Assembly: GCF_000020385.1 (NCBI RefSeq) | Contig: NC_010814.1 | Span: 540,001 to 572,000 of the forward strand | DNA from: Trichlorobacter lovleyi SZ | GTDB taxonomy: Bacteria > Desulfobacterota > Desulfuromonadia > Geobacterales > Pseudopelobacteraceae | Reading direction: 5' to 3' | DNA: 32,000 nt | Part shown: piece by piece, positions 1 through 32,000 of the stretch | Numbering within the stretch: the stretch's first letter is position 1 | Layout: each line of letters starts with the position of its first letter | Made by a program: the position numbers and the translations under genes | Notes under the pieces: generated by a model | Databases searched by the model: none | What the model saw: the letters and a program-made list of their open reading frames with translations, nothing else | What the model was told of the DNA's origin: nothing

Positions 1-1
1 C

Positions 2-754
2 AACGCCATCAAGTTTACCGCCGGTGGCGAGATTGTGGTGCGGGCCTCCAGCCGCTCCCGTGGTGACGGCACCGTGCTGTTTGCGGTTGAGGTGCAGGAC
101 TCCGGGATCGGCATGGACCAGGCCACCCAGCAGACCATCTTTGAACCGTTCATCCAGGCTGACAGCTCCACCAGCCGCAGGTTTGGCGGTACCGGCCTGG
201 GGCTGGCAATCTGCAAACAGCTGGTTGAGCTGATGCATGGCACCATCACGGTTGCCAGCAGCCCGGGCAACGGCAGCACCTTCTGCTTTGCGGTGCCGCT
301 CAAGCCGGGTGTGCTGCCTGCGGCAGCGCCGGAGCCGGTGGCGGTGACCGGTCTTGATCAGCCGCTGCAGATTCTGGTGGCGGAAGACCAGCCGATTAAC
401 CAGCGCTTTGTCGCCGAGATCCTGCGCAAGCAGGGACATCTGCCGCTGCTGGCCAACAACGGCAAGGAGGCGGTGGATATCTGGAACAGTACCGCTGTTG
501 ATATGGTGCTGATGGATATCCAGATGCCGGTTATGGATGGCTTGAAGGCTCTGGCTGCCATTCGTGCTGCTGAAGACGGAACCAAACGCCACACGCCGAT
601 TGTGGCTTTAACGGCCCATGCCATCGTAGGCGATCAGGAACGGTTGCTGAATGCCGGTTTTGACGGCTATCTTGCCAAACCGTTGCAGGTTGCCAACCTG
701 TTTGAGGAGATGGCCAGGGTGCTGGAGCAGATCAGCAAGGAGAGGCGCCTATGA
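2..754 (+). CDS. Hybrid sensor histidine kinase, C-terminal fragment (HATPase_c + receiver); 5' end lies outside the window
   Basis: The frame is open from base 2 (NAIKFT = N-box), so the M at 35 is internal. G-boxes DSGIGM and GGTGLGLAI. Receiver motifs [27 protein letters not shown]. The stop overlaps the next start (ATGA 751-754). Confidence 0.9.
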   Translation, partial: NAIKFTAGGEIVVRASSRSRGDGTVLFAVEVQDSGIGMDQATQQTIFEPFIQADSSTSRRFGGTGLGLAICKQLVELMHGTITVASSPGNGSTFCFAVPLKPGVLPAAAPEPVAVTGLDQPLQILVAEDQPINQRFVAEILRKQGHLPLLANNGKEAVDIWNSTAVDMVLMDIQMPVMDGLKALAAIRAAEDGTKRHTPIVALTAHAIVGDQERLLNAGFDGYLAKPLQVANLFEEMARVLEQISKERRL

Positions 755-3594
755 CAACAGCTGCGGATCGGCATGCCGTTGATGAACTGGTGCGTATCGG
801 CCCCCTGCTGGAGGAGGCGCTTGAAGGTACCGCTACAACAGTTGGTGATGCCTTTCTGGCAGCCCTGGTTACCACGCTGGCCAGGGTGCTCAACGTCCGT
901 TATGCCGTTGTTGGCCGCCTGCTGCCGCAGCATGCTGCAATACAGACCCTGAAGGTCTGTGTCGATGGCGAGCTGGTGGAAAACATCGTGTATCCCCTGT
1001 CCGGAACCCCCTGCGAACATGTGGTGGGGCTGGCTCCGCGTTATTTTGCCGCCGGCGCTGCCGATCTCTTCCCGAAAGACGAACTGCTGCGTCAGCTGCA
1101 GGTTGAATGCTATCTGGGGGTGCCGCTGTACTCATCCCGGCATGAGCCGCTGGGTAATCTGTTGCTGATGGACAGCAAACCGTTACCGGAAGCGCTGGTG
1201 CCGCCGGCCCTGAAACTGATGGAGCTGTTCGCCTTGCGCACGGCCGGAGAGATTGAACGGGCTGAGCGGGAGCAACAACTGGCAATTCAGGATATCCACC
1301 TCGGCATCATCCTGAACAACAGCCGCGACGGCCTGTTGACTGCCTCCGCCGATGCCCGCATACTGGCCGTCAACCGGGCTTACTGTACTCTGCTGGGCTA
1401 TGAGGAGCAGGAACTGCTCGGCCGGTCTATCCACGAGATTGAGGCAAATGAGACAATGGAAGAGGTGGATGCCCACACCCGTAAAATCGTTGAGCAGGGC
1501 TTTGACCGCTTTATCAGCCGTCATCGCTGTAAGGACGGCACAACACGGGATCTGGAGCTTTCCATCAGCTATATCGCCGAGGTCGGCCAGTTTCTGACCA
1601 TTGCCCGGGATGTGACGGAGCGCCTGCTGCTTGAGCGACAACTGCTTGATTCCGAACAGCGCTATCAGGCCTTTACCGAGTTAAGCTCCGACTTCTGCCA
1701 TGTCTGTAGCCGTACGGCCGGCGGACCCTACCGTGTGCAGTGGATCGGCGGCCAGTTTGAGCGGATAACCGGGTATGGTAACGATGAGTTGCTGGCCCTG
1801 GGGTGCTGGCTGCCGCTGGTACACCCCGATGACCGGGAGCGGGTGGCGGCAGGGTTGTTACGGCTGTCTGCCGGTGATGAGCTCCGTTCCGAATTCCGGC
1901 TGGTGCGCAAGGATCTGGTTGTGCGCTGGATCAGTGAGCATAGCCGTTGTGTACAGGACCCCGTCAATCCGGATCTGTTGCGCCTGTACGGTTCAGCCCG
2001 TGATATTACCACCGTGCATGACAACACGCTTGCCCTGCAGACGGCGGAGAATGCCTACCGGACCATCTTCAACGCCACTAATGATGTGATCTTCATCATG
2101 GACGCCCAGCAGGGGATGATCATCGATTGCAACAAACAGGCCGTGCAGCTCTTTGGACGCCCGCGGGTGGATCTGATCGGCTCCAACCCGGTGCAGCTCT
2201 CGCCGCCGGATCATCCCGATTTCGGTTTTGAGCAGGCCGCTGCTCATATCCGGTCTGCCATCGAGGAGGGAGCACAGCTGTTTGAGTGGCTTTGTGCGCG
2301 GCCGGACGGCAGCACCTTCTGGGCAGAGGTCAGCCTGCGGGCCGCCGAGATCAATGGCCGTCAGCGGCTGCTGGCGGTGGTACGGGATATCTCGGAACGA
2401 AAACAGAGTATGCAGGAGCTGCAGCAGGCCCGGGATGCAGCGCTGCAGGCCACCACCGCAAAAAATGAATTTCTGGCCAACATGAGCCATGAGGTGCGTA
2501 CCCCCTTGAACGGCATCATGGGACTGAGCCAGCTGCTGCGTACCACCAGTCTGACCGAAGAGCAGGCCGGCTATATGGATATGCTGGACAGCTCTGCCCG
2601 TAATCTGCTGGTATTGATTAATGATATCCTTGATATCTCGCGGATTGAGGCCGGCAGCCTTACCATCCGGCAAACCGCCTTCAGTCCGGCCAAGCTGCTG
2701 CGGGAAGTGGCGGGGATGTACGAAAAAGCGGCTGCCGAGAAAGGGATCGGGCTGGATATCCTGCCGTGCGATGAGCTGCCTGCCGCTTTGATCGGCGATC
2801 CGCTGCGGCTGCGGCAGGTGCTGATCAATCTGGTGGGAAACGCGATAAAATTCACCAGCCACGGTGGTGTCACCCTGCGGGTGGATTGTCTGGAGGAGTC
2901 TGCCACGGGGATCAGACTTGGTTTTGAGGTGTCCGACAGCGGCATTGGTATGTCTGCGGAAACCCTGCAGAAGATCTTTCATCCCTTTACCCAGGCCGAT
3001 GCCTCCACCTCCCGGGTACATGGCGGCAGCGGTCTGGGGCTGGCCATCTGCCGCCGTCTGTCGGAGCTGATGGGGGGGAGTATCCGTGCTGAAAGCAGCC
3101 TGGGGCAGGGCAGCCGGTTTATTGTCGAGTTGCCCTTTGGGCGCTACCTGGGGACGCAGGATACTGAAGAGACTGAAACTGCAGCCCCGGCACTCCGGCT
3201 TGAACCGTTGCGGATTTTGCTGGTTGAGGATCAGGAGGTAAACCGTACCTTTGTACAACGCCTGCTGGAACGGCAGGGGCATCGGATTGCCGCAGCCGCT
3301 GACGGTCTGATGGCGCTGGATCTGCTGGAGCGGGAACAGTATGATCTGATGCTGCTGGATATTCAGATGCCCGGCATGGGGGGCGAAGAGGTGCTGCTCC
3401 AGTTACGCCGGAATGAACGGAAGAACGGCCGTCATCTGCCGGTCGTTGCCCTGACGGCCCATGCCCTGGCGGGTGACCGGGAAAAGCTGCTGGCAAGCGG
3501 CTTTGACGGCTATGTCAGCAAGCCGGTCCAGATGGATCAGTTGCTGGCTGAGATGGGACGAGCACGTGCAATGAAAGGACAACCTCAGCAATGA
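751..3594 (+). CDS. Hybrid sensor histidine kinase (GAF-like N-terminus, about 3 PAS, HisKA, HATPase_c, receiver)
   Basis: 947-aa ORF. GAF-like segment (TPCEHVV...YLGVPLYS...GNLLLMD) followed by PAS-like repeats. H-box [17 protein letters not shown]-box [12 protein letters not shown]-boxes DSGIGM and GGSGLGLAI. Receiver motifs [32 protein letters not shown] overlaps at both ends. Confidence 0.9.
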
Positions 3595-6500
3595 GTGAAC
3601 AGGCTACACAACTGCCGCCGGAAGAGGATCTGCCGGAGTCCGCGGCCGAAGATGCGGACAACACCGATTGGCAGCCGATTACCGACCTGCTGCGGCGCGG
3701 GCTGGGAATTGACTTCGGCTGTTACCGGGCCGGCACCGTTGGACGCAGGATCATGCGCCGGATGGAGCTATTGCAGCTTGACGACGTTGCTGATTACGCC
3801 ACTTTGCTGGCTGCCAGCCAGGAGGAGCTGGAGGCGCTGGGCCGTGATCTGCTGATCGGCGTGACCGAGTTTTTCCGCGACCCTGCCGTGTTCCGCCGCC
3901 TGGCCGATCTGTTGCGCGAGCTGTTGCGGGGCCGTTCGGCCACGGAAGGATTCAGGATCTGGTCAGCCGGTTGCGCCAGCGGGGAGGAAGCCTATTCTTT
4001 GGCGGTACTGCTGCATGACGTGGCGCAGGAGGTGGGATTTAGCGGCGACCTGAAGGTGTTTGCCACCGACGTTCATAAGGGGGCGTTGGAGATAGCCTCC
4101 CGGGGGGGCTACTGCGGCGAACTGCTTGCCGGTCTGCCCGGTCAGTACCTTGACCGGTACTTCCGCTCTGAAAGCGACGGCTGTTTCAGGATTGATCCGA
4201 TGATCCGCCGCATGCTGGTGTTTGCCCATCACAACCTGCTCTCTGATCCGCCGTTTACCCGGATTGACCTTGCCGTCTGCCGCAACCTGCTGATCTACCT
4301 GCAGGCCGAGGCACAACAGCGGGTACTGACGGCCCTGCAATTCTCTCTGGTGCCGGGCGGCCATCTGCTGCTGGGACCGAGCGAAGGGGTCAGCCATCTG
4401 GCCAATGCCTTCAGCGTACTGGATTCAGGCTGCAAGTTGTTTCGTAAAAATGCGACCCCCCGGGACGGCATTGTTGCGCCAGGTATCCCCTGGGTCGCCC
4501 GTAATCCGCTGCTCGCCTCACTTAACCAGGGAACCCGCACTACCGTTACCCTTGACCGGCACCTGCTGCGTGACTACGACCTGATCCTGGATCGTTACGC
4601 CCCGCCAGGCATGCTGCTGAACAGCCAGCGCCAGGTGCTGCATATCTTTGGTGATCTGAGTGAATACCTGCGGCCCCTGACCGGGCGGCTGACCGGCGAC
4701 ATGTTCAGCAATCTGCGGGATGAACTGCGTCCGGCCCTTTCCACCGCCCTGCTGCGGGCAGAACAGCATGGTGAGGCAACGGTGGTGGACCGGGTGCCTC
4801 TGCTGCAGGAGGAATCCTGCCGGTACGTCGATGTCGCGGTGGCTTGTCTGACGGACGAGCGCAGCGACGGCCTGCATTTTCATGTCACCCTGCGCCCGTC
4901 CGACTGGCAGCCGGAAGCCGGAGACTGCAGCAACAGTAATCACCATGAGGTCGACTCGGCCTTGCATCGCCGGGTGGCCGATATGGAACAGGAGCTGCAC
5001 TCCACCCGTCACTCATTGCAGCTGACCATTGAAGAGCTGCAGTCCAGTAACGAAAAGCTGGATCTGGCCAATGAGGAGCTGATTTCATCAAACGAAGAAC
5101 TGCAAAGCACCAATGAGGAGCTGAAGTCGGTTAACGAAGATCTCTACGCCGTTAACAGCGAGCTTGAACATCGCAATGAAGAGCTGCAGCGGTTAAACCG
5201 TGACCATGACAACCTGCTGGCCAGTACCGAGGTGGGGACGGTCTTTCTCGATCAGCAATTACGGATCCGCAAGTTTTCAAGTGCCATCAGCGCCTTTCTC
5301 AAGCTGCTGCCCCAGGATCTGGGGCGGCCGATTGATCATATCGCCTATGAACTGGGTTCGCCCCAGGAGTTCCGTGAACGGCTGCAGCAGGTGCTGGAGA
5401 GTGGTCTGCGCCATGAACAGGAGATCCATACCGGAGCCGACCAGTGGGTTCTGCAGCGGATACTCCCGTTTCGTACCGACAACGGCAGCATTGATGGCGT
5501 GGTGTTGACCTTCACGGATATCAGTGCGGTCAAGCAGGCCCAGGCCGCTGTGGCAGAGATGAACATTCAGCTGGAGCAGAAGGTGATCGAACGGACCTGC
5601 GAGCTGTCTGCAAGTGAGGCCCGGATTCGTGCCTTCATCGAAAATTCAGGTCAGGGTTTCTGGCAGCTGGGGCCTGACCGGTTGACCATCGATCTGAATC
5701 CGGCCCTTTGCTCCATGCTGGGCTACCGCCGGGAAGAGATGCTGGGCCGCTCTCCGCTTGAGTTTGTGGATGCCGAGAACCGCTCGATCTTCCTGTATCA
5801 GATGGGGCGAATCGACGGAACCGAACATCGCAACTATGAAATAACGCTGCTGCATAAGGATGGGCATCCGGTGCCGGTCATGTTTTCTGCCACTACCCAT
5901 CGCACCGTCGAGGGCAAGGTGGATAGTGCCTTTGCCTTTATTACCGATCTGAGCGAACAGAAGCGGGTAGAACAGGAAATCCGGGCCGCCAAAGAGGCTG
6001 CCGAATCGGCCAACCGGGCCAAGACCCAGTTTCTGGCCAACATCAGTCATGAGGTCCGCACTCCGCTGAACGGGATCATGGGGATGAGTCATCTGCTGCA
6101 TATGACCCCGCTGGCCGACGAACAGCAGGACTACCTGCGCCATCTGGATGATTCGGCCCAGAGTCTGCTGTCGGTGATCAACGACCTGCTGGATTTGACC
6201 AGGATCGAGTCCGGCGGATTCGGGACGGAACAGGCCGATTTTCAGCTGGACCAGCTGGCGCGGGATATCCTGCGGATTCATCAGCCGGTGGCCCAGCGCA
6301 AGGGGGTGCTGTTGCAGCTTGAACTGGCGGACGGCATGCCCGGGCTGCTGCGCGGGGTGCCGTTGCGTCTGAAGCAGGTGCTGCATAACCTGGTGGGCAA
6401 TGCGGTCAAGTTTACCGATCAGGGGCGGGTCGTCCTGTCGATTTCCCCCATCATTGTGCCGGGGCAGTCGTTGCGGGTCCGTTTTGCGGTCTGTGACAGC

Positions 6501-7172
6501 GGTATCGGCATGGAGCCGGAGACCATCAAGCGGATCTTTGATCCCTTCAGTCAGGCCGACGAGTCCATCAGCCGCCGCTATGGCGGTACCGGTCTGGGGT
6601 TGACCATCTGCCGTCGCCTGACTGAGCTGATGGGAGGTACGATTGAGGTGGAAAGCACACCGGGCCAGGGGAGCTGTTTTACGGTGATCCTGCCGATGAA
6701 GACGCCGCTGGGGGCCGTGGTCCCTGCCGATGCGCCGGTCAGGCAGGACAGTTTTGAAAGAAATGCATTGCAGGTTCTGCTGGCTGAGGATCAGCCGGTG
6801 GGACGGCTCTATGCCACCCGTCTGCTGGAGCGGCTGGGGCATCGGGTAACGGCGGTGGAGGATGGCAAACAGGCGATTGAGGCCTGGGAGCAAAACTGTT
6901 TTGACCTGATCCTGATGGATGTGCAGATGCCCGGCATTGACGGGACAATGGCCACTGCAAGTATCCGGCAGCGTGAACAGGAGGGCGGCGTGCGAACACC
7001 GATTATTGCCCTGACGGCCCATGCCTTAACCGGTGACCGTAGTAAACTGATGGAGTGCGGTTTTGATGGCTATGTACCGAAACCGATTGATGTTGAAGGG
7101 CTGCTGGCGGAGGTGAACCGGCTGATAACACCGGCTACCGTGCTCTGCAGCCGGAGAGGAGAACAGCCATGA
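3591..7172 (+). CDS. CheR-type methyltransferase fused to PAS/hybrid histidine kinase (CheR-coiled coil-PAS-PAS-HisKA-HATPase_c-receiver)
   Basis: 1193-aa ORF. CheR-like motifs [41 protein letters not shown]-type coiled coil ([37 protein letters not shown]). H-box [42 protein letters not shown]. Receiver motifs [21 protein letters not shown]. Confidence 0.88.
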
Positions 7173-7996
7173 GACTGTTAGCGGGGTTGGTGATGCTGCT
7201 GGTGTTGGCGGGGGGTTTGCCTGTGCAGGGGGCAGAACAGAAACAGTATGTTTTTGCCGTGCTGCCACAGCGCCCTCCGGTGGCGATGCATACCAGCTGG
7301 CGGCCGTTTCTGGATCAGCTGGAAAAGGAGTTGGGAATAACCCTGAAACTGAAGCTGTACGAAACCATGCCGCAGTTTGAGGACGATATGAAGCATGGCA
7401 CCGGCGATTTTGTCTTCTCTACGCCGCCGCATGTGGTGCTGGCCTACCAGAGCCAGAAATACCGGCCATTGGTACGGGGAAGCCGTACCATTGCAGGGGT
7501 GTTGTTTACCAGGAAAAATTCGGCGATCAAGGAACTGGCTGATCTGGACAACCAGGAGGTTGCCTTTGTCGGCAGCCGGAATGTCTGAAGTCTGGTCGTG
7601 AGACAGGTCCTGTCTCAACAAACGGTACGTCTGAATTTGAAGCAACTGTTCGCCGGTTCCAGCAGTAATGTGTATAAATCCGTCTTGGTGGGTAAGAGCG
7701 CTGCCGGGGCGGTGCTGGATGTTGACTTTGATGCCCAGCCTGAGGATGTGAAGGCCCAGCTGACCCCGCTGGTACGCACACCGAAGATGGCGCCCCATCC
7801 GATTTCCGCCCACCCCCGCGTGCCGAAGCAGTTACAGCAGGCGCTGGAAGCCGCGGTCATAAAAATGGGAAGCACGGCGGAGGGTAAAAAACTGCTGCGT
7901 GCGGTACAGCTGAGCGACCCGGTTCCGGCAGACTATGCCCGGGATTACAAAGTGCTGGAGAAGATGGATTACGACGCATTAACCAAAGGGATCTGA
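7169..7996 (+). CDS. PhnD-family (phosphate/phosphonate-type) periplasmic substrate-binding protein interrupted by one in-frame TGA (7586-7588): candidate selenocysteine recoding, otherwise a pseudogene
   Basis: Track ORFs 7169-7588 and 7598-7996 are in the same frame, separated only by the TGA. Together they read as one about 275-residue binding protein with a signal peptide ([23 protein letters not shown]). PhnD-like layout: YVFAVLPQ..., ...AFVGSRNV[TGA]SLVVRQVL..., [24 protein letters not shown]. The start overlaps the upstream stop (ATGA). Confidence 0.6.
7586..7617 (+). promoter_or_regulatory. UGA plus SECIS-like stem-loop (candidate bacterial selenocysteine insertion element)
   Basis: TGA 7586-7588 is followed by an 11-nt spacer. 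Then comes a hairpin with stem T-GAGACA (7599-7605) / TGTCTC-A (7611-7617) and apical loop GGTCC (7606-7610). The loop GU lies about 22-23 nt from the U of UGA. In my recollection of E. coli fdhF (GCA-GGUC-UGC loop), the equivalent G23/U24 positions are one nt further along. Confidence 0.45.
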
Positions 7997-8000
7997 ACCG

Positions 8001-9512
8001 ATGCAGTTTCTGCCGCGACGCCTGCATACCCGTCTGCTGCTGGCAATCACCCTGGCCATGGCTTTCGGTATTTTAGGATTGTCTTTCTGGACAGCCACCA
8101 GCCAGTCGCGTCAGCTGCTGGCGGCACGGCAGCAACAGGCAGAGCTGCTGACCCGCAATCTGGCAGAAGGGTCTGCCCATTCCTACGTCCTTGAGGATTA
8201 TGCGGCCCTTGACCATTTTCTGCGGCACTCCATGGGACTGCCCGGTGTTCGCCGGGTCGTTGCCTCTGATGAAAACGGGGTCATACTGACTGATTTTACA
8301 CGGGTGTCAGATAGTGCAGAACCTCAATTAAACGTTGGAGGCGGAGAGCGGATCAACGTGCCCGCCGAGCCGTCAGCCAGCCTTGTCCATGCAGGGACTA
8401 TGCTGGTGGTCTGGCAACCGGTCTTAGCAGGTGACCTGCTGGGGTGGCTGCAGGTCAGTTACGGCCTTGAAGAGGTGGCTGCGCTACAACGTCAGATCTG
8501 GTGCAACGGCATTATCTTTGCGCTTGCCGAGGTTGTTGGGGGCATCGTCCTGATCGCCTGGCTGTTGAGGCGGCCGATCAGATCCATCAGCAGGCTGTCC
8601 GGTTTTGCGCGGGATCTGCCGCAGCATAAAGGGATGACCCTGCCGGTTGAGCGTTTTGTCACAGAGGTGCAGGATCTGGGGGAGTCCCTCAACTACGCCT
8701 CAACCGAACTGTGCCGGATTGAACAGGAGTTGCTGGAGCTGAACCGCACCCTGGAGGCGCGTGTTGAGGATGAGCTTGCCAAGAGCCGGGAAAAGGATGC
8801 CCTGTTGTTGCAGCAGGCCCGCTATCAGACCCTCGGTGAGCTGCTGGTCAACATCGCCCATCACTGGCGGCAGCCGCTCAATAACATCGGGGCACGGGTC
8901 CAGGAAAATGCCTGGCTGCTGGCAAATGGCGAGATCCCTCCTGAAAATGCCATGGCTGCTGCCGACCTGATCATGCAGGATCTGAAACAGCTTTCCCGTT
9001 CCATTGAAACCTTTACCCTGCTCTGCCGGCCCGCTCTGCCTGATCAGGTCGTGCTGCCGTCGGATGCGGTCAAAAGGGCGATCCTGATGGTGCAGGACAG
9101 TTATCAGCAGGCAGGGATCAGCTTTGAGCTGAAGCTGAACGCAGAACAGGAACTCCAGGGTTCCCTGCAGGACCTGGTGCAATGTATCCTCAATCTTTTC
9201 AGTAATGCCAGAGATGCCGTTGTGGCCGGTCATGATGCTGCAGGGCTGATCAGGGTGGAAATTGATGTTGAGGAACAGAAGCGCCTGACGATTGCTGTCT
9301 CCGACACGGGCGGGGGAATCCCGCCGCAGTTACTGCATTCGCTCTTTGATCCTTATGTTACCAGTAAGTTTCGTACGCAAGGGGTGGGGTTGGGGTTGTT
9401 TGTGGTGCGGCAGATTATTGAACAGCGCTTTAACGGAACGGTCATAGCCGCCAATCAGGACCGTGGTGCCGTAATAACGATTGCTATTCCGTTGAAACAG
9501 GAGACCGTCTGA
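8001..9512 (+). CDS. Membrane sensor histidine kinase (two TM segments, periplasmic loop, H-box of the AHxWRQPL type, HATPase_c)
   Basis: 503-aa ORF. TM helices LLLAITLAMAFGILGLSFW and IIFALAEVVGGIVLIAWLL. H-box LVNIAHHWRQPLNNI, N-box LNLFSNARDA, G-boxes SDTGGGI and GVGLGLFVV. The stop overlaps the next start (TGATG 9510-9514). Confidence 0.85.
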   Translation: MQFLPRRLHTRLLLAITLAMAFGILGLSFWTATSQSRQLLAARQQQAELLTRNLAEGSAHSYVLEDYAALDHFLRHSMGLPGVRRVVASDENGVILTDFTRVSDSAEPQLNVGGGERINVPAEPSASLVHAGTMLVVWQPVLAGDLLGWLQVSYGLEEVAALQRQIWCNGIIFALAEVVGGIVLIAWLLRRPIRSISRLSGFARDLPQHKGMTLPVERFVTEVQDLGESLNYASTELCRIEQELLELNRTLEARVEDELAKSREKDALLLQQARYQTLGELLVNIAHHWRQPLNNIGARVQENAWLLANGEIPPENAMAAADLIMQDLKQLSRSIETFTLLCRPALPDQVVLPSDAVKRAILMVQDSYQQAGISFELKLNAEQELQGSLQDLVQCILNLFSNARDAVVAGHDAAGLIRVEIDVEEQKRLTIAVSDTGGGIPPQLLHSLFDPYVTSKFRTQGVGLGLFVVRQIIEQRFNGTVIAANQDRGAVITIAIPLKQETV

Positions 9513-9901
9513 TGACACCTACAACTGCTGAAGAATTACAACAGCTCTGTTTGCTCTATGTGGAGGATGAGGATATTGCCCGTTTGTCCATCGGCAGTTT
9601 CCTGCGCCGTCAGGTGGGGGAGCTGCTGCTGGCGTCGCAAGGTGAAGAAGGGTTGCGGCTGTATCAGGAAAAACGCCCGGCCGTGGTGATTACCGATCTT
9701 GAGATGCCGGTCATGAACGGCATGGAGATGATCCGCAGGATACGGGCCCTGGACCATGATATTCCGATCATCATTACCACGGCCTATGATGACGATGCCC
9801 ATTACTGCCCGGAAGCGGATATGACTATTTTGAAGCCGATCAGTTTCATGGAGCTGCTGCAGGCGGTCAAAGACTGCCTGGCAGCGCGGGGGAAAGGGTA
9901 G
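9512..9901 (+). CDS. Single-domain (CheY-like) response regulator receiver
   Basis: 129-aa ORF. Motifs LLYVEDEDI, VVITDLEMPVMNGMEMIRRIR, IIITTAY, ILKPISF. Confidence 0.85.
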   Translation: MTPTTAEELQQLCLLYVEDEDIARLSIGSFLRRQVGELLLASQGEEGLRLYQEKRPAVVITDLEMPVMNGMEMIRRIRALDHDIPIIITTAYDDDAHYCPEADMTILKPISFMELLQAVKDCLAARGKG

Positions 9902-9963
9902 TGGGTAAACAGCAGAAACCAACCTCCCTCATCCCCCTCGTACCAGGGGGAACCTTTTAAAGC

Positions 9964-9997
9964 CTTTAAGCCTCCCCTGGCAAGGGGAGGCTTAAAG
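9964..9997. terminator. Strong hairpin between convergent operons (possible bidirectional terminator / REP-like hairpin)
   Basis: Perfect 15-bp stem CTTTAAGCCTCCCCT (9964-9978) / AGGGGAGGCTTAAAG (9983-9997) with loop GGCA. A weaker hairpin CCCCCT-N6-AGGGGG lies just upstream, and an AT-rich inverted repeat AAACAAT-CA-ATTGTTT lies at 10009-10024. There is no clean U-tract on either strand. Confidence 0.45.
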
Positions 9998-10037
9998 AGG
10001 TTGATGCAAAACAATCAATTGTTTCAAGGGTATTTGT

Positions 10038-12005
10038 CTACCGCAGTACCGCCTCGGCCATCACCTCTGCAATATCCTTCACCTGTACCTTTTCGGCCTT
10101 CAGGTCCTTGATGCCGTCATCCAGCATGGTCAGACAGTAGGGGCAGGCGGTACAGATTGTATCAGGCTGCTGCTCCAGTGCCTCGGCTGCCCGCACCAGG
10201 TTGATCCGGTCGCCGGTAAACTCTTCCATCCACATCCGGCCGCCACCGGCGCCGCAGCAGAAGCCGTCTTCACGGTTGCGGGGCATCTCCAGCGGCTCTG
10301 CACCGGTGGCAAGGGCCAATGCCTCGCGGGGCTCGTCGTAGATGTTGTTGTGGCGTCCCAGGTAGCAGGAATCATGGTAGACCAGCTTGCCCAGATCGGC
10401 CTGCTTGGGCAGCTTCAGGCGGCCATCCTGCACCAGATACAGCAGCAGCTGGCTGTGGTGGATCACCTCCAGTTCGATACCGTACTGCCTGTAGTCGTTT
10501 TTCAGGGTGGTCAGGCAGTGGGGGCACTGCACAATCACCTTCCTGATCCCCCGTTCCTTGAACAGGGCCACATTCTCCTTGGCCAGCTTGTCAAAGACAT
10601 ATTCATTGCCCAGTCTGCGCAGTGAGTCACCGCAGCATTTCTCATCCTTGCCCAGCATGCCCCAGGATACCCCGGCCTTGTCCAGCAACAGGGCGGTGGC
10701 CACGGTAATCTGCTTGGCCCGGGCATCAAAGGAACCGGCACAGCCGACATAGAAGAGGTACTCGGACTTGCCCGGTTCATAGGGGCGATCACCCAGCTGG
10801 CTGGCCCACTTGCCCCGCTCGGTGGGGGCGATGCCCCAGGGGTTGCTGCGTCCCTCCATGTTTTCAAACAGGTTCAGCAGCTCTTCCGGGAATTTTGACT
10901 CCATCTCAACCAGATGCCTGCGCAGCGGGATCAGCTTGGGCATCTGCTCAATAAAGACCGGGCAGGATTGCAGGCAGGCGCCGCAGGTGGTGCAGGCCCA
11001 GATCGCCTCTTCAGAGATGGAGGCGTCACCTTCGCCGATCAGGGGAGTGCCGGCTGGTTGCCCCTGTTTCAGCAGCGGACCGTTGGCCATCAGGTTGTGC
11101 TTGAGCTGGGCAATCACCCTGCGTGGATTCAGCGGCTTACCGGTCTGGTCTGCCGGACAGGCCATCTGGCAGCGGCCGCACTCGGTACAAGAGAAGGCGT
11201 CCAGCAGTTCTTTCCAGGTGTAGCCGTCAACCCGGTTAATCCCGAAGCTGTTGCCGGCGCTGAACTCTTCCCGCTCCGGCAGGGGCGGATGTTCGCGCCG
11301 CCGCAGAAACACGTTGGGGATGGCGGTGATGATATGGAAATGTTTGCTGAGCGGCAGCAGGTTCATGAACAGCAGCAGCACCAGGGCGTGGGTCCACCAG
11401 GAGAGGTCATGCACCAGCTTGCCGGCCCCGGAAGGCACATAGGGGGCAAACCAGCTGGAGATCGGCATGATGCTCTCTGCCAGCACCAGGGTGCTGCCCT
11501 GCATGCGGGAGATCTTGGCGGCGTTCACGCCGAAGTTTGCCAGCATCAGGGTGGCGATCAGAAACAGGATGAAGAACGCCTCAAAGGTCCGGGCCTCGGG
11601 ATAGGGAGGGGCCACCAGCCGTCTGATGGCAGCAGCTGTCACAGCCAGCAGGGTAATCAGTGAGACCACGTCAATCATCTGCATCAGCGGCATGAAGATG
11701 CCGTCCGGCAGCCTGGTGAAGTTGACGGCTGGAAACAGACCGTGCAGCAGGAATTCGGTGTTGGCAATCATCAGGACCAGGAAACACCAGAAGATGGCCA
11801 CATGGATCAGGCCGGACGGCTTGGCCAGCACCCGCTTCTGGGCAAAGGCGTAACTCAGGGTGTCGCCGATCCGCTGGCCGATGTTGTCCAGCCGTTCTTC
11901 AGGGCGTCCCAGGGCGGTCAGTGAGAGTCGTTTCCAGCAGCTCCAGACAAACAGGGCCGTGGCGGCAATAAAGAGTGGTGCGAAAATGGTCGGGGTTGGT
12001 GTCAT
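10038..12005 (-). CDS. Membrane-anchored FeS oxidoreductase (N-terminal multi-helix membrane domain + 2x[4Fe-4S] + two CCG/HdrD-GlpC-like domains), Etf-associated
   Basis: 655-aa ORF. About 5-6 hydrophobic helices in the first 230 aa. Ferredoxin motifs CTECGRCQMACP and CTTCGACLQSCP. CCG motifs KCCGDS and FCCGAGGG. The start overlaps the etfA stop. Confidence 0.85.
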   Translation of the reverse strand: MTPTPTIFAPLFIAATALFVWSCWKRLSLTALGRPEERLDNIGQRIGDTLSYAFAQKRVLAKPSGLIHVAIFWCFLVLMIANTEFLLHGLFPAVNFTRLPDGIFMPLMQMIDVVSLITLLAVTAAAIRRLVAPPYPEARTFEAFFILFLIATLMLANFGVNAAKISRMQGSTLVLAESIMPISSWFAPYVPSGAGKLVHDLSWWTHALVLLLFMNLLPLSKHFHIITAIPNVFLRRREHPPLPEREEFSAGNSFGINRVDGYTWKELLDAFSCTECGRCQMACPADQTGKPLNPRRVIAQLKHNLMANGPLLKQGQPAGTPLIGEGDASISEEAIWACTTCGACLQSCPVFIEQMPKLIPLRRHLVEMESKFPEELLNLFENMEGRSNPWGIAPTERGKWASQLGDRPYEPGKSEYLFYVGCAGSFDARAKQITVATALLLDKAGVSWGMLGKDEKCCGDSLRRLGNEYVFDKLAKENVALFKERGIRKVIVQCPHCLTTLKNDYRQYGIELEVIHHSQLLLYLVQDGRLKLPKQADLGKLVYHDSCYLGRHNNIYDEPREALALATGAEPLEMPRNREDGFCCGAGGGRMWMEEFTGDRINLVRAAEALEQQPDTICTACPYCLTMLDDGIKDLKAEKVQVKDIAEVMAEAVLR

Positions 12006-13333
12006 GGTTTTTTGCCTCGTGTTTTCAGCTCACGAATTTTACGCGTCAGGACGGGTACAATCTGGAACAGATCGCCGACAATGCCGTAATGGGCCACTTC
12101 AAAAATCGGTGCATCCTTGTCCCGGTTGATGGCGATGATCAGATCGGCATCCTGCATCCCCACCAGGTGCTGAATAGCACCTGAAATGCCGCAGGCAATA
12201 TAGATCTTGGGGCGCACGGTCTTGCCGGTCTGGCCGACTTGCCGGTCGTGGGGCATCCAGCCCGCATCCACTGCAGAACGGGAAGCCCCCACCACACCGT
12301 TCAGCTCTTTGGCCAGCTCTTCCAGCATGGCGAAGTTTTCCGGTCCCATCATGCCCCGCCCGCCGGAGATGATGAATTCGGCACCGCCGATATCCACCTT
12401 GTGCTTGCTGTCGCCGTCGCGGATAATTTCAAGCACCTTTGCCAGTACCTGATCTTCCGGGGTGGTAAAGGCATCCCGGATAATCTGGCCGGTGGCCTCC
12501 GGCAGCGGTTCGGGCATCTGCATCACATGGGGCCGGACCGTGGACATCTGGGGCCGGTATTTGTCGCACATGATGGTGGCCATGATATTGCCGCCAAAGG
12601 CGGGACGGGTCTGCATCAGGTTGCGTTTGTCGTCAATATCCAGGCCGGTACAGTCAGCGGTCAGGCCGGTGCCGACCCTGGTGGCCACTGCCCCGGCCAG
12701 GTCGCGTCCCATGCCGGTGGCCCCCATCAGGATCACCTCGGGTTTGTGCTGCTCAATCAGGTGGCACATCGCTTCCAGGTAAGACTGGGTGCGGTAATCG
12801 CCATAGAGCGGTGCATCCAGCAGATAGGCCTTTTCTGCGCCGTATTTGAAAGCTTCGTGGCAGAGCGGCTCAACCTTGTGGCCGATTACCACGGCACACA
12901 GTTCGACTCCCAGCTTGGCAGCCAGCTCCTTGCCCTTGCCCAACAGCTCCCAGGATACCTTGGCCGCCTCACCGTCGGTCTGTTCGATAAAGACCCAGAC
13001 CCCGCGGTATTGGGCCTGCATCCGGGCAATGGCAGCCGCCTCCGGATCCTCTTCTTCCGCTATGGGCGCGCTACCTGCTGCTGCCAGCTGTTCGAGGATC
13101 TTCTGCTCTTCAGGGGTGAAGAACATTTCAAGTGCCTGGGCCGGACAGACCTTGACGCACTTGAGGCAGCCGATACACTTTTCTGTATCAACTACCGGTT
13201 CACCGGCTTCATTCATACTGATGCAGTTGACCGGGCAGGAACTTTCACAGCGGGCGCCGCAGGCAATACACTTGCCTTCCAGCAGGCGGGCGCGTCCGCG
13301 GGGTTTTTTGATCTTTGGTGTGTTTTCACTCAT
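12002..13333 (-). CDS. etfA: Electron transfer flavoprotein alpha subunit with N-terminal 2x[4Fe-4S] ferredoxin domain
   Basis: 443-aa ORF. N-terminal motifs CIACGARCESSCP and CIGCLKCVKVCP. EtfA core with GGRG.. and the C-terminal FAD-binding signature PKIYIACGISGAIQHLVGM. Overlaps both neighbours by 4 nt. Confidence 0.9.
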   Translation of the reverse strand: MSENTPKIKKPRGRARLLEGKCIACGARCESSCPVNCISMNEAGEPVVDTEKCIGCLKCVKVCPAQALEMFFTPEEQKILEQLAAAGSAPIAEEEDPEAAAIARMQAQYRGVWVFIEQTDGEAAKVSWELLGKGKELAAKLGVELCAVVIGHKVEPLCHEAFKYGAEKAYLLDAPLYGDYRTQSYLEAMCHLIEQHKPEVILMGATGMGRDLAGAVATRVGTGLTADCTGLDIDDKRNLMQTRPAFGGNIMATIMCDKYRPQMSTVRPHVMQMPEPLPEATGQIIRDAFTTPEDQVLAKVLEIIRDGDSKHKVDIGGAEFIISGGRGMMGPENFAMLEELAKELNGVVGASRSAVDAGWMPHDRQVGQTGKTVRPKIYIACGISGAIQHLVGMQDADLIIAINRDKDAPIFEVAHYGIVGDLFQIVPVLTRKIRELKTRGKKP

Positions 13334-14145
13334 AGTGGTAGCAGATCCTTTTCCATCAGTTTACCCAGCAATAAATCAACCGTTCCCTCCGGATCGGCAT
13401 AGCCGTCCCCTACAATTTCACCCTTGTCGCGTTCCGGTGAGAAGATCTTGGATACCCAGGTGGGGGAGCCCTTCAGACCAATGGTCTGGGGATCGAGTTG
13501 CAATACTTCGTTATTCCAGACCTCAACCTCTGCGGTCGCAGCAGCCAGGCGCATCGGTACGGTGGGATAGCGGGGACGGTTCAGTTCCCGCACGACGGTC
13601 AGCATGGCCGGCAGGGGCGCCTGCACCCGCTCATGCCGGCCTTCCAGCTTGCGGCTGACCACCAGCTTCTTATTGGTCAGGTCCAGTTCTTCCACCTTGT
13701 CCACCAGGGTCAGTTGTTGGTAGCCCAGGCGGACGGCAATGCCCGGGCCGACCTGTGCGGTGTCGCCGTCAATGGTCTGCTTGCCGCAGATGACCAGCCC
13801 CACCGGTTCAACCTCCGCATTCAGCTTGGCTATGGCTGCTGCCAGCACCTTGCTGGTGGCCAGGGTGTCGGCCCCGCCAAAGACGCGGTCGGACAGCAGG
13901 ATGGCACGATCAACGCCGGCAGACAGCGCCTTGCGCAGGGTTGCCTCTGCGTTGGGTGGTCCCATGGAAAGCACTGCAACCCGGCAGCCGAACTGGTCTT
14001 TCAGTTGCAGCGCGGCTTCCATGGCGTGGGTATCGTAGGGGTTCATGATGAAGGGGATCCCTTCACGTATCAGGGTGTTGGTAACCGGGTCTATCTTGAC
14101 TTGGGTCGTATCAGGGACTTGTTTGATACAGGCTACTATCAACAT
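13330..14145 (-). CDS. etfB: Electron transfer flavoprotein beta subunit
   Basis: The start is moved to MLIVACIKQVPDTTQ (ATG 14145), which has AGAGGA 6 nt upstream. This is the typical EtfB N-terminus (VCIKQVPD). The track start at 14172 adds 9 unsupported residues. Confidence 0.9.
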   Translation of the reverse strand: MLIVACIKQVPDTTQVKIDPVTNTLIREGIPFIMNPYDTHAMEAALQLKDQFGCRVAVLSMGPPNAEATLRKALSAGVDRAILLSDRVFGGADTLATSKVLAAAIAKLNAEVEPVGLVICGKQTIDGDTAQVGPGIAVRLGYQQLTLVDKVEELDLTNKKLVVSRKLEGRHERVQAPLPAMLTVVRELNRPRYPTVPMRLAAATAEVEVWNNEVLQLDPQTIGLKGSPTWVSKIFSPERDKGEIVGDGYADPEGTVDLLLGKLMEKDLLPL

Positions 14146-14448
14146 GTGATTCCTCTTTGTGCCAAAAAACAAGGCATTTTGTGGTATGTGTCAAAATTTT
14201 AAACAATAGCAGATCTACATACTGCATCAAAAAAAATCATGCAAGTGCTAATAGCCTGAATTTACTGAGGCTGTAGCGCATGTAGTGAGAGCAAATGTGT
14301 TGATATTGCACCTTGTTATGTGTTGTAGCGACACACATTGGCTCGGTACAGGGGTGTGATTTATGTCGTCTTGAACTGCTGTTTTGGCTAATATGTCTGC
14401 TTTTTGTGCAATGATTGCTGCTGTATTGTATATTTAATATGCATATGA

Positions 14449-15876
<1,428 letters not shown>

Positions 15877-15902
15877 AGTTCTCCTTGCAGATTCTGTTCT
15901 CC

Positions 15903-15931
15903 CTCTAGCCCAGCCCACAGCTGGGCTAGAG
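15903..15931 (+). terminator. Hairpin downstream of gdhA (candidate intrinsic terminator)
   Basis: 12-bp perfect stem CTCTAGCCCAGC / GCTGGGCTAGAG with loop CCACA, followed by CTGTATTGG (only a weak T-run). Confidence 0.5.
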
Positions 15932-15974
15932 CTGTATTGGCAGGAATGACAAAAACATGCACCACGAGGTTGGT

Positions 15975-17198
15975 ATGGCATCTGTTGTTCAAAAATATGG
16001 CGGCTCCGCAGTTACCTCTCCGGAGCAGATCAGGAAGATCGCCGAGCGGATCATTCAGTCCTACAACGACCGGAATGATGTGGTGGTGGTCATCTCGGCA
16101 CGGGCAGGTGAAACCAACCGCCTGATTGAGATGGCCCAGGAGATGTGCCCGCGCCAGACCGGCAGTGAATATGATCTGCTGATCTCCGCCGGGGAGCAGG
16201 TCTCGATCGGTCTGCTGGCGCTCTGTATCAGCTCCCTGGGCTACAAGGTCAGGACCTATCTGGGCTGGCAGGTGCCGATCATCACCGATTCGCTGCATAC
16301 CAGGGCCTCCATAGAATATATTGATCCGGCAAAAATAAGGGCAGACCTCAACCATGGTGCCATTGTGCTGGTTGCCGGATTCCAGGGGATTGACCGCAGC
16401 GGCACCATTACCACCCTGGGGCGGGGCGGTGGTGACACCTCTGCCGTTGCCCTGGCCCACGCACTGGGAGCAGAGGTGTGTGAACTGTACTCGGATGTTG
16501 ACGGCATCTTTACTGCAGACCCGGCGATCTGCGATGATGCCCGCAAGATTGAGAAGATTTCCTACGATGAGATGCTGGAACTGGCCAGCCAGGGGGCTCG
16601 GGGCGTCCAGATCCGCGCCATTGAGTACGCAAAGAAGCACAACGTGACCATTCATGTCCGCTCGGCATTCACTGCTGAACGGGGCACCCTGGTCGTAAAG
16701 GAGCATATGCCTATGGAAGGTGTGGTTGTTACCGGGATTGTGGCAGACAAGAATGAGGCAAAGATCGCGGTACTCGGTGTGCCCGACAAGCCGGGCAGTG
16801 CCGCAAAGATCCTGACCGGTCTGGCTGATAAGGATATTTCAGTTGATATGATTGTCCAGAACGTGGGACAGGATGGTCTGGCTGATATCACCTTCTCCAT
16901 CTCAAAGACCGATCTTGAAAAGGCGCACCAGATCACCACCCAGATCGCCAAAGAGGTCAATGCGCGTGAGGTGCTTGCCGACCGCAACATCAGCAAGGTC
17001 TCGATTGTCGGTCTGGGGATGAAGAACCACGCCGGCGTGGCAGCCCGGATGTTTACCGCACTGGCCTACAACAACATTAATATTCAGATGATCTCCACCT
17101 CGGAAATCAAGGTCTCGGTGGCCATTGAAGAAAAGTACACCGAGCTTGCCGTGCGGGTGCTGCATGAGGCGTTCAAGGTGGATCAGTGCAGCGAGTGA
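15975..17198 (+). CDS. lysC: Aspartate kinase (monofunctional, two C-terminal ACT domains)
   Basis: Start at ATG 15975 (MASVVQKYGGSAV) with GAGG upstream. Kinase motifs KYGGS, VVVISA. ACT region from EGVVVTGIVADKNEAKIAVLGVPDKPG. An in-frame internal SD + ATG lies at 16698-16715 (see findings). Confidence 0.92.
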   Translation: MASVVQKYGGSAVTSPEQIRKIAERIIQSYNDRNDVVVVISARAGETNRLIEMAQEMCPRQTGSEYDLLISAGEQVSIGLLALCISSLGYKVRTYLGWQVPIITDSLHTRASIEYIDPAKIRADLNHGAIVLVAGFQGIDRSGTITTLGRGGGDTSAVALAHALGAEVCELYSDVDGIFTADPAICDDARKIEKISYDEMLELASQGARGVQIRAIEYAKKHNVTIHVRSAFTAERGTLVVKEHMPMEGVVVTGIVADKNEAKIAVLGVPDKPGSAAKILTGLADKDISVDMIVQNVGQDGLADITFSISKTDLEKAHQITTQIAKEVNAREVLADRNISKVSIVGLGMKNHAGVAARMFTALAYNNINIQMISTSEIKVSVAIEEKYTELAVRVLHEAFKVDQCSE

Positions 17199-17220
17199 TG
17201 GGGGCTGGTGCTTGAAACGG

Positions 17221-17430
17221 CAGCTGCTCACGCGGAGCCCGCGGAGAAAAACCAGCATAGTACGTTAAACCTGGAAAAAGCAGTTACCCACGAAGTGCGC
17301 GAAGAAACACCAAGAAAACCAGATTGTTTAGGCCAAGACGGCAACAACCTTTTGGGTGAATCATCTGTATTCTGTAACCTGTTGAATCTTCGTGAAACTT
17401 CGTGCCCTTGGTGGATATGAACGATTGTTT
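17221..17430. repeat. Structured, non-coding intergenic stretch with short GC-rich inverted/direct words (REP-like)
   Basis: Lies between convergent lysC and the rSAM gene. Words CACGCGGAGCCCGCGGAG, AGTACGT, CACGAAGTGCGCGAAG, CTTCGTGAAACTTCGTGCCCTTGGTG, with complementary pairs CACGAAGT/ACTTCGTG and CACCAAG/CTTGGTG. The ORFs here (17208-17420, 17228-17602) look spurious. Confidence 0.3.
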
Positions 17431-17489
17431 TTTGTGATCTCTGCATTCTTTGGCGGCTAAAAGCTTTTCTGGTAGTAGTGTTATTTCCG

Positions 17490-18794
17490 TCAGCAGGCTG
17501 GTTGCAAATCAGACATCCGTACCCCCAAATCCTGCAGTACCAACCGTTCCAGCGAGGCGTCCAGCATGGCACGATGGCAATCCACCGTGTCAATAGCACC
17601 ATTTTTTTGCAGCGTCAGTAGTCGGCAGCCGCCAAAACAGAGCGGCAGGTAGGCGCAGTCCAGGCATTCATCATTCTTCCAGATATCCAGCCGGTGTGAT
17701 GCGTGGTAATCACCCAACCCGTCGGCCAAGGTGCCGACGCAGAACTCCGGCCAGCCCATCAGGCTTGGGCATTTGTACAGGCTGCCGTCATAGTTGACCA
17801 CCAGGGTCTGCTCCAGATCGATCATGCAGATGCCCATCTGCAGCTTTTCCACCGTAAAACCTCGCCGCAGTATTTCTTCCCTCAGAAACAGGTTTGCCTC
17901 AATCAGCCACGGTTCGTTGGCAAGGACACAGGCTGCAGCATGGGGATCAAACAGGCCGGATTTGGGGTGGATCGGCGAAAATTGCACCGGTCCCAGTTGC
18001 GCCGGATCAAGACCGGCCTCCAGCAGCAGGTCCAGCATTTCCGGGAAACGGCGGTAATTGTCGCGGGTAAAGTTACCACCCGGTTTGATGGTGACCAGAT
18101 CGTACACCGCTGTGAGATTGTCGATGATGGTCTTGAAACTTCCCTTGCCTGATACAAACGGACGCTGCCGGTCGTGAGTCTCCGGCGGGCCGTCCAGGGT
18201 AATGACGGCACTCTTCAGGCCAAGGGGCAGCAGCTCTTCCACCACAGCCCGTGTCAGCAGGGTGGCGTTGGTAACCAGGCTGAATGAAAAGGTTCTACCT
18301 CGGTTTGCAGCCGCTGCCAGCAGCGGGGTGGCAATTCCCTTCAGTCGCGTGGTTGCCATCAGCGGCTCACCGCCGTAAAAACGTAGTTCAACATTACGCC
18401 CCTGATCAAGCTGCTCTCTGATGAGGTAATCAACCAGAATTCTGCCGGTTTCCTCACTCATCTCCTGGCCGTCCCGGAACGGCTCCTCAAAACAGTAGGG
18501 ACAAGCCAGGTTGCAGGCCAGGGTCAGTACCACCGTGGCGGAAAAGAGCGGGGTATGGGCATTGGTGTGATCAATAATGGCTGCCATTTTGCTACGCTCA
18601 GCCTCAAGGTCATCGGTCCAGAGCTGAAGCTGCTGCAGGGTGGCGCGTTCTTCAGGGGAAAGGGTGTTGTTTGCAATGGAGGTCAACAGCTGCTCAGGTA
18701 CCCTGACCACGGACCCCTTGCGGGTGGAGTAGAGGATGACGAAACCGGGCCGCTGCGGGTCGGGAAATGTGATGACATAGCGGGAAAACGGCAT
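17490..18794 (-). CDS. Radical SAM / SPASM-domain peptide-modifying enzyme (RiPP maturase candidate; possible N-terminal RRE-like domain)
   Basis: CX3CX2C motif LACNLACPYCFE about 100 aa from the N-terminus. C-terminal SPASM-type cysteines (YKCPSLMGWPEFCVG ... ECLDCAYLPLCFGGCRLL). The start is reassigned to ATG 18794 (MPFSRYVITF) with AGGAG at 18807-18803, 8 nt upstream. The track start at 18914 would overlap the upstream peptide gene and has no RBS. Confidence 0.85.
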   Translation of the reverse strand: MPFSRYVITFPDPQRPGFVILYSTRKGSVVRVPEQLLTSIANNTLSPEERATLQQLQLWTDDLEAERSKMAAIIDHTNAHTPLFSATVVLTLACNLACPYCFEEPFRDGQEMSEETGRILVDYLIREQLDQGRNVELRFYGGEPLMATTRLKGIATPLLAAAANRGRTFSFSLVTNATLLTRAVVEELLPLGLKSAVITLDGPPETHDRQRPFVSGKGSFKTIIDNLTAVYDLVTIKPGGNFTRDNYRRFPEMLDLLLEAGLDPAQLGPVQFSPIHPKSGLFDPHAAACVLANEPWLIEANLFLREEILRRGFTVEKLQMGICMIDLEQTLVVNYDGSLYKCPSLMGWPEFCVGTLADGLGDYHASHRLDIWKNDECLDCAYLPLCFGGCRLLTLQKNGAIDTVDCHRAMLDASLERLVLQDLGVRMSDLQPAC

Positions 18795-18813
18795 GGAATA
18801 GTCTCCTGAGAAT

Positions 18814-18842
18814 GTGAATGGGGAGCAAAACTCCCCATTCAC
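18814..18842 (-). promoter_or_regulatory. Intercistronic stem-loop between precursor ORF and maturase gene
   Basis: 12-bp perfect stem (plus strand GTGAATGGGGAG 18814-18825 / CTCCCCATTCAC 18831-18842) with a 5-nt loop. It starts 17 nt after the peptide stop and ends just before the maturase SD. Confidence 0.6.
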
Positions 18843-18859
18843 ATAACTTCCGTTGTTAC

Positions 18860-18949
18860 TTACTTGCGGGTACTGCTGGTACCGCCTGTGCAGCAGGATG
18901 CTACCATCTGACACTCTTCCATTCCCTGATTCAGCACTTCAATTGCCAT
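18860..18949 (-). CDS. 29-aa candidate RiPP precursor peptide MAIEVLNQGMEECQMVASCCTGGTSSTRK
   Basis: Hand translation of the minus strand: ATG at 18949-18947, GGAGA at 18960-18956 (6-nt spacer), TAA at 18862-18860. It is below the ORF-track size cutoff. The core-like C-terminus is rich in Cys/Gly/Thr/Ser, and the ORF lies directly upstream of, and co-oriented with, the rSAM/SPASM gene. Confidence 0.7.
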   Translation of the reverse strand: MAIEVLNQGMEECQMVASCCTGGTSSTRK

Positions 18950-19095
18950 AACACATCTCCATTGAATATGATTCCATCTGCTGACAGATGGATAAACAGG
19001 GTGTTTACCCTAGACGGACTGCAAATATTTTGCTAGTAAGAATTTGCTACAAAATTGCATCTGATGATTAGCCAACGAAATCGGGGAGCACACGC

Positions 19096-20961
19096 TTGAA
19101 CCGTATCTGCAGCAATAAAGTATTGTTGATTCTGCCGATACTGGTATGCCTTACGGCCATGCCGCTCTTTGCTGCCGATGATGCCCTGGAGGATCTGGGT
19201 ATTATTGAGGCCCAGGCTGAATCGGTTGTCTCTGCCTCTCGCAGCCCCCGTCCCGCCTCCCGCATTGCAGAAAACATCACCGTCATCACTGCTGACGACA
19301 TTGAACGCCTGAATGCCCATACCCTGGCAGAGGTGCTGCAGACCGTGCCGGGCATCCAGCTTGATTTTTTGCGCACCCCCGGCACATTCAGCTTCTTTAA
19401 TGTCCAAGGTGCCTTGAATACCACGGTGCTGGTGCTGGTGGATGGTATCCGCCAGAATGATTTTGACCAGAACATGGCTATTGTTGGCCTGATTCCGGTG
19501 CAGCAGATTGAGCGGATCGAGATCATCAAAGGGGCAGCCTCAGCTGCCTGGGGACCGGCCCTGGGCGGGGTGATCAATATCATCACCAAATCCCCTGATG
19601 CTGAGCGCAAGTTCAGCGGCATGGTGTCCGGCTCCACTGGCTCTCAGTTCACCGCAGATTCCCGCGCAGAAGTCAGCGGCACCCTGGATCGTTTCGGCTA
19701 TTATCTGACTGTTGCCAACCTGCGTTCCGATGGCCTGACCCCCAATACCGGCACCAACCAGAACAACCTGTTTACCAAACTCTCCTACCAGTTACCCCAC
19801 AATGGCAGCCTTACCTTTGGCCTGTCCTACCTGACTGCCAGTCCGGGGCTGGATGAAGGGGAAACAGTGAGCTGGGGCTTTGTCCATGACAACAACCAGT
19901 ATCGCCGCACCAATGCCTACCTGAAGCTTAACCAGCCCCTGACTGACCGGTTAACCCTGGAACTGGACAGCTTTCTGACCAACCGTGATGACCATACCAA
20001 GTTTGGCGGCTTGGATGGCTCAGGTAATCTGACCTTTTTTAATGACTATGTGGTGCGGGACACCAACCAGGGGATCAATGCCCGTCTGCGCTGGGGCGAC
20101 TACCAGAAGAGCCTGCTGCTGGGGCTTGATTATAGCCATGCCTGGGCCATCAACAGGGATGCGTTAAGCAGTGATCCGCCAGTCTATGACCGGAGCTGGG
20201 ACCGCTGGGGCATCTATGCAAATGGTGCCTATACGGTGGGACAACTGACCATTCTGCCCGGTGCCCGTTATGACATTACCGGCACCTCTGGCGATGTCAC
20301 CAGCCTGACCCTGGGGGCCACCTATCAGCTGGCTGAACATACGTTGCTGCGGGCCTATGCTGCCCAGGGCTATACCCTGCCCACACCCCGTGCCGATAAC
20401 AAGCTGCAAAAGATCAAGACCATTCAGGCCGGGATCGAGAGTGAGGCGCTGCCTTTTCTCTGGCTGAAGGGGACCTTTTTCTTTAATGCCCTGCGTGACA
20501 GCCAATCTATCGGTACCGTAACCACCACCAACCAGCAGCGCCAGGGGATTGAGCTGGAGGCCCGCACCGCGCCGCTGTACGGTCTTTCCCTGACCAGTGG
20601 CTATACCTACCTGGATGCCTGGGACAGTGATACTGGCCAGCGTCTGCACACCAACTATAATCAGGCGGTTCCGCCCCACACCGTGAAACTGGCCTTGAAC
20701 TACGATAACCGTGAGCTGGGGCTGCGCGGTACTGTAACCGGTAACTATGTCTGGTGGAACAGGGATGAAAGCACTGCTGCCCGTGACACCGGCATGATCT
20801 GGGATCTGCATCTGAACTGGCGGTTGAAGTCATTTTATAAACTGACACCGGAGTTGTTCTTCTCTGCCCACAACCTGTTCAACGGTGTACAGACTACGGA
20901 TACCGAGTTATACACCAATGCCAAGCGCTGGTTTGAAGGCGGCCTGCGGGTGAAGTTCTGA
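19096..20961 (+). CDS. TonB-dependent outer-membrane receptor (small, about 620 aa)
   Basis: TTG start with GGGGAG 7 nt upstream. Signal peptide ...CLTAMPLFA/ADD. Plug motifs NITVITADDIERLNAHTLAEVLQTVPGIQL and IERIEIIKGAASAAWG. Beta-barrel-like alternating sequence ending in a terminal aromatic residue (GGLRVKF). Confidence 0.9.
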   Translation: MNRICSNKVLLILPILVCLTAMPLFAADDALEDLGIIEAQAESVVSASRSPRPASRIAENITVITADDIERLNAHTLAEVLQTVPGIQLDFLRTPGTFSFFNVQGALNTTVLVLVDGIRQNDFDQNMAIVGLIPVQQIERIEIIKGAASAAWGPALGGVINIITKSPDAERKFSGMVSGSTGSQFTADSRAEVSGTLDRFGYYLTVANLRSDGLTPNTGTNQNNLFTKLSYQLPHNGSLTFGLSYLTASPGLDEGETVSWGFVHDNNQYRRTNAYLKLNQPLTDRLTLELDSFLTNRDDHTKFGGLDGSGNLTFFNDYVVRDTNQGINARLRWGDYQKSLLLGLDYSHAWAINRDALSSDPPVYDRSWDRWGIYANGAYTVGQLTILPGARYDITGTSGDVTSLTLGATYQLAEHTLLRAYAAQGYTLPTPRADNKLQKIKTIQAGIESEALPFLWLKGTFFFNALRDSQSIGTVTTTNQQRQGIELEARTAPLYGLSLTSGYTYLDAWDSDTGQRLHTNYNQAVPPHTVKLALNYDNRELGLRGTVTGNYVWWNRDESTAARDTGMIWDLHLNWRLKSFYKLTPELFFSAHNLFNGVQTTDTELYTNAKRWFEGGLRVKF

Positions 20962-21818
20962 TGCGGCGCCTGGTCCTGTGCATAGTCGCCCTGGCGTTGT
21001 TGGTTCCCTCATTGGCCCGGGCCTATGATCTGCTGGTACTGCAGAGCAAGCGCAATCCGGCGTATGACGAGATGCTGAAAGGGTTTAGCGAGAGACGGAA
21101 CGTTTCCCGGCGGGTGATTGTGCTGTCCGACTATGCCGAGGTGGATGTGGCCCGGATTGCACGGGAGGACCGTCCGACATTGATCCTGGCTGTGGGAGAT
21201 ACGGCCCTGGCAGCGGCCCGCAAGGTGCGCACCATCCCGGTGGTGGCGCTGATGTCCCTTGATCTGCGCCGGTTGCAGGCCGTTCAGCCGAACCTGACCG
21301 GCATTGATATGTTTGTGGCACCGGAAAATTACTGCAATCTGCTGCGTCAGATGAAGGCGCGCCGGGTGGGAATCCTCTATAATCCTGCCAGAAACGGCTG
21401 GTACCTGCGCCAGGCGCGGCAGGCCGCCGAAAAGGCGGGTATCACGCTGGTGGCGCGCGAGGTGACCGATCCCCGCGATACCCTGACCAAGCTGGCGTCG
21501 CTGGCCGGCAAGGTGGATGCGCTCTGGATGCTGCCGGATGTCACGGCGGTAACCAGGGAAACGGCAGAGGCCTATTTCCATTTCAGCCAGCAGCAGGCGG
21601 TGCCGGTGGTGTCGTTTGCCGCCAACTATCTGGGGCTGGGAGCGGCGGCGGTGTTTGAGATTGATCGCGCAGCCCTGGGACGCCAGGCCAATGAGATGGT
21701 GACATCACTGCTTGACGGAGACGCTGTTGACAGTACCTCGTTACGCTTTCCCCGCGGCGTTGTACTCAAGACCAATGCCGGCATCCTGAGACGTCTGGGG
21801 GCATCCCTTGAAGAATGA
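20961..21818 (+). CDS. Periplasmic substrate-binding protein, COG2984 / ABC_sub_bind-like (no cognate permease or ATPase nearby)
   Basis: 285-aa ORF with signal peptide [21 protein letters not shown]. Periplasmic-binding-fold pattern ([18 protein letters not shown]..., [12 protein letters not shown]..., VDALWMLPD..., VPVVSF). The start overlaps the receptor stop (TGATG) and the stop overlaps the kinase start (ATGA). Confidence 0.7.
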
Positions 21819-23818
21819 ATCGTACAAAACAGCCGCAGCCGTGCAGATGCCACCGCTCCGGCGTTGCAATGACTGCTTTTAAGGAGCTGACCGTGCTACG
21901 ATGTGCAAAATGGTCAAACATCCGTACCAGGTTTCAATGCAAGCTCTTCATCATCTTTACCCTGCTGACCTTTCTGATCGTCTCCACACTCAGTACCCTC
22001 TTTATTATCCATGAGATCAAAAAATCAAAAAAATCTGCGGCGGCACATCTCCGGCTGCAGGTAGAATATCTGGCTGAATCGATCCGGCTGCCGCTGTTTG
22101 CAGAAAATGCCGAGCTGCTGCGGCAGATGGCCGAGCAGGCCGCCCGGTTGCCGGAGGTCCGTGCGGTGGTGATCAGGGCCCCGGACGGCAGGGTCCTGGC
22201 AGCGGTCTATCCTGCGTCAGCGACCGGTAGCCGCGAGGAAGTGCTCAGTCAAAGCATCGAGGTCTGCAGCAATCCCCAGGCAGGTTCACCGATTGCGTCT
22301 CTGACCGATGGTCTTGATACGCCGTCGTTACTGGGCAGTGTGCGGATCGAACGGGGGACGGCCGATATGGACCGGGCTGTCCGCAAGCTGATTGCCTGGT
22401 CCGTGGCCCTGGCTCTGCTCTTCTGGCTGGCGGTTTCTTTACTGAGCCATCTGGTGCTGCGGCAGGTGACCCGTTCGTTCAATAATCTGGTGAGCGGTAT
22501 TGCCGCCCTGCAGGATGGCGACTACGGCACTCTGATCGAGGTTGATTCCGATGATGAGCCGGGCCGTGCTGCGGCAGCAGTCAACGGCCTGGCTCGTTCG
22601 CTGCAGCAGCGCTCCGAGGAAAACAGGCAGGCCAGGGAAGAGCTGCTCCAGGCCAAGTCCGAAGCAGAGGCTGCCAATACCGCCAAATCTGAATTTCTGG
22701 CCAATATGAGCCATGAGATTCGTACCCCCATGAGCGGGCTGATCGGCAATGCCCAGCTGCTGCGCTTGACCCAGCTGAATGCTGAGCAGACGGGGTATCT
22801 TACCAACATTGAGACTGATGCGAAAAACCTGATGTCGTTAATTAACGACGTGCTGGATATCTCCAAGATTGAGGCCGGAAAACTTGAACTTGAGAGTGCG
22901 CCGTTCAGTCTGCGCAGTTGCGTTGCTCAACTGCTCAAGTCCCAGGAAGCGCGGATAGCCGCCAAGGCGATTGTGCTAACGCATGAAATCGCTGCCGATC
23001 TCCCTGACAGCCTGTTCGGCGATCAGTTGCGCCTCAAACAGATCCTGTACAACCTGGTGGGGAACGCCATCAAGTTTACCGCCAAAGGTGAGATACGGGT
23101 CAAGGTTGAGTTGCTGGAGCGCCATGATGACAAGGCCCGCTTCTGCTTCAGTGTTACTGACACCGGCATCGGTATCAGGCCGGAGGCGCGTGAGAAGATC
23201 TTCGCACCGTTTATACAGGCTGATGCCTCGGTGACCCGCCGTTTCGGCGGCACCGGCCTGGGGTTGTCGATCTGCAGCCGGCTTGTCCAGCAGATGGGAG
23301 GGGGGATAACTGTTGAGAGCGAGGAGGGGAAAGGCAGCACCTTCTCCGTCACCCTGCCGTTTCTGATCAACTCGCAGCCGCTGCCTCAGCAGGAAACGCT
23401 GCCGCAGGACCGAAAACTGATGTGGGAAGGGGCTCCATTACGGATCCTGCTGGCGGATGACAGCGAAACCAACTGCACCATGTTGAGTATTCTGCTCTCC
23501 CGCTTTGGCCATAGTGTCACCCCGGCAGGTGACGGGGCTGAAGTGTTGCAGCAATGGCAGAAGGGTGGTTTTGATGTTGTCCTGATGGATATTCAGATGC
23601 CGGTTATGGACGGCATGGAGACAACCCGGGTTATCAGGGAGCATGAAAGGAAAAACGGCGGGCATCTTCCCATTATCGCCCTGACGGCCCATGCGCTGAA
23701 AGAGACGCGGGAGCATATGTTAAGTGCCGGTTTTGACGGCTATGTTTCAAAGCCGATTGATCTGAAACTGCTGCATGATGAAATGCGGCAGGTGATTGTG
23801 CAGGATGGGAAGATGTAG
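21815..23818 (+). CDS. Hybrid sensor histidine kinase (2 TM + periplasmic segment, HAMP-like linker, HisKA, HATPase_c, receiver)
   Basis: TM helices [22 protein letters not shown] and [20 protein letters not shown]-box [42 protein letters not shown]. Receiver motifs [28 protein letters not shown]. The true start could instead be ATG 21866 (MTAFKEL). Confidence 0.88.
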
Positions 23819-23832
23819 TCGTTCCAGGCTGA

Positions 23833-25647
23833 TTAGGCCTTAATCAATCGCGCCAGTTCCTGGCTGACCCCTGCCACGGTGGCAAGTTCCTCAACCGTGG
23901 CATTTTGTATCCCTTCCAAAGAACCAAACCGCGTCAGGAGCAGCCGCTCCAGTTTCGGCCCGACACCGGGTATCTCCCGCAGGGCTGAGCGTAGCGTTTC
24001 CCTGTCCCGCAGGCGGCGGTGATAGCCGATGGCAAAACGGTGCGCCTCGTCCCGGATAGCTGCCAGCAGCTTCAGCGGGGCCGAGTCCTGGCGCAACCTG
24101 ACCGGGTTGCGGCGGCCCGGCAGAAAGACCCGTTCTTCAGTCCGCTCGACATGAATATCTTTGCCGTCACCTTTGACCCTGCTTTTTGCCAGTGAGACAA
24201 CTGCCGGCCGTTCCGAGAGTCCCAACTCGGCGAGTACGGACAGGGTGCTGTTCAGCTGTCCGATGCCGCCATCCACCACCACCAGATCCGGCAGGCCCCA
24301 TTGTTCAATCCGTTCCGGGCTGAAGCGCCGGGCAAAGACCTCCTGCAGCATCCCGAAGTCGTCCTGCCCCTGGCTCTCCCTGATCCGGTAGCGCCGGTAG
24401 CGTTCCTTGTCAGGCAAGCCATCCAGGAAGGCGACGCCGCTACCGACGGAATGACGCCCCTGCAGGGTGGAGATGTCGTAGCACTCAATCCGGCGGGGCA
24501 GCCGGGGCAATGCGAGTTTCTGCTGCAGCTCTGCAAGGGTTCGCTCAATGCCCTGCCGGGTTGCTGATTTTTCAGCCAACGCCGCCTGGGCATTGCGGGT
24601 TGCCAGATTGACCAGGTTGAGTTTGTCGCCACGTTTGGGCTGCTGCAAACGTACCTTTTTGCCCTTCAGCTCGCTCAGCCACTCTTCCAGGGACTGCCCG
24701 GCGTCAAGGCTGAGCGGCAGCAGCAGTTCGTCGGGGATAAAACGCTCGTTGCCGTAATAATACTGGATAAAGGTTGCCAGGGTGTCGCTGGTATCAAGTC
24801 CGCCCGAGCCATGCAGGACCGTGCTGCCGGACAGGCTGCCGCCCCGCACGAACAGTACGGCAATAGCCAGACTGTCTTCGTTGCCGGCCAGCCCGAGGAT
24901 GTCGCTGTCGCCCCCCTGGCTGACCATCTTCTGGTGTTCCAGGGTGGTATCAATTGCCTTGAGCAGATCGCGCCAGCGGGCAGCCTCCTCATAGTGCAGC
25001 CCCTCGGCGGCCTCCTTCATCCGTTGTCTGAAGCCGCTCACCAGATCTTTGTTCTTTCCTTCCAGAAACAGGACGGCCCCCTCCACCAGCAGGTTGTATT
25101 CTTCGGCTGTGATCAGGTTATGGCAGGGGGCGCTGCACTGGCCGATCTGGTGATACAGGCAGGGTCGGGAACGGTTCAGGCAGGTTTTCAACGGGTAGTG
25201 GCGCAGCGGAAACATCCGCTGCAGTTGACGCAGCACCTCCCGTGCCGCACTGGCAGAGGCGTAGGGACCGAAGTAGCGCGCGCCGTCACGGCTGACCTTG
25301 CGTACCACCGTGAAGCGGGGAAAACGCTCAGTGAGGTCGATGCGCAGCGAAAAAAAGGTCTTGTCGTCCTTGAGGTTGAGGTTGTAGCGGGGCTGATGTT
25401 GCTTGATCAGGGTGTTTTCAAGCAGCAGGGCCTCTTTTTCAGTGTCGGTGATGGTGAATTCAATCGAGGTTACCCGTGCCATCAGGAAACGGACCTGGGG
25501 GCGTCCATCGGTCGCACCGAAATAGTTGCTGACCCGCTGCCGCAGATTACGGGCCTTGCCGACATAGAGGATCGTGCCGGTTGCATCCCGCATCAGGTAG
25601 ACGCCGGGGGCGGTGGGAAAGCTGCGGATGCTGTCGCGAAGTTCCAT
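23833..25647 (-). CDS. uvrC: Excinuclease ABC subunit C
   Basis: 604-aa ORF. GIY-YIG N-terminus (PGVYLMRDATGTILYVGKARNLRQRVSNYF), a UVR-like segment, and a C-terminal (HhH)2 (IPGVGPKLERLLLTRFGSLEGIQNATVEEL). Confidence 0.95.
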   Translation of the reverse strand: MELRDSIRSFPTAPGVYLMRDATGTILYVGKARNLRQRVSNYFGATDGRPQVRFLMARVTSIEFTITDTEKEALLLENTLIKQHQPRYNLNLKDDKTFFSLRIDLTERFPRFTVVRKVSRDGARYFGPYASASAAREVLRQLQRMFPLRHYPLKTCLNRSRPCLYHQIGQCSAPCHNLITAEEYNLLVEGAVLFLEGKNKDLVSGFRQRMKEAAEGLHYEEAARWRDLLKAIDTTLEHQKMVSQGGDSDILGLAGNEDSLAIAVLFVRGGSLSGSTVLHGSGGLDTSDTLATFIQYYYGNERFIPDELLLPLSLDAGQSLEEWLSELKGKKVRLQQPKRGDKLNLVNLATRNAQAALAEKSATRQGIERTLAELQQKLALPRLPRRIECYDISTLQGRHSVGSGVAFLDGLPDKERYRRYRIRESQGQDDFGMLQEVFARRFSPERIEQWGLPDLVVVDGGIGQLNSTLSVLAELGLSERPAVVSLAKSRVKGDGKDIHVERTEERVFLPGRRNPVRLRQDSAPLKLLAAIRDEAHRFAIGYHRRLRDRETLRSALREIPGVGPKLERLLLTRFGSLEGIQNATVEELATVAGVSQELARLIKA

Positions 25648-25796
25648 GGGGCGATTGTAACATTGCCGTTGAAAAAGAAAAGCGTGCTGTTCTGATTAAT
25701 TATCGTGCATTGATGCGCTAAAATTATGCAGACATGGCTGCCTTAAATTTATACTAAAGCTCCATTTTTCAGGCAGTTGCGATGCAAGTTGCTGAT

Positions 25797-25812
25797 TGGC
25801 CACGTTTTTGCT
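25797..25812 (+). promoter_or_regulatory. Sigma-54 (-24/-12) promoter candidate for the ammonium transporter
   Basis: TGGCCA-CGTTT-TTGCT has GG (25798-25799) and GC (25810-25811) at the exact consensus spacing of TGGCAC-N5-TTGC. It lies about 65 nt upstream of the amt ATG. Confidence 0.6.
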
Positions 25813-25874
25813 TGTGTGTCTGCTGCCATCAATTGATGCAGTGCAGTCTACATTATGCCCAGGAGGCAGCAACA

Positions 25875-27092
25875 ATGGAGTTGTCACCCCTTACCCCCCT
25901 GAAACAAAGCGGAGATGTCCTGTTTTTGATGCTTGGTGCCGTGATGGTCTTTGCCATGCACGCCGGATTCGCCTTTCTTGAGGTGGGATCGGTCCGTAAA
26001 AAGAGCCAGGTCAATGCTTTTGTAAAGATCCTGACCGACTGGTCCGTTTCGACCGTCGTCTATTTTTTGATCGGCTTTCCGCTGGCCTACGGTATCTCGT
26101 TTCTGAAACCGGCTGATCAGCTGATGCAGGGTGCCATGGGCTATGACCTGGTGCATTACTTTTTTCTGCTCTGCTTTGCCGCCTGTATCCCGGCCATTAT
26201 TTCAGGCGGTATTGCCGAGCGGGCCAAGTTCTGGCCCCAGGTGATCGCCGGGGCGATCTTTGCCGGCCTGTGCTATCCCCTGTTCGAGTCGCTGATCTGG
26301 GGCAAGAACGCTGCACTGCTGCAAGGGGTCTTTAAATCAATCGGCGGGCTTGAATTCCATGATTATGCCGGATCAGTGGTGGTACACTCCATTGGCGGCT
26401 GGATCGCGCTGCCGGCGGTGATCCTGCTGGGGGCGCGGAAAGGGCGCTATCAACATGGCAAATCCCACCCGCTGCCGATCAGCAATATCCCGTTTCTGGC
26501 GCTGGGATCCTGGATTCTGGCGGTAGGCTGGTTCGGCTTCAATGTGATGAGTGCCGGCAACCTTGAAAAGATCTCGGGTCTGGTGGCAGTCAACTCCCTG
26601 ATGGCCATGGTGGGTGGCGTGCTGGCGGCTCTGGTGGCCGGACGTAATGACCCCGGCTTTGTGCATAACGGCGCACTGGCCGGCCTGATTGCAGTCTGTG
26701 CCGGCAGTGACCTGATGCACCCGCTGGGGGCGCTGGTAACCGGGGCAATCGCAGCGGTTATCTTTGTGTATGGCTTCCAGTTTGAGCAGGAAAAACTGAA
26801 GATCGATGACGTACTGGGGGTCTGGCCGCTGCATGGTGTGATCGGCACCTGGGGAGGGATTGCCGCCGGTATCTTTGGCCAGAAAATATTTGGCGGGATG
26901 GGTAACGTCAGCTTTGTCTCCCAGTTGGCCGGTTCCCTGACAGCGGTACTGTTTGCCGTTGCCAGCGGCCTGGTCGTCTACGGTGCGCTGGCAAAGACGG
27001 TCGGCATCCGGATGCATGAAGAAGACGAGTATAACGGTCCTGACCTGGCAATTCATAAGATCGGGGCCTATCCGGAGGATCATATCCGTTAA
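25875..27092 (+). CDS. amt: Ammonium transporter (Amt family)
   Basis: Start at ATG 25875 (MELSPLT...) with AGGAGG at 25861-25866. Multi-helix membrane protein with Amt signatures MHAGFAFLEVG and HDYAGSVVVHSIGGW. The track start at 25782 is unsupported. Confidence 0.92.
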   Translation: MELSPLTPLKQSGDVLFLMLGAVMVFAMHAGFAFLEVGSVRKKSQVNAFVKILTDWSVSTVVYFLIGFPLAYGISFLKPADQLMQGAMGYDLVHYFFLLCFAACIPAIISGGIAERAKFWPQVIAGAIFAGLCYPLFESLIWGKNAALLQGVFKSIGGLEFHDYAGSVVVHSIGGWIALPAVILLGARKGRYQHGKSHPLPISNIPFLALGSWILAVGWFGFNVMSAGNLEKISGLVAVNSLMAMVGGVLAALVAGRNDPGFVHNGALAGLIAVCAGSDLMHPLGALVTGAIAAVIFVYGFQFEQEKLKIDDVLGVWPLHGVIGTWGGIAAGIFGQKIFGGMGNVSFVSQLAGSLTAVLFAVASGLVVYGALAKTVGIRMHEEDEYNGPDLAIHKIGAYPEDHIR

Positions 27093-27128
27093 GCGGTCTT
27101 TTTCGCTTCAGGCCTCGTCATACAGCAG

Positions 27129-27187
27129 AAGGGCTTGTGCGACGTACTTTTCTGTACGTCTCCGCGTCCTTCTTTGTCGCCAAGCCC
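27129..27187. repeat. Nested inverted-repeat element just downstream of amt (REP-like / possible terminator)
   Basis: Outer stem AGGGCTTG (27129-27136) / CAAGCCCT (27180-27187). Middle stem GCGAC (27138-27142) / GTCGC (27175-27179). Inner hairpin GACGTAC-TTTTCT-GTACGTC (27140-27159). It shares the 8-mer GCGACGTA and GTACGT words with the element at 30654-30776. Confidence 0.35.
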
Positions 27188-27257
27188 TGAGACAAAAAAT
27201 CCTCGCTTAGTCAATGCTGGTGATTGTTTAAAACCCTCTGCTGCCCGCTTTCCGCGG

Positions 27258-27286
27258 TTGACAAGGGACGGTGAAGATGCTAAGGA
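27258..27286 (+). promoter_or_regulatory. Weak sigma-70-type promoter candidate for the envelope-protein operon
   Basis: Perfect -35 TTGACA (27258-27263) and a 17-nt spacer, but a poor -10 (TAAGGA). About 80 nt upstream of ATG 27366. Confidence 0.2.
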
Positions 27287-27365
27287 ATACCCATTTTACC
27301 CAAGTATTTCTTGGCAGTTACCACCGCCGTCCCGGTCAGCCGGGGAAAGGGTGTCCCCCGTGAAG

Positions 27366-30008
27366 ATGCTTAGATACTGCCGAAGGCTAACGGCATTTCT
27401 TACCTGCCTGCTCATCGCCACCCTGCTGTGCGCAGCAACGGTCGTTGCTCAAGAGACCGAAGACTCCCAACTGTTTCTCTCCGGTTTTAATGCCTACCAG
27501 CAGAAAGAGTATCCTGCCGCAGTGGCCCGCCTTGGCGAGGTGCTGAAGAAATATCCTGAAACCCCCCTGCGTGACATGACCCTGTTCTGGTTGGCGCGAG
27601 CCCATTACAAGGTTGGCAACCGTTCTGATGCAGCCCGCTATATGGCCCAGTTTACCCGGGAGTATCCTGACAACCCTTTGAAAAATACAGTTGAAGATGA
27701 ACTGCTGGCGTTGGCAGCCCAGCATGAAAAGGGGCAGGGCAGCGCCGTTCAGGTTGCTGCAGCAGCGCAGCTTGAGGCCGAACAACAGCGTGCTGCAGAG
27801 GCTGCGGCACAGGTCGCAAGAGAGAAGGCCGAGGCCGACCGTCTGGCTGCAGAACGTGTAGCCCAGGAAAAGGCCGCCCGTGAGGCAGCTGAAAAGGCCC
27901 GTATCCTGAAGGCCAAGGCTGAAGCTGACCGGATCGCCCGTGAAAAGGCCGAGGCTGAGCGGTTGGCAGCCATCAAACTGGAACAGGAAAAACAACAGGC
28001 GGTGGCCGAAGCAGAGCGGATTGCCCGCGAGAAGGCCGAGGCCGACCGTCTGGCTGCAGCCAGGCAGGAGGCAGAGCGTCTGGCCCAGGAAACGGCAGCC
28101 CGGGAGGCCGCTGAGAAGGCCCGTATCCTGAAGGCCAAAGCCGACGCTGACCGGATCGCCCGTGAGAAGGCCGAAGCGGATCGCCTGGCAGCTGTCAAGG
28201 CTGAAGAAGAGCGTCGCGCCAGAGAACAAGCCGCCGCAGAACAGCTCGCTGCCCAAAAGGCTGCTGAAGAACGTCGTGCTGCTGAGAAGGCAGCAATCGC
28301 TGCCGCTGAACAGAATGAGCGTGAGCTTGCTGCCGCCCGCAAGGCTGAGGAGGCAAAGCTTGCTGCTGACCGGTTGCGTCAGGAACGGCTCGGCCTCAAA
28401 GAGAAGGCGATTGCCGAGTATAAAGGTATTCTGGAGCGCTTCCCCAATACCCCGGCAGCCCGTACTGCAGCCACACGTCTGAAGGAACTGGGGGTGGCCG
28501 TGGTTGTGCCGCCTGCAGCGGCGCCTGCCCAGCCGGTTGAAAGCACCGCCACCGCCCAGGTGCTGACCCTTGAAGTGGCGCAGTATGCCGCCTTTGAATT
28601 TGAGGTGCAGCCGCCGCAGACGCCGGTTGAGGTGGCTCGTAAAAATATGATCCCGTTTGAGATCCAGAACCGCGGCAACGGTCAGGACAGTTTCTATCTT
28701 GCCTCCAGCTTCCCGGCAGAATTCGGGGCGCGTTTTGCTGCTGCAGCAACACCGGAACAGTCGATCAATCAGACCCCGCAGTTGGCACCCGGCGAGAAAT
28801 TCAAGGGCCTGTTGCTGCTGAGCGTCCCTGCAGCCTCAATTGATGGTCTCAGGATTGCCCATCCGGTAAAGGCGGCCTCCCAGTTTATGCCGGAGGCGTC
28901 CCAGAGCCGGACCGTATCGCTTACTGCTGCGGCGCCGCTGCTGCGTGCCGTGGTCAAGACCGACAAACCGCAGCTGCTGCCCGGTGAGACAGTGCAGTAC
29001 CGGATTACGGTGCTGAACGTCGGATCAACACCGGCAGAGGATGTTACCCTGCGTCTGAGCTTCCCGCCCCAGTATCAGGCTGTTGATTTTGCAGCAGCAG
29101 GATTCCGCCAGGAGATGGGAGCCGCGCTGGTGCTGGACGGGCTTGCACTCAAGTCCGGCGAGAGCCGTGAACTGGTGGCCACTTTTCAGCTTAAGGGCGA
29201 GGCCCTGGCAAAGGAAGAGCTGATTGTCCGGGCTGATCTTCTGAACAATCCGCTGCAGACCAGGGGAACCTTCCTTTCCAACGCCACCTTTGTACTGCCG
29301 GTCAGTGAGCTGGCCCTGAAGATGGCAACAGAGCGGGTCAAGGCGGTGCCGGGGCAGGTGGTGACGATCCCTGTCCGGCTTGTCAATAAAGGCAATCAGC
29401 GTGAACGCTTCAGTCTGGTGGCCGGATCGGCACCGTTCCAGAAAGTGATTGTGTATCATGACCTGAACCGTGACGGTCTGCGTCAGCCGGGTGAGTCCGA
29501 GGTGACAACAATCGGGCCGTTGGGACCAAAGGAAGAGGCGGCACTGCTGCTTGAGGTGACAACATCCAAGACCGCTCAGGACGGCACACTCGAAAAAGTA
29601 TCCCTGAGCGCAGCACCTGAATCGCTTCAGGGTAAGTCCGTCATGGTTGAGGCAGAGGTCGGCTATTCACGGCCGGTGTTGCAGCTGGCGATGAAAGGGC
29701 GCGAAGGGCGGATGGTGCCGGGAGACCTGCTGACGATTGATCTGGATGTGCTGAACCGTGGTTCCAATCTGGCCAAACAGGTTGAACTGGAAGTGACCTG
29801 GCCGGAGCAGATTGAGCTGGTGGCAGCTGATCAGGCTGCCGGCAAGACCGGGGCTGGCGCGTCACTCTGGCGCTTCAGTGAGCTTGGTGCCGGTGAAAAG
29901 CGGGTTGTCAAGGCATCATTCAGAATCAAGTCCGGTACCGGAGTCGGCACTGGCGTCCAGCTGAAAAGCATCTTGACCTACCAGGATCAAGTGGGGAACA
30001 GGTACTGA
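27366..30008 (+). CDS. Secreted/envelope multidomain protein: YbgF-like TPR region, TolA-like Ala/Glu/Lys/Arg coiled coil, second TPR-like piece, then several DUF11/CARDB-like beta-repeat domains
   Basis: Start chosen at ATG 27366 (MLRYCRRLTAFLTCLLIATLLCAATVVAQE, a signal peptide). TPR-like SGFNAYQQKEYPAAVARLGEVLKKYPETPL. Charged repeats of the AREKAEADRLAA type. DUF11-like units (PGETVQYRITVLNVGSTPAEDVTLRLSFP, VPGQVVTIPVRLVNKGNQRERFSL, PGDLLTIDLDVLNRGSNLAKQVELEVTWP). Confidence 0.75.
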   Translation: MLRYCRRLTAFLTCLLIATLLCAATVVAQETEDSQLFLSGFNAYQQKEYPAAVARLGEVLKKYPETPLRDMTLFWLARAHYKVGNRSDAARYMAQFTREYPDNPLKNTVEDELLALAAQHEKGQGSAVQVAAAAQLEAEQQRAAEAAAQVAREKAEADRLAAERVAQEKAAREAAEKARILKAKAEADRIAREKAEAERLAAIKLEQEKQQAVAEAERIAREKAEADRLAAARQEAERLAQETAAREAAEKARILKAKADADRIAREKAEADRLAAVKAEEERRAREQAAAEQLAAQKAAEERRAAEKAAIAAAEQNERELAAARKAEEAKLAADRLRQERLGLKEKAIAEYKGILERFPNTPAARTAATRLKELGVAVVVPPAAAPAQPVESTATAQVLTLEVAQYAAFEFEVQPPQTPVEVARKNMIPFEIQNRGNGQDSFYLASSFPAEFGARFAAAATPEQSINQTPQLAPGEKFKGLLLLSVPAASIDGLRIAHPVKAASQFMPEASQSRTVSLTAAAPLLRAVVKTDKPQLLPGETVQYRITVLNVGSTPAEDVTLRLSFPPQYQAVDFAAAGFRQEMGAALVLDGLALKSGESRELVATFQLKGEALAKEELIVRADLLNNPLQTRGTFLSNATFVLPVSELALKMATERVKAVPGQVVTIPVRLVNKGNQRERFSLVAGSAPFQKVIVYHDLNRDGLRQPGESEVTTIGPLGPKEEAALLLEVTTSKTAQDGTLEKVSLSAAPESLQGKSVMVEAEVGYSRPVLQLAMKGREGRMVPGDLLTIDLDVLNRGSNLAKQVELEVTWPEQIELVAADQAAGKTGAGASLWRFSELGAGEKRVVKASFRIKSGTGVGTGVQLKSILTYQDQVGNRY
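27816..28250 (+). repeat. In-frame tandem duplication inside the coiled-coil region (unit about 207 bp / 69 aa, with a 36-nt sub-motif present four times)
   Basis: GCAAGAGAGAAGGCCGAGGCCGACCGTCTGGCTGCA at 27816 recurs as GCCCGCGAGAAGGCCGAGGCCGACCGTCTGGCTGCA at 28023. GAAAAGGCCCGTATCCTGAAGGCCAAGGC...GACCGGATCGCCCGTGA recurs about 219 bp later. Confidence 0.8.
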
Positions 30009-30009
30009 T

Positions 30010-30591
30010 ATGCATCTACCAGGTGTTAAGATTCCACTGTTGGCGCTGCTGCTGTGCGGAGCGACCGCAAGCTGGGGGGGCGACTACCTCTACGCTCCCA
30101 GGCCGGTTGACGGTACTGAGCCGGGTGAAGGAGTACTGGTGCGGGAGATCACGGTAAAAAAAGGTGATACCCTTTCCCACCTTTCTAAACGCTATTCGGG
30201 ACGCGGCTATTACTATCCGCAGATCCTGCTTTTTAACGAGATCAGGAATCCGCACCGGATTCAGGTCGGGCAGGTTGTGCGGGTGCCGCTTTCGCACAAG
30301 GCCGGCCGGCAGGCGCAGAACAGTCCGGTGGTAGCGCAGGATCAAAGTCAGGTGCAGTCGGCTGAGCCGTCAAAGCAGGCGGCTGAAAGACCGAAAGCTG
30401 TACAGCAGCCATCCCTCCGGCAGGGCGAAAAGAACGCCTACAACCATGCCATGGAGAACTTTAAAAAAGGTGATTGCGAGGCGGCAATCAAACAGTTTGA
30501 CCGTTTTATCAGCCGCTACCCCTCTTCATCCCTGTTACCGGAAGCAACCTTGAACCGGGCGGAGTGCTACCTGAAGCTTTCAACAAAATAG
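30010..30591 (+). CDS. LysM-domain protein with C-terminal YbgF-like TPR segment (peptidoglycan-binding, periplasmic)
   Basis: 193-aa ORF with signal peptide MHLPGVKIPLLALLLCGATASWG. LysM motif (ITVKKGDTLSHLSKRY...GQVVRVP). TPR-like NAYNHAMENFKKGDCEAAIKQFDRFISRYPSSSLLPEATLNRAECYLKL. It starts 2 nt after the upstream stop. Confidence 0.75.
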   Translation: MHLPGVKIPLLALLLCGATASWGGDYLYAPRPVDGTEPGEGVLVREITVKKGDTLSHLSKRYSGRGYYYPQILLFNEIRNPHRIQVGQVVRVPLSHKAGRQAQNSPVVAQDQSQVQSAEPSKQAAERPKAVQQPSLRQGEKNAYNHAMENFKKGDCEAAIKQFDRFISRYPSSSLLPEATLNRAECYLKLSTK

Positions 30592-30653
30592 CACGCGATA
30601 CTTGTCTCTGATTGCTTAGACCTGATATCTCCTCACAGTTCACTCACCATATT

Positions 30654-30776
30654 CTCCGATTCCAGTTCAAGGATGATCTCCAGGCGGCGAGGAATTCGGC
30701 GACGTAGGCGTACACGCAGTACGTTGAGGAGCCGAAGGCGAGCCAACGACGAGAGGGCCTTGAAATGGAATCGGAG
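30654..30776. repeat. 123-bp element bounded by 19-bp imperfect terminal inverted repeats (REP/MITE-like or long terminator hairpin) between convergent genes
   Basis: CTCCGATTCCAGTTCAAGG (30654-30672) matches the reverse complement of CCTTGAAATGGAATCGGAG (30758-30776) with 1 mismatch in 19. The interior is GC-rich with internal hairpin words (GCGACGTA, CGTAC...GTACG). It abuts the stop codon of the minus-strand gene at 30777. Confidence 0.5.
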
Positions 30777-32000
30777 TTACGGCCAGGTAATCACAAAGCC
30801 CCGCATCCTGCCCCCCTGGGCATCCCGGTATTGTACCAGCTGCAGACCGGCCAGATCACCCCTGCGGATCTCATAGCCCTCCTTGATCTCGGAAGAGGTT
30901 GACCGCATTGCCGTTGCACCGGCCAACTCTTTCAGGGTGCTGGTATAGAAGGATTCCTGGATGCCTGCCCCACTGCGGTCAATGACCTGAATGGCCTTGA
31001 TTGCGCCGTCTTTTTCGCGGAAGACACGATATTCATTGGTTTGGCCGCGATAGTTCTCCCAGCCCGGATTGTCTTTGCCATAGCCGGGGTCCAGCCCTTC
31101 TTTGGGGATAAAGGAGGGCAGGCTGCGGGGACGCCCGCTGCCATGGGAGGAAAACGCCGGTTTCTTTTCCGGCTGAGGAGCCACAGCCGGCGGAGTTGGA
31201 GCTGCTGCCGGTGCCTTTTGTTCTGAAGTGGCCTTGGAAGCCGGTGCTGTCCGGCTTGAACGGTGTTGGAACAGGCTTACCGCCACAACAACCAGCAGGG
31301 TGCCGCTGACCAGCAGGAAGGCGGTTTTGCGGTACCAGGGCTGTGACGGCTCAAAGTCACTGATCAGATGCGGTTCCTGATGCAGATCCCGGATACGCAG
31401 TTCATGCTCATGTCGGTTAAACGGTGCAGGGTCGGGCTGCAGGGTGTCGGATCGGGTATCAAGCTGTTTGCTGAAATCGGAAATGATTGAGATGCCGGGC
31501 CGCCGGGGCAGTTCATAGGTCAGCGGCGCTGCCGGTGTCTGGTCGGATTCAACCGGAACCGGCGGGTCCGGCATGAGTGACAGTTGCTGTTGAACGTTCT
31601 GCGGAGGAAAAACCGGCGGTCGCGTCAGCAGCCCGGGCGGTTCCTGTTCCGGGGAGCCTGGCTGTGGCACCGTAGTCTGTTCTTGGGTTGCGATCGGCTT
31701 TGCCGGCTGATCCTGCTGTTGCAGGAGGCTCAGGAGGGCCTGTTCCAGCTCTTCATCACTCAGGGCAGGGTCAAGTATGATTTCAAACACTGCGGAACTA
31801 TCGCTATCAATGGCGCTTGGTGCGCTGATCAGCCCGAAGCGTGCCGTGCGTTGTCCCAGCCGCGACTTCAGATGTTTATGCAGAATGTCGGCCGACAGAC
31901 CTGCCAGGTGATTCTGGATGAAAACCAGCTCGGGCTTACGGCTCTCAAGCTCTTCGATGCCGCGGTGGATCTCGCTGACCACGGTCAGGCCGGGGATCTG
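30777..32000 (-). CDS. Membrane protein, 5'-partial: receiver-like (probably degenerate) N-terminal domain, Pro/Gln-rich linker, one TM helix, periplasmic C-terminal domain of unknown function
   Basis: The reading frame stays open to the window edge (QIPGLT precedes the GTG at 31982). ...IEELESRKPELVFIQNHLAGLSADILHKHLKS resembles the centre of a CheY-like fold, but Gln sits where the phospho-Asp is expected. TM helix TAFLLVSGTLLVVVAVSLF. The C-terminus has no recognisable motif. Confidence 0.5.
   Translation of the reverse strand, partial: QIPGLTVVSEIHRGIEELESRKPELVFIQNHLAGLSADILHKHLKSRLGQRTARFGLISAPSAIDSDSSAVFEIILDPALSDEELEQALLSLLQQQDQPAKPIATQEQTTVPQPGSPEQEPPGLLTRPPVFPPQNVQQQLSLMPDPPVPVESDQTPAAPLTYELPRRPGISIISDFSKQLDTRSDTLQPDPAPFNRHEHELRIRDLHQEPHLISDFEPSQPWYRKTAFLLVSGTLLVVVAVSLFQHRSSRTAPASKATSEQKAPAAAPTPPAVAPQPEKKPAFSSHGSGRPRSLPSFIPKEGLDPGYGKDNPGWENYRGQTNEYRVFREKDGAIKAIQVIDRSGAGIQESFYTSTLKELAGATAMRSTSSEIKEGYEIRRGDLAGLQLVQYRDAQGGRMRGFVITWP

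What the first reader, a model, noticed from the sequence alone, without database searches (positions are those of the whole stretch)
7169..7996. In-frame UGA with an fdhF-like SECIS hairpin inside a PhnD-family binding protein: candidate novel periplasmic selenoprotein
Two track ORFs (7169-7588, 7598-7996) share one frame and together form a single PhnD-like binding-protein fold, split only by TGA 7586-7588. Eleven nt after the TGA comes a perfect hairpin, U-GAGACA [GGUCC] UGUCUC-A (7599-7617). Its position and GGUC-type apical loop closely mimic the E. coli fdhF SECIS as I recall it (GCA[GGUC]UGC, with essential loop G/U at +23/+24). Here the GU sits at +22/+23. By eye, the UGA aligns with the Ser/Thr-rich anion-binding loop of PhnD proteins (StSG region: [13 protein letters not shown]). 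The rest of the protein contains no cysteine at all, so a Sec would be the only chalcogen side chain and would sit in the ligand pocket. Geobacter-type genomes normally carry Sec machinery for formate dehydrogenase. I do not know of a described Sec-containing PhnD-like protein. The alternative is a nonsense-mutated pseudogene or a sequencing error, in which case the hairpin is coincidental.
Basis: partly seen in the sequence, partly recalled or inferred. Interest (0 to 1): 0.75.

Follow-up and report, generated by a model that had tools for sequence, protein, structure and literature searches.

The report
Selenocysteine-containing periplasmic sensor-binding protein gene
The apparent stop codon inside this Trichlorobacter (Geobacter) lovleyi binding-protein gene is almost certainly read as selenocysteine, which would make it an apparently undescribed selenoprotein family whose members pair with sensor kinases.

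Summary
Window 7169-7996 is one PhnD-fold (PF12974) gene interrupted only by TGA 7586-7588, and the protein has no cysteine.

Evidence that the UGA encodes selenocysteine:
- All homologues of at least about 40% identity carry Cys at the TGA column, often as their only Cys.
- The same TGA occurs in 16 other distinct orthologues at 40-92% identity, from genomes and metagenomes. They fall in at least four clades interleaved with Cys clades.
- Codons after the TGA are under the same purifying selection as those before it (dN/dS about 0.1).
- Every UGA form has a 6-bp hairpin with a 5-nt loop exactly 11 nt after the UGA. Its pairs covary (G-C/C-G/U-A and A-U/C-G). None of 35 Cys forms keeps the full stem (p = 1e-13).
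- The geometry matches the E. coli fdhF SECIS.
- The host, T. lovleyi SZ, is a listed Sec user.

Function: the residue sits in the anion-binding loop at a helix N-terminus. In 49 of 51 loci a gene follows within 30 nt; all 35 aligned encode a membrane sensor protein, 27 with a histidine-kinase ATPase domain. No ABC transporter gene is adjacent in the window. The closest structures are the arsenic sensors ArrX and AioX, and the ligand is unknown.

Novelty: the family is absent from a 2026 catalogue of 119 selenoprotein families and from NCBIfam. No experimental proof exists.

The parts
7169..7996 (+). Complete gene for a 275-residue PhnD/ArrX-fold periplasmic binding protein with Sec at codon 140. 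It is currently split into two ORFs of 139 and 132 aa.
   Evidence: A single frame with one internal TGA. PF12974 spans residues 29-260. Full-length Cys homologues are 269-294 aa. dN/dS is 0.07-0.12 on both sides of the TGA.
7169..7231 (+). Predicted Sec-type signal peptide ([21 protein letters not shown] / AEQ). It has no twin-arginine motif.
   Evidence: Read directly from the translation. The cleavage site is my inference. In the AlphaFold model of the Cys homologue, the N-terminal ~27 residues lie outside the globular fold.
7586..7588 (+). In-frame UGA, inferred to be the selenocysteine codon (residue 140, motif GSRNV-U-SLVVR).
   Evidence: The column is Cys in 56 of 74 homologues. The same codon is TGA in L007-L010, L014, L087-L094, L096, L099, L103-L105 and L107.
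7589..7599 (+). 11-nt spacer between the UGA and the hairpin.
   Evidence: The spacer length is invariant in all 17 distinct UGA forms. E. coli fdhF has the same 11 nt.
7600..7616 (+). Candidate bacterial SECIS hairpin. Stem 7600-7605 pairs with 7611-7616, and the loop GGUCC is 7606-7610, with an invariant G at loop position 2 (7607).
   Evidence: The RNAalifold consensus is exactly this helix. All 102 of 102 cells pair; pair 1 is CG7/GC6/UA4 and pair 2 is AU15/CG2. The full stem occurs in 16/16 Sec forms and 0/35 Cys forms; the loop G occurs in 16/16 versus 13/35.
8001..9512 (+). Partner sensor histidine kinase (identical to WP_012468651.1 of T. lovleyi SZ). Its N-terminal ~250 aa form a TM-periplasmic-TM module that always accompanies this binding-protein family.
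   Evidence: The gene starts 4 nt after the binding-protein stop. HATPase_c is detected. A downstream gene starts within -29 to +26 nt in 49 of 51 loci. All 35 downstream proteins aligned share the N-terminal module, and 27 of the 35 have HATPase_c.
9512..9901 (+). Single-domain response regulator. Its start overlaps the kinase stop.
   Evidence: PF00072, E = 3e-20. The same gene order is seen in L001-L006.
3591..7172 (+). Upstream CheR-PAS-HisKA-HATPase-REC hybrid kinase. Its stop overlaps the binding-protein start (ATGA), which suggests one operon.
   Evidence: ORF list and Pfam annotation of the identical gene in L001.

Best explanation
Window 7169-7996 is a single functional gene of Trichlorobacter lovleyi SZ.

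**Decoding.** UGA at codon 140 is recoded to selenocysteine. A 17-nt hairpin begins 11 nt after the UGA. It acts as a bacterial SECIS that recruits SelB carrying Sec-tRNA(Sec) to the ribosome. Its geometry is the same as the minimal E. coli fdhF element. The comparative support for this step is shown; incorporation of selenium itself is inferred.

**Product.** The 275-residue protein carries a Sec-type signal peptide and folds in the periplasm as a two-lobed PhnD/PtxB/ArrX-like binding protein. Its only chalcogen side chain sits in the ligand pocket. That position is the first turn of the helix that follows strand AFVG, where phosphonate and phosphite binders have their S-T-S anion loop.

**Role (inferred from gene context).** It is not a transporter component. 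It is the ligand-binding partner of the membrane sensor kinase encoded 4 nt downstream (8001-9512), which signals to the response regulator at 9512-9901. This arrangement is analogous to AioX-AioS-AioR and ArrX-ArrS-ArrR.

**Ligand (speculative).** The ligand is unknown. A selenolate or thiolate in an oxyanion pocket suggests a thiophilic or redox-active species, such as a metalloid oxyanion, a sulfur or selenium species, or a soft metal, captured through a Se-X or S-X bond.

**Evolution.** The ancestral state of the subfamily was probably Sec with this SECIS. Sec-to-Cys replacement followed by hairpin decay then happened repeatedly.

My probabilities: about 0.9 that it is a genuine Sec codon with a SECIS, about 0.7 that it is a sensor partner, and no more than 0.35 for covalent capture of a thiophilic ligand.
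For: **Sec/Cys pairing**
- 74 full-length homologues were found. The TGA column is Cys in 56, including all of those at least about 40% identical, and it is often the only Cys.

**Conservation of the UGA**
- TGA sits at the same codon in other species: L007 (92% aa identity), L008-L010 (78%) and L014 (54%).
- It also sits there in orthologues of about 40-46% identity. These were found through truncated ORFs that end exactly at the site.
- A metagenome scan whose pattern contained no hairpin information gave 9 true orthologues and 6 chance hits.

**Translation past the UGA**
- There are no other stops in any UGA form.
- dN/dS is 0.07-0.12 downstream and 0.08-0.11 upstream.
- The identical N-terminal ORF is recorded on 19 contigs; all six fetched, from six independent samples, carry the TGA.

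**Hairpin**
- It always starts 11 nt after the UGA, with a 6-bp stem and a 5-nt loop.
- RNAalifold predicts exactly this helix.
- 100% of cells pair, and there are compensatory changes at two pairs.
- The full stem occurs in 16/16 Sec forms and 0/35 Cys forms, p = 1.4e-13.
- Loop position 2 is G in 16/16 Sec forms against 13/35 Cys forms.
- Given only the peptide, 6/6 pairing is expected in 1-5% of synonymous recodings.
- The fdhF geometry was verified.

**Phylogeny**
- Sec forms fall in at least 4 clades interleaved with Cys clades.

**Host**
- The window is T. lovleyi SZ, which is listed with 12 selenoproteins.
- UGA is an ordinary stop in the same operon, at 7170-7172 and 7994-7996.

**Fold and site**
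- The AlphaFold model of the 72%-identical Cys homologue has pLDDT 93. Its Cys142 lies at the N-terminus of helix 141-152.
- The best PDB matches are ArrX, PtxB, XAC2383, PhnD and AioX.
- The site aligns with the 2nd or 3rd residue of the S-T-S loop.

**Context**
- In 49 of 51 loci a downstream gene starts within -29 to +26 nt of the stop.
- All 35 downstream proteins that I aligned share an N-terminal sensor module. 27 of the 35 have HATPase_c and the rest have PAS domains.
- No ABC permease or ATPase gene is adjacent in the window.
Against: - There is no experimental evidence: no 75Se labelling, no peptide identification and no reporter assay.
- No Rfam SECIS family matches, even at E <= 10.
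- The single-sequence fold energy is unremarkable.
- The stem lies in coding sequence, and part of it (CAG/CUG) follows from the conserved Q/H-x-L peptide. Four of the six pairs therefore show little or no compensatory variation.
- selA, selB, selC and selD were not seen directly. None lies in the 32-kb window, so the Sec trait rests on a published table.
- The sensor role and the ligand chemistry rest on gene order and analogy only.
- Nothing nearby points to a particular ligand or a target operon.
- A family listed without definition as 'Unknown (Geobacter lovleyi)' in Peng et al. 2016, Table S3 could conceivably be this one. That would weaken the novelty claim but not the mechanism.
Confidence: 0.87

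Rival explanations
1. Pseudogene, recent nonsense mutation or base-call error. Under this view the TGA simply terminates translation and the hairpin is coincidental.
For: In isolation the hairpin is not energetically exceptional, and no Rfam SECIS model matches. Gene callers split the gene, and NCBI holds no protein for it.
Against: - The same TGA is present in six fetched contigs from six independent samples, out of 19 contigs on record.
- It is conserved in 16 further distinct orthologues down to about 40% identity.
- The downstream half has dN/dS of about 0.1 and no further stops.
- Hairpin presence correlates perfectly with TGA versus TGC/TGT.
Confidence: 0.02
2. The UGA is bypassed, but not by selenocysteine. 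Near-cognate readthrough would insert Trp, Cys or Arg, perhaps stimulated by the downstream hairpin. Alternatively, termination is the main outcome and the hairpin tunes a truncated-to-full-length ratio.
For: Downstream structures can stimulate stop-codon readthrough in general (established knowledge). Sec insertion was not shown experimentally here.
Against: - The codon alternates only with Cys codons across at least four clades. That is the signature of Sec/Cys exchange, not of a tolerated stop.
- The hairpin has the 11-nt spacing, 17-nt size and G/U-containing loop of the fdhF SelB-binding element.
- The host decodes Sec.
- A 139-residue fragment would break the second lobe of the fold.
Confidence: 0.05
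3. Split gene. Two separate polypeptides are made, 1-139 and a second one re-initiated at GTG 7598, and they assemble into a binding protein.
For: A GTG at 7598 opens the second ORF, and gene callers report both halves with PF12974 hits.
Against: - GTG 7598 lies immediately 5' of the hairpin stem and has no conserved counterpart in other UGA forms.
- The C-terminal half has no signal peptide, so it could not reach the periplasm.
- The break falls at the start of a helix inside one lobe.
- All Cys homologues are single chains.
Confidence: 0.02
4. This rival concerns function only. The protein is a genuine selenoprotein, but it serves as the substrate-binding subunit of an ABC importer encoded elsewhere, for a phosphonate-, phosphite- or selenate-like anion. 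It would not be a sensor partner.
For: The family is annotated as a phosphate/phosphite/phosphonate ABC substrate-binding protein. There is a weak hit to TIGR04553, a putative selenate ABC binding protein, E = 3e-4. Some binding proteins serve both a transporter and a sensor (PMC8050422, title and abstract only).
Against: - No ABC permease or ATPase gene is adjacent in the window.
- In 49 of 51 loci a gene follows within 30 nt. All 35 downstream proteins aligned share a conserved sensor module.
- Scores fall far below the PhnD and TIGR01098 cut-offs: 40 against 261 bits and 46 against 112 bits.
- The S-T-S anion loop is replaced by N-V-U.
Confidence: 0.12

Closest known systems
E. coli fdhF selenocysteine insertion sequence (bacterial SECIS bound by SelB)
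   Same: Both have an in-frame UGA, an 11-nt spacer and a 17-nt stem-loop with G and U in the apical loop. fdhF reads TGA-CACGGCCCATC-GGTTGCA GGTC TGCACC, verified. Here the sequence is TGA-AGTCTGGTCGT-GAGACA GGTCC TGTCTC. Both lie within the coding sequence immediately 3' of the UGA.
   Different: This element has a perfect 6-bp stem without the bulged U. It has a 5-nt rather than a 4-nt loop, so the invariant loop G is at +22 rather than +23. SelB binding was not tested, and no Rfam family matches.
AioX / ArrX / ArxX periplasmic arsenic-oxyanion sensor proteins, which work with the AioS/ArrS kinases (PMC5908839; PDB 6ESK, 6EU7, 6X6B)
   Same: They share the PhnD-like two-lobe fold. ArrX is the best match in PDB sequence-profile and structure searches. 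Both are encoded next to a sensor kinase and response regulator rather than a transporter. AioX shows that a pocket cysteine in this fold can bond its ligand directly, with arsenite bound to Cys106.
   Different: - Sequence identity is only 14-17%.
- AioX Cys106 corresponds to PhnD Gly65. That is a different pocket position from the Sec/Cys here, which lies in the S-N-S / S-T-S loop.
- No aio, arr or arx genes lie in the window.
- None of these proteins is known to contain Sec.
PhnD / PtxB / HtxB phosphonate-, phosphite- and hypophosphite-binding proteins of ABC importers (PF12974, TIGR01098, TIGR03431)
   Same: The Pfam domain matches over its full length. The fold is the same. The ligand loop is at the same place, the N-terminus of the helix after strand 5.
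   Different: The protein scores below all NCBIfam cut-offs. The S-T-S loop is replaced by N-V-U/C. There is no adjacent permease or ATPase gene, and the gene is coupled to a sensor kinase instead.
Known selenoprotein substrate-binding proteins: SaoB, SaoX (Haft and Gwadz, bioRxiv 10.1101/2022.07.06.499078) and BtuF (Table 1 of PMC13188914)
   Same: All are extracytoplasmic binding-protein folds with Sec in the predicted ligand pocket. All appear in databases as two truncated ORFs that end and begin at a TGA aligned to Cys in homologues.
   Different: - They belong to unrelated binding-protein families. NF040727 and NF040735 give no hit here.
- Their motifs pair Sec with a nearby Cys or fixed motif residue (CU, CUxxT, UxP, CxxU). 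Here Sec is the only chalcogen.
- They are part of ABC transport systems, whereas this one is coupled to two-component signalling.

Membership tests
Bacterial selenoprotein gene (UGA-Sec with bSECIS) | An in-frame UGA conserved at the same codon in diverged orthologues | tested here: met
   TGA is present in 17 distinct sequences, counting the window, at 40-92% aa identity and in at least 4 clades.
Bacterial selenoprotein gene (UGA-Sec with bSECIS) | Homologues with Cys aligned to the UGA | tested here: met
   Cys in 56 of 74 homologues; TGC/TGT in 35 genomic loci.
Bacterial selenoprotein gene (UGA-Sec with bSECIS) | Coding conservation continues past the UGA | tested here: met
   dN/dS is 0.07-0.12 downstream and 0.08-0.11 upstream. 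PF12974 spans the stop.
Bacterial selenoprotein gene (UGA-Sec with bSECIS) | A stem-loop at a fixed short distance 3' of the UGA, with G in the apical loop, supported by covariation | tested here: met
   11-nt spacer, 6 bp, 5-nt loop. 102 of 102 cells pair, two pairs show compensatory changes, and loop position 2 is an invariant G.
Bacterial selenoprotein gene (UGA-Sec with bSECIS) | Match to a curated Rfam SECIS family | tested here: not met
   No SECIS hit at gathering score or at E <= 10. Bacterial SECIS elements are short and heterogeneous, so this is weak negative evidence.
Bacterial selenoprotein gene (UGA-Sec with bSECIS) | Host genome encodes selA, selB, selC and selD | tested here: inconclusive
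   None is in the 32-kb window, and the whole genome could not be scanned. The indirect evidence is positive. The window is T. lovleyi SZ, and Geobacter lovleyi SZ is listed with 12 selenoproteins in PMC5029168 Table S2.
Bacterial selenoprotein gene (UGA-Sec with bSECIS) | Selenium demonstrated in the protein | not testable with these tools
   This needs 75Se labelling or mass spectrometry.
PhnD/PtxB-type ABC transporter substrate-binding protein | PF12974 domain and PhnD-like fold | tested here: met
   PF12974 E = 2e-46. Foldseek TM-scores of 0.6-0.78 to PtxB, PhnD and ArrX.
PhnD/PtxB-type ABC transporter substrate-binding protein | Reaches the curated NCBIfam cut-off (TIGR03431 PhnD, TIGR01098) | tested here: not met
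   40.2 bits against 261.1, and 45.7 bits against 112.
PhnD/PtxB-type ABC transporter substrate-binding protein | Encoded with an ABC permease and ATPase | tested here: not met
   The neighbours in the window are histidine kinases and a response regulator. Across loci, all 35 downstream proteins aligned are sensor proteins.
PhnD/PtxB-type ABC transporter substrate-binding protein | S-T-S hydroxyl loop that binds the phosph(on)ate oxygens | tested here: not met
   The loop reads N-V-U(C)-S. The Sec/Cys replaces the 2nd or 3rd hydroxyl residue.
AioX/ArrX-type sensor binding proteins | PhnD-like binding protein genetically coupled to a sensor kinase and response regulator | tested here: met
   The kinase starts 4 nt downstream and the regulator overlaps the kinase stop. 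The coupling is conserved in the family. ArrX is the top PDB hit.
AioX/ArrX-type sensor binding proteins | AioX ligand-bonding Cys106 at the equivalent position | tested here: not met
   AioX Cys106 corresponds to PhnD Gly65 (PMC5908839). The Sec/Cys here is in the S-T-S loop, about 60 residues later.
AioX/ArrX-type sensor binding proteins | Linkage to arsenite oxidase or arsenate reductase genes | tested here: not met
   No aio, arr or arx genes are in the 32-kb window. The neighbours are kinases, an Etf-linked Fe-S oxidoreductase, glutamate dehydrogenase and others.
Known selenoprotein SBPs (SaoB NF040727, SaoX NF040735) | Match to the family's NCBIfam model | tested here: not met
   The NCBIfam scan returned only TIGR01098, TIGR03431 and TIGR04553, all below their cut-offs.

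The most novel reading that the evidence does not exclude
This would be the first selenoprotein that acts as the ligand-sensing component of a bacterial two-component system. Under this reading the periplasmic selenolate, or the thiolate in Cys forms, captures a thiophilic or redox-active signal by forming a reversible Se-X bond. Candidate signals are a metalloid oxyanion, a reactive sulfur or selenium species, or a soft metal. Bond formation closes the two lobes and switches the partner kinase. Sec would then be used for sensing chemistry rather than catalysis. The family has exchanged Sec and Cys repeatedly. A sister subfamily appears to have placed a second Sec one residue away, in the Thermodesulfovibrionia loci L047 and L108.
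Probability: 0.3. Interest if true: 0.85.

Novelty: new member of a known kind. Interest (0 to 1): 0.68.

Why it matters
**Annotation.** The gene is currently annotated as two fragments or a pseudogene. Recognising it as a selenoprotein fixes the annotation in T. lovleyi SZ, an organohalide- and metal-respiring model organism, and in many metagenome bins.

**A new family.** It adds a family that is missing from the most recent catalogue of 119 prokaryotic selenoprotein families (PMC13188914).

**Unusual chemistry.** Most known selenoproteins are redox enzymes with UxxC or CxxU motifs. Here a lone Sec sits in the ligand pocket of a non-enzymatic binding fold wired to a histidine kinase. That would extend selenium use to signal perception. 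It also gives a direct handle for finding the unknown ligand: compare U, C and S variants.

**A small, testable SECIS data set.** The natural Sec/Cys pairs, together with a minimal 17-nt SECIS that shows covariation, form a compact system for studying SECIS evolution and decay.

Tried and rejected
- **Rfam.** A whole-window scan at gathering score, and a scan of 7400-7800 at E <= 10, gave no SECIS or other credible RNA family. The best hit was a sub-threshold NiCo riboswitch, judged to be noise.
- **Single-sequence folding.** The hairpin is real, but z = -0.35, so it is not informative alone.
- **tRNA scan.** No tRNA-Sec is in the window.
- **Sec machinery in the window.** Annotation of the remaining large ORFs found no selA, selB or selD.
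- **Structure prediction with a U-to-C substitute.** I modelled the 72%-identical Cys homologue P0001 instead.
- **Literature.**
  - Searches for a PhnD-like or phosphonate-binding selenoprotein found nothing relevant.
  - The 2016 table entry 'Unknown (Geobacter lovleyi)' could not be resolved.
- **AioX-like mechanism at the same residue.** Considered and rejected. The cysteines are at different pocket positions.
- **Alternative genetic code.** Rejected. UGA terminates the neighbouring genes in the same operon.
- **Other in-frame TGAs.** Other TGAs in the window with long flanking ORFs all lie antisense to real genes, so none is credible.
- **Metagenome pattern hits.** Six of the 15 hits were chance matches and were discarded.
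Full report
**1. The observation**

Between 7169 and 7996 there is one reading frame with a single internal stop, TGA 7586-7588. The joined translation is 275 residues. It matches Pfam PF12974 (Phosphonate-bd) over residues 29-260, across the stop, with E = 2e-46. The protein has no cysteine.

Eleven nucleotides after the TGA lies the hairpin GAGACA-GGUCC-UGUCUC, at 7600-7616. On its own it is not remarkable. The 71-nt fold has z = -0.35 against shuffles, and Rfam gives no SECIS hit.

**2. Not an error or a strain-specific mutation**

The identical 139-aa N-terminal ORF is recorded on 19 contigs. The six I fetched come from six independent samples (four Logan runs, one ENA assembly and one JGI metagenome). 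All six show the same 139 + 132 aa split with TGA at the site.

The downstream kinase is identical to ACD94295.1 / WP_012468651.1 of Trichlorobacter (Geobacter) lovleyi SZ, so the window comes from that organism. The two fragments carry no NCBI protein accession. JGI names the N-terminal one an 'ABC-type phosphate/phosphonate transport system, periplasmic component'.

**3. A Sec/Cys pair**

A search of 5.8 billion proteins returned 74 full-length homologues of 269-294 aa. At the column of the TGA, 56 have Cys, 14 Ala and 4 Gly. Every homologue at least about 40% identical has Cys. In most of the closest ones it is the only Cys in the protein.

**4. The UGA is conserved across diverged orthologues**

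Three searches found further UGA forms.

- **Species-representative genomes.**
  - TGA sits at the same codon in L007 (Trichlorobacter sp., 92% aa identity).
  - It also does in L008-L010 (uncultured Geobacter, 78%) and L014 (Geobacter sp. UBA5608, 54%).
  - T. thiogenes and about 35 other loci have TGC or TGT instead.
- **Representative proteins.**
  - Searching 1.8 billion representatives with the N-terminal fragment found ORFs that end exactly at the site (P0082, P0094, P0171, P0108; 40-46% identity).
  - On their contigs the codon is TGA and the C-terminal half continues in frame.
- **Metagenome pattern scan.**
  - The pattern encoded [IV]A[FY]VGx[KR]Nx-TGA and contained no hairpin information.
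  - It gave 15 loci. Nine are true orthologues and six are chance hits.

Altogether there are 17 distinct UGA forms. In a neighbour-joining tree they fall in at least four clades interleaved with Cys clades.

**5. The sequence after the UGA is translated**

No UGA form has any other internal stop. Against four relatives, dN/dS is 0.08-0.11 for the 117 codons before the UGA and 0.07-0.12 for the 135 codons after it, at dS of 0.5-2.

UGA is used as an ordinary stop in the same operon, at 7170-7172 and 7994-7996. An altered genetic code is therefore excluded.

**6. The hairpin is tied to the UGA and covaries**

- **Geometry.** In all 17 distinct UGA forms a 6-bp stem with a 5-nt loop starts exactly 11 nt after the UGA.
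- **Independent prediction.** RNAalifold, without guidance, returns exactly this helix as the consensus.
- **Pairing.** All 102 of 102 cells form standard pairs. No shuffle and no slid register comes close.
- **Covariation.**
  - The basal pair is C-G in 7 sequences, G-C in 6 and U-A in 4.
  - The second pair is A-U in 15 and C-G in 2.
  - Two further pairs vary to G-U.
  - Several of these changes are synonymous Arg and Ser codon choices (AGA/TCT against CGG/TCG). Others involve amino-acid changes on the 3' side matched by a third-position change on the 5' side.
- **Contrast with Cys forms.**
  - None of 35 Cys forms reaches 6 of 6 pairs. They range from 1 to 5, most often 3.
  - This includes Cys forms with the same R-[QH]-x-L-S peptide, which score 5, 2, 5, 4 and 2.
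  - The Fisher test gives p = 1.4e-13.
- **Peptide-only expectation.** Random synonymous recoding gives 6 of 6 pairs in only 1-5% of cases.
- **Loop.** Position 2 is G in 16 of 16 Sec forms against 13 of 35 Cys forms (p = 1e-5).

These p-values treat sequences as independent and are not corrected for shared ancestry. The four or more separate Sec clades make the association robust all the same.

**7. Comparison with a proven SECIS**

I recalled the E. coli fdhF element and then verified it. TGACACGGCCCATCGGTTGCAGGTCTGCACC... is present at 100% identity in fdhF of 5419 of 5426 complete E. coli genomes.

Its layout is UGA, then 11 nt, then a 17-nt hairpin with loop GGUC. The window element is UGA, then 11 nt, then a 17-nt hairpin with loop GGUCC. 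It differs in having no bulged U and one extra loop base.

From established knowledge (Liu et al. 1998, not re-read here), the 17-nt upper helix placed 11 nt from the UGA is the minimal functional fdhF SECIS.

**8. Sec-decoding capacity**

No sel genes and no tRNA-Sec lie in the window, and I could not scan the whole genome. Table S2 of Peng et al. 2016 lists Geobacter lovleyi SZ with 12 selenoproteins. The trait is therefore present according to published analysis.

**9. Where the residue sits**

An AlphaFold model of the 72%-identical Cys homologue P0001 is confident, with pLDDT 93.2 and pTM 0.85. Its Cys142 lies in the first turn of helix 141-152, directly after strand 132-135 (AFVG).

The best structural matches are ArrX (arsenate-bound 6XL2), PtxB, XAC2383, PhnD, HtxB and AioX. 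ArrX is also the best sequence-profile hit, at E = 2e-14.

In the profile alignments the Sec/Cys column falls on the third residue of the S-T-S loop of PtxB. It falls on the second S of ArrX S-F-S, and on T of E. coli PhnD S-T-S. This is the anion-binding loop, with a one-residue uncertainty.

It is not equivalent to the arsenite-bonding Cys106 of AioX, which corresponds to PhnD Gly65 (PMC5908839).

**10. What the protein does**

The N-terminus is a typical Sec-type signal peptide without a twin-arginine motif (by inspection).

The gene start overlaps the stop of a CheR-PAS hybrid kinase gene (ATGA). A 503-aa membrane histidine kinase gene follows 4 nt after its stop. A single-domain response regulator gene overlaps that kinase's stop.

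Across 51 Sec and Cys loci, 49 have a next gene starting within -29 to +26 nt of the stop. The two exceptions have only about 200 nt of contig left. I aligned 35 of these downstream proteins. All share a conserved N-terminal module of about 250 residues (TM, periplasmic, TM) fused to variable outputs. 27 of the 35 have HATPase_c, and the rest have PAS domains.

No ABC permease or ATPase gene is adjacent in the window. The protein also scores far below the NCBIfam PhnD cut-offs. I therefore infer that it is the periplasmic ligand-binding partner of the kinase, as AioX and ArrX are for AioS and ArrS.

The ligand is unknown, and nothing in the 32-kb window points to one. The neighbours are an Etf-linked Fe-S oxidoreductase, glutamate dehydrogenase, aspartokinase and others. 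A lone selenolate or thiolate replacing a hydroxyl in an oxyanion pocket suggests a thiophilic or redox-active ligand bound through the chalcogen. This is speculation guided by the AioX precedent.

**11. Evolution**

The hairpin is homologous in all Sec clades: same position and the same AGACA...UGUCU core. Cys clades show graded decay. The closest, L011 and L013, keep 5 of 6 pairs, while the others keep 1-4.

The simplest reading is an ancestral Sec form with repeated Sec-to-Cys replacement. This is the usual direction according to the literature on selenoprotein evolution (general knowledge).

**12. Novelty**

- The 2026 review by Zhang et al. (PMC13188914) tabulates 119 prokaryotic selenoprotein families. 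None is a PF12974, TIGR01098 or PhnD-like protein.
- NCBIfam release 20 has no model that captures this protein.
- No full-length version exists among the 5.8 billion clustered proteins. The best hit is 72% identical.
- Selenoprotein substrate-binding proteins do exist (SaoB, SaoX, BtuF). They belong to other families, carry CU, UxP or CxxU motifs, and belong to ABC transport systems.
- One caveat remains. Table S3 of Peng et al. 2016 lists an undefined family 'Unknown (Geobacter lovleyi)' in 5 organisms. A recognisable PhnD domain would hardly be called unknown, and few isolate genomes carry the Sec form. I think it is a different protein, but I could not verify that.

I classify the finding as a new member of a known kind. 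The recoding mechanism is standard, while the protein family and its signalling context appear to be new for selenium.

**13. Verdict**

This is a genuine, well-supported candidate selenoprotein gene. I put the probability of a Sec codon with a SECIS at about 0.9, and the probability that the protein is a sensor-kinase partner at about 0.7. The ligand and the reason for using selenium remain open. Experimental confirmation is needed.

Noticed in passing
L047:6337-6366 and L108:523-552 (Thermodesulfovibrionia, Hainich groundwater): Two members of the sister subfamily (usual loop FPAPNAFGAS) also carry an in-frame TGA, one residue N-terminal to the main-family site: AFPAPNA-TGA-AGAIVVR and AFPAPDS-TGA-AAAIVVR. 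A perfect hairpin GUUGUG-CGUG-CACAAC starts 12 nt after the TGA, and the ORF continues to full length. Homologues at that column have F81, L10, I9, Y4 and C4, so Cys counterparts exist but are rare. This may be a second, independent Sec site in the same pocket loop. The two stems are identical, so there is no covariation yet.
   Followed up: partly
window 8001-8750 (N-terminal ~250 aa of the kinase) and the equivalent regions of L007-L053: A conserved TM-periplasmic-TM sensor module always follows this binding-protein family and is fused to varied outputs (HK, PAS-HK-REC, PAS only). Its motifs include LPRRL, EDYA-L, WQPI-AG-LGWL and FA-L-KG. No Pfam family matches it.
   Followed up: partly
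window 17490-18914 (-): A radical SAM/SPASM enzyme matches TIGR04280 'geopeptide radical SAM maturase' far above its cut-off (699 bits against 400). I did not look for a small precursor-peptide gene nearby.
   Followed up: no
window 19096-23818 (+): A second binding-protein-plus-kinase arrangement: a TonB-dependent receptor (19096-20961), a PF04392 ABC_sub_bind protein (20961-21818) and a HAMP hybrid histidine kinase (21815-23818), with overlapping stops and starts. The receptor gives only weak, sub-threshold hits to NCBIfam's Sec-motif TonB receptor families (PCPU, PUIUD, FCYXU, CU). It has no in-frame TGA.
   Followed up: no
window 35-7172 (+): A run of multi-PAS hybrid histidine kinases lies directly upstream of the selenoprotein gene, in the same orientation. 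One has an N-terminal CheR-type methyltransferase (3591-7172). A separate methyltransferase gene also lies upstream. This suggests a large phosphorelay operon.
   Followed up: no
L048:~950 (distant subfamily locus): An in-frame TAG lies shortly after the loop region of a relative from the Ala/Gly subfamily. It is probably a pseudogene or an assembly error and is not Sec-related.
   Followed up: no
Genome-contig scan: The scan of species-representative genomes did not return T. lovleyi SZ itself, although the window's peptide [10 protein letters not shown] fits the search pattern. The best hit was a different Trichlorobacter species at 92% identity. The reason is unknown; it may be masking or the choice of representative genome.
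   Followed up: no

Follow-up and report, generated by a model that had tools for sequence, protein, structure and literature searches.

A geopeptide precursor and radical SAM/SPASM maturase pair in Trichlorobacter lovleyi SZ and its linkage to genes for a TonB-dependent receptor, a periplasmic binding protein and a hybrid sensor kinase

The geopeptide precursor gene and the radical SAM maturase gene beside it almost always travel with genes for an outer-membrane importer, a periplasmic binding protein and a sensor kinase, and the geopeptide system spreads far beyond Geobacter. This is what the present analysis adds to a locus of Trichlorobacter lovleyi SZ, located in a window of 32,000 nt (the whole stretch of DNA analysed, to which all positions refer). 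Judging from sequence matches, the 29-codon gene of this locus almost certainly encodes a geopeptide-family precursor and the next gene its dedicated radical SAM/SPASM maturase. The pair was already known, since both sequences are in RefSeq under geopeptide names, and for the pair alone our results confirm an annotated family that is experimentally uncharacterised. What the comparison clarifies in this annotation of unknown function is that five linked genes are involved rather than two, and that a Cys-Cys dyad followed by a tail of 7–13 residues is the only invariant handle on the chemistry. The five genes (the pair, the receptor, the binding protein and the kinase) very probably constitute one functional unit.

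The precursor gene and its maturase

The two genes have the following elements:

18956 to 18960, minus strand: Shine-Dalgarno sequence GGAGA of the precursor gene, 6-nt spacer to the ATG (direct sequence reading)
18860 to 18949, minus strand: geopeptide precursor gene, 29 aa plus stop, encoding MAIEVLNQGMEECQMVASCCTGGTSSTRK
18803 to 18807, minus strand: Shine-Dalgarno sequence AGGAG of the maturase gene, 8-nt spacer to ATG 18794 (direct sequence reading)
17490 to 18794, minus strand: geopeptide radical SAM/SPASM maturase, 434 aa, from ATG 18794 to the end of the ORF at 17490
18540 to 18794, minus strand: putative leader-recognition domain of the maturase, residues 1 to ~85, three strands then three helices
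18492 to 18515, minus strand: radical SAM motif C94-X3-C98-X2-C101, invariant in 20 aligned homologues
17577 to 17828, minus strand: SPASM region, C323-X13-G-X4-C342; C377-X2-C380-X5-C386-X3-C390; C406

The small ORF with its ribosome-binding site, the start context and length of the enzyme, its CX3CX2C site and its C-terminal cysteine cluster are all as the initial annotation of this DNA had described them. The precursor stop ends at 18860, and a 65-nt spacer separates it from the maturase ATG, so that the precursor gene lies immediately upstream of the TIGR04280 enzyme gene on the same strand. The encoded peptide has a leader motif (EVLNQG), the dyad Cys19-Cys20 and a 9-residue tail with Arg at +8. 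The surrounding 5-kb stretch is overlapped by 76 ORFs of at least 20 aa, and a 29-codon ORF alone is unremarkable there.

Membership in the geopeptide family, which the initial annotation had suggested, is borne out for both partners. The precursor matches TIGR04229 "geopeptide" over model positions 1–22 of 22 (39.2 bits, E = 3.6e-10; curated cut-off 30 bits), and residues 1–425 of the enzyme match TIGR04280 "geopeptide radical SAM maturase" over model positions 1–427 of 428 (699.8 bits; curated cut-off 400 bits). The small gene is not hidden, as had been supposed, but already in public annotation: RefSeq WP_083768557.1, 'geopeptide' of Trichlorobacter lovleyi, is identical to it, just as WP_012468658.1, named geopeptide radical SAM maturase, is identical to the enzyme. 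The precursor ORF can be regarded as real because it matches TIGR04229, because a CC peptide ORF occupies the same position in 59 related loci, and because public gene calls and RefSeq include it.

The GTG at 18914, given as the enzyme start in the ORF track, is probably wrong, as had been suspected. Maturase homologues are 424–438 aa long, residues M1, S4 and Y6 counted from ATG 18794 are invariant in 20 aligned maturase sequences, and public gene calls likewise give a protein of 434 aa.

The geopeptide family is a bioinformatic definition only (model type 'hypoth_equivalog'). Literature searches by family name, by TIGR accessions, for Geobacter radical SAM enzymes or RiPPs, and for PF04392 and TonB links retrieved no report of chemistry or function, in agreement with what the initial annotation had stated. 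The matches from the Geobacter literature concern other systems, namely SbtM selenopeptides and mycofactocin. The sactipeptide or ranthipeptide chemistry proposed for this peptide is inferred from homology.

Precursors in related loci

For comparison, 59 orthologous loci were assembled from Geobacterales, Nitrospirota, Desulfobacterales and other groups in several phyla. Each carries exactly one Cys-Cys peptide ORF directly upstream of the maturase gene and on the same strand, with the reading frame, the CC motif and the position next to the enzyme gene preserved throughout, so the ORF withstands the conservation check proposed for it. GGAGG-like sites occur at the equivalent position upstream of the precursor genes. 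The locus is a single chromosomal copy in each genome record, with housekeeping genes on its flanks; in our window these include genes for aspartate kinase, glutamate dehydrogenase, ETF and UvrC. A codon-position analysis of the precursor gene in close relatives did not clearly reveal purifying selection, as the gene is too short and too fast-evolving. Frame and motif kept across 59 loci are the stronger argument for coding.

The two adjacent cysteines are the only invariant residues of these precursors. They are preceded at a distance of 8–12 residues by the leader motif and followed by a tail of 7–13 aa, which is highly variable and lacks a conserved acceptor residue. Asp or Glu is present in only 8 of the 59 tails, and some precursors have neither an acidic residue nor Thr near the CC. 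A ranthipeptide-type link from Cys to Asp, Glu or Thr can therefore not be general. The sactionine-type link from sulfur to an alpha carbon requires no particular acceptor, so that a variable tail is compatible with thioethers. Where bona fide TIGR04280 enzymes occur in Nitrospirota, Desulfobacterales and other lineages, the precursors next to them reach only 0–14 bits with TIGR04229. This model detects Geobacter-type precursors only and misses most precursors outside that type.

Chemistry at the cysteine pair

The enzyme is matched by Pfam Radical_SAM and by the SPASM model TIGR04085 (52.4 bits, above the cut-off of 27), as the initial annotation had expected. The seven-cysteine SPASM motif is invariant in 20 homologues, and C289 brings the cysteines beyond the radical SAM motif to eight, all of them conserved. 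This set of eight resembles a fully ligated sulfatase maturase as much as it does CteB.

CteB (5wgg/5why) is the closest solved structure, both by sequence (E = 1.6e-26) and by fold (E = 4e-19, TM 0.63–0.65 over the full length). Among characterised families, the maturase scored 133 bits with the PapB model (cut-off 340), 106 with SCIFF (cut-off 425), 103 with QhpD (cut-off 453) and 56 with RumMC (cut-off 720). Judged by these scores, it is related to the thioether synthases PapB, SCIFF/CteB, RumMC and QhpD, yet no member of their families. Nearly all of its next-best NCBIfam families have Cys-rich peptide substrates, and the characterised ones among them (PapB, the SCIFF maturase and QhpD) are thioether formers. 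Anaerobic sulfatase maturase TIGR03942 reached 65.8 bits against a cut-off of 349, with the radical SAM core alone aligned; together with the TIGR04280 score this places the enzyme outside that non-RiPP SPASM family.

It was also suggested that the N-terminus of the enzyme could be a PqqD-like recognition element. AlphaFold models of this domain (pLDDT 82–91) show the strand and helix topology expected for such an element, and the isolated domain has its closest fold matches among proteins of the expected type, namely the leader-bound lasso-peptide RRE TbiB1 and the CteB N-terminus. However, these matches are not significant (E = 0.08–0.7, TM ~0.36), and Pfam PqqD has no match in the maturase. 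Support for a PqqD-like element is weak.

In the reading that we prefer, the N-terminal domain would grip the leader through a strand of the type hydrophobic-hydrophobic-x-x-Gly (EVLNQG here). The radical SAM cluster would produce a 5'-deoxyadenosyl radical, and a hydrogen atom would be abstracted in the short core around Cys-Cys. With the help of two auxiliary clusters, a Cys sulfur would then be bonded to a carbon of a nearby residue, giving a thioether ring comparable to those made by CteB, PapB and QhpD. By homology to CteB, we consider the chances that the maturase forms a thioether crosslink to be evenly balanced. What CteB/SCIFF, PapB (freyrasin) and QhpD share with the geopeptide maturase is an N-terminal recognition domain, putative in the geopeptide enzyme, a radical SAM core, a two-cluster SPASM domain and Cys-containing ribosomal substrates. 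Their substrates, however, have several spaced cysteines, whereas the geopeptide has one Cys-Cys dyad; unlike in those systems, an Asp, Glu, Asn or Thr acceptor is not conserved. We know of no linkage of those systems to a TonB-dependent receptor. Chemistry on a vicinal cysteine pair in the absence of a conserved acceptor may be new.

The cysteines could alternatively be oxidised or rearranged, to a formylglycine-like aldehyde, to a thiooxazole-type heterocycle or by a link between the two neighbours, and we regard this as a possible but rather unlikely outcome. A formylglycine-like aldehyde made from Cys is the chemistry of anaerobic sulfatase maturases. These have the same radical SAM/SPASM fold, act on cysteine and carry two fully Cys-ligated auxiliary clusters, in line with the eight conserved cysteines found here, and their structures are strong among the fold matches of our enzyme. 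They lack an N-terminal recognition domain, though, and what they modify is a folded sulfatase, not a dedicated peptide of 29 aa. Precedent for another route comes from the SbtM selenopeptide system of Geobacter and Desulfobacteria, in which a radical SAM/SPASM maturase acts on a short Cys/Sec peptide with a GGUG motif, giving a thio- or seleno-oxazole product with a loss of 4 Da at Cys/Sec (PMC9204691). Both systems pair such a maturase with a short Cys peptide in the same bacterial lineages, but enzyme family and peptide differ, and the 25 top-scoring NCBIfam matches of the geopeptide maturase do not include the SbtM family. A dyad that is the sole invariant element, with no acceptor conserved, would suit oxidation or rearrangement. 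Against this, the closest characterised relatives by score make thioethers, the sulfatase maturase model stays far under its cut-off, and a sactionine link can dispense with a particular acceptor.

Linked receptor, binding protein and kinase

The initial annotation had read the pair as a minimal cassette. This reading is incomplete, as three strongly conserved genes adjoin the pair:

19096 to 20961, plus strand: TonB-dependent outer-membrane receptor, 621 aa, Pfam Plug and TonB_dep_Rec barrel
20961 to 21818, plus strand: periplasmic binding protein of family PF04392, 285 aa, with signal peptide, Pfam ABC_sub_bind 61.9 bits
21815 to 23818, plus strand: hybrid sensor histidine kinase, 667 aa, from Pfam domains

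The receptor gene diverges from the peptide gene across a 146-nt spacer, and its product passes none of the curated siderophore, haem and B12 receptor models. The binding protein, whose nearest solved structures are 3lkv and 6hni, is encoded without an accompanying ABC permease or ATPase gene; a search for its homologues returned only orthologues with at least 60% identity. The kinase consists of a transmembrane helix, a periplasmic segment of ~125 aa, a second transmembrane helix, HAMP, HisKA, HATPase and a receiver domain. Its best NCBIfam similarities are BarA, TorS and LuxQ, each below cut-off.

Full flanks were available for 32 of the 59 loci. The receptor gene adjoins the maturase gene in all 32 (55/59 overall), the PF04392 binding protein gene is adjacent in 31 and the kinase gene in 29, a few loci being devoid of kinase or binding protein. 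The receptor is thus the most strictly linked partner of the maturase. Linkage of the three genes persists through four gene orders and at least three phyla; in Nitrospirota, receptor, peptide, maturase, binding protein and kinase genes all read in the same direction. Conservation around the precursor gene does not extend past four families (radical SAM enzyme, receptor, binding protein and kinase), and in none of the 59 loci was a conserved exporter, protease or leader peptidase, or ABC permease found linked. Small gene clusters that recur near the loci are ATP synthase genes, a molybdopterin-binding-domain gene and antisense shadows of conserved genes.

Gene linkage implies functional coupling without giving its direction, and the pair could be under the control of the three neighbours instead of supplying them with its product. 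In the reading that we prefer, the pair and its three neighbours (TonB-dependent receptor, PF04392 binding protein and hybrid kinase) would act together as a unit. The modified peptide would leave the cell by an unlinked route, be re-imported by the receptor across the outer membrane and bind to the binding protein in the periplasm, and the kinase would be informed. The peptide could either signal between cells or carry a thiophilic metal. That the product is taken up and sensed outside the cytoplasm has, in our estimate, slightly less than an even chance, and the whole explanatory chain, from precursor through uptake and sensing, could equally well hold or fail. More tentative, and on balance doubtful, is a single five-part circuit common among anaerobes of the Geobacterales, Nitrospirota and Desulfobacterota, in which a Cys-Cys peptide would be modified, released, re-imported by the receptor and read by the PF04392 protein and the hybrid kinase. 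The lack of a linked exporter or leader peptidase in 59 loci is awkward for a secreted product. In the literature searched, neither a TonB-dependent peptide signal nor a radical-SAM-made metallophore is described for Gram-negative anaerobes.

The same logic of uptake and sensing is known from LuxP-LuxQ, from TorT-TorS and from the receptor and periplasmic binding protein of methanobactin operons. In LuxP-LuxQ (autoinducer-2) and TorT-TorS, as here, a periplasmic binding protein gene lies beside that of a hybrid kinase with a small periplasmic segment. The PF04392 protein could dock on the periplasmic domain of the kinase in LuxPQ or TorTS style, an analogy based on adjacency, signal peptide, transmembrane topology and the missing permease. 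In contrast to the geopeptide locus, these two systems have neither a TonB-dependent receptor nor a genetically encoded peptide ligand, and the geopeptide binding protein belongs to another family (PF04392).

Role of the product

Methanobactin operons encode the precursor MbnA, the TonB-dependent transporter MbnT, the periplasmic binding protein MbnE and regulators. They resemble the geopeptide locus in placing a Cys-dependent ribosomal precursor beside a TonB-dependent transporter, a permease-less periplasmic binding protein and a regulator, and they suggest that the Cys-Cys peptide could be a metallophore. It would bind a soft metal outside the cell, be re-imported by the receptor and passed to the binding protein, and the kinase would tune expression. 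We consider this unlikely, even though the strict linkage of the receptor (32/32 loci), the two adjacent cysteines as sole invariant residues and the layout of receptor and binding protein without permease would all fit, and PfeS/PfeR provides a precedent for an imported siderophore sensed by a two-component system. Thioether formation would cost the cysteines most of their metal affinity. The enzyme that modifies MbnA is MbnBC, not a radical SAM protein, and neither MbnB/MbnC nor any other chelate-forming enzyme is found beside the geopeptide precursor. Methanobactin operons have a MATE exporter and sigma/anti-sigma regulators, whereas the geopeptide locus has a hybrid histidine kinase and no linked exporter; a brief look detected no metal-responsive regulator and no recognisable metal box, and the receptor scores below every curated siderophore, haem and B12 model's cut-off. 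The metallophore is a sub-case of the uptake-and-sensing explanation and competes with a pure signal.

The product could also stay inside the cell, for example as a redox cofactor or as a modified peptide whose target is intracellular, in the manner of PQQ or mycofactocin, while the neighbours sense an unrelated external ligand and only control expression of the pair. Such a role, which we hold to be improbable, would account for the absence of a linked exporter and protease; the cofactor makers PqqE and MftC are SPASM enzymes too, and PqqE is found among the fold matches of the maturase. It would also fit that the divergent promoters of precursor and receptor genes share the 146-nt spacer, which holds conserved palindromes. 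In Nitrospirota, however, the genes are co-directional, and a sigma-54 promoter lies downstream of the regulator and before a LuxR-type gene, not before the peptide gene. Partner oxidoreductases or further tailoring enzymes, present in PQQ and mycofactocin clusters, are not conserved nearby, and a highly variable tail would be unusual in a cofactor precursor. A stand-alone antimicrobial RiPP cassette (a sactipeptide or ranthipeptide bacteriocin) with unrelated neighbours is very improbable, since the typical bacteriocin layout of two genes with a hairpin between precursor and enzyme is outweighed by a linkage to the receptor, binding protein and kinase genes that survives four gene orders and spans several phyla, by the absence of immunity gene, exporter and protease, and by a single-copy chromosomal location amid housekeeping genes.

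Transcript structures

Two hairpins flank the peptide gene:

18973 to 18992, minus strand: 5' UTR hairpin UCCAUCUG-UCAG-CAGAUGGA, 8 bp, ~13 nt upstream of the precursor Shine-Dalgarno sequence, from folding
18812 to 18844, minus strand: stem-loop between precursor and maturase genes, 15 bp including one G-U pair, loop UUU, no T-run

The 12-bp hairpin that had been noted 17 nt past the precursor stop is present, and forms the core of a longer stem of 15 bp. It folds at -27.1 kcal/mol (z = -4.8), a value equalled by 0 of 200 shuffles, and relative to one related locus (L001) it shows a compensatory change from A-U to G-C. A GC-rich hairpin whose stem measures at least 7 bp follows the peptide gene in 54/58 loci, the sequences being unrelated. 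The stem-loop probably stabilises or attenuates the transcript and in this way sets the ratio of peptide to enzyme. The 5' hairpin and the strong 3' hairpin would bracket the peptide mRNA, and we propose that, as a result, the message for the peptide outlasts or outnumbers that for the enzyme.

Consensus scans for sigma-70 promoters and terminators between 17100 and 19200 gave no match on the minus strand, and the whole window yielded neither an Rfam nor a tRNA match. A sigma-54 promoter before the precursor gene was considered and rejected, as the closest candidate carries AG where GG is expected at -24 and has a spacing unlike that in L001. The 290 nt 3' of the maturase gene fold no better than shuffles (z = -0.05). 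Hairpins of the type CATCC...GGATG, similar to the one in the 5' UTR, are found in related loci L001–L007, L012, L022 and L047, and a perfect 5' stem of at least 5 bp is present in 55% of 53 loci compared to 20% of shuffles.

Family Identity of the Peptide and Its Maturase

The 29-aa peptide and the 434-aa enzyme encoded next to it are the precursor and maturase of a defined family. The peptide scored 39.2 bits against the NCBIfam model TIGR04229 "geopeptide" (cut-off 30), and the enzyme matched TIGR04280 "geopeptide radical SAM maturase" over its full length with 699.8 bits (cut-off 400), its second-best family, CefB, reaching only 138 bits. Exact-sequence matches in RefSeq carry the same names in Trichlorobacter lovleyi (WP_083768557.1 for the peptide, WP_012468658.1/ACD94302.1 for the enzyme), which identifies the window as T. 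lovleyi chromosome. The assignment suggested in the initial annotation was therefore correct; its observation is confirmed and its interpretation supported. Membership in a non-RiPP SPASM family, the alternative raised there, does not hold: the enzyme scored 65.8 bits against the anaerobic sulfatase maturase model (cut-off 349). It passed the SPASM domain model (52.4 bits, cut-off 27), and the radical SAM core was its sole Pfam match. A full-text literature search found no publication on the geopeptide family, as had been presumed, and the two Geobacter papers found treat other radical SAM systems. Databases already list the pair under these names, so finding it brings little novelty. Two questions are now better framed: what chemistry takes place at the Cys-Cys core, and what part the linked receptor, binding protein and kinase play.

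The ORFs and their ribosome-binding sites lie where they had first been read:

Features of the peptide and enzyme genes (window positions)
18960-18956, minus: ribosome-binding site of the peptide gene, GGAGA, spacer 6 nt (from sequence)
18949-18860, minus: peptide ORF, 29 codons, translating to MAIEVLNQGMEECQMVASCCTGGTSSTRK
18807-18803, minus: ribosome-binding site of the enzyme gene, AGGAG, spacer 8 nt before ATG 18794
18794-17490, minus: enzyme ORF, 434 aa

A bare 29-codon ORF is weak evidence, because 76 ORFs of at least 20 aa overlap the same 5-kb stretch in the ORF listing. The peptide gene had been described as hidden, which it is not, being already among the public gene calls and in RefSeq. 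The same calls use the 434-aa form of the enzyme. The longer reading from GTG-18914, rightly suspected from the start, is an artefact of the ORF listing: homologues measure 424-438 aa, and a 20-sequence alignment shows no variation at Met1, Ser4 and Tyr6 of the 434-aa form.

Conservation of the Precursor

Scanning one genome per species gave about 60 loci, with orthologous enzymes of 38-91% identity, from Geobacterales/Desulfuromonadales, Nitrospirota/Thermodesulfovibrionales, Desulfobacterales, Syntrophales and a few MAGs labelled Pseudomonadota. The small ORF is conserved: in 59 of these loci an ORF with the invariant Cys-Cys (Cys19-Cys20 in the window peptide) lies directly upstream of the enzyme on the same strand, and a profile built from 37 such peptides found exactly one per locus. 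The sole exceptions were two distant enzymes (~30% identity) and one MAG, L025. Among the 59 peptides, a hydrophobic-hydrophobic-x-x-Gly leader motif sits 8-12 residues N-terminal to Cys-Cys, and the tail beyond it has 7-13 residues (median 9). Small residues occupy tail positions +2 and +3, Pro is found at +6 in 20/59 and Arg at +8 in 22/53, and only 8/59 tails contain Asp or Glu.

Ten divergent enzymes of these lineages all passed TIGR04280 (459-632 bits), while the precursors beside them (from loci L013-L063) all failed TIGR04229 with 0-14 bits (cut-off 30). The curated peptide model thus spans the Geobacter type only, and automatic annotation relying on it will miss most non-Geobacter precursors.

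The exceptional Geobacter MAG (L025, 5404-5598) has the usual VLDEG leader, with Tyr-Cys replacing Cys-Cys (…KSPYPKYCMVPIFRLYIN) through a single G-to-A difference; this may reflect a genuine single-cysteine form or a mistake in the assembly. In several Nitrospirota precursors the Cys-Cys core and tail are kept, and the acidic VL-D/E-x-G leader gives way to a long N-terminal stretch rich in Lys, Ala and Thr, of up to ~60 aa with AKKK-type repeats (L027 5656-5946, L030 3957-4073, L036 5709-5948, L038 5752-5952, L040 5664-5798, L057 3311-3550). One of them gave weak matches to histone H1-like DNA-binding protein models.

Enzyme Architecture and Probable Chemistry

The CX3CX2C site and C-terminal SPASM cysteines noted initially are both conserved in the alignment. 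The former is C94/C98/C101, and eight more conserved cysteines (C289, C323, C342, C377, C380, C386, C390 and C406) would be enough for two fully ligated auxiliary clusters. Among solved structures, the closest in sequence is that of the thioether synthase CteB (5wgg, E = 1.6e-26). An AlphaFold model of the enzyme (pLDDT 81, pTM 0.79) matched CteB over the full length (E = 4e-19, TM 0.63-0.65), followed by TigE, leader-bound ChlB, SuiB with SuiA, a sulfatase maturase and SkfB.

In the model, the N-terminal ~80 residues form three strands and then three helices. Modelled alone (pLDDT 85), this domain was closest in fold to lasso-peptide recognition elements with bound leader (TbiB1) and to the N-terminus of CteB, with matches no better than E ~0.1 and TM 0.36. 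The topology and the kind of fold matched would suit the PqqD-like element suggested for the first ~100 residues, but the matches are not significant, and Pfam PqqD gave no match to the enzyme. For these reasons a role of the domain in leader recognition is plausible rather than established.

By homology, the enzyme would bind the leader and generate a 5'-deoxyadenosyl radical, and the core would be modified at or next to Cys-Cys. The most likely outcome would be a thioether, because the nearest characterised relatives, CteB, PapB and QhpD, are thioether-forming enzymes. A ranthipeptide-type link to an acidic side chain fits less well, since the peptides share no acceptor residue, and in some of them Asp, Glu and Thr are all missing around Cys-Cys. 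A residue-independent S-to-C-alpha link, or chemistry confined to Cys-Cys, would better fit these sequences.

A Conserved Five-Gene Module

All flank ORFs of the orthologous loci were clustered, and counts were taken from the 32 loci with ~6 kb on both sides. Exactly three further families recurred:

Recurrent partners (window positions; full-flank loci)
19096-20961: TonB-dependent receptor, 32/32
20961-21818: PF04392 periplasmic binding protein, 31/32
21815-23818: sensor histidine kinase, 29/32
All three together: 28/32

Gene orders
Kinase, binding protein and receptor divergent from peptide and maturase: window and Geobacter type
All five genes on one strand (receptor, peptide, maturase, binding protein, kinase): Nitrospirota
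Binding protein and kinase divergent from receptor, peptide and maturase: Desulfobacterales and others
Receptor downstream of maturase: fourth order

The pair is thus embedded in a conserved five-gene module, the chief addition of this analysis; of the "minimal RiPP cassette" first proposed, the peptide-enzyme pair stands and "minimal" does not. Persistence of the linkage in four gene orders and several phyla points to functional coupling. In the window kinase, a ~125-aa periplasmic segment sits between two transmembrane helices, and HAMP, HisKA, HATPase and receiver domains come after them; an sCache_4 sensor domain is present in a relative.

In Nitrospirota, a sigma-54-dependent response regulator (REC-AAA-HTH_8) and a small LuxR/GerE-type gene come after the kinase (L040 9955-11923; also L027, L031, L036, L038 and L047). 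A near-consensus sigma-54 promoter directly precedes the latter (e.g., TGGCATTCAGCTTGCA at L040 11458), which suggests that the cascade begun by the kinase leads to this gene in Nitrospirota.

A few loci deviate from the module. Loci L020 (722-2680) and L024 keep receptor and binding protein with no kinase cluster member; in L020 the upstream ORF is an aconitase. L026 (127-3065) lacks the binding protein, and a sigma-54 regulator and an HD-domain (HD_5) protein are encoded upstream of its receptor. Some Geobacteraceae loci have two PF04392 genes, one next to upstream kinases, the other next to a receptor gene that lies downstream of the maturase (L015 3059-6131, L017 7396-9019, L018 7406-10264).

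Gene linkage would have the receptor and binding protein recognise the product and the kinase signal it. No conserved ABC permease/ATPase, exporter or peptidase was found in the flanks of the orthologous loci. The missing permease suggests that the binding protein may serve the kinase, as in LuxP-LuxQ and TorT-TorS. A methanobactin-like metallophore would also be consistent with the strict linkage of the receptor and with the cysteine pair. What most weakens this uptake and sensing reading is the lack of an exporter and a protease, and for the same reason the product may instead have an intracellular role, with the pair under external regulation. The module might be a circuit of a new kind, with a TonB-dependent peptide signal or metallophore, but this proposal is tentative and somewhat unlikely to hold.

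Transcript Hairpins and the Divergent Spacer

The 12-bp hairpin reported 17 nt past the peptide stop is present, its complete stem being longer (18844-18812, minus; 15 bp, one of them a G-U pair, with a UUU loop). Its folding energy is -27.1 kcal/mol (z = -4.8; 0/200 shuffles fold as well), no T-run follows it, and comparison with L001, the closest relative, reveals a compensatory A-U to G-C change. GC-rich hairpins unrelated in sequence from locus to locus follow the peptide stop (median offset 16.5 nt) with stems of at least 7 bp in 54/58 loci and at least 9 bp in 46/58; 19 to 30 of the 58, by strictness of counting, also have a terminator-like T-run behind the hairpin. Folding placed a smaller 5' hairpin just upstream of the peptide ribosome-binding site (18992-18973, minus), and similar stems occur in 55% of other loci against 20% of shuffles. 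RiPP loci usually keep the precursor in excess by a stabilised precursor message and limited read-through. We infer that the two hairpins would act in this way here, protecting a short peptide-only message and reducing transcription into the enzyme gene.

A sigma-70 consensus search of the minus strand at 17100-19200 found no promoter. The 146-nt divergent receptor-peptide spacer contains a palindrome, AGGGT-AAAC-ACCCT (18998-19011, minus), and the block TTCTTACTAGCAAAAT. Both are conserved with L001 while the rest of the spacer has diverged, and they could form an operator.

Other Features of the Window

Two long ORFs overlap on opposite strands (14479-15876, plus; 14434-15291, minus). The minus-strand ORF had no match in family searches and is a shadow, because public calls place glutamate dehydrogenase (ELFV_dehydrog) on the other strand. 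A minus-strand operon at 10038-14172 encodes an EtfB-like protein, an EtfA-like protein that begins with a ferredoxin domain, and a third protein, of 655 aa, similar to iron-sulfur subunits of heterodisulfide reductase and fumarate reductase. The operon resembles an electron-bifurcating or membrane-linked ETF system and appears unrelated to the geopeptide locus.

Follow-up and report, generated by a model that had tools for sequence, protein, structure and literature searches.

Introduction

In methanobactin operons, MbnA, MbnB and MbnC are encoded together with the TonB-dependent receptor MbnT and the periplasmic binder MbnE, for which the operon contains no ABC partner. MbnBC does not belong to the rSAM enzymes, a MATE protein serves as the exporter, and regulation is of the sigma/anti-sigma type, acting via an extension of the receptor. 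Other small products, such as PQQ and mycofactocin, are made from short peptides by rSAM/SPASM enzymes. In the periplasmic sensing of siderophores, PfeS/PfeR induce the uptake of ferric enterobactin. Quorum sensing by means of peptides counts as a Gram-positive trait, and the diderm outer membrane excludes peptides of the size considered here. Geobacter, Trichlorobacter and Desulfuromonadales matter for metal reduction, for dechlorination and in electroactive biofilms, and their social regulation is poorly understood. To our knowledge, there is no case in which a TonB-dependent receptor, a periplasmic binder and a kinase are combined with a RiPP producer.

Here we report a computational analysis of five adjoining genes within a 32-kb stretch of DNA (the window, in its full length) and of about 100 related loci. 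These genes encode a geopeptide precursor and its rSAM/SPASM maturase (the cassette), and a divergent triad composed of a TonB-dependent receptor (TBDR), a PF04392 binding protein (SBP) and a hybrid sensor histidine kinase (HK). The geopeptide peptide and maturase families are already known, as TIGR04229/TIGR04280, a family defined by the peptide and enzyme pair only and labelled 'hypothetical equivalog'; we found no paper on this family, its neighbours or the link between a RiPP and the triad. The coupling to TBDR, SBP and kinase is the new part, and the conserved five-gene set points to a circuit, so far undescribed, by which Geobacter-like bacteria would make, release, recapture and sense a peptide.

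Results

Layout of the locus

Coordinates re-derived from the sequence (Table 1) place the five genes as in the initial annotation, and the 146 bp that it gave between the precursor ATG (18949) and the TBDR TTG (19096) is exact. Public gene callers working on identical contigs independently called the 29-aa peptide, the 434-aa rSAM enzyme, the 621-aa TBDR and the 285-aa SBP, and the domain content of all five genes was confirmed by NCBIfam and Pfam. The maturase gene lies 66 nt downstream of the precursor; a longer GTG open reading frame, reaching 18914, would overlap the precursor. The TTG start of the TBDR and its Shine-Dalgarno sequence are also kept in a related locus (L003). Translational coupling of TBDR and SBP is borne out by a TGATG junction, in which the SBP start overlaps the TBDR stop codon. 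The ATGA overlap proposed for SBP and HK holds if the HK starts at 21815, and is less certain than was claimed, as the callers give three HK starts, yielding 667, 649 (ATG 21869) or 641 aa (GTG 21893). Housekeeping genes (gdhA, aspartate kinase, uvrC and amt) flank the module. As previously noted, no ABC permease or ATPase, exporter, or peptidase (protease) is encoded across the whole window.

Table 1. Coordinates of the genes and putative control elements of the geopeptide locus in the window
Feature	Position	Strand	Details
rSAM/SPASM maturase	17490..18794	-	434 aa, internal ATG as start
Geopeptide precursor	18860..18949	-	29 aa, MAIEVLNQGMEECQMVASCCTGGTSSTRK; GGAG 8-11 nt 5' of ATG
Divergent control region	18950..19095	.	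146 bp
Hairpin	18974..18991		CCATCTG-N4-CAGATGG
18-bp element	18998..19015	-	GTCTAGGGTAAACACCCT; contains inverted repeat AGGGT-N4-ACCCT
TonB-dependent receptor (TBDR)	19096..20961	+	621 aa, TTG start, GGGGAG in front
PF04392 binding protein (SBP; COG2984-type, periplasmic)	20961..21818	+	285 aa
Hybrid sensor histidine kinase (HK)	21815..23818	+	alternative starts 21869 (ATG), 21893 (GTG)

The precursor and maturase belong to the geopeptide family

The initial annotation treated the cassette as an anonymous RiPP, but the pair has already been named: both proteins are members of the geopeptide family and score above its curated cutoffs, the precursor with TIGR04229 (39.2 bits, cutoff 30) and the maturase with TIGR04280 over its full length (699.8 bits, cutoff 400). 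The precursor is composed of a leader with the motif IEVLNQG, an invariant CC pair at residues 19-20, and the polar/basic tail TGGTSSTRK. Small open reading frames homologous to it precede 63 of 67 maturase genes; in its conserved form the leader motif reads [LIV]x[VI][LI]xxG. Around the fixed CC, the tails range across the family from polar/basic to hydrophobic/aromatic, a pattern more in keeping with diversifying specificity than with a chelating group that is conserved. The earlier description of the peptide as thiol-rich is overstated: only the two cysteines of the CC pair are kept family-wide, to which the leader of the window peptide adds a single further Cys.

The maturase combines the rSAM motif CX3CX2C (at ACNLACPYC; Pfam Radical_SAM was also matched) with a SPASM auxiliary-cluster domain (TIGR04085, 52 bits, cutoff 27) and its C-terminal cysteines, the combination required of enzymes for thioether (sacti-/ranthipeptide) RiPPs. 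For Cys sulfur-to-carbon cross-links in the product, the invariant CC pair supplies the only candidate donors seen. Among solved structures, the closest to the enzyme is that of CteB (5WGG), a SCIFF maturase that forms thioethers; the best family matches other than its own, namely CefB, TIGR04463 and PapB, are all far under the respective family cutoffs.

Receptor, binding protein and kinase

The TBDR has the signal peptide (visible in the translation), Plug (80.6 bits) and beta-barrel (TonB_dep_Rec_b-barrel, 78.7 bits) required of TonB-dependent receptors and no other Pfam domains; in particular, an N-terminal STN signalling extension had no Pfam match. Its barrel is of the 22-strand type, and its scores lie below every specific NCBIfam cutoff. 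For the TBDR, the SBP and the kinase alike, NCBIfam models gave generic sub-cutoff matches only, none of which claims them.

The SBP carries a signal peptide (...SLARA/YD) and the Pfam domain ABC_sub_bind (PF04392, 61.9 bits). The best fold matches of its AF2 model (pLDDT 86) are 3LFT, 3LKV and CD0873, and matches to 3LFT, 3LKV, 6HNI and 6HNJ at E ~1e-16 agree with the PF04392 fold. Against the TrpX equivalog model it scores 41.5 bits at a cutoff of 390, which does not support a TrpX-like assignment. A cognate ABC permease or ATPase is absent from the window and is not conserved across the ~100 loci. The PF04392 relatives with solved structures have single aromatic amino acids as ligands, namely L-Trp, L-Tyr and L-Phe (PMC10443332); a peptide of 1-3 kDa might accordingly not fit into the SBP cleft, and the actual ligand could be a small processed fragment.

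The HK consists of a transmembrane segment, a periplasmic PDC/sCache-like domain of ~125 aa, a second transmembrane segment, and HAMP, HisKA, HATPase and REC domains (Pfam). The fold of its N-terminal part (AF2 model, pLDDT 82) matches the WalK extracellular domain, the LapD-type periplasmic domain and CitA, and its relatives carry sCache_4 (PF09984). Across the loci, the periplasmic sensor and HAMP parts of the kinases are constant, and the catalytic and output parts are swapped. The GGDEF/EAL outputs that the initial annotation associated with such triads were not encountered: the third genes in ~100 loci are all kinases, and HATPase_c is present in 64 of the 65 representatives with this sensor domain, GGDEF or EAL in none of them. 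In the window, the binder gene adjoins a kinase gene with a periplasmic domain and is co-oriented with it, as in LuxPQ and TorTS. The suggestion that the SBP is a sensor accessory is consistent with its pairing with kinases of one shared sensor domain and varying catalytic and output parts.

Conservation and rearrangement of the five-gene set

The module occurs in Geobacter, Trichlorobacter and Desulfuromonadales, and the five-gene set is kept together across ~100 related loci. Viewed from the maturase, a TBDR homolog is adjacent in all 19 genome loci with usable flanks, the SBP wherever there is room for it, and the kinase in 13/16. Viewed from the SBP in metagenome loci, the TBDR is directly upstream in 56/57, a maturase is adjacent in 40/49, and a kinase is downstream in 50/60. 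About one in six triads has no maturase, those of L073, L076, L077, L115 and L116 among them, and an adjacent kinase is missing in 10/60.

This adjacency extends to rearranged layouts. In two loci (L016 and L017) the TBDR is located downstream of the maturase in convergent orientation, in L020 all module genes are co-directional, and in a Dissulfurispiraceae MAG (L019) the rSAM gene is followed directly by the SBP gene. The aspartate kinase and uvrC flanks are common only to the closest relatives. In Trichlorobacter ammonificans, two complete modules lie in tandem; their precursors are very different, and their other proteins share 54% (rSAM), 42% (TBDR), 49% (SBP) and 27% (HK) identity. The link between cassette and triad had been proposed with the proviso that it would fail if the two were never adjacent in related genomes; the outcome was the opposite, near-universal adjacency despite rearrangement, change of flanks and duplication. 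Together with the promoters and the co-diversification described below, this lends good support to a functional link between them.

The divergent control region and promoters

Two putative control elements, the 18-bp element and the hairpin (Table 1), fall within the stretch 25-66 nt 5' of the precursor ATG. The 18-mer occurs once in the window, where the chance expectation is 0, and is invariant in the closest relatives although the remaining spacer has diverged; pairing in the hairpin is kept despite changes on both arms (L001, L002 and L006). No promoter match of statistical significance was obtained in the 146-bp spacer, and no sigma-54-like site passed the scan there.

In the relatives, an NtrC-type response regulator is adjacent to the module in 25 loci. 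Sigma-54-like promoters were detected upstream of the TBDR in 12 of 22 loci with an adjacent NtrC-type regulator (~1.2 expected) and upstream of the precursor in 13 of 63 loci (~1.9 expected), two loci (L134 and L143) having them before both genes. In the window, neither a response regulator nor an Hpt gene is adjacent to the module.

Co-diversification of peptide, binder and sensor

Pairwise identity of the peptide core is correlated just as strongly with that of the SBP (0.64) or of the kinase sensor (0.61) as with that of its own maturase (0.62). With the maturase controlled for, core-peptide divergence still tracks the SBP (partial Mantel r 0.43) and the kinase sensor (0.37; both p = 0.0005), the values for the TBDR and the kinase catalytic half being 0.07 and 0.10, and that between SBP and kinase sensor 0.55; Mantel tests on related sequences are anticonservative, and linkage of genes alone yields correlated divergence.

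Discussion

We tentatively propose, at close to an even call, that the geopeptide system is a self-contained produce-and-sense module, in which the modified peptide is recaptured and sensed. The rSAM/SPASM enzyme would recognise the precursor leader and introduce a modification near the invariant Cys-Cys of the core, for which thioether cross-links like those of sacti- and ranthipeptides are the likeliest candidate. The product would exit the cell by a route encoded outside the module and, being too large for porins, would need the dedicated TBDR to return to the periplasm. There the SBP, which has no ABC partner, may capture it and dock as a co-sensor on the periplasmic PDC-like domain of the kinase. 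The kinase would then alter gene expression, in many relatives via the adjacent NtrC-type sigma-54 activator, where sigma-54 promoters before the receptor operon and the precursor would close a feedback loop; in the window version, the output would probably pass through a hybrid-kinase phosphorelay to putative downstream partners. Of this picture, the genes present, their conserved linkage, the co-diversification and, in relatives, the enrichment of promoters are observed; the chemistry, the export, the peptide as ligand, the SBP-kinase docking and the regulatory target are inferred. A more specific and more doubtful version, though a possible one, is a diderm peptide-pheromone circuit, with an rSAM-cross-linked RiPP as autoinducer, the TBDR as its gate to a periplasmic binder and kinase, pherotype-like diversification, several orthogonal modules per genome, and 'listener-only' triads devoid of the producer genes.

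Several observations count against a circuit with the peptide as ligand. Neither an exporter nor a leader peptidase forms a conserved part of the module or is encoded in the window, the divergence of the TBDR does not follow that of the peptide core after control for the maturase, and the ligands of solved PF04392 relatives are single aromatic amino acids. There are triads without a maturase and triads without an adjacent kinase, and the window has neither an adjacent response regulator or Hpt nor a sigma-54-like promoter.

That the two units are unrelated and became neighbours by chance in one lineage was conceivable as long as the link was drawn from a single locus with a 146-bp spacer devoid of significant promoter matches. 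Adjacency in 19/19 genome and 40/49 metagenome loci, despite differing flanks, altered gene order and a tandem duplication of the set, makes this very improbable, and the comparative data effectively refute it. A different arrangement, which we regard as unlikely, has the peptide as output: the triad would sense some other external compound and switch on the precursor/rSAM operon, its product being, for example, an antimicrobial or intracellular factor. The shared divergent control region in the window, the sigma-54-like promoters before precursors in relatives with an adjacent NtrC-type regulator, the lack of an encoded exporter and the amino acid binders of the SBP fold family would all fit. 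However, sigma-54-like promoters are at least equally enriched before the TBDR operon, and a generic external cue leaves unexplained both the joint duplication and divergence of whole modules within one genome and the tracking of the peptide core by the SBP and the periplasmic sensor, not by the catalytic half.

The product might also serve as a metallophore or cofactor that is a public good. In this case the peptide made by the rSAM enzyme, or a small Cys-Cys fragment of it, would bind metal or be redox-active, and would be released, re-imported by the TBDR and passed to the SBP, the kinase sensing the loaded form and inducing uptake. A TBDR and a periplasmic binder beside a RiPP recall the methanobactin layout, and a TBDR with a two-component sensor that of PfeA/PfeSR; the CC pair is invariant, the small ligands of the SBP family fit a product processed to small size, as PQQ and mycofactocin are, and the maturase-less triads would be 'pirate' receptors. 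Yet the module lacks any conserved inner-membrane importer, reductase or metal-release enzyme, and the sole conserved candidate ligand atoms are two thiols, which the nearest characterised enzymes would use up in thioethers. The residues around CC, moreover, vary from polar to aromatic and co-vary with SBP and sensor, which is unexpected for a fixed chelator. We consider a metallophore quite improbable and favour a cell-cell or kin signal, autoinducer-like, over it.

If a RiPP signal with its own TBDR gate and a binder/kinase receptor is indeed at work, it would represent a new wiring for cell-cell communication; a metallophore would instead constitute a new chalkophore-like class. The system would also provide a candidate ligand for an orphan PF04392 clade and a candidate function for the uncharacterised TIGR04229/TIGR04280 family.

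Comparison with known systems

The geopeptide cassette resembles the SCIFF/ranthipeptide and sactipeptide systems (CteB, PapB) in having an rSAM enzyme with SPASM and a short Cys-containing precursor encoded alongside; those systems are mostly Gram-positive and are not coupled to a TBDR, SBP and kinase, and the geopeptide chemistry is a predicted one. With methanobactin operons, the locus shares a RiPP beside a dedicated TBDR and an ABC-less periplasmic binder, a likeness of common logic only: the window has no MbnB/MbnC-type maturases, MATE exporter or STN extension, and has a PF04392 binder and a histidine kinase instead. Use of a TBDR for signalling across the envelope is shared with Fec-type cell-surface signalling, membership in which is ruled out by the lack of an STN extension (Pfam) and of a sigma/anti-sigma gene in the window. 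PfeA with PfeS/PfeR offers an analogy for a TBDR-imported ligand that would be sensed in the periplasm and induce its receptor. Finally, LuxP-LuxQ and TorT-TorS likewise have a periplasmic binder encoded beside the kinase, and by analogy with them the SBP may act as a co-sensor. It would do so through a putative contact, at which the covariation of SBP and sensor (partial Mantel r 0.55) hints, with a kinase sensor that in the geopeptide system is a single PDC/sCache_4-like domain.

Organization of the five-gene module

The positions given for the five genes in the initial annotation were all confirmed by an ORF map and by the sequence itself (see the table of coordinates). A precursor peptide and a radical SAM (rSAM)/SPASM maturase are encoded divergently from a TonB-dependent receptor (TBDR), a COG2984-type binding protein (SBP), and a hybrid histidine kinase, with a spacing of exactly 146 bp between the precursor ATG and the TBDR TTG on the opposite strand, and the coupling of the TBDR and SBP genes was likewise seen. 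The ATGA junction proposed for the SBP and kinase genes holds in part: the SBP stop codon overlaps one ATG of the kinase ORF, but the kinase start codon differs among public gene callers at this identical locus. Kinase homologs align to the longest ORF only from about residue 23-35 onward, which favours a shorter form. The 29-aa peptide is annotated independently in the same public gene calls. As previously claimed, the 32-kb window contains no gene for an ABC permease or ATPase, nor any for an exporter or peptidase. The module sits amid housekeeping genes, with gdhA and an aspartate kinase gene on one side and uvrC and amt on the other. Elsewhere in the window, a protein of unusual architecture combines CheR_N and CheR methyltransferase domains with PAS domains and a hybrid kinase (HisKA, HATPase, REC); its gene is translationally coupled to that of an upstream PAS hybrid kinase.

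Coordinates of features in the window and at related loci; handles L001 to L144 denote related loci
Locus	Feature	Position	Strand	Details
Window	Geopeptide precursor, 29 aa, MAIEVLNQGMEECQMVASCCTGGTSSTRK	18860-18949	-	ORF with GGAG ribosome-binding site
Window	rSAM maturase, 434 aa	17490-18794	-	starts 66 nt after precursor
Window	TBDR, 621 aa	19096-20961	+	TTG start, GGGGAG ahead of it
Window	SBP, 285 aa	ATG overlaps TBDR stop	+	TGATG junction
Window	Hybrid kinase, 667, 649 or 641 aa	start 21815, 21869 or 21893	+	three public annotations
Window	Hairpin (inverted repeat)	18974-18991
Window	18-bp inverted repeat	18998-19015
Window	Non-coding gap, 290 bp	17199-17489		between convergent aspartate kinase and maturase genes
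Window	124-aa ORF	17228-17602	-
Window	CheR/hybrid kinase fusion, 1193 aa	3591-7172	+
Window	PAS hybrid kinase, 947 aa	751-3594
L066	Two complete modules in tandem	4594-16852		Trichlorobacter ammonificans OW150024.1
L089	Geopeptide-like ORF	1684	-
L095	Geopeptide-like ORF	4323	-
L132	Geopeptide-like ORF	7899	-
L118	NtrC-type regulator	12468-13913	-
L144	NtrC-type regulator	4929-6386	+
L013	NtrC-type regulator	1930-3507	+

Geopeptide precursor and maturase

The precursor and maturase together place the pair in the geopeptide family: the precursor belongs to the NCBIfam family 'geopeptide' (TIGR04229; 39 bits versus a cutoff of 30) and the maturase to 'geopeptide radical SAM maturase' (TIGR04280; 700 bits versus a cutoff of 400), both of which are computationally defined, uncharacterised families. 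Both a SPASM domain and the motif CX3CX2C are present in the maturase. After TIGR04280, the families it matches best are the Cys-peptide maturases CefB, TIGR04463, and PapB, and its nearest solved relative is CteB, a thioether-forming SCIFF maturase. Of 67 maturase genes, 63 are preceded by a small ORF, usually with a strong Shine-Dalgarno sequence, of the pattern [LIV]x[VI][LI]xxG, 6-12 residues, CC (rarely CxC), 7-11 residues, stop. Conservation within the peptide family is limited to the leader motif and the CC, and the tails are either polar/basic, such as CCTGGTSSTRK in the window, or hydrophobic/aromatic (CC[YWF]...); neither a double-glycine nor another motif recognisable as a cleavage site was found in the precursors.

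Receptor, binding protein, and kinase

The TBDR consists of Plug and barrel domains only, lacks the STN signalling extension, and scores below the cutoff of every specific family; no curated NCBIfam model was found for the TBDR, SBP, or kinase. The SBP is assigned to PF04392 by Pfam, and its AlphaFold model (pLDDT 86) best matches the solved PF04392 proteins 3LFT, 3LKV, and CD0873. Known ligands of PF04392 are L-Trp, L-Tyr, and L-Phe (PMC10443332), and only these amino-acid ligands were found in the literature on the family.

The kinase is composed, in order, of a TM segment, a periplasmic domain, a second TM segment, HAMP, HisKA, HATPase, and REC. The model of its N-terminal part (pLDDT 82) predicts a PDC/PAS-like periplasmic domain resembling the WalK extracellular domain, the LapD-type periplasmic domain, and CitA, and relatives of the kinase carry Pfam sCache_4. 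From locus to locus the kinase keeps its sensor and exchanges its catalytic/output part, which contains HisKA or HisKA_3 and may include or lack each of PAS and REC. A word-indexed search with the sensor domain returned few, mostly truncated proteins, and an exhaustive HMMER search was used, in which 269 of 1.84 billion proteins matched the sensor profile at E <= 1e-30. Among 65 representatives taken from the 150 best of these matches, 64 are kinases and none carries GGDEF or EAL, contrary to the outputs named in the initial annotation.

Conservation of the pairing in related genomes and metagenomes

Whether the peptide cassette and the triad adjoin in related genomes had been set beforehand as the test that could refute their pairing. 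A maturase scan of one genome per species yielded 22 orthologous loci (42-91% identity) in Geobacteraceae, Desulfuromonadaceae, Trichlorobacter, Geomesophilobacter, unclassified 'Deltaproteobacteria' MAGs, and one Dissulfurispiraceae MAG. The maturase is adjoined by a TBDR homolog at all 19 loci with usable flanks, the SBP comes next wherever the contig permits, and the kinase adjoins in 13 of 16. The pairing persists through rearrangement: in L016 and L017 the TBDR is convergent with the maturase and downstream of it, in L020 every module gene points the same way, and in L019 the SBP gene comes directly after the rSAM gene. Aspartate kinase and uvrC as flanks are common only to the three closest genome relatives, and the conserved pairing is therefore not residual synteny. 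A metagenome scan with an SBP alignment added 80 loci (45-80% identity), in which the SBP is immediately preceded by the TBDR (56/57), the maturase lies upstream of the TBDR and divergent (40/49), and the kinase lies downstream of the SBP (50/60).

Five intact triads of the same clade (L073, L076, L077, L115, and L116) have neither a maturase nor a precursor nearby and may represent 'listener-only' or piracy loci; the L115 kinase is of the HisKA_3 type with an adjoining NarL/LuxR-type response regulator. A geopeptide-like ORF is kept without a maturase beside the intact triad in L089, L095, and L132, of which L095 resembles L068 with the maturase lost from its place between the precursor and a TPR/Peptidase_MA_2 gene. 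No maturase match was found in L103, where just ~1.9 kb of flank lies upstream of the TBDR. Gene sets are also duplicated, with two precursor/maturase pairs for one triad in L104, two TBDR-SBP pairs around one maturase in L009, and two complete modules in T. ammonificans. The tandem precursors of the latter look unrelated (...CCKGAQSAKL versus ...CCYAAVMSLR), and identity between the two modules is 54% for the rSAM protein, 42% for the TBDR, 49% for the SBP, and 27% for the kinase. Beside these modules lie a DarT-like gene, a UvrD helicase gene, a nucleotidyltransferase pair, and genes for two TP_methylase-domain proteins.

Recurrent neighbours and candidate regulatory sites

When all predicted proteins of ~105 loci were clustered, the sole further recurrent neighbour was an NtrC-type response regulator (REC, sigma-54 AAA+, HTH_8), found in 25 loci either beside a non-hybrid ~526-aa kinase or at the maturase end; it is a lineage-specific sixth gene of the module. 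No exporter or peptidase recurs across these loci. The TPR/Peptidase_MA_2 gene, considered as a possible leader peptidase, was rejected as belonging to the module, being present in only ~5 loci, with L068 and L095 visibly syntenic.

Sigma-54-like promoters, defined as GG-N10-GC with 9 or more of the 12 consensus positions matched, occur in the 300 nt ahead of the TBDR in 12 of 22 loci with the regulator (~1.2 in shuffles) and in 10 of the 57 remaining loci (~3.0), and upstream of the precursor in 13 of 63 (~1.9); L134 and L143 have them on both sides. This enrichment is confined to relatives, and none passed the scan in the 146-bp spacer of the window. A generic promoter/terminator scan of 17100-24000 gave counts not above shuffle expectation, and no Rfam family matched anywhere in the window.

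Two inverted repeats lie in the spacer close upstream of the precursor. Pairing in the hairpin is kept through compensatory changes on both arms in L001, L002, and L006, and the 18-bp element, which has no second copy in the window, is unchanged in the closest relatives; it may serve as an operator or form a structure in the 5'-UTR. In the gap beyond the maturase, a GC-rich hairpin (…CTCACGCGGAGCCCGCGGAGAAAA…) is common to L002 and L006 and is probably a bidirectional terminator, the remainder having diverged. A conserved small ORF between the rSAM and aspartate kinase stops was rejected, as the region is unconserved save for this terminator-like hairpin, and the 124-aa ORF had no match in a Pfam search.

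Co-diversification and possible recombination of module parts

Pairwise identities were compared over 29 dereplicated complete modules by Spearman correlation and by partial Mantel tests controlled for the maturase. With the caveat that Mantel tests are anticonservative for related, linked genes, the peptide core followed the SBP (Spearman r 0.64; partial r 0.43, p = 0.0005) and the kinase sensor half (0.61; 0.37, p = 0.0005), its correlation with the controlled variable, the maturase, being 0.62, with the TBDR 0.39 (partial r 0.07, not significant), and with the kinase catalytic half 0.24 (partial r 0.10); the partial r between the SBP and the kinase sensor was 0.55. The core tracks the SBP and sensor and the catalytic part is swapped; the co-diversification of the peptide is thus specific to the two parts that sense in the periplasm.

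Six loci (L011, L013, L014, L070, L081, and L109) share 60-74% SBP identity with the window versus 38-40% for the TBDR and 52-56% for the maturase. Their kinases are 62-72% identical to that of the window in L013, L070, L081, and L109 and 34% identical in L011, and L014 has no adjoining kinase. These values suggest that modules have exchanged parts by recombination, with SBP-kinase pairs and TBDR-maturase-precursor sets as the units.

Proposed mechanism and alternatives

We propose that the CC core would be cross-linked by the rSAM enzyme, that the product would leave the cell by a route not encoded in the module and re-enter via the TBDR, and that the SBP would bind the re-imported product and pass the signal to the PDC-like domain of the kinase, whose output would feed back on both divergent operons. 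The evidence for feedback comes from relatives, in the adjoining sigma-54 activator and the sigma-54-like promoters; the window has a hybrid kinase and, close to it, neither an Hpt nor a response regulator. That the five genes are functionally linked is very probable and that part of the original interpretation is supported, the peptide being a putative ligand; the full chain from cross-linking to feedback is put forward tentatively, at slightly less than an even chance. Its main weaknesses are the absence of an exporter and peptidase and a TBDR that does not track the peptide core. A further weakness is that the cleft in solved PF04392 relatives is sized for an amino acid, so that a small processed fragment may be what the SBP truly binds.

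That the cassette and triad are merely chance neighbours is highly improbable, given a pairing conserved beyond residual synteny. The triad might instead sense another cue and have the peptide as its regulated output; the co-variation of the core with the SBP and sensor would not suit such an arrangement, and we regard it as unlikely, if the strongest of the competing explanations. Somewhat less likely still is a metallophore or cofactor serving as a public good. We prefer a signal to a metallophore because the CC is surrounded by widely differing residues whose variation goes with that of the sensor, and because import or metal-release machinery is not conserved.

Comparison with known systems

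Literature searches found no publication on geopeptides, on TIGR04280/TIGR04229, or on the linkage of cassette and triad, and nothing relevant for COG2984 with TonB or for rSAM/RiPP/TonB/kinase and Geobacter combinations. The module is not a Fec-type cell-surface signalling system, because the STN domain and a sigma/anti-sigma pair are absent. Its logic is in part like that of methanobactin operons (RiPP, TBDR, and binder), of the binder-dependent kinases LuxPQ and TorTS, and of TBDR-coupled two-component sensing by PfeA with PfeSR, and the module is a member of none of these.
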